NCBI GenBank assembly: GCA_016937295.1
Contig: JAFGWF010000099.1
Span: forward strand, 1 to 53,311
DNA from: Bacteroidales bacterium
GTDB lineage: Bacteria > Bacteroidota > Bacteroidia > Bacteroidales > UBA1556
DNA: 53,311 bases
Direction: 5' to 3'
Shown: in pieces, positions 1 through 53,311 of the stretch
Layout: each line of letters starts with the position of its first letter
Position numbering within the stretch: position 1 is the first letter of the stretch
Notes under the pieces: generated by a model
Told to the model about the DNA's origin: nothing
The model's database searches: none
Seen by the model: only the letters and a program-made list of their open reading frames with translations
Translations under genes and position numbers: made by a program

Positions 1-681
1 ACCATGCTTGCAGCTTTCGACTGGGATCGTCCGATTTATTATGCAATCACCACCGGACCAGATGCTTATCTGAATCTTATGGAATATTTTCAGCATGACG
101 GAATGGCTTATCGCTTAGTGCCTATCAAGTCGCAACAAGATCAGTTTCTTGGAACTTATGGTCGAGTAAATACCGACATTCTTTTCGATAAGCTGATGAA
201 TGTATTCAAGTATGATGATTTGAATAATCCTGATCGTTATTTCGACCAATTCCACATGCACAGTATTCGAAATTACCGTTCCAATTTTGCTAAATTAGCT
301 AAGGAACTTGTAAAAGAAGGCAAAAATGAAAAGGCTAAACAGGTTATTCAGCGGGCGATGGAAGTGCTTCCTGAGGAAACGGTAAGTTTCGACTTTTATG
401 TGGTGCCGCTTGCCGAAGCTGCCTACAATATTGGCGAGAAAGAATTAGGCGACAGCTTGACAAAACGATTGATTGAGATACAGATTCATGATTTGAATTA
501 TTATTATCATCCTAAGCAAGAGTTTAAGTCGAATGTCAATGAAAAACGTACGGCAATGTTGATTTTGCAGCAAATTTCGATGATGACAAAAGGCATTAAC
601 GAGGAGTTTTCTAAGCAAGCAAACGAAGCTTTCATGGCATATTACGATCGTTTCTCGGTGGAAGCTCAAGGCGAACAATAA
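1..681 (+). CDS. C-terminal part of a DUF2723-like (GT-C type) membrane glycosyltransferase-family protein; the 5' end lies outside the window
   Basis: The reading frame is open from base 1, with stop TAA at 679-681. The soluble helical C-terminus (..GMAYRLVPIKS..) resembles DUF2723 proteins of Bacteroidota from memory. A hairpin terminator follows. Confidence 0.5.
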   Translation, partial: TMLAAFDWDRPIYYAITTGPDAYLNLMEYFQHDGMAYRLVPIKSQQDQFLGTYGRVNTDILFDKLMNVFKYDDLNNPDRYFDQFHMHSIRNYRSNFAKLAKELVKEGKNEKAKQVIQRAMEVLPEETVSFDFYVVPLAEAAYNIGEKELGDSLTKRLIEIQIHDLNYYYHPKQEFKSNVNEKRTAMLILQQISMMTKGINEEFSKQANEAFMAYYDRFSVEAQGEQ

Positions 682-700
682 ACGGATTTTTTTTAAAATG

Positions 701-733
701 AAAGCGTTTCCATGATATGGAAGCGCTTTTTTT
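701..733 (+). terminator. Rho-independent-type hairpin terminator between convergent genes
   Basis: AAAGCGTTTCCAT-GAT-ATGGAAGCGCTTT forms a 13-bp stem with one G.U position, followed by a T7 run. It lies 20 nt after the stop at 681. Confidence 0.6.
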
Positions 734-1745
734 ATAACCCTTCCGTACAGTTTCGACAAATTTCGATTTGGCTTCTATCGGTTAGAATTTGTTGCCGAAA
801 TTTCAGATAGTCAGGGTTTTGCAATATTTTTTTGTACTCTGTCTTCATGATATTTCCAAACTGGTGGGTGGCATCTTTGTCGAAACAACAAGGCACCACA
901 TTGCCATCCCACGTAATGACCGAGCCTGACCACGAACGGTAGCACCGATTTGGCAAATTTCCCTTAAGTGTAAAAACGCCTTCGGATGATTCACGGTAGC
1001 GCGAATATTTCACCAACCCCGGCATCAGTGGACTTCCTTTTTCAAATTCATAAATTTGAGCAGTTTTTATGGCAAGTTTATCCACACCAATCGTTTTAGC
1101 CAAAGACTTCATTTCACTGATTTGGTGTTCGTTGTGTTTAAAAACAATAAATTGCATTTCCACAAAAGGTTTTGTTGATTTCATGCTTTTTCTAATCTCC
1201 ATAAACTGTTGGATGTTTTCAACCACTTGATAAAAATTACCGCCCCGCCTGTATTTTAAGTAGGTTTCGGCATCGGCTCCATCCACAGAAACGATCAGTC
1301 GATCGAGACCAGATTCGATGATTTGAACTGCCTTGGTTTTGGTAAGAAAATGAGCGTTAGTGCTGGTTGCAGTTACGATTTTCTTGTGAGAAAGCTGTTT
1401 TATGAAGTCAGAAAAAGACCTATGAAGCAAAGGTTCGCCCTGAAAGTAAAAGGTTACGTAAATTAGTTTTTCGCCGAGCTGTTGCACAATTCGGTTGAAA
1501 GTGTCTGCCGAAAGAGCACCTGTAGCGCGCGTAAATTTTCGCAGACCACTTGGGCACTCAGGGCATTGTAGGTTGCAACTTGTTGTGGGCTCAATAGAGA
1601 TGCTTGCCGGCATTCCTTTGTACGAGGCTTTGCGGGTTAATGCAGAGTAATAATAGGTGATTTTAAGAAGCAGAAAATTGCTCAGTCGTTTCAGTGTTAT
1701 AGCTCTGAAAAAGGCCAGATAATAAGTCAGTAAGTATCTGTTCAT
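732..1745 (-). CDS. radical SAM / SPASM domain protein
   Basis: 337-aa ORF. A CX3CX2C cluster motif (TSCNLQCPECPSG) sits near the N-terminus and a Cys-rich SPASM-like C-terminus is present (VVPCCFD ... CRNC). Its start overlaps the upstream gene's stop by 1 nt (TGATG). Confidence 0.8.
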   Translation of the reverse strand: MNRYLLTYYLAFFRAITLKRLSNFLLLKITYYYSALTRKASYKGMPASISIEPTTSCNLQCPECPSGLRKFTRATGALSADTFNRIVQQLGEKLIYVTFYFQGEPLLHRSFSDFIKQLSHKKIVTATSTNAHFLTKTKAVQIIESGLDRLIVSVDGADAETYLKYRRGGNFYQVVENIQQFMEIRKSMKSTKPFVEMQFIVFKHNEHQISEMKSLAKTIGVDKLAIKTAQIYEFEKGSPLMPGLVKYSRYRESSEGVFTLKGNLPNRCYRSWSGSVITWDGNVVPCCFDKDATHQFGNIMKTEYKKILQNPDYLKFRQQILTDRSQIEICRNCTEGL

Positions 1746-2842
1746 CAGATAGATTTAGTGACTTTTTTCACAATGTCCAATTCGCTGAAAAACTCTTTTG
1801 CAATTACGCGTAAGATGGTATAAACCGGAATTGCCAGAATCATTCCCAAAGGACCATAAAGTGAGCCGCCAACAATGATTACAATGAAAATCTCCAGCGG
1901 ATGTGCAAGCACTGAGTTGGAATAAATTATGGGTTGAAGCAAGAAATTGTCGATTAGATTGGCTATGGCAAAAACGGTTACGATGCCTATAACTAAAGGG
2001 ATTGTGGCGTCAATTCCTAAACTAATATTGGAGATAGTGACCAATACAGCAGCCAGAAAACCACCTATAAGCGGTCCGATATATGGAATGATATTAAGCA
2101 AACCTCCAAGAAAACCTAGTAAAATAGCATTTTCGAGTCCGATGATAAAGCCACCAATACTTTCCAAAATCATCATCGCTCCCATTTCGGTCATTAAGCC
2201 AATAAAATAACGTGAAAGCATTTTCTTGATTTTGATAAGAATATGTTGAACATTTTTCTTTTTTATCTCAGGAACGAAAAGAAGGATGATATTTTGAAAC
2301 ATATTTTCATCGCGTATAAAGAAAAACGAAATGAAAACAATGGAGAAAAAGCCCATAAAAAGAGAGCCGAGTGTAGAAATGGCACCGGATGTGATTTGGT
2401 CGATTTGAATGCCTGAAATGAACGATTGGATATATGTCTGTGAAATGGCAGCAAGAGTTTCGTTGGAATCGATAATTCCATAATCTCTTAGAGTTGATTC
2501 AGTTTTTATAAAAGAGTTGTTAATGTTCTGACTGATAGCATTATAATCTAAGTTGGCCAATTCAGAAGTTTGGCTTACTATGGCAGGAATAAGTAAACTA
2601 ATAATGCCTCCGGTAAAAACTAAAAAGCTTAATAGAGCCATGACTGAGGAAAGGTTGTTTCCGATAGATTTTCCTCGAATCGAAATCTTTTGAAAAAGTT
2701 GTTTTAGAGGATTAACAAGGAGCGCAACAACTGCTGCAATGATCATATACACGACAATGGAAGTGAAATAATACACGAAAGCGAGGCCTAAAAATATAAT
2801 TAAGCTGCTGATTAGCAATTCTTTGGACGGTTTGAATCTCAT
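1745..2842 (-). CDS. AI-2E family transporter (PerM/UPF0118-like permease)
   Basis: 365-aa polytopic membrane protein. The C-terminal half (..IPYIGPLIGG.., ..LLQPIIYSNSV..HPLEIFIVII..GG..GMILAIPV) is typical of the AI-2E family. Confidence 0.8.
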   Translation of the reverse strand: MRFKPSKELLISSLIIFLGLAFVYYFTSIVVYMIIAAVVALLVNPLKQLFQKISIRGKSIGNNLSSVMALLSFLVFTGGIISLLIPAIVSQTSELANLDYNAISQNINNSFIKTESTLRDYGIIDSNETLAAISQTYIQSFISGIQIDQITSGAISTLGSLFMGFFSIVFISFFFIRDENMFQNIILLFVPEIKKKNVQHILIKIKKMLSRYFIGLMTEMGAMMILESIGGFIIGLENAILLGFLGGLLNIIPYIGPLIGGFLAAVLVTISNISLGIDATIPLVIGIVTVFAIANLIDNFLLQPIIYSNSVLAHPLEIFIVIIVGGSLYGPLGMILAIPVYTILRVIAKEFFSELDIVKKVTKSI

Positions 2843-3115
2843 GGTTTCAATTTCTGGCTTTTACTATAACTAAACAAGTTGTGAAATTAGTGGAATAACT
2901 ATTATCAAAACAAAGAAAATTTTTGAGATATGAAACAGAATGTAAATTTGCTTTTTTGGTCGGAATAACGAAGTTAACTCTTCAGCTTTTTTAAATTTGA
3001 TTCAGCCGGTTTTCGGCTGTTGAGAATAGCCGTTTTTTGTGGTGAATATCGGCTCTTAGTAATAGGTATGATTGATCGACTGGTCCAATTATACGGGACT
3101 TCTAATCCCGATATT

Positions 3116-4402
3116 TTATCGGGATGCTTTTTCTTGGTTGATTTGCCTAAGTTTTTTGGGACTGCAAAAAATAGAAATGGGAATTAATAAAATGGTTGCA
3201 AAACTAAGAAATCTAAAATGTTGGGTATATTTAAATAAAAACGCACCAATAATATCAGAGCCATAAATGGGTGAAAAAAACAATAAGCAAACCATAAAGG
3301 TGTATAACGCAATTTTATATCCAATAGTTTTGCGGTGTTTATAGGTCAAAATGAAAAAATAAAGTAAATAGGTAATCATTGGAACCGCAAGAATAAAAGC
3401 GTACTTTTGCTGATGTGGCAATAAAAGTGGAATTAACAAGACAAAATATGAAATTTCCCAAAGCGACTTTAGGCTATTTTCCTCTTTTCTAAATGGAAGG
3501 GATTTGAAGAAGAAAAGTGAAATAGTTAATAAGAAGATTCGAGTGATATTGATAATAATTTCTACAACATGGGAATTCAAGTTTAGGATATTTCTTTGGT
3601 AATCCATTTCACCAATGGTTTGCGTAAGATAAACCGGCAGCATAGCCACAATGCTATGTGTGCCAATTTCGGTTTCAAAGAGATGCTCTTTATTGCTTGG
3701 ATTAATAATAGTCCACCACTCCGACAGTAAAAACGCATTGAAATCCCAACCGAGACTTATTGCCGGAATAAAAAGTAACAAAACGATAGTTAAAATGGTA
3801 ACCGATAGAGCTTTAAGATAGCCCCTGTAAAATAAATAAGGCAGCAGCAAAATCGGCATAAGTTTGATATTTATAGCTAATCCTAAGATACTTCCTCCCA
3901 AAATAAATTTTCCTTTTGATATCTGGTTTAAGGATTCAAAAATTGCCCATAATAAAAAGAAGGTTATTTGAATCATTGCAACATTATATAAGATAAACTG
4001 AAATGAAAAAAAAGTGATAAGAAATACCCAAAAGTTGTATTCTTTTTTTGACAATATCTCTGTTTCAAAATATCCTGTAACTAATTTAAAAGTTCGGTAC
4101 AATAAAGCAAAGGACAGTAACGACCAAAGAATTTCGGTTAAGATTACGTAGTTATGAAATGGGATTAATACCCAGGCAAAAAAAGTACTGTAATAATACT
4201 GCAGTCCTTTAATAAATGGGGGTGTGTAGATATTTGATTGGTTTGAAAGTTTCTTGGCGGCATCAAGATAAACATCAAAATCTCCTCCATTTATCGGAGT
4301 GGTGATAGACGTAATAATGGCAAACGCTAAAAGAAAAGCGACTATGATTTTCCTATTAATTGAACCTAATTTCATTTGGTTAGTCTTAAATAATTCTGAC
4401 AT
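3116..4402 (-). CDS. polytopic membrane protein, GT87/DUF2029-like glycosyltransferase family
   Basis: 428-aa ORF with many hydrophobic helices. It has the N-terminal DFDVY..AA motif region typical of DUF2029 proteins. The call rests on architecture only. Confidence 0.55.
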   Translation of the reverse strand: MSELFKTNQMKLGSINRKIIVAFLLAFAIITSITTPINGGDFDVYLDAAKKLSNQSNIYTPPFIKGLQYYYSTFFAWVLIPFHNYVILTEILWSLLSFALLYRTFKLVTGYFETEILSKKEYNFWVFLITFFSFQFILYNVAMIQITFFLLWAIFESLNQISKGKFILGGSILGLAINIKLMPILLLPYLFYRGYLKALSVTILTIVLLLFIPAISLGWDFNAFLLSEWWTIINPSNKEHLFETEIGTHSIVAMLPVYLTQTIGEMDYQRNILNLNSHVVEIIINITRIFLLTISLFFFKSLPFRKEENSLKSLWEISYFVLLIPLLLPHQQKYAFILAVPMITYLLYFFILTYKHRKTIGYKIALYTFMVCLLFFSPIYGSDIIGAFLFKYTQHFRFLSFATILLIPISIFCSPKKLRQINQEKASR

Positions 4403-4761
4403 TGTAATCCGTCAAAATGGGGTGAATATTAGTTTTTGAATGGAATAGTTATGGTTATTTTATAACTATTTGAAAAAACTGTTGTATTCCATCTTAACTT
4501 TCAAATCTTGGGTATTTAGGTGCAAATTTATATTTTATTCTATTACTACCAAATCTTACCCAATAGTCCGTTGAAGGTTTTTGCTCCAAAGGCTTTTTCT
4601 CTCATTGAATCGTCTCTTATTTAGTTCGTTATTGGTTGACTTATTATTAATCAATGATAAAAGTTTTTGAAAAAATGCAATTTTCCTAAGCGCATTGTGG
4701 TTTCCTTGAATTACGTTGTTTTTTGATAATTCCAATATGAATTAGAAATTATCATTTCGAA

Positions 4762-5193
4762 TCATTCCTCAATCCTCAACTTCAACACACCGGCTTTAAT
4801 CTTGAAAAGCTTATATTGGGAAGTTGCTTTTTCCCATTCTTCCTCAATCCAATGCCCATGTTTTTTTAAAATCTGAATCACTTGTTCGGGATCTTCTGCC
4901 GAAATCATTACAGGGATGAAATGTTTATTTATTCGTTTTATATTTGGCCCGAATTGCCTTGAAATGAGAACATTAATGCCTTCTTCTTTCAGCAATTGAA
5001 TAATCCCATCCGCTTTATTTTGATCACCGTGTGTATCTTCTGAATGCTTATCTTTGAACGGGTTCGGTATTTTATTCCGAAATTCGATTTTTTCCGAATC
5101 GCAACTATACACCACAAAGAAATCGGCATCACCAAAATGGGCATTTGGAAACTGATTTTCCAAGTCTAATGAAAAAGCACATTGTAACGACAT
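4762..5193 (-). CDS. NifB/NifX-like (dinitrogenase FeMo-cofactor-binding fold) small protein
   Basis: 143 aa. An HFGDADFFVVYS start-of-domain motif and a later GINVLISRQFGPN segment match the PF02579-type pattern from memory. Confidence 0.5.
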   Translation of the reverse strand: MSLQCAFSLDLENQFPNAHFGDADFFVVYSCDSEKIEFRNKIPNPFKDKHSEDTHGDQNKADGIIQLLKEEGINVLISRQFGPNIKRINKHFIPVMISAEDPEQVIQILKKHGHWIEEEWEKATSQYKLFKIKAGVLKLRIEE

Positions 5194-5249
5194 ATTTAAA
5201 TTTTTATGTTGGAGATTGATTTTACTTCTAAAGAGTTTGATTTACACGA

Positions 5250-5257
5250 CAAAGATA
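5250..5257 (-). promoter_or_regulatory. candidate Bacteroidota -7 box (TAnnTTTG) for the NifX-like gene
   Basis: CAAAGATA on the + strand reads TATCTTTG on the - strand. It lies 57 nt upstream of the ATG at 5193, in an intergenic region. Confidence 0.3.
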
Positions 5258-5378
5258 AGAATCCTTAGTCTTATTTCGGATATAATTAAGCCTTCATTAT
5301 TTAGAATCAATATAGTTTTGTGAAGTGATTTGTCGCGGGAAATGATTAAAATCCTTCATCGTACAAAAGTGGAATTTC

Positions 5379-6593
5379 TTACTTATTTATCCAATATTCA
5401 GGGTTTTGCGGCTTATTGGTTTTAGTGGACCAAAGCTCGAAATGCAGGATGGTTTCGCCGGTTTCGTTCGACGTGCCTACCAAGCCAAGCTCATCTTTTG
5501 TATTCACTTTTTGGCCTTCAGTTACATAGACTTCCGATAGATTGCTATAAACAGTAAAATAACTTCCATGCTGAATCAATACAGCTTTGAAGCGACCTAA
5601 CTGTATAATTCTCACCACCTTTCCTTCAAAAACCACTCTGGCACGAGCCATCTTTTCGGTTCGAATGTCCACGCCTTTGTTGTCAACAGTTACATGAAGT
5701 TCAGGATGAGGATGCGAACCGAAGGAGCTGATAATCTGACCACGCTCCAAGGGCCACGGGAGCTTGCCCTTGTTGCCGGCAAAACTCTCGGCAAGCAGTT
5801 TCTCCTCAGGTGTTAATGGCAGTCGCCCGGCTTCTTTATCCGCCTTTCCGGCCTTTTTCATTTGAGCTGCAATGATTTTCTTAATCTCGTCATTTAACTT
5901 TTGCCACTCCTTCTGCTTCTGTGCCAACTGCTGCTTGAGCTCCTTCTCTTTTTCCGAAATCTTCTTTACGGCAATTTCCTTGCGACTTTTGTCATGTATT
6001 AGATTCGATGCTTCCTGCTCTTTTGATGTCATCAAATTGATTCGGTCTTGTTTGATTTGTTCCAAAGCGGCTATTCTTTGATTAAGCTCAGATTCTTTGT
6101 CAACGATATTCTGTGCTGCTTCTTTCCGTGCTTCGCCAATGGCGCGCAAGTATTTGATGCGATTATACGCTTGATAAAAGTCGTTCGACGAAAAAACATA
6201 CATCCATTGGTCAGCGGCATTCCTCGATTTATAAGTCTGGTAAATCATCTTGCCATATTCCTCTTTCAGCTTTTTCAGCGAAGCCTGAAGCTCTTCAATT
6301 TGCTTTTTTGCCTGTTTTATTTCTATCTCGGCTTGACTTATCTCACGGTTATAAACTTCAATCAACTCCTGCCGGCTCTTTATTTGTTTGTTGAGTAAAC
6401 TTATTTCGTTTATCGAAACTTTCTTTTGGTTTTCGGTTTCTTTCAAAAGCTTTCTCGTGTAACCAATCTCTTTTTCCAAATTTCGCTTCGATTTTTCTAA
6501 GGCATTTTTATTTTGGCTCCAAATCGACATCGGGAAAAGTAGTCCGATAAGCAGTGCTATCATTAAAAAAATTTTTCCGTTTTGTGTTTTCAT
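5379..6593 (-). CDS. EnvC-like murein hydrolase activator (coiled coil plus degenerate LytM/M23 domain)
   Basis: 404 aa with a signal peptide, a long K/E/Q-rich coiled coil and a C-terminal M23-like domain. The metal ligands are degenerate: NKGVDI replaces HxxxD and ILHFE replaces HxH, as in non-catalytic EnvC. Confidence 0.8.
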   Translation of the reverse strand: MKTQNGKIFLMIALLIGLLFPMSIWSQNKNALEKSKRNLEKEIGYTRKLLKETENQKKVSINEISLLNKQIKSRQELIEVYNREISQAEIEIKQAKKQIEELQASLKKLKEEYGKMIYQTYKSRNAADQWMYVFSSNDFYQAYNRIKYLRAIGEARKEAAQNIVDKESELNQRIAALEQIKQDRINLMTSKEQEASNLIHDKSRKEIAVKKISEKEKELKQQLAQKQKEWQKLNDEIKKIIAAQMKKAGKADKEAGRLPLTPEEKLLAESFAGNKGKLPWPLERGQIISSFGSHPHPELHVTVDNKGVDIRTEKMARARVVFEGKVVRIIQLGRFKAVLIQHGSYFTVYSNLSEVYVTEGQKVNTKDELGLVGTSNETGETILHFELWSTKTNKPQNPEYWINK

Positions 6594-6718
6594 GCCAATT
6601 GTTTTTAATACGAATTTGAAAAGTAAAAATAATTGCCAAAAGAGTTGAAAATTATTGGATTAAACGATTTAATAAACAATAAATTGTTGAAATATCCATA
6701 AGGTTTTTAAACTAAATA

Positions 6719-7555
6719 CTAAAAAGTTTGCAACGTGTAACTATTTGGAATCTTGAAAGGAAAACTTATTTCAGTGTTTTTTTCAATTTTTGTAAAGTTA
6801 AAATGTAATATCAATTCCTTTACACCAATAAATTTAAAGGTAATTTCGGTTGGGAAAAGGCCATTATGGTCTTCAAAATTGGAGTAAATTGCTTCCACTT
6901 TTTTATTCGGATTTCTAACCTGTTTTAGGTTTTGCTCCATGATTCGCAACGTGGTTTTATCAATTTTTATCTTCTGAACCAATACTTTAGATAAGTCATC
7001 GTCCGTTTTTACATATTGCTTCAGTTTATGCCTTCCGATAGTGCTCAGCACAAAGGATTCCGGTTTTATTTCAAGATTGAATTTGTCGGTTTCGTAGTAG
7101 GGGATGTCGTTTCCAAGAATCAATGCTTGCAACATGTCGAAATCAATATCGGTGTTCAAATTGTAATTGATATATCGAAAATCTGTCAGAAAATACTTGC
7201 GACTCAGTCGATTAATCATTTTCACCGTGTCGGGCGTTACCATCACTCTTGCCACTTCAATATTCATCACGGTGATGCTGCACCATATCAAACTATCGTT
7301 CAACAGCCGCAACTGCCCATTAAAGTTTTGTTTTGTTCCGTCAAAATTATATATGCCACTGAAACGTGCCACTAAGGTTTCGAACTCAAACTCGGCAGCC
7401 TTCATGGAGTGAAAAACGCTGTCAACGCGGTTAAGTTTTATCTCGCTCCGTTTTGGGGCTTCAGGTTTACGGCTTTTGCAGCCGGAAAATAGTAATAAAA
7501 GGATAATTAAAATTAAAATAGGTTTCCATTGCTGAAACCTCGATTGAAAACTCAT
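6719..7555 (-). CDS. DUF4292-like (LolB-fold) lipoprotein
   Basis: 278 aa with a lipobox (LLFSGC). It occupies the conserved Bacteroidota position between the TPR protein and the EnvC-like gene. Its start overlaps the upstream stop by 1 nt. Confidence 0.6.
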   Translation of the reverse strand: MSFQSRFQQWKPILILIILLLLFSGCKSRKPEAPKRSEIKLNRVDSVFHSMKAAEFEFETLVARFSGIYNFDGTKQNFNGQLRLLNDSLIWCSITVMNIEVARVMVTPDTVKMINRLSRKYFLTDFRYINYNLNTDIDFDMLQALILGNDIPYYETDKFNLEIKPESFVLSTIGRHKLKQYVKTDDDLSKVLVQKIKIDKTTLRIMEQNLKQVRNPNKKVEAIYSNFEDHNGLFPTEITFKFIGVKELILHFNFTKIEKNTEISFPFKIPNSYTLQTF

Positions 7556-9189
7556 TAGTCTTTTGATTTAAGAAGATTGTTTAAATGAATTATTACACGG
7601 TTCGATGAATCGATATTTTGTCCCTTTTCAATCCAATATTTAGCCTCTTTTAGTTGATTATCAATCAGATAAAACTCGGCAAGTGTTGCGATATAGTGCA
7701 CATTTCCTAGGTTCAGTTCAATAGCGTTTTTGGCCAAATTATAAGCTCGTTCTTTATCTTTCTTTACAAAGAAAAGATGTTTGGCATAAGCATTCAAAGC
7801 CTCGCCATTATTGGGGTCAGCCATGAGCGCTTTTTCAAAACTCACTTCTGCTTCCTGATTTCTTTGCAGCGAATCGCGAATCATACCCATTAAGGTGTAA
7901 ATCTCCACTTTTTGTTCGTTTTTATAAACAAAACTAAGTCCCAGATTTAGTGAAGCTTCTGCCTCGGCAAAGTTTTTTATCTTGTACTGCGAAAGTCCGT
8001 TAAAATAATACATCTCTGCTTGTTGAGGAAACAACTCCATGGCACGGCGGGCATAGGATTGCATCGTTTGATAATCCTTCAAATCTCGACTTAAAAGCAC
8101 CACCTGTTTCCAAATCGGATAACGCGTGGAATCTATCGAAATAACTTGCTGATAAAGTTGCAAAGCTTCAGCGTAATTGCTATCCCGAACTAAATAATCA
8201 GCCCTCATAGTCATTGATTTGGGATCGGTCGGATGCGTTTCAACTAACAAACCCAACAATGTATCGGACTGTTTTCGGAGCTTATCATTTGCAGGATATT
8301 TGTCCAACAAATCGTACATTTTCACCATGATTTCTATCTTCTCATCGACATTCAAACCCTTGCTTTGCATGGCCTTTTTGGTTTCGTTATAGGATCTCTC
8401 AGGTTGGTTTTGCGAAGCATACCACGAAGCTAATACAACATGTATCTTTTCATCTTCAGGATTGATTTCCAATACTTTATTATAAAACTCGATGGCTTTT
8501 TCAGTTTGACCATCACGAATAAATATATCCGCAATAATGCCATAATATCGCTCATTATCCGGATATTTCTGAATTAGTTTCTCCATTTCGGCAATTGCTT
8601 CCTTGGTTTTTCCGGTTTTCAAATACAAATCCTTACGCTTTAAAGCAATCTCAGGATTTTCGCCAAACGTGCTTTCAATCAGATTATAGGCTTTTATGGA
8701 TTTGTTTAGATTGCCTAAGCGAAGATTGGCATTTACCAAACGGTAATAGTTGATTTGGTCGTCAGGAAATTTCTCCACTAAGGCTTCGCAAATCTCAAGG
8801 GATTTCTTATATTCCTTATTTTCAACGTATAACTGCGACAAATTTATCATTATCCAAGAATTGTCAGGAGCCAAGCGAAAGGCTTTTTCCCCAAAGTCTA
8901 AAGCTTTTGAAGGTTCTTTTTGACGCAATAGCTTCGATAGTTCATAATAGGCCGCAAAATGCTTTGGATTGTTTTTGATAATTTGTTCGTAAGCGTTCAA
9001 AGCACCTTCGTATTCCCCTTTCCAAAAAAGTCGTTTTGCTTCAATAAAAACTGCTGAATTTCGATAGTCATCTTCCGTAACGCTTTGACTTTCTGCCGTC
9101 TTGGTTAATGTTGAGCGGCTTGAACCACAACTCGTCAGTATGGCAAGACTTATCAGAAAAAAAGCAATATGACTTACGTAGTTTTTCAA
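7555..9189 (-). CDS. tetratricopeptide repeat lipoprotein
   Basis: 544 aa with a lipobox (ILTSCG). TPR-like A/Y/L-patterned 34-residue units repeat throughout. Confidence 0.8.
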   Translation of the reverse strand: MKNYVSHIAFFLISLAILTSCGSSRSTLTKTAESQSVTEDDYRNSAVFIEAKRLFWKGEYEGALNAYEQIIKNNPKHFAAYYELSKLLRQKEPSKALDFGEKAFRLAPDNSWIMINLSQLYVENKEYKKSLEICEALVEKFPDDQINYYRLVNANLRLGNLNKSIKAYNLIESTFGENPEIALKRKDLYLKTGKTKEAIAEMEKLIQKYPDNERYYGIIADIFIRDGQTEKAIEFYNKVLEINPEDEKIHVVLASWYASQNQPERSYNETKKAMQSKGLNVDEKIEIMVKMYDLLDKYPANDKLRKQSDTLLGLLVETHPTDPKSMTMRADYLVRDSNYAEALQLYQQVISIDSTRYPIWKQVVLLSRDLKDYQTMQSYARRAMELFPQQAEMYYFNGLSQYKIKNFAEAEASLNLGLSFVYKNEQKVEIYTLMGMIRDSLQRNQEAEVSFEKALMADPNNGEALNAYAKHLFFVKKDKERAYNLAKNAIELNLGNVHYIATLAEFYLIDNQLKEAKYWIEKGQNIDSSNRVIIHLNNLLKSKD

Positions 9190-9190
9190 T

Positions 9191-10192
9191 CTAATTTATT
9201 GTAGAATAATCACTTAAGCTAATTTGCAAGGGCTTTCCATATACTTCAGCATATTGACCGAGCATGGAATTGGTAAGAACGGCTTGGGTAATTTTGCAAC
9301 CCTCCTGCAAAATGGAATTTTCGACTACAGAGTTCCTGATTTCACTACCGCAACCAACGGATGCAAAAGGACCAATGATGCTGTTTTCAACAACCACATT
9401 TTCACCAATATAGCAGGGCTCAACGATAATCGCGTTGGTTGTTTTTATGTTTTTTGAAATGTAGGACGAATCGAAATCATTGACTAAAATTCGTTGGTTG
9501 GTGAACACCGTTGCATCCTTATTGCCGCAATCGAGCCATTCTCTCACCGCTCCTGAATAAAATTTCAGCCCTTTGTTTTTCATGTTTTCCAACGCGTCAG
9601 TAAGCTGATATTCACCACCTTTCGATATATTATTATCGATGAGATATTGCAACTCATTTTTTAAATTTTCTCCATCTCGGAAATAGTAAATACCAATAAT
9701 GGCCTCATCCGAAACAAATTCTTTTGGCTTTTCCACAAAGTCGGTGATGATTCCGTGGGCATCTTTTTTAACCACGCCAAAAGCGCTTGGGTTTTCTACT
9801 TTTTGAACCCAGATAATGCTGTCTTTTTTAGTGTCGAGCACAAAATCTGCTTTGAAAAGCGTGTCGGCAAAAGCTACAATCACTTCGCCTTCAAGGATTT
9901 GCTCGGCACAAAGAACGGCGTGTGCTGTACCCAAAGCCACCTCTTGATACACAATATGTCCTTTAGCGCCAAGGTTTTCGGCTATTGCCAATAAATCTTC
10001 CTCTACCTTTTGTCCGAAATGTCCGGTAACGAAAGCTATTTCTTCAATTTGTTCACCTACCACTTTTCCAATTTCTTCCACAAGTCGCATGACTATTGGT
10101 TTTCCGGCAACATGTATCAGTGGTTTTGGAATAGTTAGGGTGTGTGGCCTCATGCGTTTTCCCATTCCGGCCATTGGTATTATTAACTTCAT
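9191..10192 (-). CDS. sugar-phosphate nucleotidyltransferase family protein with C-terminal left-handed beta-helix
   Basis: 333 aa. It has the N-terminal IPMAGMGKRMRP nucleotide-binding loop. The C-terminus carries hexapeptide-like repeats (IGENVVVENSIIGPFASVGCGSEIRNSVVENSIL). Confidence 0.75.
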   Translation of the reverse strand: MKLIIPMAGMGKRMRPHTLTIPKPLIHVAGKPIVMRLVEEIGKVVGEQIEEIAFVTGHFGQKVEEDLLAIAENLGAKGHIVYQEVALGTAHAVLCAEQILEGEVIVAFADTLFKADFVLDTKKDSIIWVQKVENPSAFGVVKKDAHGIITDFVEKPKEFVSDEAIIGIYYFRDGENLKNELQYLIDNNISKGGEYQLTDALENMKNKGLKFYSGAVREWLDCGNKDATVFTNQRILVNDFDSSYISKNIKTTNAIIVEPCYIGENVVVENSIIGPFASVGCGSEIRNSVVENSILQEGCKITQAVLTNSMLGQYAEVYGKPLQISLSDYSTIN

Positions 10193-10218
10193 GATACTGA
10201 ATTATTTGATTTATTAAA

Positions 10219-10650
10219 TTATACTCCTGTGTGGCCAAATCCTCCGGCACCGCGGTCCGATTCGTTAAGATTTTCGGTAAGCTCCCATTGTGCTTGCTCG
10301 TGAGTGGCAATAATCATTTGAGCAATTCGGTCTCCACTATTTATTGTGAAATCTTCATTTGAAAGATTTATCAAAATGACCATAATTTCACCACGATAGT
10401 CGGCATCTATGGTGCCGGGGGTGTTCAATACGGTGATGCCTTTTTTGATGGCCAAGCCACTTCGAGGCCTGACTTGGGCTTCATATCCAACCGGCAATTC
10501 GATGAACAAACCTGTGGGAATCAGAGTTCTTGCCAATGGTTTTAAGGTTATGGGCTGAGATAAAAATGCCTGTAAATCAACGCCGGCCGAGGCGATAGTT
10601 GCATAAGCCGGAAGCGGATTATTGGATTTGTTTACAATGCGAATCTTCAT
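10219..10650 (-). CDS. dut: dUTP diphosphatase
   Basis: 143 aa with the dUTPase motifs [25 protein letters not shown] and a C-terminal [10 protein letters not shown]. Confidence 0.95.
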
Positions 10651-10713
10651 AATCGTTTGACTAAGTGTTTCGCCGACAAAAGTATGGTTTTTAATGGAAG
10701 GTTAGCCATAAAA

Positions 10714-11139
10714 TCAAGAATTCAAGGCAGCTTCTATTTCTTTGATATAGGCCTTTTTGGGCTTTACACCTATAAGTTTTGCTACAGCCTTGCCATCCTT
10801 AAAAATAATTACCGTTGGAATATTTCTGATGCCTAATTGCTGTGCTGTCTGTTGATTAGACTCCACATCAAGTTTTGCTACCGTGGCGCGTTCGCTCATT
10901 TCTTCGGCAATTTCGCTGATAACCGGCCCCAAAATCTTACATGGTTGACACCATTCTGCCCAAAAATCAACTAAAACAACTCCTTTTGATGTTTTTGCTT
11001 TGAAATTTTTATCGTTTAATAGCACTAATTTCTCACTTGGACTACTATTCATCGAAGCTAAAATGCTTTTGTATCGGCTGTAAAACCAGATGACTGCGAT
11101 GAGAAAAATGCCAATTCCTAACCAAATATATATATTCAT
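10714..11139 (-). CDS. membrane-anchored thioredoxin
   Basis: 141 aa with an N-terminal TM helix and a thioredoxin fold carrying the WCQPC active site. Confidence 0.85.
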   Translation of the reverse strand: MNIYIWLGIGIFLIAVIWFYSRYKSILASMNSSPSEKLVLLNDKNFKAKTSKGVVLVDFWAEWCQPCKILGPVISEIAEEMSERATVAKLDVESNQQTAQQLGIRNIPTVIIFKDGKAVAKLIGVKPKKAYIKEIEAALNS

Positions 11140-11237
11140 AATTCTATATTTAAATTGTGGACAAAAGTCAAAAAAATATCCCTTTTTATTCTGATGGTTA
11201 TTGTTAATTTTACGTAATCAGTTCAACGAATTTTTCT

Positions 11238-13769
11238 TTAAAATTTTGCTGATAGTTGCACATTCAATCGCCTTGGGGTAAGGAAATTGGGCACCGGATT
11301 CATTCGTCCTTCCACATCCATTATCCAAAGATAGCTTAGTGTATTACTGATTTGAAGCAAGTTAAATACTTCCACACTTATCCACATCGACTTAAAGAAA
11401 CGCAAGGGATTTTTTGATTTTAGCTTGCTGTCTTCGCCTATTAATTGCTTCGAGAAGCCAATATCCACGCGGCGATAAGGAGGATACCGGTCGGTTTGTT
11501 GATAGCGCTTATGCGTTGGAGGTCCAAAAGGCAAACCGGTTGCAAAAACTAAGTTGAGATGCACTTTGTAGGTTGGATAGTTTGGCACGTAATCCTGAAA
11601 GAAGAGATTAAAACTGATTCTCTGGTCGGTAGGCCGAGGAATAAAGCCCGGTTCAACAAGCAAACTGTCGGAGGGTACGTTGTCGGTTGTGATTCCAGGA
11701 ATTATTTTTTCGCCACTTTTGTTATAAAGTTCATAGTAGAAATCGCCAATAATATCTTCCTGTGTTTTTAAAAACGAAACGCCAACCCATGATTCAGCCA
11801 ATTCAACAAACTCCCCATTCAGTTTTAAATCCAAACCGGTAGCATACCCAACTGCATCATTATTAGCAAAATACCGTATTCTTACATCGTCAATTTCGTA
11901 GGGTATCAAGTCCCAAAAATATTTATAATACGCTTCAATAGTAAGACGAAAAGGTCTATCCCACATGTCGAAATTATAGTCTGCTCCTGCAATCACCTGC
12001 CACGACTTTTGGGCTTTAACATTCGGCGAAATCGTGCCATCGAAATAACGCATCTCGCGAAAAAAGCCCGGCTGTGAGAATATTCCGGTTGCAAGTCGAA
12101 GAGCTATGTCTCGTTTCCATTTGGGATTTAGATTTACCGAAAATCTTGGGCTAATCAAAAATTCTTCGGAAAAGTCCCAATAGGTGGAGCGAATTCCTAA
12201 TTCAAAGGCTATCTCATTTTTGTTAAACTCTTTATTCCATTTTTTTTGAACAAAGGCGGATATTTTGTTGGTAGCAAAATTATAATTCTTTGCCCTGACC
12301 ACTTCTTGCAATTCAATGGTATTTGGCCTAATATAGTTTGGATTAGTATTGCCAATATTATCCGGAGGATGAGGCAAACTGAATCCCGAAGAGTCGATAA
12401 GTTGCCACTCGCTAAGTTTGTCGTTTAGCAAATCATGTCTAAATTCCACACCATATTGAAAATTCTTTTTATATTCCCCTTGATATTTTAGGTTGGTAAT
12501 CCATCCATCGAGCTGATTTCTGCCATGGTTTAAAAAAGAGCCAATGCCTTTATTATAAGCTACTTCACCAAAATCATCTTTGCCTAAGTCGTTTTCCAAA
12601 ACACTAAGCCAGTACTGACCTAAAATATCGAACGATTCGGTTTCCATGGTTCGATGAAGGGTAAAAGCTAACCAGTTGGTATGATTTCTTTTGGTTCGTG
12701 TCAGCTTCAGAGAACCCATATATGTATTGAATTCATCTACTTCTTGCCCTTCAAAATAAACGGTAAAACGAAGAGCCTCATAAATGCTTCCAAAATTGGT
12801 TTCTCGGTCGGCAGGAATCAGATGATATTTGTTCATCGACAAACTTGACAGGAGGTCAATCTGCCAAAATTCGTTCAAATTATAGGTGAAAAGGGATTGA
12901 AAATCAATGAATCGTGGACGGTAGTCGCCCTTCGTGTCTAAACTACTCAACAGATAAGAATTGGTTTTGTATCGCAGCCCAATTAAATACTGAAAAGGAA
13001 TAGATTTAGATGCACCTTCAACTGCTACAGCACCCCCCATCAAACTGCCACGTATCGAACCTCCGAATTCCTTTGGTTTTCGGTAGGTAATATCTAATAC
13101 CGACGACATCTTATCGCCGTAGTTTGCACTAAAACCTCCGGCTGAAAAGGTGATATTATCCACAAGGTCGCTATTTACAAAGGGCAGCCCTTCTTGTTGT
13201 CCCGAGCGGATGAGTACAGGTCTATGGATTTCAATTCCATTGACATAAACCAAATTCTCGTCGAAATTGCCTCCTCTTACCGAGTATTGCGTGCTCAGCT
13301 CATTGTTTGAATTTACGCCCGGCATTCGCTTCAAAAACTCGGTCACAAAATCGCCCGAAGGCGTAGGAATCAGTTCTAATTTTTTCTTGTCGATTCGGAT
13401 AAGGCCATCGTATTCACGGCGACCTACAATCTCCACAGTATCAAAATCATATCTCTCGGATATTATGATATTGATTTCCTTTTTTTGCCCGGGTTTGAGC
13501 GAAATAATCTTGTCCACTGGTTTATATCCGGTGAATGAAAAGCGCACTAAAATCGAAATACCCGGATCAAGTTGCAGTGCATAGCTCCCGTCAGCTTTAG
13601 TGGTAGTGCCATTGGATGTTCCATAAATCAGAATATTCGCCGGAGGGTCGAAAGGCTTTTTGTCTTCATCCGTAACTTTACCATAAATTTCTGCTTTTTG
13701 GGAATAACCAAATTGAACAGTAATTAATAATAAAAAAAATATGAAAATATTAAACTGTTTGTTAATCAT
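11238..13769 (-). CDS. TonB-dependent-receptor-like outer membrane protein with N-terminal CarboxypepD_reg domain
   Basis: 843 aa: signal peptide, CarboxypepD_reg-like beta-sandwich (YGKVTDE..ADGSYAL), plug-like region, long beta-barrel and a C-terminal aromatic residue (..LSAKF). Confidence 0.75.
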   Translation of the reverse strand: MINKQFNIFIFFLLLITVQFGYSQKAEIYGKVTDEDKKPFDPPANILIYGTSNGTTTKADGSYALQLDPGISILVRFSFTGYKPVDKIISLKPGQKKEINIIISERYDFDTVEIVGRREYDGLIRIDKKKLELIPTPSGDFVTEFLKRMPGVNSNNELSTQYSVRGGNFDENLVYVNGIEIHRPVLIRSGQQEGLPFVNSDLVDNITFSAGGFSANYGDKMSSVLDITYRKPKEFGGSIRGSLMGGAVAVEGASKSIPFQYLIGLRYKTNSYLLSSLDTKGDYRPRFIDFQSLFTYNLNEFWQIDLLSSLSMNKYHLIPADRETNFGSIYEALRFTVYFEGQEVDEFNTYMGSLKLTRTKRNHTNWLAFTLHRTMETESFDILGQYWLSVLENDLGKDDFGEVAYNKGIGSFLNHGRNQLDGWITNLKYQGEYKKNFQYGVEFRHDLLNDKLSEWQLIDSSGFSLPHPPDNIGNTNPNYIRPNTIELQEVVRAKNYNFATNKISAFVQKKWNKEFNKNEIAFELGIRSTYWDFSEEFLISPRFSVNLNPKWKRDIALRLATGIFSQPGFFREMRYFDGTISPNVKAQKSWQVIAGADYNFDMWDRPFRLTIEAYYKYFWDLIPYEIDDVRIRYFANNDAVGYATGLDLKLNGEFVELAESWVGVSFLKTQEDIIGDFYYELYNKSGEKIIPGITTDNVPSDSLLVEPGFIPRPTDQRISFNLFFQDYVPNYPTYKVHLNLVFATGLPFGPPTHKRYQQTDRYPPYRRVDIGFSKQLIGEDSKLKSKNPLRFFKSMWISVEVFNLLQISNTLSYLWIMDVEGRMNPVPNFLTPRRLNVQLSAKF

Positions 13770-14430
13770 CCTTATCTTTTCGTTTAAACTTTCCCTCTTC
13801 CCATGCTTTAAAAAATTGTGCCCATGCGAAAGGATTTAACACTGAAATAGGTGCATACTGTCCGTTATAGTAGCTTTTCGACACAACATTACCAATTTGA
13901 TTTCTGAAATTCATCGAACCATCCATTGGCATATTCAATCCAATTTCTCTTAAAGTTTCCCGCTCCAAATTTTTCATCGCACGGTCGTAATCGTTTTCCG
14001 GAACTACGGTATTCACTATGGCAAATTCCAACGCTTCAACGGTTGGCCATGGATAGATAACGGTTTCTTGGAGCAAAATGGTGTCGGTTTGCATCATTTG
14101 ATACATGGAGTAATGGAACGAGCTAAGGGTGTCCGGTATTTTGAATCGGCTGGTTTGATAGCCTTGCGCCGAAAATACGATTACATCTCCGGTATAGGCC
14201 ACAAAGGAAAAAAAACCGTAGGAATTGGCTGCCCCACCACGATTTTCGCCTTCAATTAGAATATTGACAAATCGAATCGGCTTAAGACTGTCGGCGGTAA
14301 GCACTGCCCCCGAAAACTGAATCATCCGTCTATTGGTGTCGCTTTTAGCAGTGGCGTTATTATGCTGTCCAAAAACAATTTGGAAATATAAAAGGAATGA
14401 CAGAAAAAATATGGATGTTTTAAAGTTCAT
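13762..14430 (-). CDS. carboxypeptidase-regulatory-like domain protein
   Basis: 222 aa with a signal peptide and a CarboxypepD_reg-like segment (FSGAVLTADSLKPIRFVNILIEG..). It overlaps the downstream receptor-like gene by 8 nt. Confidence 0.6.
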   Translation of the reverse strand: MNFKTSIFFLSFLLYFQIVFGQHNNATAKSDTNRRMIQFSGAVLTADSLKPIRFVNILIEGENRGGAANSYGFFSFVAYTGDVIVFSAQGYQTSRFKIPDTLSSFHYSMYQMMQTDTILLQETVIYPWPTVEALEFAIVNTVVPENDYDRAMKNLERETLREIGLNMPMDGSMNFRNQIGNVVSKSYYNGQYAPISVLNPFAWAQFFKAWEEGKFKRKDKDD

Positions 14431-14551
14431 TTAGTTGCCGTTTCAATATCAAATGCCAAAGATAAAATGCAAATTGCACAAAAATATCTTCCGGCAAAAT
14501 TATTCAAAATCACTAACCTTAAAGTTTGATTTTTATTTTGATATGTTTTAA

Positions 14552-16606
14552 TTATTTACTGATAATTTTAAATTCGGAACGGCGGTTTAATTTCCGTCCT
14601 TCATCGGTATCGTTATCCGCAATGGGTTTTGAAAATCCATAACCAACGTATGAAAGTCGTGATGAGCTAACGCCTTGACTTATAAGGTAGTCAACAACTG
14701 CTTTTGCGCGGTCAACCGATAGTTTCTGGTTGTAAGGCTCGTCCCCAACATTATCCGTATGTCCCGAAATTTCAATTTTTAGGGTTGGGTATTGGTTGAG
14801 TAATTTCACCAAATTATTGAGCTCGGAAAGCGATTCTTTGTTAAGCTCCGACTTTTTATACTCGAAAAAGATATTGTGCAACGCAATTTCACTACCAACT
14901 TCCACTTTCTTTAGGGCGATATTTTTAATCACTTCGCGATATTCCGCTTTTTTGCTTATGTCGAAATTTTCGGAGTGGAATAAATAATCTTCGGCGCGAA
15001 CGGAAATGCCATAGTTTTTGCCTGAGGGTAAACTGACGATATATCTTCCTGAAACTGAATTAGATTCAAAAGTGGCAATAATTTCTCCGGTTTCATTATC
15101 CACTAAATCGATGCTGGCTTCAAGTGGACTTCCATTTAATGCGTCTGTAATTTGTCCTTTAACTAAGGTGAGCTGTGTGGTATGAATTTCTTCGAATTGC
15201 TCCATAAAAACATCGATATTGGCTTTATCACGGCTGGCAATCATATTGTCTTCATTATTAAAAACGGGATGTTTTTCAGGGCCATAATAATTAATAAGAT
15301 ATAAATCTTGATTGCCAATTCCCTCTGGCTTCACCGATGAATAATAACCATGGCGACCATTGGCCGAAATAGAAAAATAAACGTCATTGTCGGGGGTGTT
15401 TATGGGATAACCTAAATTTTCGGGCTCGCTCCAAACACCTTCCTCCAACACGGTGCGAAAAACGTCGTAACCTCCCATAGTTTGATGTCCTCGAGAGCTG
15501 AAATACAGAGTTTTACCATCGGGAAGCATAAAAACGCCAATTTCGTCGTATTTGGTATTGACGGCTGCTCCCAAATTGACCGGTGTGCTCCAATGTCCAT
15601 TATTATCCATTTTACTATAGTAGATGTCTTTGCCTCCATATCCCCCCGGACGGTCGCTTACGAAAAAGAGTCCTCGGCCATCGTAACTAAATGCTGCGGA
15701 GCTTTCCTGATATTTGGAGTTTACCGGACTTTCTAAAGCTCGTGGTCGGGTCCATTCATTTCCTTTGAGCTTAGAAATATAAATGTCGCCGCCATCATTA
15801 TCTTTGTAAATCAACAAATAGTTTCCATCCGGAGATAATCCTACTACGGCATCGTGTCCATAAGTGTTGATATTATTTGAATTGGATGGAGGTGCCCAAT
15901 AGCCGGAACGGTATTCGGTGATATAGATATCTTCGTAATACTCAAAGTCAAGCCCGTCTTTATCGCCGCCAACAGTTCCCTCACGCCTCGAAGTGAAAAA
16001 TAATACCGATTCATCAGCAGTGATTATGGGGCCATAATCAGGAAAGACTGAATTGATACCTCCACCTAAGTTTTCAATTTGCACCCTGACCGGTTTCTTT
16101 ATCAACTCTTTTCCGGCTTCACATTCCTTTATTTTCTTTTCGATGTCATCAAACATTTCCTTCAACCGATCCGGTGGTAAAGAGCGCTGAAATGTTCGAT
16201 ATAGTTCGATAGCTCGTTCAAAGTCGAGGGTTAGATGATAGGCTTGTGCAAGATGATAGTTTAAATCAGTGGATACCTGGGGGTCAAGTTCTTGTGCTAT
16301 ATAAAAGTATTTTAAAGCCGTCTCTACCGGTTTTACTTCTAAATAACAAAGGCCTATTTTATAGTTCAATTTGGCATTATTTGGGTTAAATCGGTGGGCT
16401 TGAACGTAAAACTCTAAAGCCAATTCCACATTGCCAAAACCATTGCTATAATAATAATCCCCGTCTTCAATGGATTTATTCGCTTCTTTCAATTCGGATT
16501 CTTTTCCCTTGAAATTTTCCTTAGTGAAGTCCACGTTCTTCTCCTGCGACTTGGCTTGATTAACGCTAATAAGTAGTACTAGAAAAAAAATAGACTTTCT
16601 AATCAT
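14552..16606 (-). CDS. TPR / PD40 beta-propeller / OmpA-C family outer-membrane-associated protein
   Basis: It has N-terminal TPRs, repeated WD40-like (TolB/PD40) motifs (YFSS.R.GG.GG.DIY) and a C-terminal OmpA peptidoglycan-binding domain (GHTDNVG...NRRSEFKI). The start is placed at MIRKSIFF (16606); the ORF also allows 16645. Confidence 0.85.
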   Translation of the reverse strand: MIRKSIFFLVLLISVNQAKSQEKNVDFTKENFKGKESELKEANKSIEDGDYYYSNGFGNVELALEFYVQAHRFNPNNAKLNYKIGLCYLEVKPVETALKYFYIAQELDPQVSTDLNYHLAQAYHLTLDFERAIELYRTFQRSLPPDRLKEMFDDIEKKIKECEAGKELIKKPVRVQIENLGGGINSVFPDYGPIITADESVLFFTSRREGTVGGDKDGLDFEYYEDIYITEYRSGYWAPPSNSNNINTYGHDAVVGLSPDGNYLLIYKDNDGGDIYISKLKGNEWTRPRALESPVNSKYQESSAAFSYDGRGLFFVSDRPGGYGGKDIYYSKMDNNGHWSTPVNLGAAVNTKYDEIGVFMLPDGKTLYFSSRGHQTMGGYDVFRTVLEEGVWSEPENLGYPINTPDNDVYFSISANGRHGYYSSVKPEGIGNQDLYLINYYGPEKHPVFNNEDNMIASRDKANIDVFMEQFEEIHTTQLTLVKGQITDALNGSPLEASIDLVDNETGEIIATFESNSVSGRYIVSLPSGKNYGISVRAEDYLFHSENFDISKKAEYREVIKNIALKKVEVGSEIALHNIFFEYKKSELNKESLSELNNLVKLLNQYPTLKIEISGHTDNVGDEPYNQKLSVDRAKAVVDYLISQGVSSSRLSYVGYGFSKPIADNDTDEGRKLNRRSEFKIISK

Positions 16607-16671
16607 TGTTTTGAAAAAAGATTTGTAACTGCTTTGAATAAACATCGACTTATAATTCTTTGATTCTTAGT

Positions 16672-18735
16672 TTATCGACTTAACACTTTAAACTCGGTTC
16701 GGCGATTTTCCTGACGACCTTCTGGGGTGTCGTTGGATGCTTTCGGCTGATCAAATCCATATCCAACAAAAGTTAGCCTATCGGCATTTACTCCTTTTCC
16801 AACAAGGTAATCGACCACCGCTTTAGCTCTTTTCTCCGAGAGATTTTTGTTGAAAGTAGCTGAGCCAACGTTATCGGTGTGTCCTGAGATTTCAATCTTG
16901 AGGGTTGGTATTTCATTTAAAAGTTTCAATAAGTTTTCTAATTCCTTTTCCGATTCGGGTTTCAAGGTGCTTTTTCCGCTGTCGAAGAAAATATTTTTCA
17001 GCACTACACTACTTCCTACTGCAATCTTCTTCAACTGAATGTCTTTAACGACTTCGTTATAGCCGGTATTTGCAGAGAGATCGACATTATCGCTGTAAAA
17101 TAAACATTGGTCGGAGTTTACGGTGATTGCGTAGTTTTTTCCTCCGGGTAAGGATACAAGATATTTTCCGGTCGATTTGTTGTTTTCAAACGTAGCCACT
17201 ACTTTATTGGTTGTCAGGTCGGTGAGCTCTAATGTGGCAAAAAGCACCTCATTAGTATATTCATCGGTGATGGTTCCTTTGAGTATCATAAGGTTCACCT
17301 CTTCAATATCCACTTTTTGCATAATTACTTTCTCCTGAACGCCGGAGTTTTTAAACGCTATCAAATTGTCTTCTGTGTTGGTAATCAACTCTTTTTCTTT
17401 TCCGAGGAAGGAAATTTGATAAATGTCGTGACTCCCAAAACCTTCTTTATTGGAGCTGCTGTAATAGCCATATTTTCCATTGGCGGAGATGGAGAAAAAG
17501 ACGTCATCGCCGGTAGTGTTAACGGGGTAACCTAAATTTACCGGAGCAGAGAATTTTCCGTTTTCATAGGTTATTTTGAAGATATCGAAGCCGCCCATAG
17601 TTTGATGACCTTGGGAGCTGAAATAGAATGTTTTGCCGTCAGGATGGGCAAAAATTCCGGTTTCTTCGTAAGGGGTGTTTATGTCGCCGCCCATGTTTTG
17701 AGCAGGACTCCAACGTCCTTTTTCATCTTTCCGACTGCTGTAAATGTCGTGCCCACCATAACCTCCGGGGCGGTCGCTGACAAAATAAATGGTGAGATAA
17801 TCGAAACTGAATGAAGCTGTTGACTCATGATAGGGTGAATTGATATTCTTTCCCATATTTTCGGGTTTCTGCCATTGATCGCCACTAAGTTTCGAGAACA
17901 GAATGTCGCCGCCACCTTCATCACGATAGAGAAAAAGCTGTTGTCCATCGGCCGATATTCCTAAAATAGCATCATGGGTTTCGCTGTTAAGCGGCTTGCC
18001 GGGGTTTTGTGGTGCTATCCATTGTCCATTTTCATCTTTCTGTGAAATGTAAATATCTTCAAAATACTGATTACGATATTCATCAATGCCGCCTCCTGTG
18101 GTAGTTGGTCGCATCGAAGTGAACATAAGCACCGACCTGTCGGCATTTATCACCGGACTATAATCAGGAAACTCAGTATTGATTTTGTCGCCAACATTTT
18201 CAATAATCACACGCACCGGATTGTTAACCAATTCCTTACCTTTTCTACACTCGGCCAATTCTTTATCTATCTCCTTTTCATAACTTGATATCTCATCAGG
18301 TGTCAGGGTTTTTCGGTAATTAATCAGCATCTCAATCGCCTCATCGAATTTATAATCAATGTGGTAGCATTTCGCTAAAAGAAATTTTATATCTCCTTGA
18401 AAATTAGGCTCCGATTTTAATACAGATTCAAAATAGGGAATGGCATCCTTATATTTCCGTAGTTTAACATAGCAATAGCCAATATTATAGTTCAAAATCG
18501 AGTTGTTGGGGTTAAACTTAAATGCCTCGCTGTAAAAAGTTAGAGCTTGTTGATAGTTTGGAAATTCAGAATTAAGGATTTTATCGCCTGCTTTTATACT
18601 TTTTAAAGCGGCTTTCAACCCGTCTTTATCGTTGGGAAAGGCCTTTTGGTCGAACTCAACATTCTGTGACATAGCAAGATTAGTAAAGAAACTTGCTGCC
18701 AAAATTACGATTAGGGTTAGTATTTTTTGCATCAT
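16672..18735 (-). CDS. TPR / PD40 beta-propeller / OmpA-C family protein (tandem paralog of the preceding gene)
   Basis: 687 aa with the same three-part architecture. It is colinear with 14552..16606 (for example FPDYSPVINADRSVLMFTS versus FPDYGPIITADESVLFFTS). Confidence 0.85.
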   Translation of the reverse strand: MMQKILTLIVILAASFFTNLAMSQNVEFDQKAFPNDKDGLKAALKSIKAGDKILNSEFPNYQQALTFYSEAFKFNPNNSILNYNIGYCYVKLRKYKDAIPYFESVLKSEPNFQGDIKFLLAKCYHIDYKFDEAIEMLINYRKTLTPDEISSYEKEIDKELAECRKGKELVNNPVRVIIENVGDKINTEFPDYSPVINADRSVLMFTSMRPTTTGGGIDEYRNQYFEDIYISQKDENGQWIAPQNPGKPLNSETHDAILGISADGQQLFLYRDEGGGDILFSKLSGDQWQKPENMGKNINSPYHESTASFSFDYLTIYFVSDRPGGYGGHDIYSSRKDEKGRWSPAQNMGGDINTPYEETGIFAHPDGKTFYFSSQGHQTMGGFDIFKITYENGKFSAPVNLGYPVNTTGDDVFFSISANGKYGYYSSSNKEGFGSHDIYQISFLGKEKELITNTEDNLIAFKNSGVQEKVIMQKVDIEEVNLMILKGTITDEYTNEVLFATLELTDLTTNKVVATFENNKSTGKYLVSLPGGKNYAITVNSDQCLFYSDNVDLSANTGYNEVVKDIQLKKIAVGSSVVLKNIFFDSGKSTLKPESEKELENLLKLLNEIPTLKIEISGHTDNVGSATFNKNLSEKRAKAVVDYLVGKGVNADRLTFVGYGFDQPKASNDTPEGRQENRRTEFKVLSR

Positions 18736-18750
18736 AATCTTTTCGTTTTA

Positions 18751-19821
18751 TTAGTTACATTGCCCTTTAAAATAGCTTTGAGCAATCTCGATTCCAAGAG
18801 AATAGGCTTTTTTCCAGTCGTTGCAGGCTCCTTCTTCATCTCGCAACATTTCTTTTGAGATGCCTCTGTTTAGAAACGCATATCCATAGTTTGGGTCAAT
18901 GTTGATGGCTTTGTCGTAATCTTTGATTGCATCTTCATATTTTTTTTGCTTGTATTTTACGTTGCCTCGATTATTGTAGGCAAATACATAATCACTTTTC
19001 AGTTCGATGGCTTTCGAGAAATCGGCGATAGCTTTCTCATAATCACCCTTGAGCATGTAAACCGACCCACGATTATTATAGGCAATATAATAATCTTTTT
19101 TAAGGGAAATGGCTGAAGTATAATCAGTTATAGCTCCCTCGAGATCGCCTAATTTTTTCTTCACCGTGGCCATATTATTAAAAGCTATCGACATTTGCGG
19201 GTCAATTTGAATTGCCTTGCGATAGTCTTGAAGTGCTTCTTGATATTTCTCCAATTGCCGTTTTGTGCTTCCGCGGTCGTTGTATGCAAAGGCGTAATCC
19301 GGCTTTAGCTCGATGGCTTTATTGTACATCTTGATAGCTTCTTCATAGTTTTGCTTGTCGAAATATACACAACCTGCATAGTATGCGGCTTGAGGTTTTA
19401 AATCCATTTCGGACCCTTGAATACAACTGTTGAAATCTGTTAACGAACCATCCAAATCTTTCATTTCATAGCGTATCAAACCTCGGCTGAAATAAGCTTT
19501 TCCGGTTGGCTCCAGCAAAATGGCCATATTATAATCTGAAATGGCTTCGGCATATTTTTTAAGCTCCGCCTTAGCCGATGCCCTGTTGAAATAGGCTTTC
19601 GCAAAGTTGGGTTTGATAGAAATTGCTTCGTCAAATCGAGAGATGGCTTCTTGGTGTTTGTTTTGCTGAAAAAATACAATGCCCTCATTATAAGTCTTTT
19701 CCGCTTTTTGATCGTCAGCAGCACTGACGGTTTTAATGGTGTCGATTGGTGTGCTGTTTTCTTGTCCTTGAACATAAACCGACAGAATAATACATAAAAA
19801 AACTAAGGTTAGATGTTTCAT
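18751..19821 (-). CDS. tetratricopeptide repeat protein (secreted)
   Basis: The protein consists of consecutive TPR units (AYxNRGxxKxxLxxYxEAIxDYxKAIELxP). The start is placed at MKHLTLVF (signal peptide); the ORF extends to 19860. Confidence 0.85.
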   Translation of the reverse strand: MKHLTLVFLCIILSVYVQGQENSTPIDTIKTVSAADDQKAEKTYNEGIVFFQQNKHQEAISRFDEAISIKPNFAKAYFNRASAKAELKKYAEAISDYNMAILLEPTGKAYFSRGLIRYEMKDLDGSLTDFNSCIQGSEMDLKPQAAYYAGCVYFDKQNYEEAIKMYNKAIELKPDYAFAYNDRGSTKRQLEKYQEALQDYRKAIQIDPQMSIAFNNMATVKKKLGDLEGAITDYTSAISLKKDYYIAYNNRGSVYMLKGDYEKAIADFSKAIELKSDYVFAYNNRGNVKYKQKKYEDAIKDYDKAINIDPNYGYAFLNRGISKEMLRDEEGACNDWKKAYSLGIEIAQSYFKGQCN

Positions 19822-20072
19822 ATTAATATGTTTACTTGTTTCAAAATGGTTTAACAACAAACTACTTCAAAATTGGTTTCAGATAAATGCTGCCAAATTT
19901 TACCATAATATCTGCAACTAAAATTCAAATTTATATTGTTTATTTATTGATTGATAAAGTGTTTCCGTTAAAAAATATCGGGCTAATATACGAACTTTTG
20001 ATTCTGATGTTCGTTTTTTTTTATTCCCCGAAAAACTTACAACATTAAGGTAACAATAATTCATAATGCTTA

Positions 20073-21287
20073 TTATGGAAAAATATTTGTATCGTCTTGA
20101 ATTATAGAGTGTTCCACTGTTAGTTGTTGTAGATTTGTGGAAGTCAATAATTCATAGTTAATTTTAATCCAAATTAATATCATAGGTATTACTTTGATAA
20201 CAAAAGGCTGAAAAAAGTCGGTTCGTATCATTTTAGGAAAAATATCGGATGGGGAAAGAGACGTGAAAACCACCGCTACAACGATCAGCAAAATGTCGAA
20301 GGTGTTTTTTCTCGACAGCAAAAACCAAATTGCTGCTCCGGCAATGGCAATTACAAACGTTGGCGACTCGGCTTTATGATTGAATATTATCACCCAGATA
20401 AGGAGAGATGAAAGATATAAAAGCCTGAAATGTTGACTTTTCCACTCTGAGAACCGAATAAGTGGAGCAATTAATGCCGCTGTTCCGAGAGCTAATACCA
20501 CATTTTTTCCTTGCGAAAGACCAAACCAACTATTAAGCCATCCCATAACAGAAATTCCATAAGAAGCGGAGTGGTCGTTGGCTAACATGATTCCCCAGTT
20601 TTCGTATTGTGTCCATAACGTTTCAGGATTTGTTGCCACAAGTGGAATGAAAAATAAGATTAAAAACCAAACTAAGGAGAAGGCCAATGATTTAAGCTTG
20701 TTTGGATAAAAGAGAAACATCACAAAGGCTACTATGCCAAATATTTTAATAAAAACTGTTGCCATTAAAAAACCGGCGGCGGCAAGCAGGTTTTGCCGTT
20801 CCATGGCGCGCCAACCAAGAATGATTAATCCGGCCATCAAGCCATTGCTTTGGTGGGTTTGAAACGATGTAAGTGCCTCTATAAGAACTAATAACAGTAG
20901 TATTGATGTTGATTTTTTATCCTTAGGAAACACTAAATACAAAGCCCACATCAGCACCACTGCATTCAAAACGTTCCAAAGAATCAAACCAAGCCAATCG
21001 GGCAAAACGGCCAAGCCGCCAAAGAAAAGTGCAAAAGCCGGACTGTATTTGAATAGATCGATATATCTATCATAATGATGAATGTAGAGATTTTCGCCCG
21101 ATAGAAGATTAAAAAACGAATGCTTGAAAATCATGTAGTTATTATAATGCGTATAAAATCCCATCGACTCTGTGGCTGTTTTTGTCAGGAAATAATCTTG
21201 CAAACTGGCAGCAATAGCGAATAGCACATAAACTACCAATATCCATTGGGGATTTTTTAGCAATAATTCTATTTTCGATCGAAGCAT
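20073..21287 (-). CDS. polytopic membrane protein, GT87/DUF2029-like glycosyltransferase family
   Basis: 404 aa with about 10 or more hydrophobic helices. It has the same general architecture as 3116..4402 and abuts valS. Confidence 0.5.
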   Translation of the reverse strand: MLRSKIELLLKNPQWILVVYVLFAIAASLQDYFLTKTATESMGFYTHYNNYMIFKHSFFNLLSGENLYIHHYDRYIDLFKYSPAFALFFGGLAVLPDWLGLILWNVLNAVVLMWALYLVFPKDKKSTSILLLLVLIEALTSFQTHQSNGLMAGLIILGWRAMERQNLLAAAGFLMATVFIKIFGIVAFVMFLFYPNKLKSLAFSLVWFLILFFIPLVATNPETLWTQYENWGIMLANDHSASYGISVMGWLNSWFGLSQGKNVVLALGTAALIAPLIRFSEWKSQHFRLLYLSSLLIWVIIFNHKAESPTFVIAIAGAAIWFLLSRKNTFDILLIVVAVVFTSLSPSDIFPKMIRTDFFQPFVIKVIPMILIWIKINYELLTSTNLQQLTVEHSIIQDDTNIFP

Positions 21288-23917
21288 TATTGCCGAATTG
21301 CGTTAATTTGTTTTTCGATAACCACAATCTTTTTCATCGCATCTTCCTGCTTTTTCTTTTCTAATTCAACCACTTGTGCGGGGGCATTTGCAACGAATCG
21401 TTCATTGGAAAGTTTTTTCTCCACCGAAGCTAAAAAGTTCCGATTGTAAGTCAATTCTTGGGTTAATCGTTCCAACTCGGCTTCCAAATCAATTTGTTGA
21501 GAAAATGGAATGTAAAACTCGGTTGATTCCACTAAAAAGCTTTGCGCATTCTCCAAAGGTCGGGTGGTGTATTCTACCTTGTCAAGAGCTCCCAATTTTA
21601 TCACAACAGGATCGAAAGTGGTTCTGGGTGTTTCATTATTATTCTTTTTGATGAATAATTCCAGACTCTCTTTTTGGCCAATATTTTTCTGTTTTCTAAA
21701 ATTGCGTATTGAGGTGATTACCTCAAAAGCCATATCGAATTCTTTTGATAAATCCGAATTAAATGGTTTACTTTCAGGTAAATGGCTTACAATTATATCA
21801 GTCTGTTGTTGGCGCAGGAGATGCCAAATTTCTTCGGTAATAAAAGGCATAAACGGATGCAAGATTTGCATAAGGGTTTCAAAAATGGTAACCGTACTAT
21901 CTAAAGTACGTGAATCAATGGGTTGACCATAAAGTGGTTTAACCACTTCAAGAAACGTGGAGCAGAAGTCGTCCCAAATGAGCTTATAGGTTGTCATCAA
22001 AGCATCCGAAAGGCGGTATTGTTCAAAGAGCTCATCAATATCGTGGATGGTTTGGTTGATTTTATTTTCCATCCATAGGATTATTGCAGCGGAGTGTTCC
22101 GGTTGTGCTGTTTCGTCAACTTCCCAACCCTTAACCAATCGCAAGGCATTCCATATTTTATTACTAAAATTCCGGCCTTGCTCGCAAATGGTTTCATCAA
22201 AAGGCAAGTCGTTGCCCGCTGGTGAGGTTAGAAGCATTCCAAGCCGAACGCCATCGGCGCCATAGTTGCTTATAAGTACAAGAGGATCAGGAGAATTGCC
22301 TAAGCTTTTACTCATCTTCCTGCCAAGTTTATCCCGAACGATTCCCGTTAAATAAACTTTATGAAATGGTTTTTCAAGGCGATATTCATATCCGGCGATT
22401 ATCATTCGGGCTACCCAAAAGAAAAGAATCTCGGGAGCCGTAATCAAATCGTTGGTAGGATAATAATAGCGGATTTGTTCATTGTCAGGATTGCGAATGC
22501 CATCAAAAACAGAAATGGGCCAAAGCCACGATGAAAACCACGTGTCTAAAACGTCCGAATCTTGTCTGAGGTTGCTTGTGCTTAGGTTGGGGTTGCCGGT
22601 TTTTTGTCGGGCGAGTTCAAGGGCTTCGGTTTCGTTTTTGGCGACAACAAAATCGTCCATTCCTTCTCCAAAATACCACGCCGGAATGCGATGTCCCCAC
22701 CAAAGTTGTCGCGAAATATTCCAGTCTCTGACGTTTTCCATCCAGTGGCGATAGGTGTTTTTAAACTTGGCCGGAATCAGTTGAACGTTATCTTCCATCA
22801 CGGCTTTGAGAGCAGGTTGGGCAAGCTCTTCCATCGAAAGAAACCACTGATGCGAAAGCCGTGGCTCAATCACGCTGCCGGTTCTTTCGGAAGTTCCTAC
22901 CTTGTTCTGATAATCCTCAATCTTGTCGATAAAACCATGCGTCTCCAACTCTTTAACAATTTGTTTGCGACACTCAAAGCGATCCATGCCTTTATAGTGT
23001 AGCCCAAACTCATTCAAAGTTGCATCTTCATTGAAAATGTCTATTATCTCCAAATGGTGTTTTTCTCCAATGACTTTATCATTAGGATCGTGTGCGGGAG
23101 TGATTTTCAAACAGCCGGTGCCAAATTCCATATCTACATATTCGTCTTCAATGATTGGTATGGAACGATTGGCAATGGGAACGAGGACGCGTTTCCCTTT
23201 GAGATGGGTAAATCGCTCATCATTAGGATTATAACAAATTGCTGTATCGCCCAGTATTGTTTCCGGACGGGTGGTGGCAATGATAATATGGTTGTTTTCG
23301 TTTTCGATGGGATATTTTAGGAAATAAAGTTTTCCGTTAGACTCCTTATAAATAACTTCCTCGTCCGAAACGGTTGTCTTTGCCTCCGGATCCCAATTCA
23401 CCATGCGATAACCACGATAGATCTTTCCTTTACGATATAAATCGACAAAAACTTGAATCACCGATTCCGACATATCATCGTCCATGGTGAATTTGGTTCG
23501 ATCCCAATCGCATGAAGCGCCAAGTTTCTTGAGTTGTTCTAATATTATTCCGCCATGTTTGTGAGTCCAATCCCAAGCGTGGTTCAGAAATTCGTCACGA
23601 GTAAGATCCGACTTTTTTATGCCGCTTTCGCGCAGCTTTGCCACCACTTTTGCCTCCGTGGCGATGCTTGCATGATCGGTTCCCGGAACCCAACAGGCAT
23701 TTTTACCTTGCATTCTTGCTCGGCGAATCAACACATCTTGTATCGTATTGTTTAGCATGTGTCCCATGTGCAGAACTCCGGTAACATTTGGCGGAGGAAT
23801 AACTATGGTATAAGGTTCGCGACTATCAGGCTCCGAATGAAAATATCCCTTCTTCATCCAGTGGTCATACCATTTTTTCTCTATACTTTCGGCGTTGTAT
23901 TTTGCTGATATCTCCAT
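21287..23917 (-). CDS. valS: valine--tRNA ligase
   Basis: It has a class I HIGH region ([13 protein letters not shown]), KMSKS ([10 protein letters not shown]), an editing domain and a C-terminal coiled coil. The start is placed at [17 protein letters not shown]; the ORF extends to 23965. Confidence 0.95.
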
Positions 23918-24088
23918 GTTTCGTCTTGATTCATCTATATTTAAAATAAGGCTGCGAAAATACAAAGATTTGTCCTTTAACTACATTCCGGTTTTTATCC
24001 TTTAGGTATGATATATAAGGTAATAATTATTAGACATGCCAAAGCTAAAATACCTGTTTTAGGGTATTTCTAAAAATTATTTAGCTAT

Positions 24089-24096
24089 TATTTTTG
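24089..24096 (+). promoter_or_regulatory. candidate Bacteroidota -7 box (TAnnTTTG)
   Basis: TATTTTTG lies 25 nt upstream of the ATG at 24122, in the divergent intergenic region. Confidence 0.35.
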
Positions 24097-24121
24097 CCAA
24101 ATAATTTTAAAATAATATTTA

Positions 24122-24721
24122 ATGAATAAAGTCTTTAGCTTTCTAATTGTGGCTCTTTTGTCCCTTTCCGTGGTTTTCGTTTCGTGTAAAAAAGATGATG
24201 AAACAGATGATACCACAACTCCTGTTGTAACTAATAAAATGGTTTATAATGGCACAACTTACGCATTATCAAATGCTTATGTTTTTTACTATGGTAAAGA
24301 GAATGAAGTGCCTGCTTCCTATAATCTTGATTTAGTTCTTTCCTCTTCTGGATTTGTTTATAATCAAGATTCGATGGATTTTGTAGGTACAGGAGATGCC
24401 ATATATTTTGAGTTATTCTCAAGCGATTCTACCAAATTTAGCAATGGAACCTACATGATGGATACGATGAATTTTGGTTTTCCTATGACGTTCGATTACG
24501 CTGAAGTGCTCTTGGGCTATAATTTGGCCACAGACGCAGGAATCTATGAAGAAATTGTTTCAGGCTCCTTTGTGGTGGCCACATCAGGTTCCAACTATGT
24601 TTTCACCTTTACCGGTAAAACTGATTCAGGGGAAGATGTAACTATTTCCTATACCGGCGGAATAACCAAAACTATTGATGAATCAAAATCCAAAGGCAAA
24701 AATAATTGGATGGAACTTTAG
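24122..24721 (+). CDS. hypothetical lipoprotein
   Basis: 199 aa with a lipobox (VVFVSCKKDD). I recognised no family. A strong terminator follows. Confidence 0.6.
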   Translation: MNKVFSFLIVALLSLSVVFVSCKKDDETDDTTTPVVTNKMVYNGTTYALSNAYVFYYGKENEVPASYNLDLVLSSSGFVYNQDSMDFVGTGDAIYFELFSSDSTKFSNGTYMMDTMNFGFPMTFDYAEVLLGYNLATDAGIYEEIVSGSFVVATSGSNYVFTFTGKTDSGEDVTISYTGGITKTIDESKSKGKNNWMEL

Positions 24722-24743
24722 TAACACACAATAGGTTTATCTC

Positions 24744-24776
24744 AAACCCGAAGACTTAGGTTTTCGGGTTTTTTTT
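24744..24776 (+). terminator. Rho-independent-type terminator
   Basis: AAACCCGAA ... TTCGGGTTT hairpin followed by a T-run. Confidence 0.7.
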
Positions 24777-24908
24777 ATACCTTTAACTATCTCATATCAA
24801 ACGATTACTGATTCAAGGAGAATTTTTTGCCTGATTAACACGTTTGGTTGCTTAACGGCAGATGTTTTGTTAAAAAGGCTTAATTGTTTAACTTTAAAAT
24901 CAATCGTT

Positions 24909-25568
24909 ATGAAACCTAAAAAGTCAAAAAAAGCAAATTTGGAGAAATGGAAATCCACTTTCTTCCTAACGGGATTGACAATAACTTTAGCTACGTTATT
25001 GTTTGCCTTCGAAACCAAATCTAAAAATGTTCGTGCTGTGATTTTTGAAGATGGCTTCACCATTTTTGAAGACACCTACGTTGAAAACACAAGGAGAGAA
25101 GAAGTTAAGGCGCAACCAAAACCTCAAGTTTTGACAAACACTTTTACTCTTGTTGACAACAACAAGAAGATTGTGATTCCTGATTTTGTTCTTCCGGAAG
25201 ATTGGAATCCTGGAGATGGCTTCGAGATGATTAATGATCCGGAAGAAGCCGTTATAGATGATTACATTCCTTATCCTTCTATCAATGCCGAGTTTCCTGG
25301 TAATGTCCATGAGTATTTGGCTCGGAATACAAAGTATCCCGAAATGGCTCGTCAGATGGATATGCAAGGAATCGTCTATCTCAAGTTTCGGGTTAATAGT
25401 GATGGTTCAATTGGAAATATCGAAATTCAAAGGGGTGTTCATCCTTTACTCGACGACGAAGCCATTAGAGTAGTGCGCTCCATGCCAAAGTGGAAACCTG
25501 CCATTCAAGGCGATAGAAAGGTTTCAACCGACGTTTCCATCTCAATCAAATTTATTTTGAAAAATTAG
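24909..25568 (+). CDS. tonB: energy transducer TonB family protein
   Basis: It has an N-terminal anchor helix, a Pro/Glu-rich linker and a C-terminal TonB_C fold (YPEMARQMDMQGIVYLKFRVNSDGSIGNIEI..). The start is placed at MKPKKSKK (24909); the ORF opens at 24867. Confidence 0.8.
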   Translation: MKPKKSKKANLEKWKSTFFLTGLTITLATLLFAFETKSKNVRAVIFEDGFTIFEDTYVENTRREEVKAQPKPQVLTNTFTLVDNNKKIVIPDFVLPEDWNPGDGFEMINDPEEAVIDDYIPYPSINAEFPGNVHEYLARNTKYPEMARQMDMQGIVYLKFRVNSDGSIGNIEIQRGVHPLLDDEAIRVVRSMPKWKPAIQGDRKVSTDVSISIKFILKN

Positions 25569-25618
25569 AAATCGGGGTTTTCCCGTTTTGAAACAAATTC
25601 TTATTGTGAATTTTGAAT

Positions 25619-25658
25619 GGAGTAGATTGGACTTTTCCAATTTCTACTCCTTTTTTTT
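25619..25658 (+). terminator. Rho-independent-type terminator
   Basis: GGAGTAGA ... TCTACTCC hairpin followed by T8. Confidence 0.7.
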
Positions 25659-25832
25659 GTTTTTATTTTGTAATCATTCTTTTTGTAAAAATCTATAAAC
25701 CAATATTATAATTATGAGACTGACTTTTATTAGTTCTCTTCACTTGACCTTCTTATGGTTGTTATTTTAATATTGCACCAGTTTATATTGTTTTAAACTT
25801 CCCATGGGAATGAGTTTTTAATGAATTAATTA

Positions 25833-27857
25833 ATGAATAGATTTTTATTTTTAAATAGTCTTCAAAATCCGATTGATCTTGAAATGGAGCAGTTAAAGGC
25901 TTCTCTCGGAACATTTAGCTGTGATATTGTTTTTAGTCCAAAGGATTTATTATCGGCCACAAAAACTTTCCGCCCCACACTCATCATCGTTCATTCCGAA
26001 GCCGAGAAAGATCTAATTGATTTTACAATTCATCATTTTAACGATGATCCTCATTTAGAAAAAACACCGATTCTTTTTCTATCTTCTGATAATGAGCACC
26101 TTTCGTTGATAGATAGTTTTTCCTCCAAAAGCTTTTTTGTTTCGGTTTTAATGATGCCATTTCATCAGGTGGAGCTAAAATCTCATTTATTAAACTTAAT
26201 GAATTTAGTGGATGCCGAAAAAATTCGGTTTCAAACGCATCTTCGAGAAACGTTATTAGACGTTTACAAACTGTCGAATATTCAACCAAATAACAAGCTT
26301 TTAGCCGAGCAAGTTTGGTCTCTAATTAAAAAATTATTCCCTGCGCTAAGTGGCGTATATTGCGGTATCTATAATGCTGTGGAGAATTTTTTTGATTCGG
26401 TTTTTAGTGTAGGAAATCAAATTGGTAAAAGAATACCTTCTTCCACAATTCCTTTTTCATTGGTGTTGGAAAACAAGCAGTTATACCATTTATCGCCGGA
26501 AAACATTCGTGATTTGCAGGTGCAAGGACATACCGTTCTTTGCAACGAAAACTGTCATTGGATAGGTTTACCTATTGCTTCAAACAATCAGTTTCATGGA
26601 GTGATTTCGTTTTCGAAAACAGAATCACAAGGGGATTTTACAAGTCAAGAGAAAGAGAGCTTGATGTTGATTGTTAGGTCTTTATCCTTAATTATTGGAA
26701 GTCGAATAGCAACAAATCAGTTAAACGAGGCTTTGGAAAGAAGCCAGCAATCGGAACGTTTGAAGGATAATTTTTTGTCTAACATTAGCCACGAAATTCG
26801 AACTCCTCTCAACGCTATAATCGGGTTTTCGAGCTTGCTCGACGAAGAATTAGCGCCGGAAGAACGCCACGAATATGTGGAGATGATTATTGATGGCGGG
26901 CAGAATTTGATGCAAATAATTGATGATATTGTGGATGTGGCACGCATCCAAGCCGGAGAAATAAAGATTCAAGCCATTGACGTTAATTTAATAGACTTGA
27001 TTCATCAGGTTGCGGATTTGTATTATAGACGAATTGAAAATCAACAAATTCCGATAAAATTTAAACTTGAATTGCCTCAAATCATTGATAAATTAATTAT
27101 CAAAACAGATGCTTTTAGGTTAAAACAGATTTTAGAGAATCTGCTTGATAACGCATTAAAATTTACGACTCATGGAGAGGTAACCTTAGGCTTTCGGTAT
27201 TTGAACAATGAACTGCTGGAGTTTTATGTTGCAGATACAGGAATTGGAATCGCGGCCAAGGATTTAAACTCAATATTCAATCGTTTTGTTCAATTGGAAG
27301 TTGGTCATGTGAGGCAGTATGGCGGAAATGGTCTTGGTTTGAGCATCACTAAAAGCTTAGTAGAACTGATGAATGGAAAGATTAGCGTTGAGTCGCAACA
27401 GGGTATTGGGAGTAAGTTTAGCTTTACTCTGCCCCTCGAACAGAACAAATTTGTAAATGGAAAGCTCATCAGTCAAAAATACAGATGGAATGATAAACGG
27501 GTGTTGTTGGTGGATGATATTGAGGCAAATTTGCAATTTTTGGAAATATTAATGCGCAAAACCGGTGTAAAAACTCAGCGAGCTTATAATGGGTTGAAAG
27601 CATTGGAAGCTATTGCCCGTGATCCGCATTTCGATTTGGTTATCATGGATCTACAAATGCCTGAAATGGACGGTTACACAGCTACTCGAATTATCAAAAG
27701 TAGATTTCCACATATAAAAGTTATTGTGCAAACAGCATATAGTGAGCTGAGCGACCGACAAAAAGCTTTTAAGTCAGGCTGTGACGACTTTATGGAAAAA
27801 CCAATTAGAGCGGAAGAATTGCTGAAAAAAATCCATCTAATATTTAATCCTCAATAG
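25833..27857 (+). CDS. hybrid sensor histidine kinase / response regulator with a degenerate N-terminal receiver-like domain
   Basis: It has a HisKA H-box (FLSNISHEIRTPLN), HATPase_c N/G boxes (LLDNALKF, DTGIGI, GGNGLGLSI) and a canonical C-terminal receiver (LLVDD ... VIMDLQMPEMDG ... EKPI). Confidence 0.9.
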   Translation: MNRFLFLNSLQNPIDLEMEQLKASLGTFSCDIVFSPKDLLSATKTFRPTLIIVHSEAEKDLIDFTIHHFNDDPHLEKTPILFLSSDNEHLSLIDSFSSKSFFVSVLMMPFHQVELKSHLLNLMNLVDAEKIRFQTHLRETLLDVYKLSNIQPNNKLLAEQVWSLIKKLFPALSGVYCGIYNAVENFFDSVFSVGNQIGKRIPSSTIPFSLVLENKQLYHLSPENIRDLQVQGHTVLCNENCHWIGLPIASNNQFHGVISFSKTESQGDFTSQEKESLMLIVRSLSLIIGSRIATNQLNEALERSQQSERLKDNFLSNISHEIRTPLNAIIGFSSLLDEELAPEERHEYVEMIIDGGQNLMQIIDDIVDVARIQAGEIKIQAIDVNLIDLIHQVADLYYRRIENQQIPIKFKLELPQIIDKLIIKTDAFRLKQILENLLDNALKFTTHGEVTLGFRYLNNELLEFYVADTGIGIAAKDLNSIFNRFVQLEVGHVRQYGGNGLGLSITKSLVELMNGKISVESQQGIGSKFSFTLPLEQNKFVNGKLISQKYRWNDKRVLLVDDIEANLQFLEILMRKTGVKTQRAYNGLKALEAIARDPHFDLVIMDLQMPEMDGYTATRIIKSRFPHIKVIVQTAYSELSDRQKAFKSGCDDFMEKPIRAEELLKKIHLIFNPQ

Positions 27858-29034
27858 CTGCTATGCCCGGCAATTTAAGGCCTTCCAAATATTCCAACAT
27901 GGCTCCTCCACCGGTAGAGATATACGACATCATCGACGATAAATCGTATTTATTGATGGCTGCCACGCTGTCGCCGCCTCCGATTGCTGAATAGCCTCCG
28001 GCATTGGTAACTGTGGCTACAGCAATGGCCACAGAGCGTGTTCCATTCTGAAAATTGTCCATCTCAAAAACTCCCATAGGGCCATTCCATAATACCATGG
28101 AAGAATTTAATATCACTTCAGTGGCTTTTTTTATTGCTTTTGGTCCAATGTCTAAACCCATCCATCCATCAGGTATTTCTCCTGCTGCAACTATCTGACG
28201 ATTAGCATCATTGGCAAATTTATCGGCAGCAACGATGTCGGCTGGAAGTATCAAATTGACGCCGTGAGCTACCATTTCGAGTATGGTTTGGCGTGCTTCC
28301 TCTACTTTGTCTTCTTCGAAAAGGGAGTTGCCAATATTCCCACCCAACGCTTTGATGAACGTGAATACCATCCCGCCACCAATAATCATATTATCAACAC
28401 GACCAATCAAATTTCTGATAATGTCAATCTTCGTCGAAACTTTCGATCCTCCAATTATTGCCGTATAAGGATGAATATTGCTGCTGAGAACTTTTTCCAA
28501 ATTCACAATTTCATTATCCATCAAATATCCAAAGTATTTGTCCTTTGGAAAATATTTGGCTACGATAGTTGTTGAGGCATGGGCTCGGTGGGCTGTGCCA
28601 AAAGCATCATTCACATAAGCATCGCCTAAGCTGGCCAAACGCGCCGAAAAATCTTCATCACCGCTTTCTTCGCCCGCATAAAAACGAATATTTTCTAAAA
28701 GCATAATGTCGCCCCAATTGAGCTTTTCAATCTCCTTTATGGTTTGCTCGCTAATTAATTCTCGCTCAAAATGCACCTTCTTGCCAACTAATTTGGACAA
28801 CTGCTCAGCTACCGGCTCCAACGACATACTTAAATTGACCTTCCCCTTGGGTCTTCCTAAATGTGACATTAATATGAGCTTAGCGCCATCATTCACAATT
28901 TTTTGTATTGAAGCTATAGACTCCCGAATTCTTGTGTCGTCTGTAACTTTCCCGTTTTCATCTAATGGAACGTTAAAGTCAACGCGCATCAGTACGCGCT
29001 TACCTTTGAAACTTACGTCTTGAATGGATTTCAT
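27844..29034 (-). CDS. pgk: phosphoglycerate kinase
   Basis: 396 aa with an N-terminal RVDFNVPL motif and a C-terminal STGGGAMLEYLEG. Its 3' end overlaps the kinase gene by 14 nt (convergent). Confidence 0.95.
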   Translation of the reverse strand: MKSIQDVSFKGKRVLMRVDFNVPLDENGKVTDDTRIRESIASIQKIVNDGAKLILMSHLGRPKGKVNLSMSLEPVAEQLSKLVGKKVHFERELISEQTIKEIEKLNWGDIMLLENIRFYAGEESGDEDFSARLASLGDAYVNDAFGTAHRAHASTTIVAKYFPKDKYFGYLMDNEIVNLEKVLSSNIHPYTAIIGGSKVSTKIDIIRNLIGRVDNMIIGGGMVFTFIKALGGNIGNSLFEEDKVEEARQTILEMVAHGVNLILPADIVAADKFANDANRQIVAAGEIPDGWMGLDIGPKAIKKATEVILNSSMVLWNGPMGVFEMDNFQNGTRSVAIAVATVTNAGGYSAIGGGDSVAAINKYDLSSMMSYISTGGGAMLEYLEGLKLPGIAAIED

Positions 29035-29150
29035 AGTGTTTATTATTAATAAATATGACCTTTACTTTCGAGCGCAAAGGTATGAATTATTGCATTCAAT
29101 AAAAAGGGTTATTTTTTTGCTCACAACTAATATTTGGCAGGGGTCTTTTT

Positions 29151-29186
29151 AAAAAAAAGAGGATGCCCATTTCATTGAACATCCTC
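29151..29186 (-). terminator. Rho-independent-type terminator of the PLD-like gene
   Basis: On the - strand, a GAGGATG ... CATCCTC hairpin is followed by T8. Confidence 0.6.
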
Positions 29187-29211
29187 ATTGTTTCATTGAA
29201 TTTGGATTGAA

Positions 29212-31419
29212 TTATTTCACCACAAATTTGGTGATATAATTTCCACTGTTGCTGAATAAATGAAGGATATAAACTCCTGATTCTAAGGATTGAATATCCA
29301 CTGAAACATTGGTTCCGATTAACGTTTCAACAGTCTTAACCGATTTTCCGTCAAGGGAGAAAATTTGTGCTGAAAAACTACTGCTAAAACCACCCTCAAT
29401 TTGAATGTTGATTTGATTATCTGCAGGAATCGGATACACATTTACTGCTTTTGCAAAATTTCCATCGGTTATATCATTAGTCAAATTTTGCATGAAACGA
29501 TAGTAAAATGCTTGGTAATACTGATTTGCAACCGACTCGTTATAAATGACAAGTGTATTTTCATCATTCGTATTATTTGCAGCATTGCTCCAATTGTGTG
29601 AACCGGTTAAAACTGAGGCAGTTGCCAAATCGTTGTCCACAACCATAAATTTATGGTGCATAATTCCGGTTTGACTTTGGTCGTCTTGCAAGTTGTTGCC
29701 AATCAGTGTAGAAAGAATTCCCCAAACAGTTACGGAGCAATCATTTTCGTGGTTTACCAAAACTTTTAAAGCTACATTATTATCCGTAACGGCATCGTCC
29801 AAAGCGTAAGCAATATCGGAGCGGGTGATAAGCATGGTGGCAATGTCGATTTTTGTGGTAGCACCACCTATCTGGCCAAGAATGATGTCGTTAGTGCCAT
29901 CACTTGGGCTAAAATAGCATTCCACTTTCGAACTTCCTATGATAAATTCATGAGGTGTGTTGTCGATTTTGTCAGGTCCAAATTTAGAATTGCTCAAACT
30001 TGGAGTTCCGGTTGTTGAGCCAAACATTTCGTCAAATTCCAAGGTGTAAGCCAAAGCCAAAGATTTATCTTGGATGATTATCACATTATTTGGATCGGTA
30101 TTAATTTGACCTTCAGTTAGATTGGTCGAGCCGGTCCAAACGATTGGTCTGTTTGGATTTGTGCTGTGTGCATCAAAAATGATGAATTTGTTGTGCATGA
30201 TGCCATACTGCGAACCTGTTGGATTAGATATTTTTCCGATGGATGGATCAAGTTGCTGAATGCCAGTGTTGTTGGCTCCATTATCAAAAATAACGCGAAC
30301 CGTAACTCCGCGATTAACTGCGTTATTCAATGCAGTTGCAACGTTGGCGATATTGGCAGAGTTGAAATTATACATCGTAAAATCAATGGTTTCGGTGGCG
30401 CGGTCGATGTATTTTATTAAGGTGTCGTCGATGGCGTTAGGCAATGTGATAGCGTTAGTGCCTGAACTAACTGTGTGGTCTGCAGGAGTATTGAAATAAA
30501 CCAACATATTTCCTGAAGAAACCGACTGGGTTACAAAAACGCGAACCGGCGCAAAGGCTGTATCAGTTCCTAAAACCGAAAAGGCCTGAATATAATACAG
30601 TTGGGATGGAGTTGCACCGCTTATTTTTAAGTGATGATTAGCGGTTTTGTTGGTGTCGGATTGGTGATTTCCAAGAGCTGCGGTTGTTCCGAAAAACATT
30701 TCGGATGTTCCGGCTGCATCAGTTTGCCAATCAATAGTAAAGCCCGTTGTTGAAAGACTGTCGAGCGTTACGGATGAAATCACGGAAATGGAAGAGCTGT
30801 TCACGATGTCGTTTGAGTCGCGGCAAAGCAACTGATATCCTGTAGTCGGACTGGAATAGCTAAATTGTGATACAATTCCGATGAGTGAAACTGGTCCACT
30901 TGGAACTACTTGACCAATCAGTGGATGGCCTGAACGAACATAGATGCTGGAGGTTTGTCCGTTTGCAGTGAAATTGTACGAAGTGTTGCTGCTGAATAGA
31001 CCTCCGGGGTTGGTGGTGAAGGTTGCATTGTTTATGCGCACTAATTTTGATTCGCGTGATTCAATCATCGAGTCAGGAACAACCACCTCAGGCTGAGGGA
31101 GCGTGTTGCCGGAGTTGATTACCGAAACGGAAGTAACAGGGTCAATTTCCAACAATTGATTATAATTTTTCAAAACGCCGGTTACTAATATGCTATCGCC
31201 CCTCTGAACGGTTGACATATTTGAACCATAAGCGGCTATGCCTCCGGTGCCATCCTGAAAATAGCGGATTATGCCTAACTCGCTGCCATTAGTAACAATA
31301 CCTTTTACGGTTACTGTGGCTCCCACACCGAGGTTTCGAGCTGCTGAAATTGTGATTTGAGCTTGGCTCATCATGGCCGAAAAAGCCAGAATTAAACTGA
31401 ATAAAAATTTGGTTTTCAT
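29212..31419 (-). CDS. secreted phospholipase D-superfamily (double HKD) nuclease-like protein with OB-like/FN3 modules and a T9SS C-terminal sorting domain
   Basis: 735 aa with a signal peptide and two HxK(x)4D motifs (HNKFIIFD..GSTNLT and HHKFMVVD..GSHNWS). An FN3-like segment lies in the middle. The C-terminal roughly 80 aa are a T9SS-type CTD (VYPIPADNQINIQ ... YILHLFS..). Confidence 0.75.
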   Translation of the reverse strand: MKTKFLFSLILAFSAMMSQAQITISAARNLGVGATVTVKGIVTNGSELGIIRYFQDGTGGIAAYGSNMSTVQRGDSILVTGVLKNYNQLLEIDPVTSVSVINSGNTLPQPEVVVPDSMIESRESKLVRINNATFTTNPGGLFSSNTSYNFTANGQTSSIYVRSGHPLIGQVVPSGPVSLIGIVSQFSYSSPTTGYQLLCRDSNDIVNSSSISVISSVTLDSLSTTGFTIDWQTDAAGTSEMFFGTTAALGNHQSDTNKTANHHLKISGATPSQLYYIQAFSVLGTDTAFAPVRVFVTQSVSSGNMLVYFNTPADHTVSSGTNAITLPNAIDDTLIKYIDRATETIDFTMYNFNSANIANVATALNNAVNRGVTVRVIFDNGANNTGIQQLDPSIGKISNPTGSQYGIMHNKFIIFDAHSTNPNRPIVWTGSTNLTEGQINTDPNNVIIIQDKSLALAYTLEFDEMFGSTTGTPSLSNSKFGPDKIDNTPHEFIIGSSKVECYFSPSDGTNDIILGQIGGATTKIDIATMLITRSDIAYALDDAVTDNNVALKVLVNHENDCSVTVWGILSTLIGNNLQDDQSQTGIMHHKFMVVDNDLATASVLTGSHNWSNAANNTNDENTLVIYNESVANQYYQAFYYRFMQNLTNDITDGNFAKAVNVYPIPADNQINIQIEGGFSSSFSAQIFSLDGKSVKTVETLIGTNVSVDIQSLESGVYILHLFSNSGNYITKFVVK

Positions 31420-31439
31420 AGATTTGAATTTATTGATTT

Positions 31440-34247
31440 TTAAAAACTAATTGCTAAGGTGGTCATAAAACGACGCCCCATTCCAAAGAAAACTCCTGCA
31501 GAACGTGCGTCAAATGAATTCCAACTTTGATTGGTATATTGGTCGTTATTTTGAGCATCCGAAATATAAACTTCGTCAAGAACGTTTAAGACGGATACCC
31601 TAAAATCGATGAAGGTTCCTTTGAACTTAAACCTGTAACCGGCAAAGGCATCGACTAAAATATAATCCGGCACTCTCCAGCTTTGCTTTGGGCTGCCATC
31701 TTCATTAAAAGAATCCGGTTTGCTTTTTGGATCTAACGAAAGTGGGTCGAAATCTGAATAGAAATTACCGAAATAGGTGGCTGCTGCTTTTAGGTATAAG
31801 CCTTTTGTAATCTGCCAGCGAATTGATTCACGAAGTTGAGTTTGTGCTGCATCGCCAACTTTCAAACCTTTGGCATCAAAATAAACCACATCCATGATTG
31901 TACCTGTATTGTCGTCAACAATTTCTGCCGAATCTGCAGAAGTCCAGCGCCAATCACCAACAGAAATTACTGTTTCCGATAAAATATCTTTCGTAATTCG
32001 CCATCCAAATTCCGCTTCAACTCCTTTATGTAACGCATCCATTCCGTTGATATTCACTTTGTAAGTAATGTCGTCGATTAAAACCGAGCTTGGATAATCA
32101 GCAGGTTTGTTTTCCCATTGCGTAATATATGCGTTGAAGTTAAATGTGATGTTATCGTTATAAAAACTATATCCTAATTCAAAAGCCTTAACATGCTCGT
32201 TTTCAATTTTCTTATAAAGTCGATTGTTATTATCGAATACGTTTGAAAATCGTGGAGCCTTGTTTAAGTAACCGGCATTGACAAAAACGTTTTGTGTTTC
32301 GCTGATATTGAAATTTACCCCAGCTTTTGCAGTGAAACCGGGAATCCATTTCCAAGCAGTTTCCGCTGTGCGTGCTTCGGGTGAATTGATGGTGTATTGT
32401 TGGCCGTTATATTCAAAGGTGTCGGCAACCGAAACGAAAGTGCCCTGCGCGAAGTCAAATTTTGGAGTATAGCCTACGGCTTGTTCAAATACTTGTCCAT
32501 CAATCACTAAATCGTTCCTTTTGAAATAGTCCACCCTTTTATATCCTGAATATGCGGTGGTCAGATTGATAAAATATGTCCAAAGTCCTTTTTGAGCTTT
32601 AAACTGAGCAAATAATCCACCCCAACGCACAATTCCATCGTTATGATAATATATCTTATCTCCAAGTCCGCGAAGTTTTGACGGATTGGTTTTGTCATTT
32701 AATTCTGTAACCGAATAGTTATCAATATAATAGGATTGACCCAGTAAGTCATAAGTTTGTCTGTAGTGTTCGCCGCGATAGGAGCGAAGGTCGATACCTC
32801 CGGAAAGCTCCATTCCTTTATGAATTTCCCATCCTACAGTACTTAAAAAGCCATACCAAACATGGTTGTTGATGGACGAATTAATGATATCTCCTTTGCC
32901 ATCTAACACCGTTCCCAAATTTTTTATATTATTATCGTAGCTGCTTTGCAAATCTTTTGTTCCATCGGGAAGCGTGGATAAGGTGCGCGAAAATCCTGTG
33001 CCTCCGCCATTTCCCATCGAAAGGTAAAGAATATTGGAAACATAAACTTTATCTGAAACACTCCAAAAATCACGAAGGCTGTATTGAGGTTTAAAATAGT
33101 AATTTGTCTTTTCGTTAATTTTTTCTTTTCCTCTCCAAACTGTATCGTATCCATCCGTTAAATATCTATCTAAATATCCCCAGTTTTGGTTATACTTTAT
33201 ACCCAAATCACGAGGTTTGGTGCTGACAAAATCGGAATCGTTGATGCCCACTTTCTTAGCATAATCGGCACTAAACTCACCAATAGAATTCATATAAGAT
33301 CTTTGACCATGTTTTTGAGGAGCTCCAATTGCTGAAAAGCTAAGCAGGTGATTACCAATTTCTTTATCAACTCTTACGAAGAAAAACCAGCCTTCGGTCC
33401 AAGTCATATCCACCCAGCCATTTCCTCTTTTATAGAATCCTGAGGCAGTTACGCCCCAGCCATTTTTCAGCCGTCCGCTATTCATTGCTAAGGAGGTTCG
33501 GCTATAACCGTCCGAGCCAATTTCTTGTTGAACTTTAAACGATTTTTTCGCCTCAATACCTCTTGTTATAATATTCATCGTGCCTCCAACAGAGGGAAGC
33601 GCCAATTTGGAAGCGCCTAATCCCCGTTGCACTTGAATGCTTCTTGTGGCCAAATCTAAGCCCGACCAGTTGGACCAATAAACCCAACCGTTTTCCATGT
33701 CGTTAACAGGAATTCCATCAATCATCACCGCCACATTTCGCTGATTGAAACCGCGAATATTAATACGCGCATCGCCATCACCTCCGCCTTGCTGTGTGGC
33801 ATACACGCCCGGAGTGGAGTTGAGAATCATCGGTAAATCTTGTGCGGCTAATTCCTCAGCAAGCTTGCCTGGTTTTATTGTGCTGAAAGCAACTGGCGTT
33901 TCTCTCGACTTGGCAATATCACTCACTATTTCAACCTCTTGCAAGGTAGTATTTTCCATTTTAAAATTTATGGAAACCTTTGGCTTATCCACTTTCACTT
34001 TCTGCTCAATCACATTATAACCCACATACGATACCTTGAAAGTGTATTCGCCATAAGCTAAATCAATCTGAAAATTGCCGTCATAGTCTGTTACAACCCC
34101 CTTGCCGGCTTCATACATAATGTTCACACCGATAAGCGATTCGCCGGTCGATTTATCTGTTATTTTGCCTTTAACAACTGCTTTTTGACCGAAAGATTGA
34201 AAACCAAATATGGTCAAGAGAGTAAGAAATGCGACTAACCTTTTCAT
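31440..34247 (-). CDS. TonB-dependent receptor (CarboxypepD_reg - plug - barrel)
   Basis: 935 aa: signal peptide, CarboxypepD_reg (VKGKITDKSTGESLIGVNI), plug (..RGFNQRNVAVMIDGIPVND..) and a barrel ending in an aromatic residue (..LAISF). Confidence 0.9.
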   Translation of the reverse strand: MKRLVAFLTLLTIFGFQSFGQKAVVKGKITDKSTGESLIGVNIMYEAGKGVVTDYDGNFQIDLAYGEYTFKVSYVGYNVIEQKVKVDKPKVSINFKMENTTLQEVEIVSDIAKSRETPVAFSTIKPGKLAEELAAQDLPMILNSTPGVYATQQGGGDGDARINIRGFNQRNVAVMIDGIPVNDMENGWVYWSNWSGLDLATRSIQVQRGLGASKLALPSVGGTMNIITRGIEAKKSFKVQQEIGSDGYSRTSLAMNSGRLKNGWGVTASGFYKRGNGWVDMTWTEGWFFFVRVDKEIGNHLLSFSAIGAPQKHGQRSYMNSIGEFSADYAKKVGINDSDFVSTKPRDLGIKYNQNWGYLDRYLTDGYDTVWRGKEKINEKTNYYFKPQYSLRDFWSVSDKVYVSNILYLSMGNGGGTGFSRTLSTLPDGTKDLQSSYDNNIKNLGTVLDGKGDIINSSINNHVWYGFLSTVGWEIHKGMELSGGIDLRSYRGEHYRQTYDLLGQSYYIDNYSVTELNDKTNPSKLRGLGDKIYYHNDGIVRWGGLFAQFKAQKGLWTYFINLTTAYSGYKRVDYFKRNDLVIDGQVFEQAVGYTPKFDFAQGTFVSVADTFEYNGQQYTINSPEARTAETAWKWIPGFTAKAGVNFNISETQNVFVNAGYLNKAPRFSNVFDNNNRLYKKIENEHVKAFELGYSFYNDNITFNFNAYITQWENKPADYPSSVLIDDITYKVNINGMDALHKGVEAEFGWRITKDILSETVISVGDWRWTSADSAEIVDDNTGTIMDVVYFDAKGLKVGDAAQTQLRESIRWQITKGLYLKAAATYFGNFYSDFDPLSLDPKSKPDSFNEDGSPKQSWRVPDYILVDAFAGYRFKFKGTFIDFRVSVLNVLDEVYISDAQNNDQYTNQSWNSFDARSAGVFFGMGRRFMTTLAISF

Positions 34248-34348
34248 ATTTAAATTGTTGTTGTTTATTTCTAAGACTATGTTTTCTTGTTTGAATGAAG
34301 GGATTCCAAAGATTTCTTATAGTACTATTATATAAGGTATATGGGCAG

Positions 34349-34382
34349 AAAAACCCCCGGTTTTTTTTAACAGGGGGTTTTT
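34349..34382 (-). terminator. palindromic hairpin terminator after the LTD gene
   Basis: AAAAACCCCC ... GGGGGTTTTT is symmetric and gives a stem plus T-run on the - strand, 18 nt after the stop. Confidence 0.6.
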
Positions 34383-34399
34383 CAATAGTTGAAACTTAA

Positions 34400-35329
34400 C
34401 TATTTTCGGATAAGTTTTTTTGTAATAATGCTTTGATCTTCAAGAATAATACTAACAAAGTAAACACCTGAATTTAAGTTTGAAGCAGGGATAATCATGT
34501 CGCCTCTTCTTTGATCATTTTTTGCATTAAACACCTCAGAACCAGCAATATTACTGATGCTTACTGATGAGATAACAGCAGTTGCTTTAACGGTGAACGT
34601 TGAACCGGTAACCGGGTTAGGGTAGAAAAAGGCATCATTAACTTTTTTCACTTCTGCAATGGAGTTAGGGGTGCAGTTGCAGCTATGCCAGCCAAGGTTT
34701 CCAAACCAGTTATAGCCGAGAGTATCCCATTCGGCTGCAGGGTTGAAAAAAGTTGGATTGGCGGTAATTCCCGCACTAACTGTTGGTTTTCTGATCATCG
34801 CATGATTTTTTGTCCACCAGCGGCCACCAAGAGCGTCAGTGAATCCGGCTGCTGTGTCGGCAGTCCACGCTTGACCCGGGTTTTGTCCAATTACACCAAG
34901 GATATCTACATAAGTTCCGTTAGTTTTTTCAAGAGTGACAGCGTCATTACCATTGAAATACATTGGACCAGGATAAACTCCACTCATGAAAGTATCGGCT
35001 AAAGCGCGAAGTTCGTCAAAAACTATAGTGTCAGTCCCGGTTCCGGCAGGATCTTGTTTGTCAAGTACAATGACTAAAACATCAGCAGAAGCTAATGAGC
35101 CTCCAAGGTCTAAGAATTGAGGAGAACTACCTCCATTGGAATACCGGGCAATACGGTAACCGGAAAGGTCGATACTGTTCTGGGTTGGATTATAAATCTC
35201 TAACGCCTTATTATTATGGCTTCCTTCCACATATTCTGAAATGAATAATTCAGTGCATTGGCCAAAAGAAAAGAGGGCCACAAAAGACATGATAACTGAT
35301 AGTAAAATTTGTTTCATAAGAAATCTCAT
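34400..35329 (-). CDS. lamin-tail-domain (LTD) protein with T9SS C-terminal sorting domain
   Basis: 309 aa with a signal peptide. The LFISEYVEGSHNNKALEIYNPT motif is typical of LTD modules in extracellular nucleases. A T9SS CTD is present at the C-terminus (FYPNPVTGSTFTV ... GVYFVSI). Confidence 0.75.
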   Translation of the reverse strand: MRFLMKQILLSVIMSFVALFSFGQCTELFISEYVEGSHNNKALEIYNPTQNSIDLSGYRIARYSNGGSSPQFLDLGGSLASADVLVIVLDKQDPAGTGTDTIVFDELRALADTFMSGVYPGPMYFNGNDAVTLEKTNGTYVDILGVIGQNPGQAWTADTAAGFTDALGGRWWTKNHAMIRKPTVSAGITANPTFFNPAAEWDTLGYNWFGNLGWHSCNCTPNSIAEVKKVNDAFFYPNPVTGSTFTVKATAVISSVSISNIAGSEVFNAKNDQRRGDMIIPASNLNSGVYFVSIILEDQSIITKKLIRK

Positions 35330-35612
35330 TAAAATTAAACAATTTGGGGGGCAAAAGTAGGAATAAATAGTATTGTAACGTGTTTTCTTTCAAAAAATCT
35401 AAGTTATTGTACCATTGTTTTAAGGTTAAGAAAGTTTTATTACCTGAACCAAATCCTGTTTAAAATTTCCCTAAAACTGACATCAATGAGCAGAAATACA
35501 ATAAAAACAAGGAATTACATTTAATGACATATAAACTTGAATTTTATCAAATGATTAAAACTGAAATTAAATTATGGCCAATATCAAAAATTTGTACTTT
35601 AGCAGCCCGTTT

Positions 35613-35700
35613 GGAGAGATGCTCGAGTGGTTTAAGAGGCACGCCTGGAAAGTGTGTGTACGCCAAAAGTGTACCGAGGGTTCGAATCCCTCTTTCTCCG
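35613..35700 (+). tRNA. tRNA-Ser (anticodon GGA)
   Basis: I folded the cloverleaf by hand. The acceptor stem is GGAGAGA/TTTCTCC with one G.U pair. The anticodon stem is CACGC/GTGTG with loop CTGGAAA. It has a long variable arm, a T-arm GAGGG-TTCGAATC-CCTC and discriminator G. CCA is not encoded. Confidence 0.9.
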
Positions 35701-35753
35701 CAACTTTTTAAACTTAATTATTTTAATTATTGAGAATTAAACATTAACCAATC

Positions 35754-36605
35754 ATGAAAAATCTTTTTGCATTTATTTCCCTGATGGCCCTACTAACTTT
35801 TGGCGCTGTCAATACAGTTAACGCTCTTGGGATCGCTGATGGGCAGGAGCAAGTAGTTAATGCTGCCGATATGGAACAGACAGAAGCAGTTGACACCACC
35901 GCACAGCCTGCTGACACTGTTGCTAAAGCCGAAGCACCGGCTCCGGTTCTTGAGGCTGAAGAAGTGATTAAGAAAGAGTCTTTCAATCAATTGCTCAAAC
36001 GTTATTTTATTCAAGGTGATGCTCGTTTTATGGCATTCGTGCTTTTAGCTCTTATCCTTGGTTTGGCTTTGGTTATCGAGAGAGTTATCTATCTTAACCT
36101 TGCAACAACTAATACTAAGAAATTGCTTGCTCGCATTGAGTCTTCGCTGGCAAGTGGTGGTGTAGAATCGGCAAAAGATATCTGCCGTGATACTCGTGGC
36201 CCGGTGGCAAGTATTTTCTATCAAGGCTTAATGCGCTATGACGAAGGTCTTGAAAGCGTAGAAAAATCAATCATTGCTTATGGTTCCGTAGCTATGGCTC
36301 AATTGGAAAAAGGACTTTCTTGGATTTCCCTTTTCATCGCGCTTGCTCCTATGTTGGGTTTCATGGGTACGGTTATAGGTATGATTCAAGCATTCGACAA
36401 AATCGAAGCCGTTGGTGATATCAACCCAACTGTCGTTGCCGGTGGTATCAAAGTGGCTCTGTTAACTACAGTATTCGGTTTGATCGTTGCCATTATTCTT
36501 CAAATTTTCTACAACTATTTGGTATCCAAAGTGGATAATCTTGTTAACGATATGGAAGATAGTTCCATCAGTTTTATGGATATCCTTGCTGCCAATAAAA
36601 AATAA
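35754..36605 (+). CDS. exbB: MotA/TolQ/ExbB proton-channel family protein
   Basis: 283 aa with a signal peptide and an acidic Ala/Glu-rich linker. The ExbB core carries the LAPMLGFMGTVIGMI motif. Confidence 0.9.
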   Translation: MKNLFAFISLMALLTFGAVNTVNALGIADGQEQVVNAADMEQTEAVDTTAQPADTVAKAEAPAPVLEAEEVIKKESFNQLLKRYFIQGDARFMAFVLLALILGLALVIERVIYLNLATTNTKKLLARIESSLASGGVESAKDICRDTRGPVASIFYQGLMRYDEGLESVEKSIIAYGSVAMAQLEKGLSWISLFIALAPMLGFMGTVIGMIQAFDKIEAVGDINPTVVAGGIKVALLTTVFGLIVAIILQIFYNYLVSKVDNLVNDMEDSSISFMDILAANKK

Positions 36606-36612
36606 ATTCAGT

Positions 36613-37068
36613 ATGGAAAAGATTTTAAATACCGTTACTAAAGTTGTCGTTTATCTGATTATGGGACTTGGTGTATTTTTCACCTTTTGGACCATTTCAG
36701 CCGGCGGCGACTTGGAAACCGATCCTGCATTGGCAAATAAGGTTTTGAATCCTTATTTCATCCTCACTGCCGTAACTATGGTGTTAGGAGCTGCCGCAGC
36801 GATTCTGTTTCCTATGGGGCAATTAGCCTCAAATCCTAAATCTTTAATAAGGTCAGCAATCTCCATCGGAGTTTTGGCTCTTATCTTTATCATCTCTTGG
36901 TCGATGGCTTCCGACAGCACTGCCGAGCCTTACTACCAAACCTTTAACATCACTGCTACCATGTCGAAATTTATCGGCTCAATGATTAATGTTGTCTATA
37001 TCTTAGGTGCATTATCCATTTTATCTATCTTAGTGTCCGCTGTTTTAGGAATGTTCGCAAAACGCTAA
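36613..37068 (+). CDS. small integral membrane protein of the exbB-exbD operon (uncharacterised)
   Basis: The start is placed at MEKILNTV, 8 nt after the exbB stop. It has four predicted hydrophobic helices. The ORF-track start at 36487 would overlap exbB. Confidence 0.6.
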   Translation: MEKILNTVTKVVVYLIMGLGVFFTFWTISAGGDLETDPALANKVLNPYFILTAVTMVLGAAAAILFPMGQLASNPKSLIRSAISIGVLALIFIISWSMASDSTAEPYYQTFNITATMSKFIGSMINVVYILGALSILSILVSAVLGMFAKR

Positions 37069-37072
37069 AATT

Positions 37073-37675
37073 ATGGCTTCAAGAAAAATAACCGAAGTAA
37101 ATGCCGGTTCAATGGCCGACATCGCCTTCCTGCTTCTAATCTTCTTCCTCGTTACTACAACGATGGACGTTGACTCGGGAATCAGCCGGAAGCTGCCGCC
37201 ACCTATTCCTCCAAATCAGAAAAAACCGCCTGAAGTGAAGAAGCGTAACGTTTTTGTGGTGCTAATTAACTCAGCCGATCAGTTGCTTCTTAATGGACGA
37301 CAAGGTAGTATTCGGACGTTAAAAAGGGATGTTAAAGAGTTTTTAACTCCTGTTTACTCCGGAAATCCTTCTGCTCCTGATGTGGATGGTCATCCTGAAG
37401 TAACAGAAACTAATATTGACGGAATTGGTCGATTTTGGAGGTCGAAAGGTGTGGTCTCAATGCAAAATGACCGAGGAACTTCTTATGCAACTTATATTCA
37501 CGTTCAAAATGAGCTTGCCGCTGCCGTTTCAGAGTTACGAGACGACATGGCTAAGCAGTATTTTGGAACCGACCTCAAAACCCTTTTGGACAAATATCCC
37601 GATAAAGCAAAAGCCATTCAGGATGCTATTCCAATGTCTATCTCTGAAGCTGAGCCAGTTAGTCTTGGTGATTAA
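37073..37675 (+). CDS. exbD: ExbD/TolR biopolymer transport protein
   Basis: It has the N-terminal ExbD signature (MADIAFLLLIFFLVTT) and a periplasmic domain. Confidence 0.85.
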   Translation: MASRKITEVNAGSMADIAFLLLIFFLVTTTMDVDSGISRKLPPPIPPNQKKPPEVKKRNVFVVLINSADQLLLNGRQGSIRTLKRDVKEFLTPVYSGNPSAPDVDGHPEVTETNIDGIGRFWRSKGVVSMQNDRGTSYATYIHVQNELAAAVSELRDDMAKQYFGTDLKTLLDKYPDKAKAIQDAIPMSISEAEPVSLGD

Positions 37676-37700
37676 TTTGTAACTTAAAAACTTAAAACCA

Positions 37701-38177
37701 ATGGCAAAATTTAAGAAAGAAGGTGGAAAAGAAACACCAGGTATATCGACGGCATCATTGCCGGATATTATATTCATGCTTTTGTTCTTCTTTATGGTAG
37801 CAACCGTTATGCGTGAAGTGACTTTAATCGTAAAAGTGACTCCTCCCGGCGCTACCGAGATACAGAAGATTGAAGATAAATCGTTGGTAAGTTATATCTA
37901 TATTGGCCCTCCGGTTAAGCGTCTTCAAGCAAAAATGGGGGAAGAACCTCGTATTCAGCTTAATGATGCCTTTGCGGAAGTTTCTCAGATTAAGGATTAT
38001 GTGGCACAGTCAGCTTTAAATATTCCTGAGTATAATCGTAAGAAACAGATTATGTCGCTTAAAGTGGACGAAACTACTAAAATGGGAATAGTTACAGATG
38101 TTAAGGAGGAACTGCGAAAAGCAAATGCTCTGAAAATCAACTATTCAACGAAGAAGGGTTACGATCCAAATAAATAA
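37701..38177 (+). CDS. exbD: ExbD/TolR biopolymer transport protein (second copy)
   Basis: It has the ExbD N-terminal helix (SLPDIIFMLLFFFMVAT) and is 158 aa long. Confidence 0.85.
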   Translation: MAKFKKEGGKETPGISTASLPDIIFMLLFFFMVATVMREVTLIVKVTPPGATEIQKIEDKSLVSYIYIGPPVKRLQAKMGEEPRIQLNDAFAEVSQIKDYVAQSALNIPEYNRKKQIMSLKVDETTKMGIVTDVKEELRKANALKINYSTKKGYDPNK

Positions 38178-38195
38178 TGAATTCTCAATAGAAAT

Positions 38196-38222
38196 AAAGA
38201 GGCCGGTTATCCGGCCTTTTTT
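38196..38222 (+). terminator. bidirectional hairpin terminator between convergent genes
   Basis: GGCCGG-TTAT-CCGGCC is flanked by an A-rich 5' side and a T6 3' side. Confidence 0.75.
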
Positions 38223-38236
38223 ATTGTATTTAAACG

Positions 38237-38581
38237 TTATCCTAAAGCTGGAGAGTAATGTCGTTTATTATTGCTATTTTCCTGATGATGATAGTTTTCG
38301 ACTTCTTGAGGTTTTTGAATATTGGCGCTAACAAGTATTTGTTCCGGTTGGCTTTCTAAAAGTTTTATAGCCGATTCAATATCAAATCGTACGAAAATAT
38401 CGGTTTCTTTTAAAAGAGCAATTTTCATGTTATCAACGAGTCCGGAATGACCTATTCGCCCTAATGTCAAGGCAGCGGCTTTTCTAATTTCTTCGTTTTC
38501 ATTACTTAAAGCTTCCAATAATTTGGTTACCTTTCCTTGTTGTCCCCACTTATTTATCTTAGAAATGGTAATTAATAGCAT
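38237..38581 (-). CDS. HEAT-repeat (PBS-lyase-like) small protein
   Basis: 114 aa. LLEALSNENEEIRKAAALTLGRIG matches the HEAT_2/PBS-lyase repeat pattern. Confidence 0.55.
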   Translation of the reverse strand: MLLITISKINKWGQQGKVTKLLEALSNENEEIRKAAALTLGRIGHSGLVDNMKIALLKETDIFVRFDIESAIKLLESQPEQILVSANIQKPQEVENYHHQENSNNKRHYSPALG

Positions 38582-38995
38582 AATCTGTCATTAAAGTTGG
38601 TGCAAAAGTATCACAAGAATTTGGTAAGTTCAATAGGTATTTTACCTAAAAGCCTGTGATACGATATAAATCATAAATAGTTTCTAATGATGGCAAAGAT
38701 AGCCTTGCAATATTAACCGAATTATTCGAGAAAATCAACTTTAGGTTAGGAGTTTTGATTTAACTTATTTCTATTTTATATATTGTGTTTAATGGGTTAT
38801 TAATCAGAGAAATAAGGTATATAATCGTGAGCAAAAGCGCTAATAATTGGCATAGAAGTTTTGAGAATAGATTAAGGCTAAAACATTGATAAATAGAAAA
38901 ATAGATGGTATCAAGTCCATGAAGACGAATTTAACATCATACATAACTGAATATTTATTTTCTTTGCAGCCTGTTTAACTATAAATTATAATAAT

Positions 38996-39232
38996 ATGTC
39001 AGACATTTCAAGCAGAATTAAAGCTATTATCGTTGACAAACTTGGCGTTGACGAAAGTGAAGTAACTCCTGAGGCAAGTTTCACCAATGATTTGGGAGCT
39101 GATTCACTGGATACAGTTGAGCTTATCATGGAATTCGAAAAAGAGTTTGATATTGCTATACCGGACGACCAAGCTGAAAATATCAGCACCGTTGGGGAAG
39201 CAATTGCTTATATCGAAAATAACGGTAAATAG
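38996..39232 (+). CDS. acpP: acyl carrier protein
   Basis: 78 aa with the phosphopantetheine attachment motif [12 protein letters not shown]. Confidence 0.95.
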
Positions 39233-39238
39233 TTTTCT

Positions 39239-40486
39239 ATGACTTTGAAAAGAGTAGTAGTAACAGGGCTGGGCGCCATTACTCCATTAGGCCATAACGT
39301 TTCTGAAACATGGGAAAACTTGGTTAATGGAGTAAGTGGCGCAGGTCCCATTACCCGTTTCAATGCTGAACAGTTTAAGACACAGTTTGCTTGCGAAATC
39401 AAGAATTACAATCCTGAAAATTACTTCGACCGCAAAGAAGTACGCAAAATAGATGCTTGTACGCAATATGGTATGATTGCAGCCGATGAAGCTATAAAAG
39501 ATAGTGGACTCGATATGGAATCAACAGATTTAGAGCGAATTGGTGTCATTTGGGGTTCCGGTATCGGTGGTCTTGATACATTTTTGCAGGAAATTTCAGC
39601 ATTTGCTAAAGGTAATGGTACTCCACGATTTAATCCCTTCTTCATTCCTAAAATGATTGCGGACATTACCGCCGGTCATATTTCGATAAAACATGGATTG
39701 ATGGGGCCTAATTTCACCACAGTTTCAGCATGTGCATCGTCGGCAAATGCCTTGGCAGACGCCTTTAATTATATCCGATTAGGAAAAGCTATTGCTTTTG
39801 TTACCGGTGGCAGCGAAGCAGCAATCAACGAAGCCGGAATTGGAGGTTTCAATGCAATGCACGCTATCAGCACTCGAAATGATGACCCTTCAACGGCAAG
39901 TCGTCCTTTCGATGCCACGCGCGATGGTTTTGTTCTTGGCGAAGGCGGCGTAGCTCTTATCTTTGAAGAGTATGAGCATGCCATTGCTCGAGGTGCAAAA
40001 ATCTATGCCGAAGTGGTAGGCGCCGGACTTAGTGCCGATGCGCATCACATGACCGCTCCTCATCCGGAAGGTTTGGGAGCTAAAAAGTGTATGTTGGAAG
40101 CTATCAATGATGCAGGAATTAATCCCGAAGAAGTAGATCATATCAATACGCATGGCACTTCAACTCCGGTTGGAGATGTGGCTGAACCAAAAGCTATTTT
40201 ATCCCTTTTTGGCGACCATGCCTATACAGTGCTTATCAATTCAACTAAGTCGATGACTGGTCATCTTTTAGGTGCTGCCGGAGCTATCGAAGCTATGGCA
40301 ACTATCTTGGCTGTTAAAAATGGTATTGTACCTCCTACAATCAATCATTTTGAAGATGATCCTGAAATCCCCACTATTAATTTTGTTTTCCACAAAGCTG
40401 TTTCGAAAGATATTAAATATGCCATTTCAAATACTTTCGGTTTTGGTGGTCACAATGCCTCTTTGTTGTTCAAAAAATTTGAATAA
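39239..40486 (+). CDS. fabF: beta-ketoacyl-ACP synthase II
   Basis: 415 aa with active-site Cys (SACASS), two His (HMTAPH, NTHGTST) and a C-terminal SNTFGFGGHN. It lies directly after acpP. Confidence 0.95.
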   Translation: MTLKRVVVTGLGAITPLGHNVSETWENLVNGVSGAGPITRFNAEQFKTQFACEIKNYNPENYFDRKEVRKIDACTQYGMIAADEAIKDSGLDMESTDLERIGVIWGSGIGGLDTFLQEISAFAKGNGTPRFNPFFIPKMIADITAGHISIKHGLMGPNFTTVSACASSANALADAFNYIRLGKAIAFVTGGSEAAINEAGIGGFNAMHAISTRNDDPSTASRPFDATRDGFVLGEGGVALIFEEYEHAIARGAKIYAEVVGAGLSADAHHMTAPHPEGLGAKKCMLEAINDAGINPEEVDHINTHGTSTPVGDVAEPKAILSLFGDHAYTVLINSTKSMTGHLLGAAGAIEAMATILAVKNGIVPPTINHFEDDPEIPTINFVFHKAVSKDIKYAISNTFGFGGHNASLLFKKFE

Positions 40487-40498
40487 TTATAATCCTTT

Positions 40499-41245
40499 AT
40501 GGCAAAGCTAGTGCGAAAGCTCAGAGCCAGATTGACAAAGGAATTTCCAGAGCTTAGGGACTTTATAAAGAATGTTTTCGGGTTTTATCCCGAAAACATT
40601 CATCTTTATGAACTTGCCATTAGGCACAAATCCATAGCAACAGAAATTAGTCATGGTGCAAAAAATTCTAACGAACGTCTTGAGTTTCTTGGCGACGCCA
40701 TCCTTGATTCGGTAGTCGCTGACTATTTGTTTAAAATTTTTCCGTATAAGGATGAGGGTTTTTTAACCCAAATGCGCTCCAAAATGGTTAGCCGTCAGCA
40801 ACTTAATGCTTTAGCCTTGCAAATAGGATTAAACGACTTGATAAAAACAAATAAGGATAATAAATCCCAACCAAAATCTTTATTGGGTGATGCTTTTGAA
40901 GCCTTAATTGGTGCGGTTTACCTTGACAAAGGCTTTGATTTTACGAAGAAAGTCTTAGTGGATCGAATTATAAAAATCAAGATGGATATTGATGAGCTGG
41001 AACAAACCGAAATGAATCATAAGAGCCGTCTTATTGAATGGTCGCAAAAAGAGAAAACTAAATTAGAGTTTAAACATACCGAAGCCCTCGGTGTGAATAA
41101 TGCCAAACAACATGAGATTCAGGTGTGGATTGATGATAAATTTATATCAAAAGCTAAAGCGAATAATATAAAGGCTGCCGAGCAACGCGCTGCTGAAATT
41201 GCTTGCGGCATGTTGGTGCAAAACGCCCAGGAAGAAACTTTATAG
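40499..41245 (+). CDS. rnc: ribonuclease III
   Basis: It has the RNase III signature NERLEFLGDAILD and a C-terminal dsRBD. Confidence 0.9.
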   Translation: MAKLVRKLRARLTKEFPELRDFIKNVFGFYPENIHLYELAIRHKSIATEISHGAKNSNERLEFLGDAILDSVVADYLFKIFPYKDEGFLTQMRSKMVSRQQLNALALQIGLNDLIKTNKDNKSQPKSLLGDAFEALIGAVYLDKGFDFTKKVLVDRIIKIKMDIDELEQTEMNHKSRLIEWSQKEKTKLEFKHTEALGVNNAKQHEIQVWIDDKFISKAKANNIKAAEQRAAEIACGMLVQNAQEETL

Positions 41246-42130
41246 TGCCTTTCTTAATGACGATTCAATCGTTTCGTGCTTAAATCGAAAACCTTCATCC
41301 ATTATTTTTTTTGCCGAAATCCGACTTCCTTTGGTTACTAAAACCGCCATTTCTCCTAAAATCATTTTCAGCAGAAACTCCGGCACTGGAGGTAGAAATA
41401 ATGGACGTTTTAGGTGTTTCGCTAAAACTTGATTGAATTGTTTTTGTTTGAGATGTTGTGGTGCAACGGCGTTGTAAATGCCAGATATTGACGTTTCTAA
41501 GGAAAATAAATAAATCCCTACCAAATCTTCAAGATCAATCCACGGAATATATTGATTTCCACTGCCTAAATTTGCGCCAACAAAAGCTCGGACAGGCATG
41601 GCCATTTTTTGTAACGCTTTGGATTCCTTCGATATTACAACTCCGGTGCGAATTATCACTGTGCGAAGTCCTAAATTGGATGCTTTAAGAGATTCTTTTT
41701 CCCAAAGTTGGGTGGTATAACCTAAAAAATCATTTGCAGCAGGGGCGCTTTCTGCAAAAATTGTATCGGTTGTGACTGCTCCATAATAGCCTGTAGCTGA
41801 GGCTGAAATGAATATTTTTGGTGGATTCTCTGCCTTAGAGATACTATCAATTAACAGGTTTGTGCCTTTTTGTCGGCTTTCGATCACTTTCGTTTTTTTG
41901 ACTTTTGTCCATCGACTAGAGCCAATATTTTCGCCGGCAAGATGTATCACCGCATCCGCTGATTCAATAGCTTTTATATCGATTTCTCCCTCCTCAGGAT
42001 TCCATTGAAAATGTTTTTCTGTTTTTGGTTTTGATCTGGAAAGATGTAATACGGTGTGTGACTTTTTTTCTAAAGCTTGTGTTAATTCTTTTCCGATATA
42101 TCCGGATGAGCCCGTAACTAAAATATTCAT
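41240..42130 (-). CDS. TIGR01777/YfcH-type NAD-dependent epimerase family protein (with DUF1731 C-terminus)
   Basis: It has a Rossmann GxxGxxG (VTGSSGYIG) and is 296 aa long. The C-terminal tail pattern is SAKKIMDEGFRFKH. It overlaps rnc convergently by 6 nt. Confidence 0.75.
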   Translation of the reverse strand: MNILVTGSSGYIGKELTQALEKKSHTVLHLSRSKPKTEKHFQWNPEEGEIDIKAIESADAVIHLAGENIGSSRWTKVKKTKVIESRQKGTNLLIDSISKAENPPKIFISASATGYYGAVTTDTIFAESAPAANDFLGYTTQLWEKESLKASNLGLRTVIIRTGVVISKESKALQKMAMPVRAFVGANLGSGNQYIPWIDLEDLVGIYLFSLETSISGIYNAVAPQHLKQKQFNQVLAKHLKRPLFLPPVPEFLLKMILGEMAVLVTKGSRISAKKIMDEGFRFKHETIESSLRKAL

Positions 42131-42151
42131 ATAAATTATTGAAAGATAGTA

Positions 42152-42811
42152 TTATACGTATTTTGTAATCAATTCATTAATGTTTGAGTTTTTGTCATAC
42201 TCCTGAATATTCCAATGAAAATACTTCAGTTTGTTTAGAAGAAAGTTCATTTCACTAAGCTCATCATTCGACAAGTTGCCTTTGATAATTAACGAAACTT
42301 TGTGCATTTCGGCAAAGGTGTCGAATAATTCTTTTTTCCCTTGTTCGGTCAATTCAACTAAAATCATGCGACGGTCACCTTTGTCTTGAATTTCCTGAAT
42401 TAAGCCCTTTTTCACCAATCGCCTTAAAATTTCACTTCCTGACGAAATTTCCATCAAATGGCGATTTATTAAATCGGATTTGTTCAACTTGCCTGCTTCG
42501 ACCAAAGTAGCCATAAAACCAAATTCGTCAATGGTGTGAATCATCTTATTGTCCAATGCCTTTTTGATGTAATGCCTCGCAAACCGATACATTGTGCCAA
42601 CCAAAGTGCTAAACTCTACCTCAGGAATATCTTGGTAATTAATCACTTCCGAAACAGTAAAACTGTCCTTATGCGCTTTCTTAGGTTTTGCTCCACTGAA
42701 AAGTCTATCTTTCAAATAAATCGAAAATTCTTTAATGTCGTCATTTGAATTGGTGGATTCAAATTCTTCAAGGTGCTGAATTACTTCGTTTAATAATTTG
42801 TATTTGTTCAT
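42152..42811 (-). CDS. MarR-family transcriptional regulator with N-terminal extension
   Basis: It has a winged-HTH core (LNKSDLINRHLMEISSGSEILRRLVKKGLIQEIQDKGDRRMILVELTEQG). The start is placed at MNKYKLL; the ORF extends to 42829. It is divergent from the receptor operon. Confidence 0.75.
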   Translation of the reverse strand: MNKYKLLNEVIQHLEEFESTNSNDDIKEFSIYLKDRLFSGAKPKKAHKDSFTVSEVINYQDIPEVEFSTLVGTMYRFARHYIKKALDNKMIHTIDEFGFMATLVEAGKLNKSDLINRHLMEISSGSEILRRLVKKGLIQEIQDKGDRRMILVELTEQGKKELFDTFAEMHKVSLIIKGNLSNDELSEMNFLLNKLKYFHWNIQEYDKNSNINELITKYV

Positions 42812-42902
42812 TTTCGTAAAATTTAGCAATTTTTAATACGAAATCATAATCTAATTTAAATTATAGCTATAGTTTTGCAAAATTAATCCAAAATAGTAGA
42901 AC

Positions 42903-43637
42903 ATGGTCTTAAATAAGTATAAAATTGTATTAATAATAACTGCTATGGCAATAGTTTTAGTTTATTGTCAAGTTCCAAAACGGGGAGTTAATTCCGTTGA
43001 GTTTAATGATTCAGCTACGTCCGGCAGATTGGTAAAAATTTCGGCTGAGGCCGGAAAGGGTCATAATCACCCATCTTTTGTTATTTGGCAGGAAAATCTT
43101 CAAGGGGAAGTTATGCGCACTTTATTTGTCACAAAGAGCTACGCATCAGGGATATTTGGTCATGAAAATGTGGATGATTCCTTGTGGCTCGATCGTCCGG
43201 GAAAGAGCTATCAACCTTCAGCCTTGCCTTATTGGACTGAACGTAAGGGACTTATTGATGGCAAAACATATATACCAACTCCTGAAAATCCTTATGTAGA
43301 TGCTGTGACCGGAGCCACACCTGAAGCAGGGTTTTCTCTAAAGGTTAGGTTGGAGGCAGTAGCTGGAACGCGAATTTTGATGGAAGTTAACCAAGCGTGG
43401 GACTGGAACGAATACTGGACTAACGACCGCATTCCGAATAATGACGCATACAAACATTCCGCACAGCCTTCCCTAATTTTTGCAGTAACCATCGACACTT
43501 CAGATTCTGTTTTTTATTTGAATCCGATAGGTCATGGCGATCCAACAGGTTCGAGCGGAAAACTTTATACCGACTTAAGTGGTTTTACTACTGCAAGAGA
43601 AATTTTCAAAAATATTAAAATCACCATCGAAAATTAA
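42903..43637 (+). CDS. secreted hypothetical protein, possibly DUF2271-like
   Basis: 244 aa with a signal peptide. FVIWQENLQGEVMRTLFV and DAVTGATPEAG resemble the DUF2271 pattern from memory. Its stop overlaps the start of the downstream receptor. Confidence 0.4.
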   Translation: MVLNKYKIVLIITAMAIVLVYCQVPKRGVNSVEFNDSATSGRLVKISAEAGKGHNHPSFVIWQENLQGEVMRTLFVTKSYASGIFGHENVDDSLWLDRPGKSYQPSALPYWTERKGLIDGKTYIPTPENPYVDAVTGATPEAGFSLKVRLEAVAGTRILMEVNQAWDWNEYWTNDRIPNNDAYKHSAQPSLIFAVTIDTSDSVFYLNPIGHGDPTGSSGKLYTDLSGFTTAREIFKNIKITIEN

Positions 43638-46012
43638 TGACAATGAAAAAGATATTTACGTTAATGCTTTTATTTCTTACGGTTTATTCCTTTTCTCAAA
43701 ATGGCAGAGTCGAAGGGAAGGTAATTGACAAGGAAAACAAAGAGCCCGTAGCATTTGCCAATGTGCAAATTGTTGGAACCACAACAGGAGCTGTAACTGA
43801 TTTAGACGGAAAGTTTATCATCACGGGTTTAAAGCCGGGATATATTAATCTGAAAATCACCTTTGTAGGTTATAAAACTTTTATCACTACCGAAATCTTA
43901 ATCACCAATTCCAATCCGGTTTATCAGGAGTTTGAATTGGAATCTACCACAAAGCAATTGGAAGCCGTTACCATTGTAGCCAATCCATTTGATAAGCGTG
44001 ATGATGCGTTAGTTTCAGTTCAAAGTATTGGTATAAAGGAGATTGAGACTAATCCCGGAGCAAATCGCGACATTAGCCGAGTGATACAGTCATTTCCCGG
44101 TGTGGCTACAACTCCTGCTTTTCGCAACGACATTATTGTACGTGGCGGAGGTCCGAGTGAAAGCCGCTTTTTTCTCGATGGCGTTGAAATTCCTACATTA
44201 AACCATTTTGCTACACAAGGAGCCGGAGGAGGTCCGGTTGGAATTATCAATTCCGATTTTATTGCTTCGGTTGATTATTATGCCGGTTCGTTTCCCGCTT
44301 CAAGATACAATGCGTTGAGTGGTGTGTTTGAGTTTAGGCAAAAGGAGGGTAATAACAAGAAACTCAATGTTCAAGGAGCTTTGGGAGCTAGCGAGGCCGC
44401 CATTACATTCGATGGCCCTCTTGGTAAAAATGCCAACATGATTTTTAGCGTTAGAAGAAGTTATCTTCAATTTCTCTTTTCGGCTTTAGAATTGCCATTT
44501 TTGCCCACATTCACCGATTACCAGTTGAAAACAAAAATCAATCTCAATAAGAAAAATGAGCTTACCATTATCAGTATCGGGGCTTTAGATCAGTTTGCTT
44601 TGAATACCGGAATAAAGAATCCGGATGCTTCGCAAGAATATATTTTGACGCAAATTCCAACTAATAATCAGTGGAGTTATGCCATTGGAGGCGTATGGAA
44701 GCATTTCACCAAAAACGGATTTCATACCTTTGTGCTGAGTAGAAATATGTTGGATAATTCCTTCTTTAAATATCCTGATAATGACGAAACTAAGGCAAAA
44801 ACATTGGACTACACAAGTCAGGAAATTGAGAATAAAGCGCGATGGGAGTTTTCACAAAAACTCAATGGTTGGTCGATTCGTTATGGGTTGAATACCGAAT
44901 TTGCGAAGTATAATAATCAAACCTCGCAGTATGTTTATTTGAATGATTCCTCATTTTTTTACAACTACCAATCGGAGATGAATTTGGTAAAATTTGGGGG
45001 TTTTGGTCAGGTATCGAGACGAGTTGCCAATGAAAAGTTATTGATTTCGTTGGGCTTGAGAGCCGATGGAACGAACTTCAACAAAGTGATGTCGAATCCT
45101 TTGAATCAACTATCGCCAAGGATTTCGTTTGCTTATAGTCTCGACCAAAACACCAAGATCAATGCAGGTGTGGGAAGATATTTTCAGTTGCCGGCTTATA
45201 CCACCTTAGGATATAAAAATGATGCAGGCGATTTCTTGAATGAGGATGTGGAATACATTGGAGCTAATCATTTTATTCTTGGAGCTGAAAGGACTTTTAA
45301 GGATAAAGCCCTGCTTTCTGTTGAAGGATTTTATAAGGATTATTTTCAATATCCTATCAATAAATTCACCGGATCGAGTTTGGCCAATAGTGGTGCCGAT
45401 TACAGCAGTGTAAGTGGAGCTACCGAAGTGTTGTCCATCGGAAAAGGCAGAGCGGTTGGTGCCGAGCTTTTGTATCGATTACGATTAAAGACTTTCTATA
45501 TTATTGCTGCTTATACCTTTGTGCGTTCCAGTTTTACGGATACAACGGACACCTATATTCCATCTTCCTGGGACAGTCAGCATTTGCTTACGCTCACCGG
45601 AAGTAAGGAATTTAAGAAAAATTGGGTCTTAGGGTTTAAATGGCGTTTTTCGGGTGGATTGCCATATACGCCTTACGATTTGGCCACTTCATCCAATATC
45701 CAAGTTTGGAATGCTTTTAATCAGCCTGTTTTCGACTATTCCAAACTCAATGCCGAGCGTTTCGATCCGTTCCATCAATTGGATATTCGAGTAGATAAAA
45801 GGTTCTATTTTGAGAAGCTGACCTTGATGATTTATTTTGATATTCAGAATGCTTATAATTTTAAGAACAAAGGACAGGACTATGTTATTCGGGCAAAAAA
45901 TCCGGATGGAAGTTTTCAAACCACCGACAATGGGACGAAATATGTGCTTACCCCTATCGAAAATATTTCGGGAACTGTTTTGCCAACATTGGGGTTGATG
46001 GTGAAGTTTTAG
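43637..46012 (+). CDS. TonB-dependent receptor (CarboxypepD_reg - plug - barrel)
   Basis: 791 aa with a signal peptide, CarboxypepD_reg (VEGKVIDKENKEPVAFANVQI), plug (IVRGGGPSESRFFLDGVEIP) and a barrel ending ..GLMVKF. Confidence 0.9.
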   Translation: MTMKKIFTLMLLFLTVYSFSQNGRVEGKVIDKENKEPVAFANVQIVGTTTGAVTDLDGKFIITGLKPGYINLKITFVGYKTFITTEILITNSNPVYQEFELESTTKQLEAVTIVANPFDKRDDALVSVQSIGIKEIETNPGANRDISRVIQSFPGVATTPAFRNDIIVRGGGPSESRFFLDGVEIPTLNHFATQGAGGGPVGIINSDFIASVDYYAGSFPASRYNALSGVFEFRQKEGNNKKLNVQGALGASEAAITFDGPLGKNANMIFSVRRSYLQFLFSALELPFLPTFTDYQLKTKINLNKKNELTIISIGALDQFALNTGIKNPDASQEYILTQIPTNNQWSYAIGGVWKHFTKNGFHTFVLSRNMLDNSFFKYPDNDETKAKTLDYTSQEIENKARWEFSQKLNGWSIRYGLNTEFAKYNNQTSQYVYLNDSSFFYNYQSEMNLVKFGGFGQVSRRVANEKLLISLGLRADGTNFNKVMSNPLNQLSPRISFAYSLDQNTKINAGVGRYFQLPAYTTLGYKNDAGDFLNEDVEYIGANHFILGAERTFKDKALLSVEGFYKDYFQYPINKFTGSSLANSGADYSSVSGATEVLSIGKGRAVGAELLYRLRLKTFYIIAAYTFVRSSFTDTTDTYIPSSWDSQHLLTLTGSKEFKKNWVLGFKWRFSGGLPYTPYDLATSSNIQVWNAFNQPVFDYSKLNAERFDPFHQLDIRVDKRFYFEKLTLMIYFDIQNAYNFKNKGQDYVIRAKNPDGSFQTTDNGTKYVLTPIENISGTVLPTLGLMVKF

Positions 46013-46076
46013 GAGAATATGCTATAACCATTACATAAGAAATAATCAAAAACAATGGCATAGCATAAAACATTTT

Positions 46077-46152
46077 TGAAGAAAATCCATAGATGAATTT
46101 TTATTAATGGAAACCCCGTAAATACGGTTCATGAAACGTATTTACGGGGTTT
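46077..46152 (+). repeat. 76-bp direct repeat, copy 1, containing a 36-nt near-perfect palindrome (left boundary of the AbiE cassette)
   Basis: TGAAGAAAATCCATAGATGAATTTTTATTAATGGAAACCCCGTAAATACGGTTCATGAAACGTATTTACGGGGTTT matches 48036-48111 at 73/76 positions. The palindrome at 46114-46149 has one mismatch. A T-rich tail means it could also act as the terminator of the receptor gene. Confidence 0.9.
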
Positions 46153-46322
46153 TCAATTACCAAAATCGGTTTTTCGTGAACGTTAGGCATTATCCAATCC
46201 TGCACTCCTCAATTAATCTCAATTCTGATTCACCGGTTCACAATTGCTCGGGATTTTAGAGTAAGATGATTTTCAATCGGGATTGGAAAATCGGTTATTT
46301 TATGCTGGCATTTTCAATGTTT

Positions 46323-47324
46323 TTATTCATCGGGCTTTATATTTAATTTTCTTATTCGATTTGTTAGTTCCAACATTCGGGTCAATAATTCCTCAAATGT
46401 TTTTTTTGATTCGTCATAAATAAAACTTTCACGTAAGTTTTCGTAATCATTTCTCCAATTGTTTTGCAAGTTTTCTGGAGGACAAATCTGTATTTGATCA
46501 GGATAATGTGTTCGATAATCTATACTTTGAATATTGTTGAATTTTTGTCGGTGTTTGATTATGGTCTTGTACAATTCGGAGTTTTGCAATGCCGATTCTG
46601 CATTCGGGCTATCCATCATTTTTTCTAAATCGTATAAATGCCTCGACATTCTCTCTGAGCGTGGATTTTCTTTTTGATATTCTTCGTGCAATAAAAATAT
46701 CTTTTCTAAAAAAGTACGTTCCGGCAATACAGTTTTAAACAAACATTTTATTTCATTATCTATTTTCGGATACTGAGAGTGAATAAATGTGGTAATTGCT
46801 TTATCAGAATTGGGTTCATTTAGCGACATTGCACTAAATTCAATTTTCACAACAGGTAAAATATAATCAATTACCGTGGGAAGAATGCTTTTGTATCTCA
46901 CTTCAATAGTTACGATCATTGCACTACTGTTTTGCGTAATAAGTTCTATTTGATAGCTATGTATTCCGCGCGAAATCAGAATTTTATCAATCTCTGTTAT
47001 CAATGTTTCTTTTACGTAATGAAATGCGTTTCGGCGAATTGCCGTTCTTTGTTGGGTGGTTTCTTCGGGTAAGTCAAAGTATGAGCGGCTTATTGCTATG
47101 TCAATGTCTTCACTGAAACGATTAATCAGTCCCCAAGCCTTGCTCAAAGTAGTTCCGCCTTTGAATTGCAAAAAATCAGCCCACGACGTTTTTGACAATG
47201 CCATTAATATAGCACATACCCACCAATCTTTTTCAATCGCCTGCTCAACAATTTTTTTCGTTCCTGCCGTTTGTTGAAGCATGACAAGTCTTTCGTCTTC
47301 ATTATATTGAAACCAAATGCTCAT
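46323..47324 (-). CDS. abiEii: nucleotidyltransferase AbiEii/AbiGii-family toxin (type IV TA / abortive infection)
   Basis: 333 aa with the hallmark FKGGTTLSKAWGLINRFSEDIDI motif and a later RHLYDL motif. It overlaps the upstream antitoxin gene by 4 nt (ATGA). Confidence 0.9.
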   Translation of the reverse strand: MSIWFQYNEDERLVMLQQTAGTKKIVEQAIEKDWWVCAILMALSKTSWADFLQFKGGTTLSKAWGLINRFSEDIDIAISRSYFDLPEETTQQRTAIRRNAFHYVKETLITEIDKILISRGIHSYQIELITQNSSAMIVTIEVRYKSILPTVIDYILPVVKIEFSAMSLNEPNSDKAITTFIHSQYPKIDNEIKCLFKTVLPERTFLEKIFLLHEEYQKENPRSERMSRHLYDLEKMMDSPNAESALQNSELYKTIIKHRQKFNNIQSIDYRTHYPDQIQICPPENLQNNWRNDYENLRESFIYDESKKTFEELLTRMLELTNRIRKLNIKPDE

Positions 47325-47947
47325 TCTGTTATTTTTTTAATGATTGGTAGAAGCAATTCTTTAATCCAAACAGGAGATAAGTATAAGTCGTTCATCATTG
47401 TAGTCCTTTCGTCTGTTTTACTCTCTGAAATAAGACTTATGATTTTATTCCTGATTTCGTTCGTAACACGACTTTCGCCAAGTTCTTTTAAAGCGATGAT
47501 TATTAGAGGCAAAAGTTTACCTTTAAATTGGAAGTTTTTTTGAACGGCATTTTTAAAAATAATGGTTCTTTCCCCAACTTTTACTTTTCGTTTTGCGCCG
47601 TTAGTTATATAAACAGCGTTCATCGGGACTTGGGTAGAAAATCCAAGAATATTCAATGCTGTATCGCCCGTTGGCATAATTTGGGCTTTGTCGCGTTCGG
47701 CAATCTTGTGGGCAATTTGATCTAATGTTGGGTATAAAATACCAAACTGAGTATGTTTAGGATTCATATAAATGCCTGTAGCCACACGAACAATTGCGCC
47801 TTCGTTTTGCAAACGCGATAGCGTTCTTGTAACCAGATTATCGTTATTAACATCCTCAAAATCATTAATTGTAAACAATTCTCCGACTTTGATATTTAAA
47901 ATCCGGTCTCTTATAATTTGAGAAATACTGTATTCCATATTTTGCAT
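47321..47947 (-). CDS. abiEi: AbiEi-type antitoxin / DUF6088-like transcriptional regulator
   Basis: It has an N-terminal winged-helix-like region (TRTLSRLQNEGAIVRVATGIY) and is translationally coupled to the AbiEii gene. The start is placed at MQNMEYS (47947). The ORF-track start at 48091 runs through the flanking repeat. Confidence 0.75.
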   Translation of the reverse strand: MQNMEYSISQIIRDRILNIKVGELFTINDFEDVNNDNLVTRTLSRLQNEGAIVRVATGIYMNPKHTQFGILYPTLDQIAHKIAERDKAQIMPTGDTALNILGFSTQVPMNAVYITNGAKRKVKVGERTIIFKNAVQKNFQFKGKLLPLIIIALKELGESRVTNEIRNKIISLISESKTDERTTMMNDLYLSPVWIKELLLPIIKKITE

Positions 47948-48035
47948 CAATAATATGTCTGAAATATTCGGTAAATTTCGGACAAAATTACGATTTTTTT
48001 TGATATTACCATCACTGTTGAATTTATAAAAAAAA

Positions 48036-48111
48036 TGATGAAAATCCATAGATGAATTTTTATTAATGGAAACCCCGTAAATACGGTTCATGAACCGTAT
48101 CTACGGGGTTT
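48036..48111 (+). repeat. 76-bp direct repeat, copy 2 (right boundary of the AbiE cassette)
   Basis: It differs from 46077-46152 at 3 positions. The palindrome at 48073-48108 has one mismatch, at a different position from copy 1. Confidence 0.9.
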
Positions 48112-48177
48112 ATTTAGTTTTAATGAAACCACACGAAACCCCGAAAGTTTTCGGGGGTGCGGTAGCGGGGTAGCGGG
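48112..48177 (+). repeat. REP-like element, nested-hairpin variant
   Basis: ATTTAGTTTTAATGAAACCACACGAAA-CCCCGAAAGTTTTCGGGG-GTGCGGTAGCGGGGTAGCGGG has the same 5' flank, outer stem and GGTAGCGGGG tail as the REPs around the RAYT gene. The loop is replaced by an extra hairpin. Confidence 0.8.
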
Positions 48178-48265
48178 ATATAATCCTACGATAGAGAGAT
48201 TGGATTTTTTGAAACAAATCGATAAATAATTATCTAAGAATAAGTACCTTTGCTCGCATTAATTG

Positions 48266-48273
48266 TATATTTG
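48266..48273 (+). promoter_or_regulatory. candidate Bacteroidota -7 box (TAnnTTTG) for the RhuM/Doc gene block
   Basis: TATATTTG lies 25 nt upstream of the ATG at 48299. Confidence 0.35.
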
Positions 48274-48298
48274 CTATCCTAATTTTTGACTGTAAAAG

Positions 48299-49279
48299 AT
48301 GGAAATTCAGAATAAAATTGAGATATATCAGAGTGAAAATAAGCAGACTGAAATTGCAGTACAGTTTGATAAGGAGACTGTTTGGCTTGACGCTCATGTA
48401 ATCGCACAACTATTTGATGTACAACGACCTGCTGTTGTGAAGCATATTAATAATATCTTCAATTCAGGTGAACTACAAAAAACATCAACCTGTTCCATTT
48501 TGGAACAGGTTGCTGCTGATGGTAAGAATCGTAAAATGAAATTTTACAATCTGGATGTAATAATTTCTGTTGGATACCGAGTAAATTCAACTAAAGCAAC
48601 CCAATTTCGTCAGTGGGCAACACAACGTTTAAAAGACTATTTGGTTAAAGGATATGCAATTAATGAGCAACGTTTGGAGCAAAAGCAACAAGAAGTATTG
48701 CATCTCAAAACCGGAATACAGATTCTTAGCCGTGCTATTGAAGCCCAAAATAAAAACAAAGACAATGAAATTCTAAGCATTTTCGCTAAAGGTTTAGAGT
48801 TGCTCGATGATTACGATCATGAAGAATTAGACGTATTAGGTCAAACTACGAAGGAAACTATTTTTCCTACTTATGAAGAATATCTTGATTTTATTGGCGA
48901 CATGTATTCCAATTATGAGAGTGATGTGTTTGCGAAACCTAAAGATGAAAGTTTTCATAGTTCGATAAATCAAATTGCACAGACTTTTGAAGGGAAGGAG
49001 CTTTATTCAAGCATTCAAGAAAAGGCTGCAAATTTGTTGTATTTTATTGTGAAAAATCATTCATTTGTGGATGGAAATAAACGAATAGCAGCAGCCTGCT
49101 TCCTGCTCTTTCTTGATAAAAATAATGCACTTATGAAAAGCAATAATGAATCAATAATCAGTAATGAAGCCTTGGCTTCTCTTACACTTTTTATTGCCAC
49201 AAGTAAGTCGGAGGAGGCTGAGGTTGTTAAACGATTTGTAATAAGTATTTTGAACCGGAGTACCAGTCAGAGCTTATAG
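48299..49279 (+). CDS. RhuM-family N-terminal domain fused to a Fic/DOC (death-on-curing type) domain
   Basis: The N-terminal 125 aa match the RhuM pattern (..KFYNLDVIISVGYRVNSTKATQFRQWATQRLKDYLVKGY..). The C-terminus carries the Fic/Doc motif HSFVDGNKR (nt 49058-49084). Confidence 0.85.
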   Translation: MEIQNKIEIYQSENKQTEIAVQFDKETVWLDAHVIAQLFDVQRPAVVKHINNIFNSGELQKTSTCSILEQVAADGKNRKMKFYNLDVIISVGYRVNSTKATQFRQWATQRLKDYLVKGYAINEQRLEQKQQEVLHLKTGIQILSRAIEAQNKNKDNEILSIFAKGLELLDDYDHEELDVLGQTTKETIFPTYEEYLDFIGDMYSNYESDVFAKPKDESFHSSINQIAQTFEGKELYSSIQEKAANLLYFIVKNHSFVDGNKRIAAACFLLFLDKNNALMKSNNESIISNEALASLTLFIATSKSEEAEVVKRFVISILNRSTSQSL

Positions 49280-49323
49280 AATATTAGATTCATTGAGGAT
49301 ATAATTTAAAAGATTTATAGAAT

Positions 49324-49956
49324 ATGGCAACAGAGATTTATTACGAAAACAGGTATAACGTGTCTATAACTGAACAACAGTTAGTAAGCATGGATGTATT
49401 TAAAAAAATCACTACTGTAGATGGGATAATAAAAAAAATAGAATCCTATAAAAATAATATAATAACAGGTATTGAATATTATCTTGATGATGGTGAAGAT
49501 GAGACAACTGTTTTGGGAGGATTAGTAATTTTGGTTTCAAATAGTGTATCTATTATTGAACGAGAAACCTATCTAAACTATAGAATAGAAAGAATAAAAG
49601 TGTTTTTTAATAGCAGTCTAAAGTTTAAATCAAATTTGCTGTTCGATTCAAATAATAATTTAGTTTGTGAAGAAGAAATCGATATTTCAACTGACCAACC
49701 AATTTATAATCAAACGGAGAAAACATTATATGATTCAAATAACGAGAAAATACTCGGGTTCGATTATAATGCTGATGGAAGTATTGAGAAAATATGGGGC
49801 ATAATGGTTGAGGACAGATTAATATACAAGGACCTTGGATCTGTTTGGCCTGAGCAGTCATTAAGTGCTGAAAAGATAGATGATTATTTCCCAACACTTT
49901 TAAGTAATAATCCATATTATTCTGATGCTACATTTTTACCAGCGGCAATAGTATAG
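49324..49956 (+). CDS. hypothetical cytoplasmic protein, family A copy 1 (no recognised domain)
   Basis: 210 aa with no signal peptide. It is a paralog of 50101..50691, with nearly identical termini (MATEIYYEN.Y..ITEQQL ... NNPYY.DAT.LP). Confidence 0.6.
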   Translation: MATEIYYENRYNVSITEQQLVSMDVFKKITTVDGIIKKIESYKNNIITGIEYYLDDGEDETTVLGGLVILVSNSVSIIERETYLNYRIERIKVFFNSSLKFKSNLLFDSNNNLVCEEEIDISTDQPIYNQTEKTLYDSNNEKILGFDYNADGSIEKIWGIMVEDRLIYKDLGSVWPEQSLSAEKIDDYFPTLLSNNPYYSDATFLPAAIV

Positions 49957-50100
49957 AATAAATAGGTGAGGATTAAAGAATTATATTAATTTGGAAATTA
50001 ATGAGCAATGAGACAGATATTTTTTAAAAAAAAACTGTGAATTAAATAGCCCTCAACATAGTATTAATTAGACAACAATAATACATTATAATATTAAGAT

Positions 50101-50691
50101 ATGGCAACAGAGATTTATTACGAAAACAGTTATGACAAACCTATAACTGAACAACAATTGGGACAAATGACAGATTACAATAAAGCTATTAAAATAGATG
50201 GAGCTTTAAAGCTGAAAGAAATTTTTACTAAAAACAATCTAGTCTTTATTTCTTATTACAAAGATCAGAATGAGAGTGAGACTGATGCAATTAATTTTAT
50301 AATTACTCAGTATTCTGGTATTGCATTTGAAATAATTGACAAATCAACATCAGGGGCTTTTACTATTGAAACAGTTAAAGGATATGATAAAAATGGTGTT
50401 TTTGATCCTTATGAACGAATTTCTTTATATGACTCCCAAGGGAGGATGATTTATGAAAAAGAGGCAGATGATATTGAAGTAACAATTATGAAGTGGTATT
50501 ACTCATATTTGGGTCATCCTCTTAGATGCAAGTACAATGAAGATACTGGATTGATTGAAACTGTTGATATGATAAGTGCAGAGGATGAGAATACACCAAT
50601 TGAAATTTTTCTTAATAGAATTATGCCAGACTTCCTTAACAATAATCCTTATTATGCTGATGCTACTCTTTTGCCTTCAGGAAAAGTATAA
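50101..50691 (+). CDS. hypothetical cytoplasmic protein, family A copy 2
   Basis: 196 aa. Its first 29 nt are identical to those of 49324..49956. The C-terminal NNPYYADATLLP is conserved and the middle is divergent. Confidence 0.6.
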   Translation: MATEIYYENSYDKPITEQQLGQMTDYNKAIKIDGALKLKEIFTKNNLVFISYYKDQNESETDAINFIITQYSGIAFEIIDKSTSGAFTIETVKGYDKNGVFDPYERISLYDSQGRMIYEKEADDIEVTIMKWYYSYLGHPLRCKYNEDTGLIETVDMISAEDENTPIEIFLNRIMPDFLNNNPYYADATLLPSGKV

Positions 50692-50735
50692 AATGATATT
50701 ATTTAATCAATTGTAATAACAACAATTATAATATT

Positions 50736-51227
50736 ATGAAAGAAATAGAAATTAAATACAATAGTCAAAGGTTCTGGATAAAGGAATATTTTATCGAACT
50801 TTTAAGTCAGTATATTTGTGAAACTTTTGAAGAAATTGGTCTTTCAAGTTTTAATACTATATTAACAGGTATTTACGATGACTGTGACATGAACAGAAGC
50901 GGGGAAGCTTGTCAAAGTGTTAATATTTTATTAGATGATATTGTTAATACATCTGATAAGATTACAATGATAAGTGTATTGCAACAATCCAAAATTCGAG
51001 TTCTTTCTTTAGGGAATGAATTAAGTGTTTTCACGTTAAATGAATTTGAAAATAATAAGACAGATGATTCTTTTAAGCATCCATGGGAAATAGCTGTAAA
51101 AACACAAAGTCTTGCTGCTACAATTGACTTTATAATTGATCTGCTTAATGGGACATTTCAGTATCATAATAGAATGATTCATTACATAAATTTCCCTAAT
51201 CCTAACAATGCTTACATAATGGTTTAA
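50736..51227 (+). CDS. hypothetical small cytoplasmic protein, family B copy 1 (immunity-protein-like)
   Basis: 163 aa with no signal peptide. It aligns without gaps to 51255..51746, with 105/163 identical positions by hand count. Confidence 0.6.
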   Translation: MKEIEIKYNSQRFWIKEYFIELLSQYICETFEEIGLSSFNTILTGIYDDCDMNRSGEACQSVNILLDDIVNTSDKITMISVLQQSKIRVLSLGNELSVFTLNEFENNKTDDSFKHPWEIAVKTQSLAATIDFIIDLLNGTFQYHNRMIHYINFPNPNNAYIMV

Positions 51228-51254
51228 TAAGATAAATCTTAAATCAATAATAAT

Positions 51255-51746
51255 ATGAGCCAAATAATAATTAAATACAATAGTCAATGTTTTTGGATAA
51301 ACGATCATTTTATTGAGCTTTTAAGTCAATATATATGCGAAACTTTTGAAGATATTGGGCTTTCAACTTTCAACTCAGCATTATCTAGGATCTATTTTGA
51401 CTGCGATTTTAATAGATCTGGTGAAGCAATTCAAATGGTTAGCATAAGATTAGATAATATAATCACTCAAAATGATAAAAACACATTAATAAACATTTTT
51501 CTACAGACAAAAACAAGAATACTTGCTTTAGGAACTGAACTAAGCATTTCTCAATTAAATGCATTTGAGAACAATAAAACTGATGATCTGTATAAATTAC
51601 CTTGGGATTTTCCTGTTAAAACACAAAGTTTAGCCACCACGCTAGATTATATTATAGACTTATTAAATGGCACCTTTCAATATAATAATTATGGTATCCA
51701 GTACATAAATTTCCCCAATAATAGTGGTGATTATTTAATGATTTGA
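51255..51746 (+). CDS. hypothetical small cytoplasmic protein, family B copy 2
   Basis: 163 aa and a paralog of the preceding gene. It starts 27 nt after that gene's stop. Confidence 0.6.
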   Translation: MSQIIIKYNSQCFWINDHFIELLSQYICETFEDIGLSTFNSALSRIYFDCDFNRSGEAIQMVSIRLDNIITQNDKNTLINIFLQTKTRILALGTELSISQLNAFENNKTDDLYKLPWDFPVKTQSLATTLDYIIDLLNGTFQYNNYGIQYINFPNNSGDYLMI

Positions 51747-51778
51747 AATAATATTAGACTGTCTTAAATTTATAATAT

Positions 51779-51867
51779 CCCCCGCTGCCGCACGAATCCT
51801 TTCGTGTGGCAATACTCCCAGCTGCCGCACGAAACCTTAGTTCGACAAAGCCAATCCTTTCGTGTGG
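51779..51867 (-). repeat. two REP elements in inverted orientation upstream of the RAYT gene (short form 51779-51809, long-loop form 51817-51867)
   Basis: The reverse complement of 51779-51809 is CCACACGAAAGGATTCGTGCGGCAGCGGGGG, one mismatch from the downstream REP core. The second copy keeps the outer stem CCACACGAAA/TTTCGTGCGG around a 23-nt insert. Confidence 0.85.
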
Positions 51868-51901
51868 CTATAAAAAAAAGAAAACCAATTAAAATATTTT
51901 T

Positions 51902-51909
51902 TACTTTTG
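51902..51909 (+). promoter_or_regulatory. candidate -7 box (TAnnTTTG) immediately upstream of the RAYT start
   Basis: TACTTTTG ends 4 nt before the ATG at 51914, which would imply a leaderless or near-leaderless transcript. Confidence 0.3.
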
Positions 51910-51913
51910 AATA

Positions 51914-52471
51914 ATGAGCCGAAATTATAAATTTCATAATCCTAAAGGAGTCTATTTTGTAAGTTTTGCAGTAATAGAATGGTTGGATGTGTTTACTAGA
52001 AATGAGTATAAAGAGATATTTTTAGATTCTTTGAGATTTAGCCAACAGAATAAGGGCATGGAAATATTTGCATGGTGTATTATGACAAACCACGTACATT
52101 TAGTATTTAGAAGTTGCAATGATATAAAACCAGAAACAATGTTAGGTGATATAAAGCGCTTTACAAGTCGAAAGATAGTTTCAGCGATAATTGAAAATCC
52201 AAAAGAAAGCAGAAAAGATTGGTTATTGCAGCAATTTAGAAAAGAAGCAGAAAAGTCGAGCAATGTAAATCATTATCAATTTTGGCGACATGATAATAAG
52301 CCTATTGAACTTTGGAGCAATAAGGTGATTTCTGAGAAAATCAAATATATTCATAATAATCCAGTTAAAGAAGGATTGGTATATAAACCTGAAGAATATA
52401 TTTATAGTAGTGCAAAAGATTATGCTGGAGAAAAAGGAGTTTTGGAAAATGTTATTTGTGTTGATATTTAG
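51914..52471 (+). CDS. REP-associated tyrosine transposase (RAYT; IS200/IS605-like Y1 HUH enzyme)
   Basis: 185 aa with an HUH motif (NHVHLVF) and a C-terminal catalytic-Tyr region (PEEYIYSSAKDY). It is flanked by inverted REP hairpins. Confidence 0.85.
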   Translation: MSRNYKFHNPKGVYFVSFAVIEWLDVFTRNEYKEIFLDSLRFSQQNKGMEIFAWCIMTNHVHLVFRSCNDIKPETMLGDIKRFTSRKIVSAIIENPKESRKDWLLQQFRKEAEKSSNVNHYQFWRHDNKPIELWSNKVISEKIKYIHNNPVKEGLVYKPEEYIYSSAKDYAGEKGVLENVICVDI

Positions 52472-52563
52472 TTTTAATGAAACCACACGAAAGGATTCGT
52501 GCGGTAGCGGGGTTGATATTTAGTTTTATTGAAACCACACGAAAGGATTCGTGCGGTAGCGGA
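52460..52563 (+). repeat. two tandem 52-bp REP units
   Basis: The unit is GTTGATATTTAGTTTTAWTGAAACCACACGAAAGGATTCGTGCGGTAGCGGR. The two copies differ at 2/52 positions. The core hairpin is CCACACGAA-AGGA-TTCGTGCGG with a fixed A.C mismatch. The RAYT stop codon (52469-52471) lies inside unit 1. Confidence 0.9.
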
Positions 52564-52608
52564 GCAATTTTATAATTAGGAATTAATATATTATTTAAAT
52601 AAATATTT

Positions 52609-52965
52609 ATGAGCGTTATAGAAAATTATAAAGTAAGATTTTATATTTCTGATCTTGTTGGCGCAGCCATTAAGACTAACAATGGACTTTTAAGTTCGTT
52701 TATTTGGGAATATTGTGATTCAGACGAAGCAATCGATTTATTGGATGCAATAAATGATGTGTTAAATGGAAGCCTAACTATTGCTGATGGTGTAACTCAA
52801 GGCTTAATATTTGTAAAGATTTTAGCAAATACTACGAGTCTTTACAAAAATGCCGATGCATATTTTGAAGATGAAACGATTGCTCCTGATTATACAATTC
52901 CCACTACAGATTTAAAAGAAATTGTGGAAGCATGGTTAGATTATCTTAGTAGGGTATATGAATAA
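52609..52965 (+). CDS. hypothetical small acidic cytoplasmic protein (immunity-protein-like), gene C
   Basis: 118 aa with no signal peptide and no recognised family. It is bracketed by double-REP direct repeats. Confidence 0.55.
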   Translation: MSVIENYKVRFYISDLVGAAIKTNNGLLSSFIWEYCDSDEAIDLLDAINDVLNGSLTIADGVTQGLIFVKILANTTSLYKNADAYFEDETIAPDYTIPTTDLKEIVEAWLDYLSRVYE

Positions 52966-53003
52966 AAGGATAGGTTTAAGATATTTTATCATGCTGAATT
53001 TGA

Positions 53004-53115
53004 GTTATTTGTGTTTATAATTAGTTTTATTGAAACCACACGAAAAGGATTCGTGCGGTAGCAGAGAGATTTAGTTTTATTAAAACCACACGAAAGGATT
53101 CGTGCGGTAGCGGGG
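53004..53115 (+). repeat. double REP preceded by a copy of the RAYT 3' tail (direct repeat of 52451-52563)
   Basis: GTTATTTGTGTTTATAATTAGTTTTATTGAAACCACACGAAAAGGATTCGTGCGGTAGCAGAGAGATTTAGTTTTATTAAAACCACACGAAAGGATTCGTGCGGTAGCGGGG aligns to 52451-52563 with about ten differences, including small indels. Confidence 0.85.
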
Positions 53116-53206
53116 TCTATTTTGTAAGTTTTGCAGTAATAGAACGGTTGGAGGTGTTTACTAGAAATGAGTACAAAGAAATATTTTTAGATTCTTTGAG
53201 ATTTAG
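53116..53206 (+). pseudogene. 91-bp fragment of a RAYT gene (equivalent to ORF nt 38-128)
   Basis: It matches 51951-52041 at 87/91 positions. It has no start codon and is bounded on both sides by REP units. Confidence 0.85.
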
Positions 53207-53293
53207 TTTTATTGAAACCACACGAAAGGATTCGTGCGGTAGCGGGGGGGAAAGGATTGGCTTCGCCGAACTAGCGTTTCGTGTGGTAGCGGG
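53198..53293 (+). repeat. REP unit (53198-53250) followed by a long-loop REP variant lacking its 5' stem arm (53250-53293)
   Basis: GAGATTTAGTTTTATTGAAACCACACGAAAGGATTCGTGCGGTAGCGGGGGGG is followed by GAAAGGATTGGCTTCGCCGAACTAGCGTTTCGTGTGGTAGCGGG. The latter is homologous to the reverse complement of 51817-51867. Confidence 0.8.
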
Positions 53294-53311
53294 CGGTGAG
53301 GAGAAATTCCC

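Follow-up and report, generated by a model that had tools for sequence, protein, structure and literature searches.

A REPtron and its REP hairpins among horizontally exchanged genes at the end of a Bacteroidales contig

Results

The sequence examined, contig JAFGWF010000099.1 of a Bacteroidales bacterium (assembly GCA_016937295.1; UBA1556), covers positions 1-53,311. This stretch, the window, is apparently the entire contig, so that the array described here is cut off by the assembly break at 53311. An earlier note had described 46077-53311 as gene blocks punctuated by hairpin repeats, and its coordinates and layout hold up on re-analysis. Ten REP-family hairpins are present; they are confined to 48126-53293, the first 48 kb being free of them, and lie in an island with a GC content of 0.28-0.35 compared with 0.39 +/- 0.03 for core genes. 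Pfam and NCBIfam searches found no recombinase domain among the ORFs of 46-53 kb, the contig ending at 53311. The statement that hairpins bound every gene block is true of the RAYT gene and of gene C individually, but RhuM-Fic, A1, A2, B1 and B2 form a single block: neither repeat searches nor R1, a covariance model built on the REP hairpin and its tail, revealed hairpins between them.

The RAYT gene (51914..52471, + strand) encodes an apparently intact Y1 HUH protein of 185 aa, as the earlier note had supposed. It scores 87.4 bits against NCBIfam REP_Tyr_transpos (NF047646; cut-off 80 bits) and 2.4e-8 against Pfam Y1_Tnp, and carries an HVH motif at residues 60-62 (NHVH) and YIHNNP at 145. 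An assignment to IS200-type TnpA was rejected (NF033573 transpos_IS200, 25.9 bits; cut-off 55). RAYTs in 25+ genome loci share 65-77% amino acid identity with this protein. The gene is flanked by inverted REPs at 51778-51870 (-) and 52480-52566 (+), an arrangement also seen in 25 other loci, and the locus is thus a REPtron, an element type that has been described before.

R1 detected nine REP copies in the window, all between 48126 and 53249, and none in 1-48125, in agreement with the earlier note, which had noticed no core in the preceding 46 kb. The tenth, a 5'-truncated long REP at 53250-53293, was recognised on visual inspection and corresponds to inverted repeat I2. The exact 22-nt core CCACACGAAAGGATTCGTGCGG occurs five times, always within 51788-53239 (expected 0). 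The hairpin has an 8-bp stem with an A/C mismatch, a folding energy of about -8 kcal/mol and 97.7% of cells paired; it is backed by a compensatory A-U to G-C change in five sequences and followed by a conserved 3' tail, NAGCGGGG. Since the foot sits 3' of the hairpin rather than as a 5' GTAG, the REP is atypical; atypical structures are known for RAYT subclass 2.6 (PMC6006769). The shared 5' flank does recur, with six copies of TTAGTTTTAWTGAAACC from 48114 to 53219, but it consists of the stop codon of RAYT and a spacer of 14 nt. REP copies contain between 7 and 60 nt of RAYT 3' coding sequence: those in the window have 7, 11, 21 or 60 nt, and in L018, L057 and L092 the length is 7-44 nt (L numbers denote loci used for comparison).

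The leftmost REP (48112..48177, +; R1 28 bits at 48126-48172) is a variant whose loop holds a nested hairpin, and it carries 7 nt of the RAYT 3' end. It forms the left edge of the RhuM-Fic/A/B block. Upstream of RAYT lie an inverted REP with an exact core (51778..51812, -; 57 bits) and a long-loop variant (51815..51870, -; 38.7 bits) also found in L050, L062 and L196. Downstream there are two direct REPs at 52480..52566 (+; 57.5 and 52.1 bits), the flank of the first containing the RAYT stop codon, and two more at 53004..53117 (+; 41.4 and 56.1 bits), of which the first includes 21 nt from the 3' end of the RAYT coding region. The last pair, a REP followed by the truncated long REP (53215..53293, +; 59.8 bits; I2), folds weakly (z +0.3) and ends 18 nt before the contig does.

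Between these pairs lies a RAYT 5' fragment (53112..53206, +; direct repeat D3) that corresponds to gene nt 34-128 and is 95% identical to 51947-52041. It meets the next REP flank through a 9-nt overlap, GAGATTTAG, and its right junction recurs in L190 at 8749-8815. Elsewhere, L074 and L097 contain tandem RAYT copies, and L187 (9661-9900) holds an internally deleted REPtron with both ends kept.

Far from being peculiar to this locus, the REP belongs to a phylum-wide family. At least 120 loci from many Bacteroidota genera have the same 22-nt core, on several contigs per genome (e.g. JAOXRU01, RCZH01, JANQKR01); among the 120 loci listed, 38 contain a RAYT or a fragment of one. On the one contig from the source organism, REPs occur nowhere outside 48-53 kb. 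In each contig examined REPs were restricted to the RAYT/cargo zone and not scattered through ordinary intergenic DNA, in line with the earlier note; R1 gave no matches in 642 kb of control loci, nor within the initial 9.6 kb of L187.

At its left end the region contains an AbiEii-family nucleotidyltransferase toxin gene (46323..47324, -; Pfam PF08843, E 2.8e-31) and a DUF6088/AbiEi-like putative antitoxin gene (47321..47938, -; PF19570, E 3.2e-51; 29 bits against NCBIfam TAA_AbiEi, cut-off 150). The pair is bracketed by a 76-bp direct repeat (D4, 96% identical; both +), with copy 1 at 46077..46152 (hairpin 46111-46152) and copy 2, confirmed by alignment, at 48036..48111. The hairpin of copy 1 separates the TonB-dependent receptor gene from the convergently oriented AbiEii gene. 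This repeat had been counted with the REPs among hairpins sharing the 5' flank, but it does not belong to the REP family: its stem is 19 bp long with a dG of -20.5 kcal/mol (z -6.2) and has A- and T-tracts, and it is not picked up by R1. Only its pre-hairpin flank is weakly like the REP flank, with a score reached by 37 of 2000 shuffles. We regard it as a distinct, terminator-like hairpin that was probably duplicated upon insertion of the AbiE pair; a simple terminator scan did not call copy 1.

The main block opens with a RhuM + Fic/Doc fusion gene (48299..49279, +; Pfam RhuM 5e-27, Fic 3e-12; DOC_P1 41 bits, cut-off 38.65), which is 86% identical in amino acids to its L190 counterpart (dS 0.26). 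The remaining genes are ORFans. A1 (49324..49956, +; a family of 5 proteins in 5.8e9) shows 94% nucleotide identity to L196/L197, in another context, with dN/dS 0.31, and its paralogue A2 (50101..50691, +; 36% aa identity to A1) is 98.4% identical in nucleotides to L191 (dS 0.036). B1 (50736..51227, +; 13 proteins) has a structure model with pLDDT 89 that matched no PDB fold; its paralogue B2 (51255..51746, +; 64% aa identity) lies in a module, 51235-51779, that is 88% identical in nucleotides to L198-L200 and stops exactly at a REP. C (52609..52965, +; 3 proteins in 5.8e9; dN/dS 0.39; dS 0.28 against >2.5 for housekeeping genes) is also linked to the right end of the REPtron in both L187 and L188. 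Searches of A, B and C against Pfam, NCBIfam and PDB folds gave no match, and the immunity-like character suggested earlier for the cargo is putative. Cargo dN/dS is 0.16-0.41, and the AbiE pair, RhuM-Fic, A, B and C are probably real, selected genes, a view that we hold jointly with the overall reading given below.

RhuM-Fic, A, B and C recur on other contigs at 83-98% DNA identity in unrelated contexts, and these copies mostly adjoin REPs or REP/RAYT debris. Cargo dS is 0.04-1.0 against 2.5-3.5 for housekeeping genes, consistent with the idea of fast-turnover cargo in that the genes are horizontally exchanged. Among homologues found by protein similarity alone, REPs were neighbours in five of eight contexts and REP/RAYT debris in a sixth. 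In L190 the entire 3.3-kb insert lies between housekeeping genes, with REP remnants in direct orientation at its two ends, L198 has one B2-like gene with REPs on either side, and L196 and L199 show a similar REP-flanked arrangement. Homology breakpoints fall exactly at REPs at 48177, where similarity to L190/L191 begins, at 51779 and at ~51866.

These arrangements would fit a mechanism in which RAYT cuts and rejoins ssDNA at REPs and any REP-REP segment can be excised and inserted anew at a different REP, making the locus an HUH cassette array for the capture of TA, Abi and ORFan genes; the repeats may possibly serve as such a platform. The breakpoints at 48177 and 51779 are predicted by REP-based exchange as well as by our preferred reading. 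However, REPs mark several swap boundaries, not all. Hairpins are absent from the breakpoints of the A1 indel (49382/50099) and of a B-B indel that distinguishes L190 from L191, and the left boundary of B2 (51235) and the right boundary of C (52984) are not at REPs. The reading in the earlier note is supported in part. Since these indels are hairpin-free, hairpins are unnecessary for cassette-level exchange, which breaks the analogy with an integron-like array, as does the fact that most genes are not bounded individually. Also against a cassette array, B homologues in L192 and L193-L195 have no REP within 12-20 kb, A1, A2, B1 and B2 lack separating hairpins, and genes are often cut short where they meet REPs (X in both L187 and L190, C in L189 and, by comparison with L062, a 239-aa gene in L044), which resembles damage rather than precise exchange. 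On balance we regard it as an improbable account of this locus.

It does gain from patterns in other genera, where REP-punctuated arrays of ORFan or defence-type genes recur beside RAYT. In L057, as here, the genes 3' of RAYT are co-oriented with direct REPs between them. REP-bounded genes elsewhere are mostly of the same type: 22 of 30 lack any Pfam domain, and KwaB, ORF6N and Rce1-like proteins are among the others. REPs with one end fixed and the other variable would likewise suit one-ended HUH mobilisation.

Discussion

REPtrons are described as elements that do not transpose as a unit, their RAYTs being single-copy and vertically inherited (PMC6006769, PMC5581495, PMC8266576). The RAYT found here departs from such a single-copy, vertical, non-mobile ('domesticated') gene: a RAYT remnant with REPs and C shows 87% nucleotide identity between hosts whose housekeeping dS exceeds 2.5, tandem copies exist, and its GC is 0.30 against 0.39 for the core. 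The closest relatives are nevertheless REPtrons, particularly subclass 2.6 of Quentin et al. (Bertels group 5) and those of Marinomonas, in which REPs are locally concentrated near a recently arrived RAYT (PMC8266576); REP concentration beside a RAYT has thus been published before. Shared features are a Y1 HUH protein of 185 aa that exceeds the REP_Tyr_transpos cut-off and contains NHVH and YIHNNP, REPs that flank the gene in inverted orientation and are concentrated beside it and, with subclass 2.6, REPs without the canonical 5' GTAG foot. Unlike in known REPtrons, the REP core is identical across Bacteroidota orders rather than species-specific, REPs punctuate ORFan/defence gene arrays, and the REPtron and its debris have moved horizontally, occur in tandem and have given rise to derivatives with internal deletions.

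Other systems match in part. As in IS200/IS605 elements and PATEs/MITEs, a Y1 transposase lies between hairpins, internally deleted derivatives keep both ends (as in L187), and outer ends are fixed while inner breakpoints vary; unlike in IS200/IS605, the hairpins are in inverted orientation instead of sharing a strand, and multiple identical full copies were not seen. With integron arrays (IntI, attI, attC) the locus shares co-oriented small genes between imperfect hairpin-forming repeats, hairpins recognised as single strands, and cargo rich in TA and unknown-function genes; it differs in having no tyrosine recombinase or attI among the 46-53 kb ORFs, up to the contig end, in addition to the unbounded genes and hairpin-free exchange noted above. 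Acinetobacter dif modules are bounded by pdif/XerCD sites on plasmids and recombined by host XerC/D (PMC13141974, PMC6449649). They too are discrete accessory modules, including TA, with short repeated sites at their edges and shuffled contexts, whereas here the sites are chromosomal REP hairpins adjoining an HUH enzyme. ISCR/IS91 rolling-circle elements and Helitrons encode HUH enzymes of the Y2 Rep-like type, have defined ori and ter ends, and capture adjacent genes by one-ended transposition. They resemble this locus in the HUH enzyme and in one fixed end with variable adjacent DNA carried, but no ori/ter ends or long read-through products were shown here. Finally, the rAID arrays of Bacteroidales are recombinase-associated orphan-immunity arrays with a tyrosine recombinase. 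The likeness lies in small, paralogous, horizontally shuffled genes in Bacteroidota, and in a toxin-immunity-like layout in L193, where a B homologue comes immediately after a 916-aa protein of no assigned family (in L193-L195 it begins 5 nt after it); the difference is that no tyrosine recombinase is found here and A, B and C match no immunity family or fold.

We favour, with a probability of roughly 0.55, a REPtron that moves horizontally and whose REPs have multiplied locally in a hypervariable accessory island. The final 7 kb would be an acquired AT-rich island around a RAYT of a Bacteroidota-rich subclass, with the cognate REPs on both sides of the gene and their tails outward. The remaining REPs would be the REPtron's own ends, multiplied locally; right-end copies share a constant hairpin/tail end and differ in how much RAYT 3' coding sequence they carry. 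REP junctions would act as illegitimate joining sites that leave truncated genes and RAYT fragments, and the small genes are swapped one by one among diverged Bacteroidota, with pieces of the REPtron co-travelling. An IS-like mobile REPtron rearranging a hypervariable region would thus produce hairpin punctuation with no dedicated integron-like capture site. We infer that RAYT catalyses the local multiplication and the junctions. Such IS-like behaviour would depart from the literature, and a handful of metagenomic contigs point to it. Counting against this reading, REPs accompany unrelated ORFan modules in several genera, which exceeds what simple local multiplication predicts.

Alternatively, the island could move or recombine through another process, for instance natural transformation coupled to homologous recombination, or through an integrative element or IS lying past the contig end, with REPs as tolerated hitchhikers that accumulate in dispensable DNA. 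IS1595 and IS4-type transposases adjoin cargo homologues in L187, L189 and L199, an integrase or IS could follow beyond 53311, the hairpin-free indels show ordinary recombination shuffling these genes, and a role for REPs as sites of homologous recombination has been suggested (PMC3390384). We nevertheless doubt this explanation: the REPs are copies of REPtron ends with RAYT-derived flanks, and RAYT fragments at junctions point to REPtron-specific activity; the same architecture surrounds RAYTs in many genera; and in Pseudomonas recently acquired DNA is REP-poor, not REP-rich (PMC3390384).

A broader proposal, in our estimate unlikely, is that this RAYT family and its REP constitute a Bacteroidota-wide HUH/ssDNA gene-shuffling system. 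If that were so, REP-bounded segments with small ORFan, TA and defence genes would undergo excision and re-insertion at other REPs, and cassette-like arrays would be built beside RAYT and spread between genera.

A REPtron within an array of REP hairpins

An earlier note on this DNA had described hairpin repeats and a resident RAYT as a possible gene-capture cassette array (46077-53311), and the sequence of 46013-53311 agreed with the layout that it gave. The exact core CCACACGAAAGGATTCGTGCGG occurred five times, all in 51788-53239 (0 expected by chance). Diverged REPs in two contigs carrying relatives of the cargo gene B2 (L198 and L199) were missed by a regular expression, and a covariance model of the REP hairpin and 3' tail (R1, built from alignment A4) was used instead, together with nhmmer. 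R1 gave nine matches in the window, all within 48126-53249, and none in its first 48 kb, in keeping with the note's remark that the core had not been noticed in the preceding 46 kb. A tenth REP, of the long type and 5'-truncated, lies at 53250-53293. As the window seems to be the whole contig, the array is presumably cut off by an assembly break. The sole match in an Rfam scan was a tRNA at 35613-35700. Unrelated to the array, adjacent paralogues of ~690 aa at 14552-18735 share 83 nt at 75% identity (D5).

The REP has an 8-bp stem containing an A/C mismatch and an AGGA loop, after which comes a conserved tail, NAGCGGGG. Among 55 distinct copies, 97.7% of positions were paired, and five sequences had compensatory A-U to G-C changes at one pair. 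Their foot is on the 3' side of the hairpin, whereas canonical GTAG REPs have it 5'. The RAYT itself (185 aa; 51914-52471, forward strand) scored 87.4 bits against the NCBIfam model for REP-associated tyrosine transposases (curated cut-off 80). It failed the IS200 model and was rejected as an IS200 member. Its HVH and YIHNNP motifs fit subclasses 2.6 and 2.4, which are rich in Bacteroidetes (PMC6006769); "atypical" structures have been reported for subclass 2.6 REPs (PMC6006769), and the 3' foot agrees with this. Since the RAYT gene is flanked by inverted REPs with their tails pointing outward, the unit is a REPtron.

REP copies carry pieces of the RAYT gene

The 5' flank that the repeats had been said to share was indeed present (six copies of TTAGTTTTAWTGAAACC, spanning 48114 to 53219), but its origin is the RAYT gene: it corresponds to the stop codon (TAG) and a 14-nt spacer leading to the first REP downstream. 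Several copies extend further into RAYT 3' coding sequence, by 7 nt at 48111, 11 nt at 53196 and 21 nt at 53004, by 60 nt at position 11056 of L187, a contig bearing a homologue of gene C, and by 7-44 nt in the genome loci L018, L057 and L092. These varied lengths indicate that the REP copies descend from the right end of a REPtron, the outer end being fixed and the inner end variable.

Parts of the 5' end of the gene are also present as copies. One of 95 nt, from RAYT nt 34-128, occupies 53112-53206, and its junction with a REP (at 53198), GAGATTTAG, is identical in L190 (8749-8815), a metagenomic contig with related cargo. Short RAYT 5' fragments, the smallest covering aa 1-26 and the largest aa 1-67, adjoin REPs in many genomes (L003, L049, L058, L069, L081 and L083), sometimes in tandem (L058, L081). 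L187 has, at 9661-9900, a REPtron with an internal deletion, made up of the upstream REP, RAYT nt 1-44 fused to nt 470-558, and the downstream REPs. A clean insertion of the window's REPtron after B2 was no more than hinted at by ~14 nt of continuing similarity, a score reached by 35 of 500 shuffles. Whole-REPtron tandem duplications were seen in L074 (5053-7685) and L097 (424-2556), and between the L074 copies lie small genes for a 147-aa and a 156-aa protein, one of which is DUF3592.

A distinct 76-bp repeat brackets the AbiEii/DUF6088 pair

The earlier note had counted the 76-bp direct repeat (46077-46152 and 48036-48111, 96% identical) among the hairpin repeats that share the 5' flank. Membership of the REP family was rejected, as R1 does not match the repeat and its stem is different: 19 bp, near-perfect (dG -20.5 kcal/mol) and set between an A-tract and a T-tract. 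The sequence before the hairpin weakly resembles the REP flank (37 of 2000 shuffles). Judged by its fold and flanking tracts, the hairpin appears terminator-like; a simple terminator scan did not call it.

The two copies bracket the AbiEii gene (46323..47324, reverse strand) and the DUF6088/AbiEi-like gene (47321..47938, reverse strand), and include 34 nt of non-hairpin sequence. Removing this pair with one repeat would place the terminator-like hairpin of the TonB-dependent receptor gene (43637..46012) beside the REP at 48112. The only contig found that is identical (100%) to the receptor gene region ends at the 76-bp hairpin (L001, Logan SRR13394436, 9513-9622), where the assembly breaks off; its end does not represent a different junction. 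The public read set would contain the same or a very close strain.

The cargo consists largely of rare genes

The recognisable cargo comprises AbiEii, the DUF6088 protein and a RhuM + Fic/Doc fusion (48299..49279, forward strand). The paralogues A1 (49324..49956) and A2 (50101..50691; 36% identity) and B1 (50736..51227) and B2 (51255..51746; 64%), and gene C (52609..52965), matched no family in Pfam or NCBIfam. Among 5.8 billion proteins the A, B and C families have 5, 13 and 3 members, respectively. AlphaFold models (pLDDT 89 for B and 68 for A) gave no fold match when compared with the PDB by Foldseek (best E 0.02 for A, 0.7 for B), and exact-sequence look-ups of RAYT, AbiEii and C returned 0 matches. 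The cargo genes are real genes, their dN/dS values being 0.16-0.41. The GC content of this AT-rich tail, RAYT included, is 0.28-0.35, against 0.39 +/- 0.03 for core genes.

The sole basis for calling any of the cargo immunity-like was a B homologue that starts 5 nt after the gene for a 916-aa protein in three contigs (L193-L195; JGI 3300024169 and others). There it lies among large proteins (539 to 2100+ aa; 2615-20495) with no Pfam hit on record, alongside MORN_2-like and Endonuclease V genes, and the cluster could represent a toxin or defence locus that has yet to be characterised. The same MORN_2-EndoV pair also precedes an A1 homologue in L196.

REP-bounded arrays recur across Bacteroidota

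At least 120 stretches in the genome collection carry the exact 22-nt REP core, including ones from Flavobacterium, Chryseobacterium, Kaistella, Polaribacter, Croceivirga, Crocinitomix, Bacteroidales, Marinifilum, Prolixibacteraceae, Paludibacter and Chitinophaga; among the matches listed, several contigs of a single genome often carry it. The REP is thus a phylum-wide family and not particular to the window locus. An identical core spans the orders Flavobacteriales, Bacteroidales/Marinilabiliales and Chitinophagales (L002-L121). Hairpin and tail are conserved, and the ~20 nt 5' of them are constant within a genome and different between genomes. Of the 120 loci listed, 38 contain either a homologue of RAYT (65-77% aa identity) or a short piece of its 5' or 3' end, so that REP copies are strongly concentrated around RAYT. 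A similar concentration in Marinomonas REPtrons has been interpreted as the product of a recent arrival and subsequent local multiplication (PMC8266576). Phage carriage was unsupported, as just 4 viral contigs out of 2.9 million had the core; matches in plasmid and phage collections were limited to the conserved RhuM/Fic domain.

In the window and the 120 genome loci listed, 73 intervals of 250-5000 nt are bounded by REPs. RAYT occupies 25 of them and the remainder hold one to five small ORFs. L057 (Polaribacter), for example, has three single-gene units, a RAYT and then a two-gene unit, and other arrays resembling that of the window were found in L018 (Flavobacterium ajazii SSM4.2), L049, L053, L044, L074, L081 and L114. 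Diversity among the ORFs is very high (65 singletons), and 22 of 30 scanned had no Pfam domain; the rest include KwaB (Kiwa defence), ORF6N, three Rce1-like proteins, HEAT repeats and DUF3592. The KwaB gene lies with two small ORFs without a Pfam domain in a REP-bounded 2.2 kb of a Chitinophaga MAG (L012, 5529-7731). A literature search found no paper describing REP-bounded gene modules.

Some, but not all, breakpoints coincide with REPs

The comparison of receptor loci proposed in the earlier note was run, and the orthologues (~60% aa identity) proved too distant for breakpoints; homologues of the cargo were informative instead. Synteny around the metagenomic receptor orthologues was conserved upstream and nothing downstream was in common, which marks the tail as accessory. 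In two contigs that are 99% identical (L190 and L191), RhuM-Fic, A2 and a B pair lie between unrelated housekeeping genes, PRK on one side and DUF1801-TGT on the other, with 83-98% nt identity to the window. Homology begins at 48177, directly 3' of the REP at 48112-48177, and L190 has at the equivalent position a RAYT 5' fragment and then a degenerate REP. On its right side, a small gene, X, is cut by a degenerate long REP. Gene C (87% nt identity) directly follows the deleted REPtron in L187/L188; its dS is 0.28, against 2.5-3.5 for housekeeping genes, and the dUTPase and NTP-transferase on the C-bearing contig show 62-71% aa identity. The B2 module (51235-51779) is 88% identical in L198-L200, its right end falling exactly at the start of the window REP, and L198 has REPs on both sides of the B2-like gene. 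The A1 homologue of L196/L197 (94% nt identity) has two REPs ~200 nt upstream.

X is an N-terminal gene fragment of ~60 aa (MP.E..TPTIIRRYYPTLSSIINSD...NKSPRGD) found twice around a 218-aa ORF in L187 (10874-12235); REP sequence truncates both copies at one and the same codon. L190/L191 have a shorter piece of X after their B genes, and in L193-L195 a 54-aa ORF comes after the B homologue.

Counting only contexts found by protein similarity alone, five of eight had an R1-detectable REP within ~250 nt and one more had debris; the B homologues of L192 and L193-L195 had no R1 match within 12-20 kb. R1 gave 0 matches in 642 kb of control loci, from organisms that may lack the REP, and the within-contig contrast is therefore the fairer comparison: 0 matches in the non-array parts of the cargo-bearing contigs.

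Breakpoints that coincide with REPs, and the recurrence of arrays at other loci, would be expected if a HUH enzyme actively exchanged cassettes, as the earlier note supposed. Other breakpoints make this unlikely. The A1 indel (49382/50099) and a B-B indel between L190 and L191 are free of hairpins, as are the module boundaries to the left of B2 (51235) and to the right of C (52984). No hairpins separate A1, A2, B1 and B2 in the window, and with these indels the strict analogy to an integron-like array had to be abandoned. Per-gene dS values against L190 differ (0.19, 0.26, 0.62 and 1.0), making the block a gene-wise mosaic. Truncated genes stand at many REP junctions (X, the C homologue of L189, RAYT itself and, relative to L062, a 239-aa gene in L044), which looks like illegitimate joining and not precise exchange.

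Hairpin-free indels would also fit REPs that merely accumulate in dispensable DNA moved by other means, and transposase genes of the IS1595 family and DDE_Tnp_1 type adjoin C or B2 homologues in L187 (12276-13343), L189 (624-1541) and L199 (1823-2944). However, such passive accumulation leaves the RAYT-derived flanks and fragments unexplained, and we consider it improbable.

A probable horizontally moving REPtron in an accessory island

We favour, at a probability of roughly 0.55, an IS-like REPtron that moves horizontally and sits in a hypervariable accessory island, with the REPs being local copies of the REPtron's own ends. The REPtron ends would multiply locally to give the island's REPs, and the junctions of these would serve as rearrangement breakpoints. 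Pieces of the REPtron would be transferred together with gene modules, which would also be shuffled by ordinary recombination.

The element is of a known kind, and it is its behaviour that is unusual. REPs are generally described as restricted to a species or genus and as lying in old, stable parts of genomes; the pattern here is the opposite, with a core conserved across the phylum and REPs dense in acquired DNA. In Pseudomonas, by contrast, recently acquired DNA is a "REP desert", and mobile and strain-specific DNA is found in such deserts (PMC3390384). RAYTs are usually presented as domesticated, immobile and vertically inherited (PMC6006769, PMC5581495, PMC8266576), and the horizontal transfer of REPtron pieces is itself a departure from that picture, their debris accompanying ORFan and defence-type genes that are exchanged horizontally. 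Should the association be causal, HUH-based gene shuffling would join the integron, Xer and IS routes, and RAYTs would gain a function. If it is not, the locus would still provide a tractable example of an IS-like, mobile REPtron, together with a means of marking hypervariable accessory loci in Bacteroidota.

Follow-up and report, generated by a model that had tools for sequence, protein, structure and literature searches.

Five small genes on the + strand form an array in the window, by which we designate the whole stretch of DNA that was analysed (53,311 nucleotides). They are clustered within 3.6 kb and belong to three new protein families. Family A is represented by A1 (49324..49956, 210 aa; A-family HMM E 3.5e-70) and A2 (50101..50691, 196 aa), family B by B1 (50736..51227, 163 aa; B HMM E 1e-87) and B2 (51255..51746, 163 aa), and family C by orf118 (52609..52965, 118 aa), which was recovered with phmmer and jackhmmer. 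ORF calling placed the first four genes exactly where a sequence-only reading of this DNA had located them, and orf118 carries the array past the 49324-51746 span of that reading.

The similarities previously reported between the paralogs were found again and are far beyond chance. A1 and A2 have their first 29 nt in common, and their conserved N- and C-termini enclose a diverged centre of variable length. The two proteins are 33% identical (BLASTP, E 2e-23), nucleotide similarity being detected at 49301-49424 versus 50078-50201 (70%) and at the 3' ends, 49906-49959 versus 50641-50694 (80%). B1 and B2 align without gaps over 105 identical positions out of 163 (E 2e-78). The leaders of A2 and B1 do share motifs, ACAACAAT at 50072 and 50719 and ATTATAATATT at 50085 and 50725; this likeness is real yet short (8 + 11 nt), it lies in AT-rich DNA and it was given no function. 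The promoter and terminator scan was uninformative, the promoter-like count being equal to the shuffled expectation and the sigma-70 consensus being inapplicable to Bacteroidota.

As had been noted, A1, A2, B1 and B2 contain no stretch of transmembrane grade (maximal 19-residue Kyte-Doolittle score below 1.6). They have no match in Pfam, NCBIfam or PADLOC; when orf118 and the PHROGs were included, nothing rose above noise. Family A comprises 228 representatives (50%-identity clusters) and family B about 70 clusters at 90% identity. The AF2 model of B (pLDDT 87) is helical and found no fold match with Foldseek in PDB and BFVD (best E 0.2, TM about 0.25). The A2 model (pLDDT 48), built from 4 sequences only and consisting mostly of beta-hairpins, is unusable. 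An M16 peptidase was the sole PDB-sequence profile match of family A; it was marginal (E 8e-4), unconvincing and rejected.

Flanking elements and history of the array

The A and B genes belong to a cassette whose first gene encodes a RhuM-Fic/Doc fusion (48299..49279, + strand; Pfam Virulence_RhuM 5e-27 and Fic 3e-12) matching the PADLOC candidate PDC-S23 (E 2e-120). The left edge of the cassette carries a REP-like element (48109..48166, + strand), identified through repeat family D1, the inverted pair I14 and a core motif search, and the right edge a REP-like doublet (51774..51883, - strand; I1-I9, D8, D15) in which the REP core is matched exactly at 51798 and 51856. This doublet is also the left flank of a RAYT gene (51914..52471, + strand; NCBIfam REP_Tyr_transpos 8e-25, above cut-off), which lies between B2 and orf118 and is flanked by inverted REPs. 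Another doublet (52463..52572, + strand), made of D1 copies at 52463-52520 and 52515-52572, separates the RAYT gene from orf118. Downstream of orf118 were found more REP copies (53016..53255, + strand; families D1 and D3), together with the 5' part of another RAYT gene (53112-53206), which matches 51947-52041 at 95% identity. REP elements and RAYT are present instead of a Xer-type recombinase, none of which was found; no tRNA lies near the island as an integration site, and the plasmid search with A2 gave no match.

AbiEii and AbiEi genes were identified near the array by Pfam, and the GC content of the array region is 0.28-0.31 versus about 0.38. Together with the PDC-S23-like RhuM-Doc, these features are compatible with a defence island in which the window genes would act as anti-phage defence or anti-defence specificity factors with no link to interbacterial toxins. 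Such a role seems very improbable: families A, B and C have no PADLOC or PHROG match, so that the defence-system identity suggested earlier for A or B found no support in PADLOC, and their conserved context elsewhere is not made of defence genes but is the effector cluster described below.

The synonymous distance between the paralogs is saturated (dS 1.3 for A1/A2 and 2.6 for B1/B2), and neither pair consists of recent tandem duplicates. The independent tandem duplication of each family, proposed from the gene order, is unlikely because the paralogs are old and the A-B-B order already exists in the sister locus L001. The window paralogs rather look assembled through recombination or insertion. 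Diversifying selection, which had been read from the conserved ends and variable centre, could not be demonstrated, gene-wide dN/dS values of 0.08-0.5 indicating purifying selection. Between the window copies and those of L001 and L002, dN/dS is 0.16-0.43, and the window genes are therefore maintained. No arms-race sign appears in gene-wide dN/dS, and this was counted against an immunity reading.

The homology of the cassette to L001 and L002 covers 48177-49382 and 50099-51779 with 83-98% nucleotide identity, the body of A1 (49383-50098) being additional in the window. L001 and L002 hold this cassette in another chromosomal context, with a RAYT remnant. In all three loci an A gene begins 44 nt after RhuM-Doc, which, with the PDC-S23 match and the presence of AbiE on the same island, could designate A as the antitoxin of RhuM-Doc in a three-part toxin-antitoxin or defence module with B as accessory. 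We give this possibility very little weight. The three loci carry one cassette and represent a single evolutionary event, and the RhuM/Doc partnership considered in the sequence-only reading is confined to that lineage: RhuM or Fic adjoins A in none of the remaining A loci inspected, which number over 40. There, A follows the effector domain CT-A (see below), which has no Fic motif. In addition, A1 was inserted between Doc and A2 with no second Doc, and in L002 RhuM-Doc is split, its A being still 97% conserved. The known Phd-type antitoxins are small proteins whose genes precede doc, which also counts against this explanation. RhuM-Doc is a neighbour of the A genes and at most a candidate partner.

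A putative effector cluster with variable C-termini in other Bacteroidota

Homologs of A and B occur in a conserved cluster seen in 75 Bacteroidota genomes, the 75 loci having been gathered by the N-terminus of a giant protein. The gene order is P736 (736 aa), E, a partner gene, more small genes, the giant protein (2100-3000 aa) and a second giant protein. E (~900-1250 aa) is composed of a conserved N-domain, alignable across all C-terminal types, an internal hydrophobic segment and a variable C-terminus (CT); it has no signal peptide, and the partner gene abuts it. Genes of families A or B are located upstream of the giant gene, on the same strand, in 32/75 loci and downstream in none; because many loci come from related species, the counts given here and below do not stand for independent events. 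Between homologous genes for proteins of ~950 and >2000 aa, one and the same slot is filled by the A homolog P0075 in L009 and by the B homolog P0020 in L005. A plain ATG rule served for ORF calling, and the L005 locus contains a frameshift.

No relatives of P736, E (N-domain included) or the giant proteins were found in Pfam, PHROG or PDB sequences. Pfam detected none of the known trafficking domains in E (Rhs/YD, haemagglutinin, PAAR, LXG or others), and no T6SS component was recognised among the genes next to it. The genes upstream of P736 (patatin, two-component genes, amine oxidase) are not conserved and are thus of no help in identifying the system.

The C-terminal type of E and its partner co-vary. 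For 55 E/partner pairs, with gaps of -41 to +44 nt (mostly 1-28), clusters of the last 280 aa of E were compared with the partner clusters, and the analysis was repeated with the terminal 160 aa alone. CT cluster 0 pairs with A (17/17), cluster 1 with family C (14/14), cluster 3 with DS2 (5/5), cluster 4 with DS3 (4/4) and cluster 5 with DS4 (4/4). With the terminal 160 aa the ARI is 0.65, a value reached in 0/10,000 permutations, and none of the CT clusters maps to two partner families, one singleton excepted. A scan of 90 loci in six frames with CT HMMs revealed truncated orphan CT fragments that were absent from model building. Every CT-A domain, whether complete or partial, has an A gene after it at -34 to +19 nt (+5 to +19 except in one case); these domains come from 21 anchor-scan loci and the IMG/VR contig L090, the genera being five: Edaphocola, Flavobacterium, Kordia, Chryseobacterium and Pedobacter. 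Likewise, a B gene comes after each CT-B longer than 100 aa, with a gap of -1 to +13 nt (L005, L006, L029, L045, L053, L057 and L082). Truncated CT+A and CT+B orphan modules were found as well.

The CT-A domains are only ~20% identical overall and keep an invariant F, G-S, D(x)D and P. Their G-S...D-x-D motif followed by a distal acidic residue looks like that of the Pol-beta-fold nucleotidyltransferases, and weak matches were obtained with Pfam Polbeta (1/16, E 0.03) and with a CCA-adding enzyme (E 0.6). CT-A as a relative of AbiEii was rejected, with no profile similarity and 0.25% in hhalign. In 5 loci a gene for a DEDD 3'-5' exonuclease adjoins A, and this gene was never seen without A. 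The conserved pattern of CT-B is E...GD...D...DxK. Weak, sub-threshold matches link one CT cluster to Toxin-deaminase and one CT-B to CdiA_C_tRNase. All toxin-family matches of the E C-termini are below curated thresholds.

One partner family of the same slot (L072-type) passes the Pfam MORN_2 threshold. The MORN/YwqK likeness that had been perceived in the A proteins is unestablished: weak MORN_2 matches occur in 4/68 members (best E 0.007), A1 and A2 have none, and the hhalign probability between family A and the MORN_2-positive slot family is 16%.

Predicted role of the array and competing explanations

The window genes are related to effector-linked members of these families. A1 shares 40% identity with the effector-linked A of L076 (Pedobacter) and is nearer to it than to A2. 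For A2 the identities are 34.5% (E-linked A of L015), 87% (A of L001) and 97% (A of L002). The CT-B-linked B of L005 is 49% identical to B1 and 55% to B2; B1 is nearer to the B of another metagenome (L003, 71%) than to B2 (64%), and B2 has 83% of its residues in common with the second B of L001. In phmmer searches orf118 matched L059 (E 1e-19), L039 (3e-11) and E-abutting copies (1e-4 to 8e-4), and jackhmmer united ~30 slot genes. Family C is a third slot family, the partner of E C-terminal cluster 1, and A1 and B1 are predicted immunity proteins to the CT-A (nucleotidyltransferase-like) and CT-B effector domains, respectively.

No P736, E, giant gene, CT-A, CT-B or CT fragment is present anywhere in the 53-kb window, and A1-A2-B1-B2 hence constitutes a toxin-less orphan array. 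In the sister locus L001 a giant-gene remnant of 54 aa still comes after the cassette, and the window cassette is a relic of an effector cluster's 'immunity slot'. Other orphan arrays were observed: in L089, a B fragment, B, A, A and exonuclease precede a giant remnant; in L004, B-C is located more than 1.1 Mb from a complete system (L044) on the same contig; in L006, a CT-B fragment, B and B' adjoin AbiE.

These results support the orphan-immunity-type array advanced by the sequence-only reading, A and B homologs being located directly 3' of specific, co-varying E C-termini and the window being devoid of effector. We estimate at about 0.7 the probability that A1, A2, B1, B2 and orf118 are orphan immunity-type genes directed against the C-termini of the polymorphic effector E, families A, B and C being the cognate downstream partners of CT-A, CT-B and CT cluster 1. 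In a producer strain, the E-abutting partner would bind and neutralise the putative toxin domain at the C-terminus of its own E. In the window, where effector, CT fragments and giants are absent, the five proteins, predicted to be soluble and cytoplasmic, would serve only protection, namely against E-type toxins delivered by Bacteroidota in the vicinity. Having two divergent copies each of A and B would broaden the range of toxin variants covered. The relic cassette now resides in a REP/RAYT-rich, low-GC hotspot adjoining AbiE and RhuM-Doc.

Tail fibres and their chaperones show this signature as well: the fibre protein is conserved at its N-terminus and variable at its C-terminus, and a small gene downstream co-varies with it. 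Families A, B and C might accordingly be chaperones, assembly factors or adaptors for a receptor-binding or cargo C-terminus of E, E being a fibre- or adhesin-like part of a phage-tail-like or surface apparatus and the window copies leftovers with no role related to toxins. In L061, a 369-aa gene before the giant gene weakly matches Phage_fiber_rpt (E 1e-4) and a CHAP hydrolase gene lies upstream; moreover, one IMG/VR 'viral' contig holds the cluster. This explanation is nevertheless improbable. Neither 50,697 phage genomes nor PHROG yielded a match to P736 or the giant protein, and among 2.9 million viral contigs of IMG/VR the giant gene occurs in 1 (L090) and B in none. CT-A keeps its catalytic-type G-S...DxD despite ~20% overall identity, the C-termini have their weak matches among toxin families, and the same slot is home to an immunity-type protein with MORN_2. 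Finally, fibre-less arrays under purifying selection (window, L004, L089) would be unexpected for chaperones.

Returning to orphan immunity, a wider interpretation can be drawn, which we regard as possible but doubtful as a whole. The P736-E-(immunity slot)-giant-giant cluster might be a new polymorphic toxin class of environmental Bacteroidota, perhaps with its own delivery apparatus, a possibility considered because the searches turned up neither a Sec signal nor any marker of T6SS, T9SS, Rhs or phage. In this view CT-A might be a nucleotidyltransferase toxin countered by the binding of A and, in some strains, by repair with the DEDD exonuclease, and orphan A/B/C cassettes might spread through REP/RAYT-associated recombination as community-level resistance genes.

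Relation to known systems

The polymorphic toxin framework of Zhang, Aravind and colleagues (2012) reportedly includes orphan CT-immunity modules downstream of rhs and cdiA. As in these systems, the N-terminal body of E is conserved, its C-terminal domain varies and the partner gene is closely linked to it, and truncated CT fragments with partner genes pile up downstream (L030, L039, L053, L057, L074, L084). In contrast to them, the modules accumulate between E and the giant gene, and E is devoid of a known trafficking domain.

MenT and AbiEii-type toxins are nucleotidyltransferases. The G-S...D-x-D motif of CT-A is reminiscent of them, and the recurrence of a DEDD exonuclease beside A would be in keeping with a toxin that targets the 3' ends of nucleic acids. 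Unlike these toxins, CT-A forms the end of an effector of secreted type and is not a toxin of a toxin-antitoxin pair, and it shows no significant sequence or profile similarity to them; it may represent a new nucleotidyltransferase-type toxin with an exonuclease partner. Family A resembles the YwqK/MORN_2 immunity proteins in being small, soluble, beta-hairpin-rich (in a low-confidence model) and placed after polymorphic toxin domains; it differs from them in remaining below threshold, and the helical B is unrelated.

The TANFOR proteins are a class of Bacteroidota polymorphic toxins that includes the DNase-immunity pair BaCT/BaCTic, BaCT having a (D/E)xK motif (PMC7073777). E would be, like TANFOR, a Bacteroidota-specific polymorphic toxin class found by genomics, with new CT domains and diverse unannotated downstream immunity proteins, and CT-B may share the (D/E)xK motif with BaCT. 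Sec signals are present in most TANFOR proteins, which have T9SS substrates as neighbours (PMC7073777), whereas E proteins have no signal peptide. The tables of PMC7073777 have no accession or organism in common with the E loci.

AID clusters and orphan immunity arrays are known from gut Bacteroidales (bioRxiv 10.1101/471110; PMC10470768; bioRxiv 10.1101/2025.05.03.651265). Like them, the window contains several immunity-type genes lacking cognate toxins, with divergent paralogs of the same family, in a variable and apparently horizontally acquired Bacteroidota region. The putative toxins differ from those of AID clusters, which are known T6SS effectors, in being the C-termini of an undescribed ~1000-aa effector beside giants; the immunity-type families A, B and C are unannotated, and protection is a prediction. 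These three families thereby gain a testable role, and CT-A/A, CT-B/B and CT1/C are supplied as candidate toxin/immunity pairs. The apparently undescribed effector locus is widespread (Flavobacterium, Chryseobacterium, Kordia, Pedobacter, Mucilaginibacter, Edaphocola) in Bacteroidota of soil, water and rhizosphere, whose interbacterial weaponry is far less understood than that of gut Bacteroidales. Unlike rAID clusters, the window array is flanked by REP and RAYT and not by recombinase-associated repeats, and it would illustrate that orphan immunity arrays also exist beyond the gut, here tied to REP/RAYT elements.

The tandem genes and their families

The finding of four tandem genes, A1 (49324-49956, + strand), A2 (50101-50691, +), B1 (50736-51227, +) and B2 (51255-51746, +), is real, and the coordinates of the sequence-only reading were exactly reproduced by the ORF table. 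As it had described, A1 and A2 are identical over their first 29 nt and have near-identical N-termini (MATEIYYEN..ITEQQL) and C-termini (NNPYY.DAT.LP) around a diverged centre of variable length. Both short leader motifs were found at the places claimed, B1 and B2 align without gaps with 105/163 identical positions, and a TM-grade hydrophobic stretch is absent from all four proteins. A1 and A2 share 33% identity (E 2e-23; as in the other local searches, the E-value refers to a small database) and their nucleotide similarity is limited to the ends, 49301-49424 versus 50078-50201 (70%) and the last 54 nt (80%). No match was obtained for the four proteins in Pfam, NCBIfam, PADLOC or PHROGs, and families A and B showed no relationship to each other.

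In a word-indexed search of 5.8 billion proteins, only 3 matches for A and 12 for B were recovered and the families looked near-unique. Profile search united 71 family B proteins (161-168 aa) in Flavobacterium, Pedobacter and Mucilaginibacter, and exhaustive HMMER search yielded 228 family A representatives (50% clusters), nearly all full-length (190-220 aa). The predicted fold of B is confident (pLDDT 87, pTM 0.85) and consists of an N-terminal beta-hairpin and five helices, without fold match in the PDB or BFVD; the model of A, obtained from four sequences, is unusable (pLDDT 48). The vague MORN/YwqK likeness proposed for A is echoed by weak MORN_2 matches in 4 of 68 members and is unproven (16% by hhalign). 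In L012 (8001-9068), a 355-aa protein combines an A-family domain with a multi-pass membrane region at its C-terminus; its gene belongs to an array of genes for small membrane proteins that has been inserted between transketolase and rpsP. Beside a lone B gene in L003, a signal-peptide protein (10685-11158, - strand) carries, by eye, YwqK/MORN-like repeats (G.W..Y..NG); this orphan B would then have a further immunity-type gene as its neighbour.

The diversifying selection suggested for these genes was not borne out. Pairwise dN/dS values (NG86) against metagenome contigs L001 and L002 were 0.43 (A2 versus L001 A), 0.36 (A2 versus L002 A), 0.26 (B1 versus the first B of L001) and 0.16 (B2 versus its second B), with 0.30 for the RhuM-Doc control (versus L001); in the paralog pairs A1/A2 and B1/B2, dS is saturated. 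Purifying selection therefore keeps these genes intact, acting more loosely on A than on B, and the values do not demonstrate positive selection.

A proposed polymorphic effector and its partner genes

An A homolog of Edaphocola (L009) and a B homolog of Pedobacter (L005, a frameshifted locus) fill equivalent positions, flanked by large genes that are homologous between the two loci and encode 736-aa and ~950-aa proteins upstream and a >2000-aa protein downstream. With the N-terminus of this giant protein as handle, 75 loci were collected in Flavobacterium, Chryseobacterium, Kordia, Pedobacter, Mucilaginibacter, Edaphocola and other genera; many are from related species, so that counts overstate independent events, and ORFs were called by a simple ATG-first rule. 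The common architecture is P736 (707-749 aa), the effector E (~900-1250 aa), a small gene abutting E, 0 to ~10 further small genes, the giant (2100-3000 aa) and a second giant (at least 1500 aa). The cluster spans loci L015 to L089 and is exemplified by L015, 4189-21219. E has a conserved N-terminal region of ~580 aa, a variable C-terminus and, in 9 of 12 sampled proteins, a hydrophobic segment around residues 550-690. Of the 75 loci, 32 contain A or B genes, which in every case lie upstream of the giant gene and on its strand, never downstream. P736, E and the giants have no Pfam, PHROG or PDB-sequence relatives and no signal peptide, and no description of the cluster was found in the searchable literature, which does not disprove the existence of one. 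Polymorphic toxins specific to Bacteroidota have a forerunner in the TANFOR/BaCT class, which differs from the E system by its Sec signal and T9SS neighbours, and no overlap between them was found (PMC7073777). A delivery route of E is presumed.

Independent clustering of the C-terminal 280 aa from 55 E proteins and of the genes abutting them, at distances of -41 to +44 nt (most 1-28), gave an almost one-to-one map: C-terminal cluster 0 is paired with family A (17/17 pairs), cluster 1 with genes for 108-125-aa proteins that proved to be family C (14/14), cluster 3 with DS2 (5/5), cluster 4 with DS3 (4/4) and cluster 5 with DS4 (4/4). Cluster 2 is united only by the region before the C-terminal domain; the three B-linked E proteins and the L005 and L006 fragments have their own common terminal ~150 aa. 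When the comparison was restricted to the terminal 160 aa, the adjusted Rand index reached 0.65, against at most 0.19 in 10,000 permutations. A distinct unannotated partner family likewise goes with each of at least seven more C-terminal types of E.

HMMs of the A-linked (CT-A) and B-linked (CT-B) domains were then scanned over all six-frame segments of every locus. Each CT-A match (21 anchor-scan loci and the IMG/VR contig L090, five genera) has an A gene directly behind it, at a spacing of -34 to +19 nt (with one exception, +5 to +19), and each CT-B match of more than 100 aa (seven loci) has a B gene, spaced -1 to +13 nt. These matches include truncated fragments outside the model-building set (L030, L039, L074, L084 twice, L053 and L057), which, with their partner genes, correspond to the orphan CT-immunity modules of rhs and cdi loci. 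In the 53-kb window, no homolog of CT-A, CT-B, P736, E or giant was detected. Since A and B homologs abut matching E C-termini and the window is devoid of E, the orphan-immunity reading of the array is well supported by genomic context. Among known systems, it comes closest to the orphan immunity genes that gut Bacteroidales carry in acquired interbacterial defence arrays (bioRxiv 10.1101/471110; PMC10470768) and to the rhs/cdi modules. The novelty lies in three unannotated partner families (A, B and C) and their cognate effector class.

Toxin or fibre

A fibre (E) encoded next to its chaperone (the small downstream gene) could leave an identical genomic signature, and a weak tail-fibre-repeat match in a neighbouring gene and a CHAP gene upstream in Flavobacterium loci point in this direction. 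However, P736 and the giant protein were found in no phage genome, the cluster occurs in only one of 2.9 million IMG/VR contigs and B in none, and PHROG matches are lacking. Moreover, small-gene arrays persist without any E gene, and one partner family is above the Pfam threshold for MORN_2, a YwqK-type immunity repeat. Sub-threshold database hints concern only toxin/NTase families: Polbeta, CCA-adding enzyme, CdiA_C_tRNase (CT-B) and Toxin-deaminase (CT cluster 3). CT-A is only ~20% identical across 16 sequences and yet retains invariant F, G-S and D(x)D residues and a distal D/P, a pattern typical of Pol-beta-fold nucleotidyltransferases; no similarity to the AbiEii of the window was detected by hhalign. 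By inference, the E C-terminal domains would be toxic, and A, B and C would neutralise them.

A DEDD (RNase_T) 3'-5' exonuclease gene of ~182 aa abuts A in five loci (L017 9088-9630, L040 6196-6744, L046 5596-6147, L084 6279-6827 and L089 9412-9957) and never occurs without A in system loci (Fisher p 0.004). The exonuclease may be an enzymatic counter-measure to an NTase-like CT-A toxin and, speculatively, its pairing with A would fit a CT-A that modifies nucleic-acid 3' ends.

Extension and possible mobility of the array

Beyond the RAYT (REP-associated tyrosine transposase) gene (51914-52471, NCBIfam REP_Tyr_transpos), orf118 (52609-52965, +) has no database annotation. By phmmer it matched L059 (E 1e-19), L039 (3e-11) and E-abutting copies (1e-4 to 8e-4), and jackhmmer united ~30 genes as family C, a set that takes in every partner of CT cluster 1. 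Family C (108-130 aa) abuts E proteins of this cluster in at least 14 genomes. Because orf118 belongs to this third slot family, the array extends past the coordinates originally reported; this extension and the REP/RAYT setting are also new. Elsewhere, C is found after A in L010 and after B in F. tyrosinilyticum, where the orphan pair B-C (L004) lies >1.1 Mb, on the same contig, from a complete system with CT-A/A (L044). Pedobacter sp. BAL39 (L089) carries a B fragment, B, A, A and the exonuclease before a truncated giant gene, and Mucilaginibacter OAE612 (L006) an AbiEii gene, an AbiEi-like gene, a CT-B fragment, B and B'. Mixed orphan arrays of A, B and C thus recur.

Contigs L001 and L002 share the cassette of the window at 83-98% nucleotide identity between different flanking genes (PRK; DUF1801/TGT). 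It comprises a RhuM (Bro-N-like)-Fic/Doc fusion (48299-49279, +; PADLOC candidate single-gene system PDC-S23, E 2e-120) followed by A, B and B in L001 and by A without B in L002; A1 is an extra gene of the window, inserted after the shared 5' end. As all three carry one shared cassette, the RhuM-Doc/A adjacency is a single evolutionary event and not the conserved partnership that had been envisaged. In L001 and L002, the cassette is followed by a 54-aa ORF that is a remnant of the giant-protein N-terminus (MP..P.IIRRYYPTL; tblastn E 2e-5). In L002, RhuM-Doc exists as two separate ORFs (RhuM and Fic) and is mosaic, with an N-terminal part only 76% identical and a Doc part 99% identical.

At 49000-53311, GC content falls to 0.28-0.31 versus about 0.38 elsewhere in the window, which fits an island gained by horizontal transfer; the window's only tRNA gene, tRNA-Ser (35613-35701), is not near it. 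The last 5 kb contain 9 of the window's 12 REP-core matches versus 2.5 expected by chance. REP-like elements (core CCACACGAAAGG...GTGCGGTAGCGGGG) at 48109-48166, 51774-51883, 52463-52572 and 53016-53255 place inverted REPs on both sides of the cassette, the RAYT gene and orf118. Further on, the 5' part of a RAYT gene occurs a second time (53112-53206, 95% identical to 51947-52041), and a RAYT remnant lies upstream of the shared cassette in L001 and L002. It is plausible that the cassette moves by REP/RAYT-associated recombination. Directly upstream of it, on the - strand (46323-48091), lies a toxin-antitoxin pair of the nucleotidyltransferase AbiEii with a DUF6088/AbiEi-like antitoxin, and an AbiEii pair likewise adjoins the CT-B-fragment/B/B' array of Mucilaginibacter OAE612.
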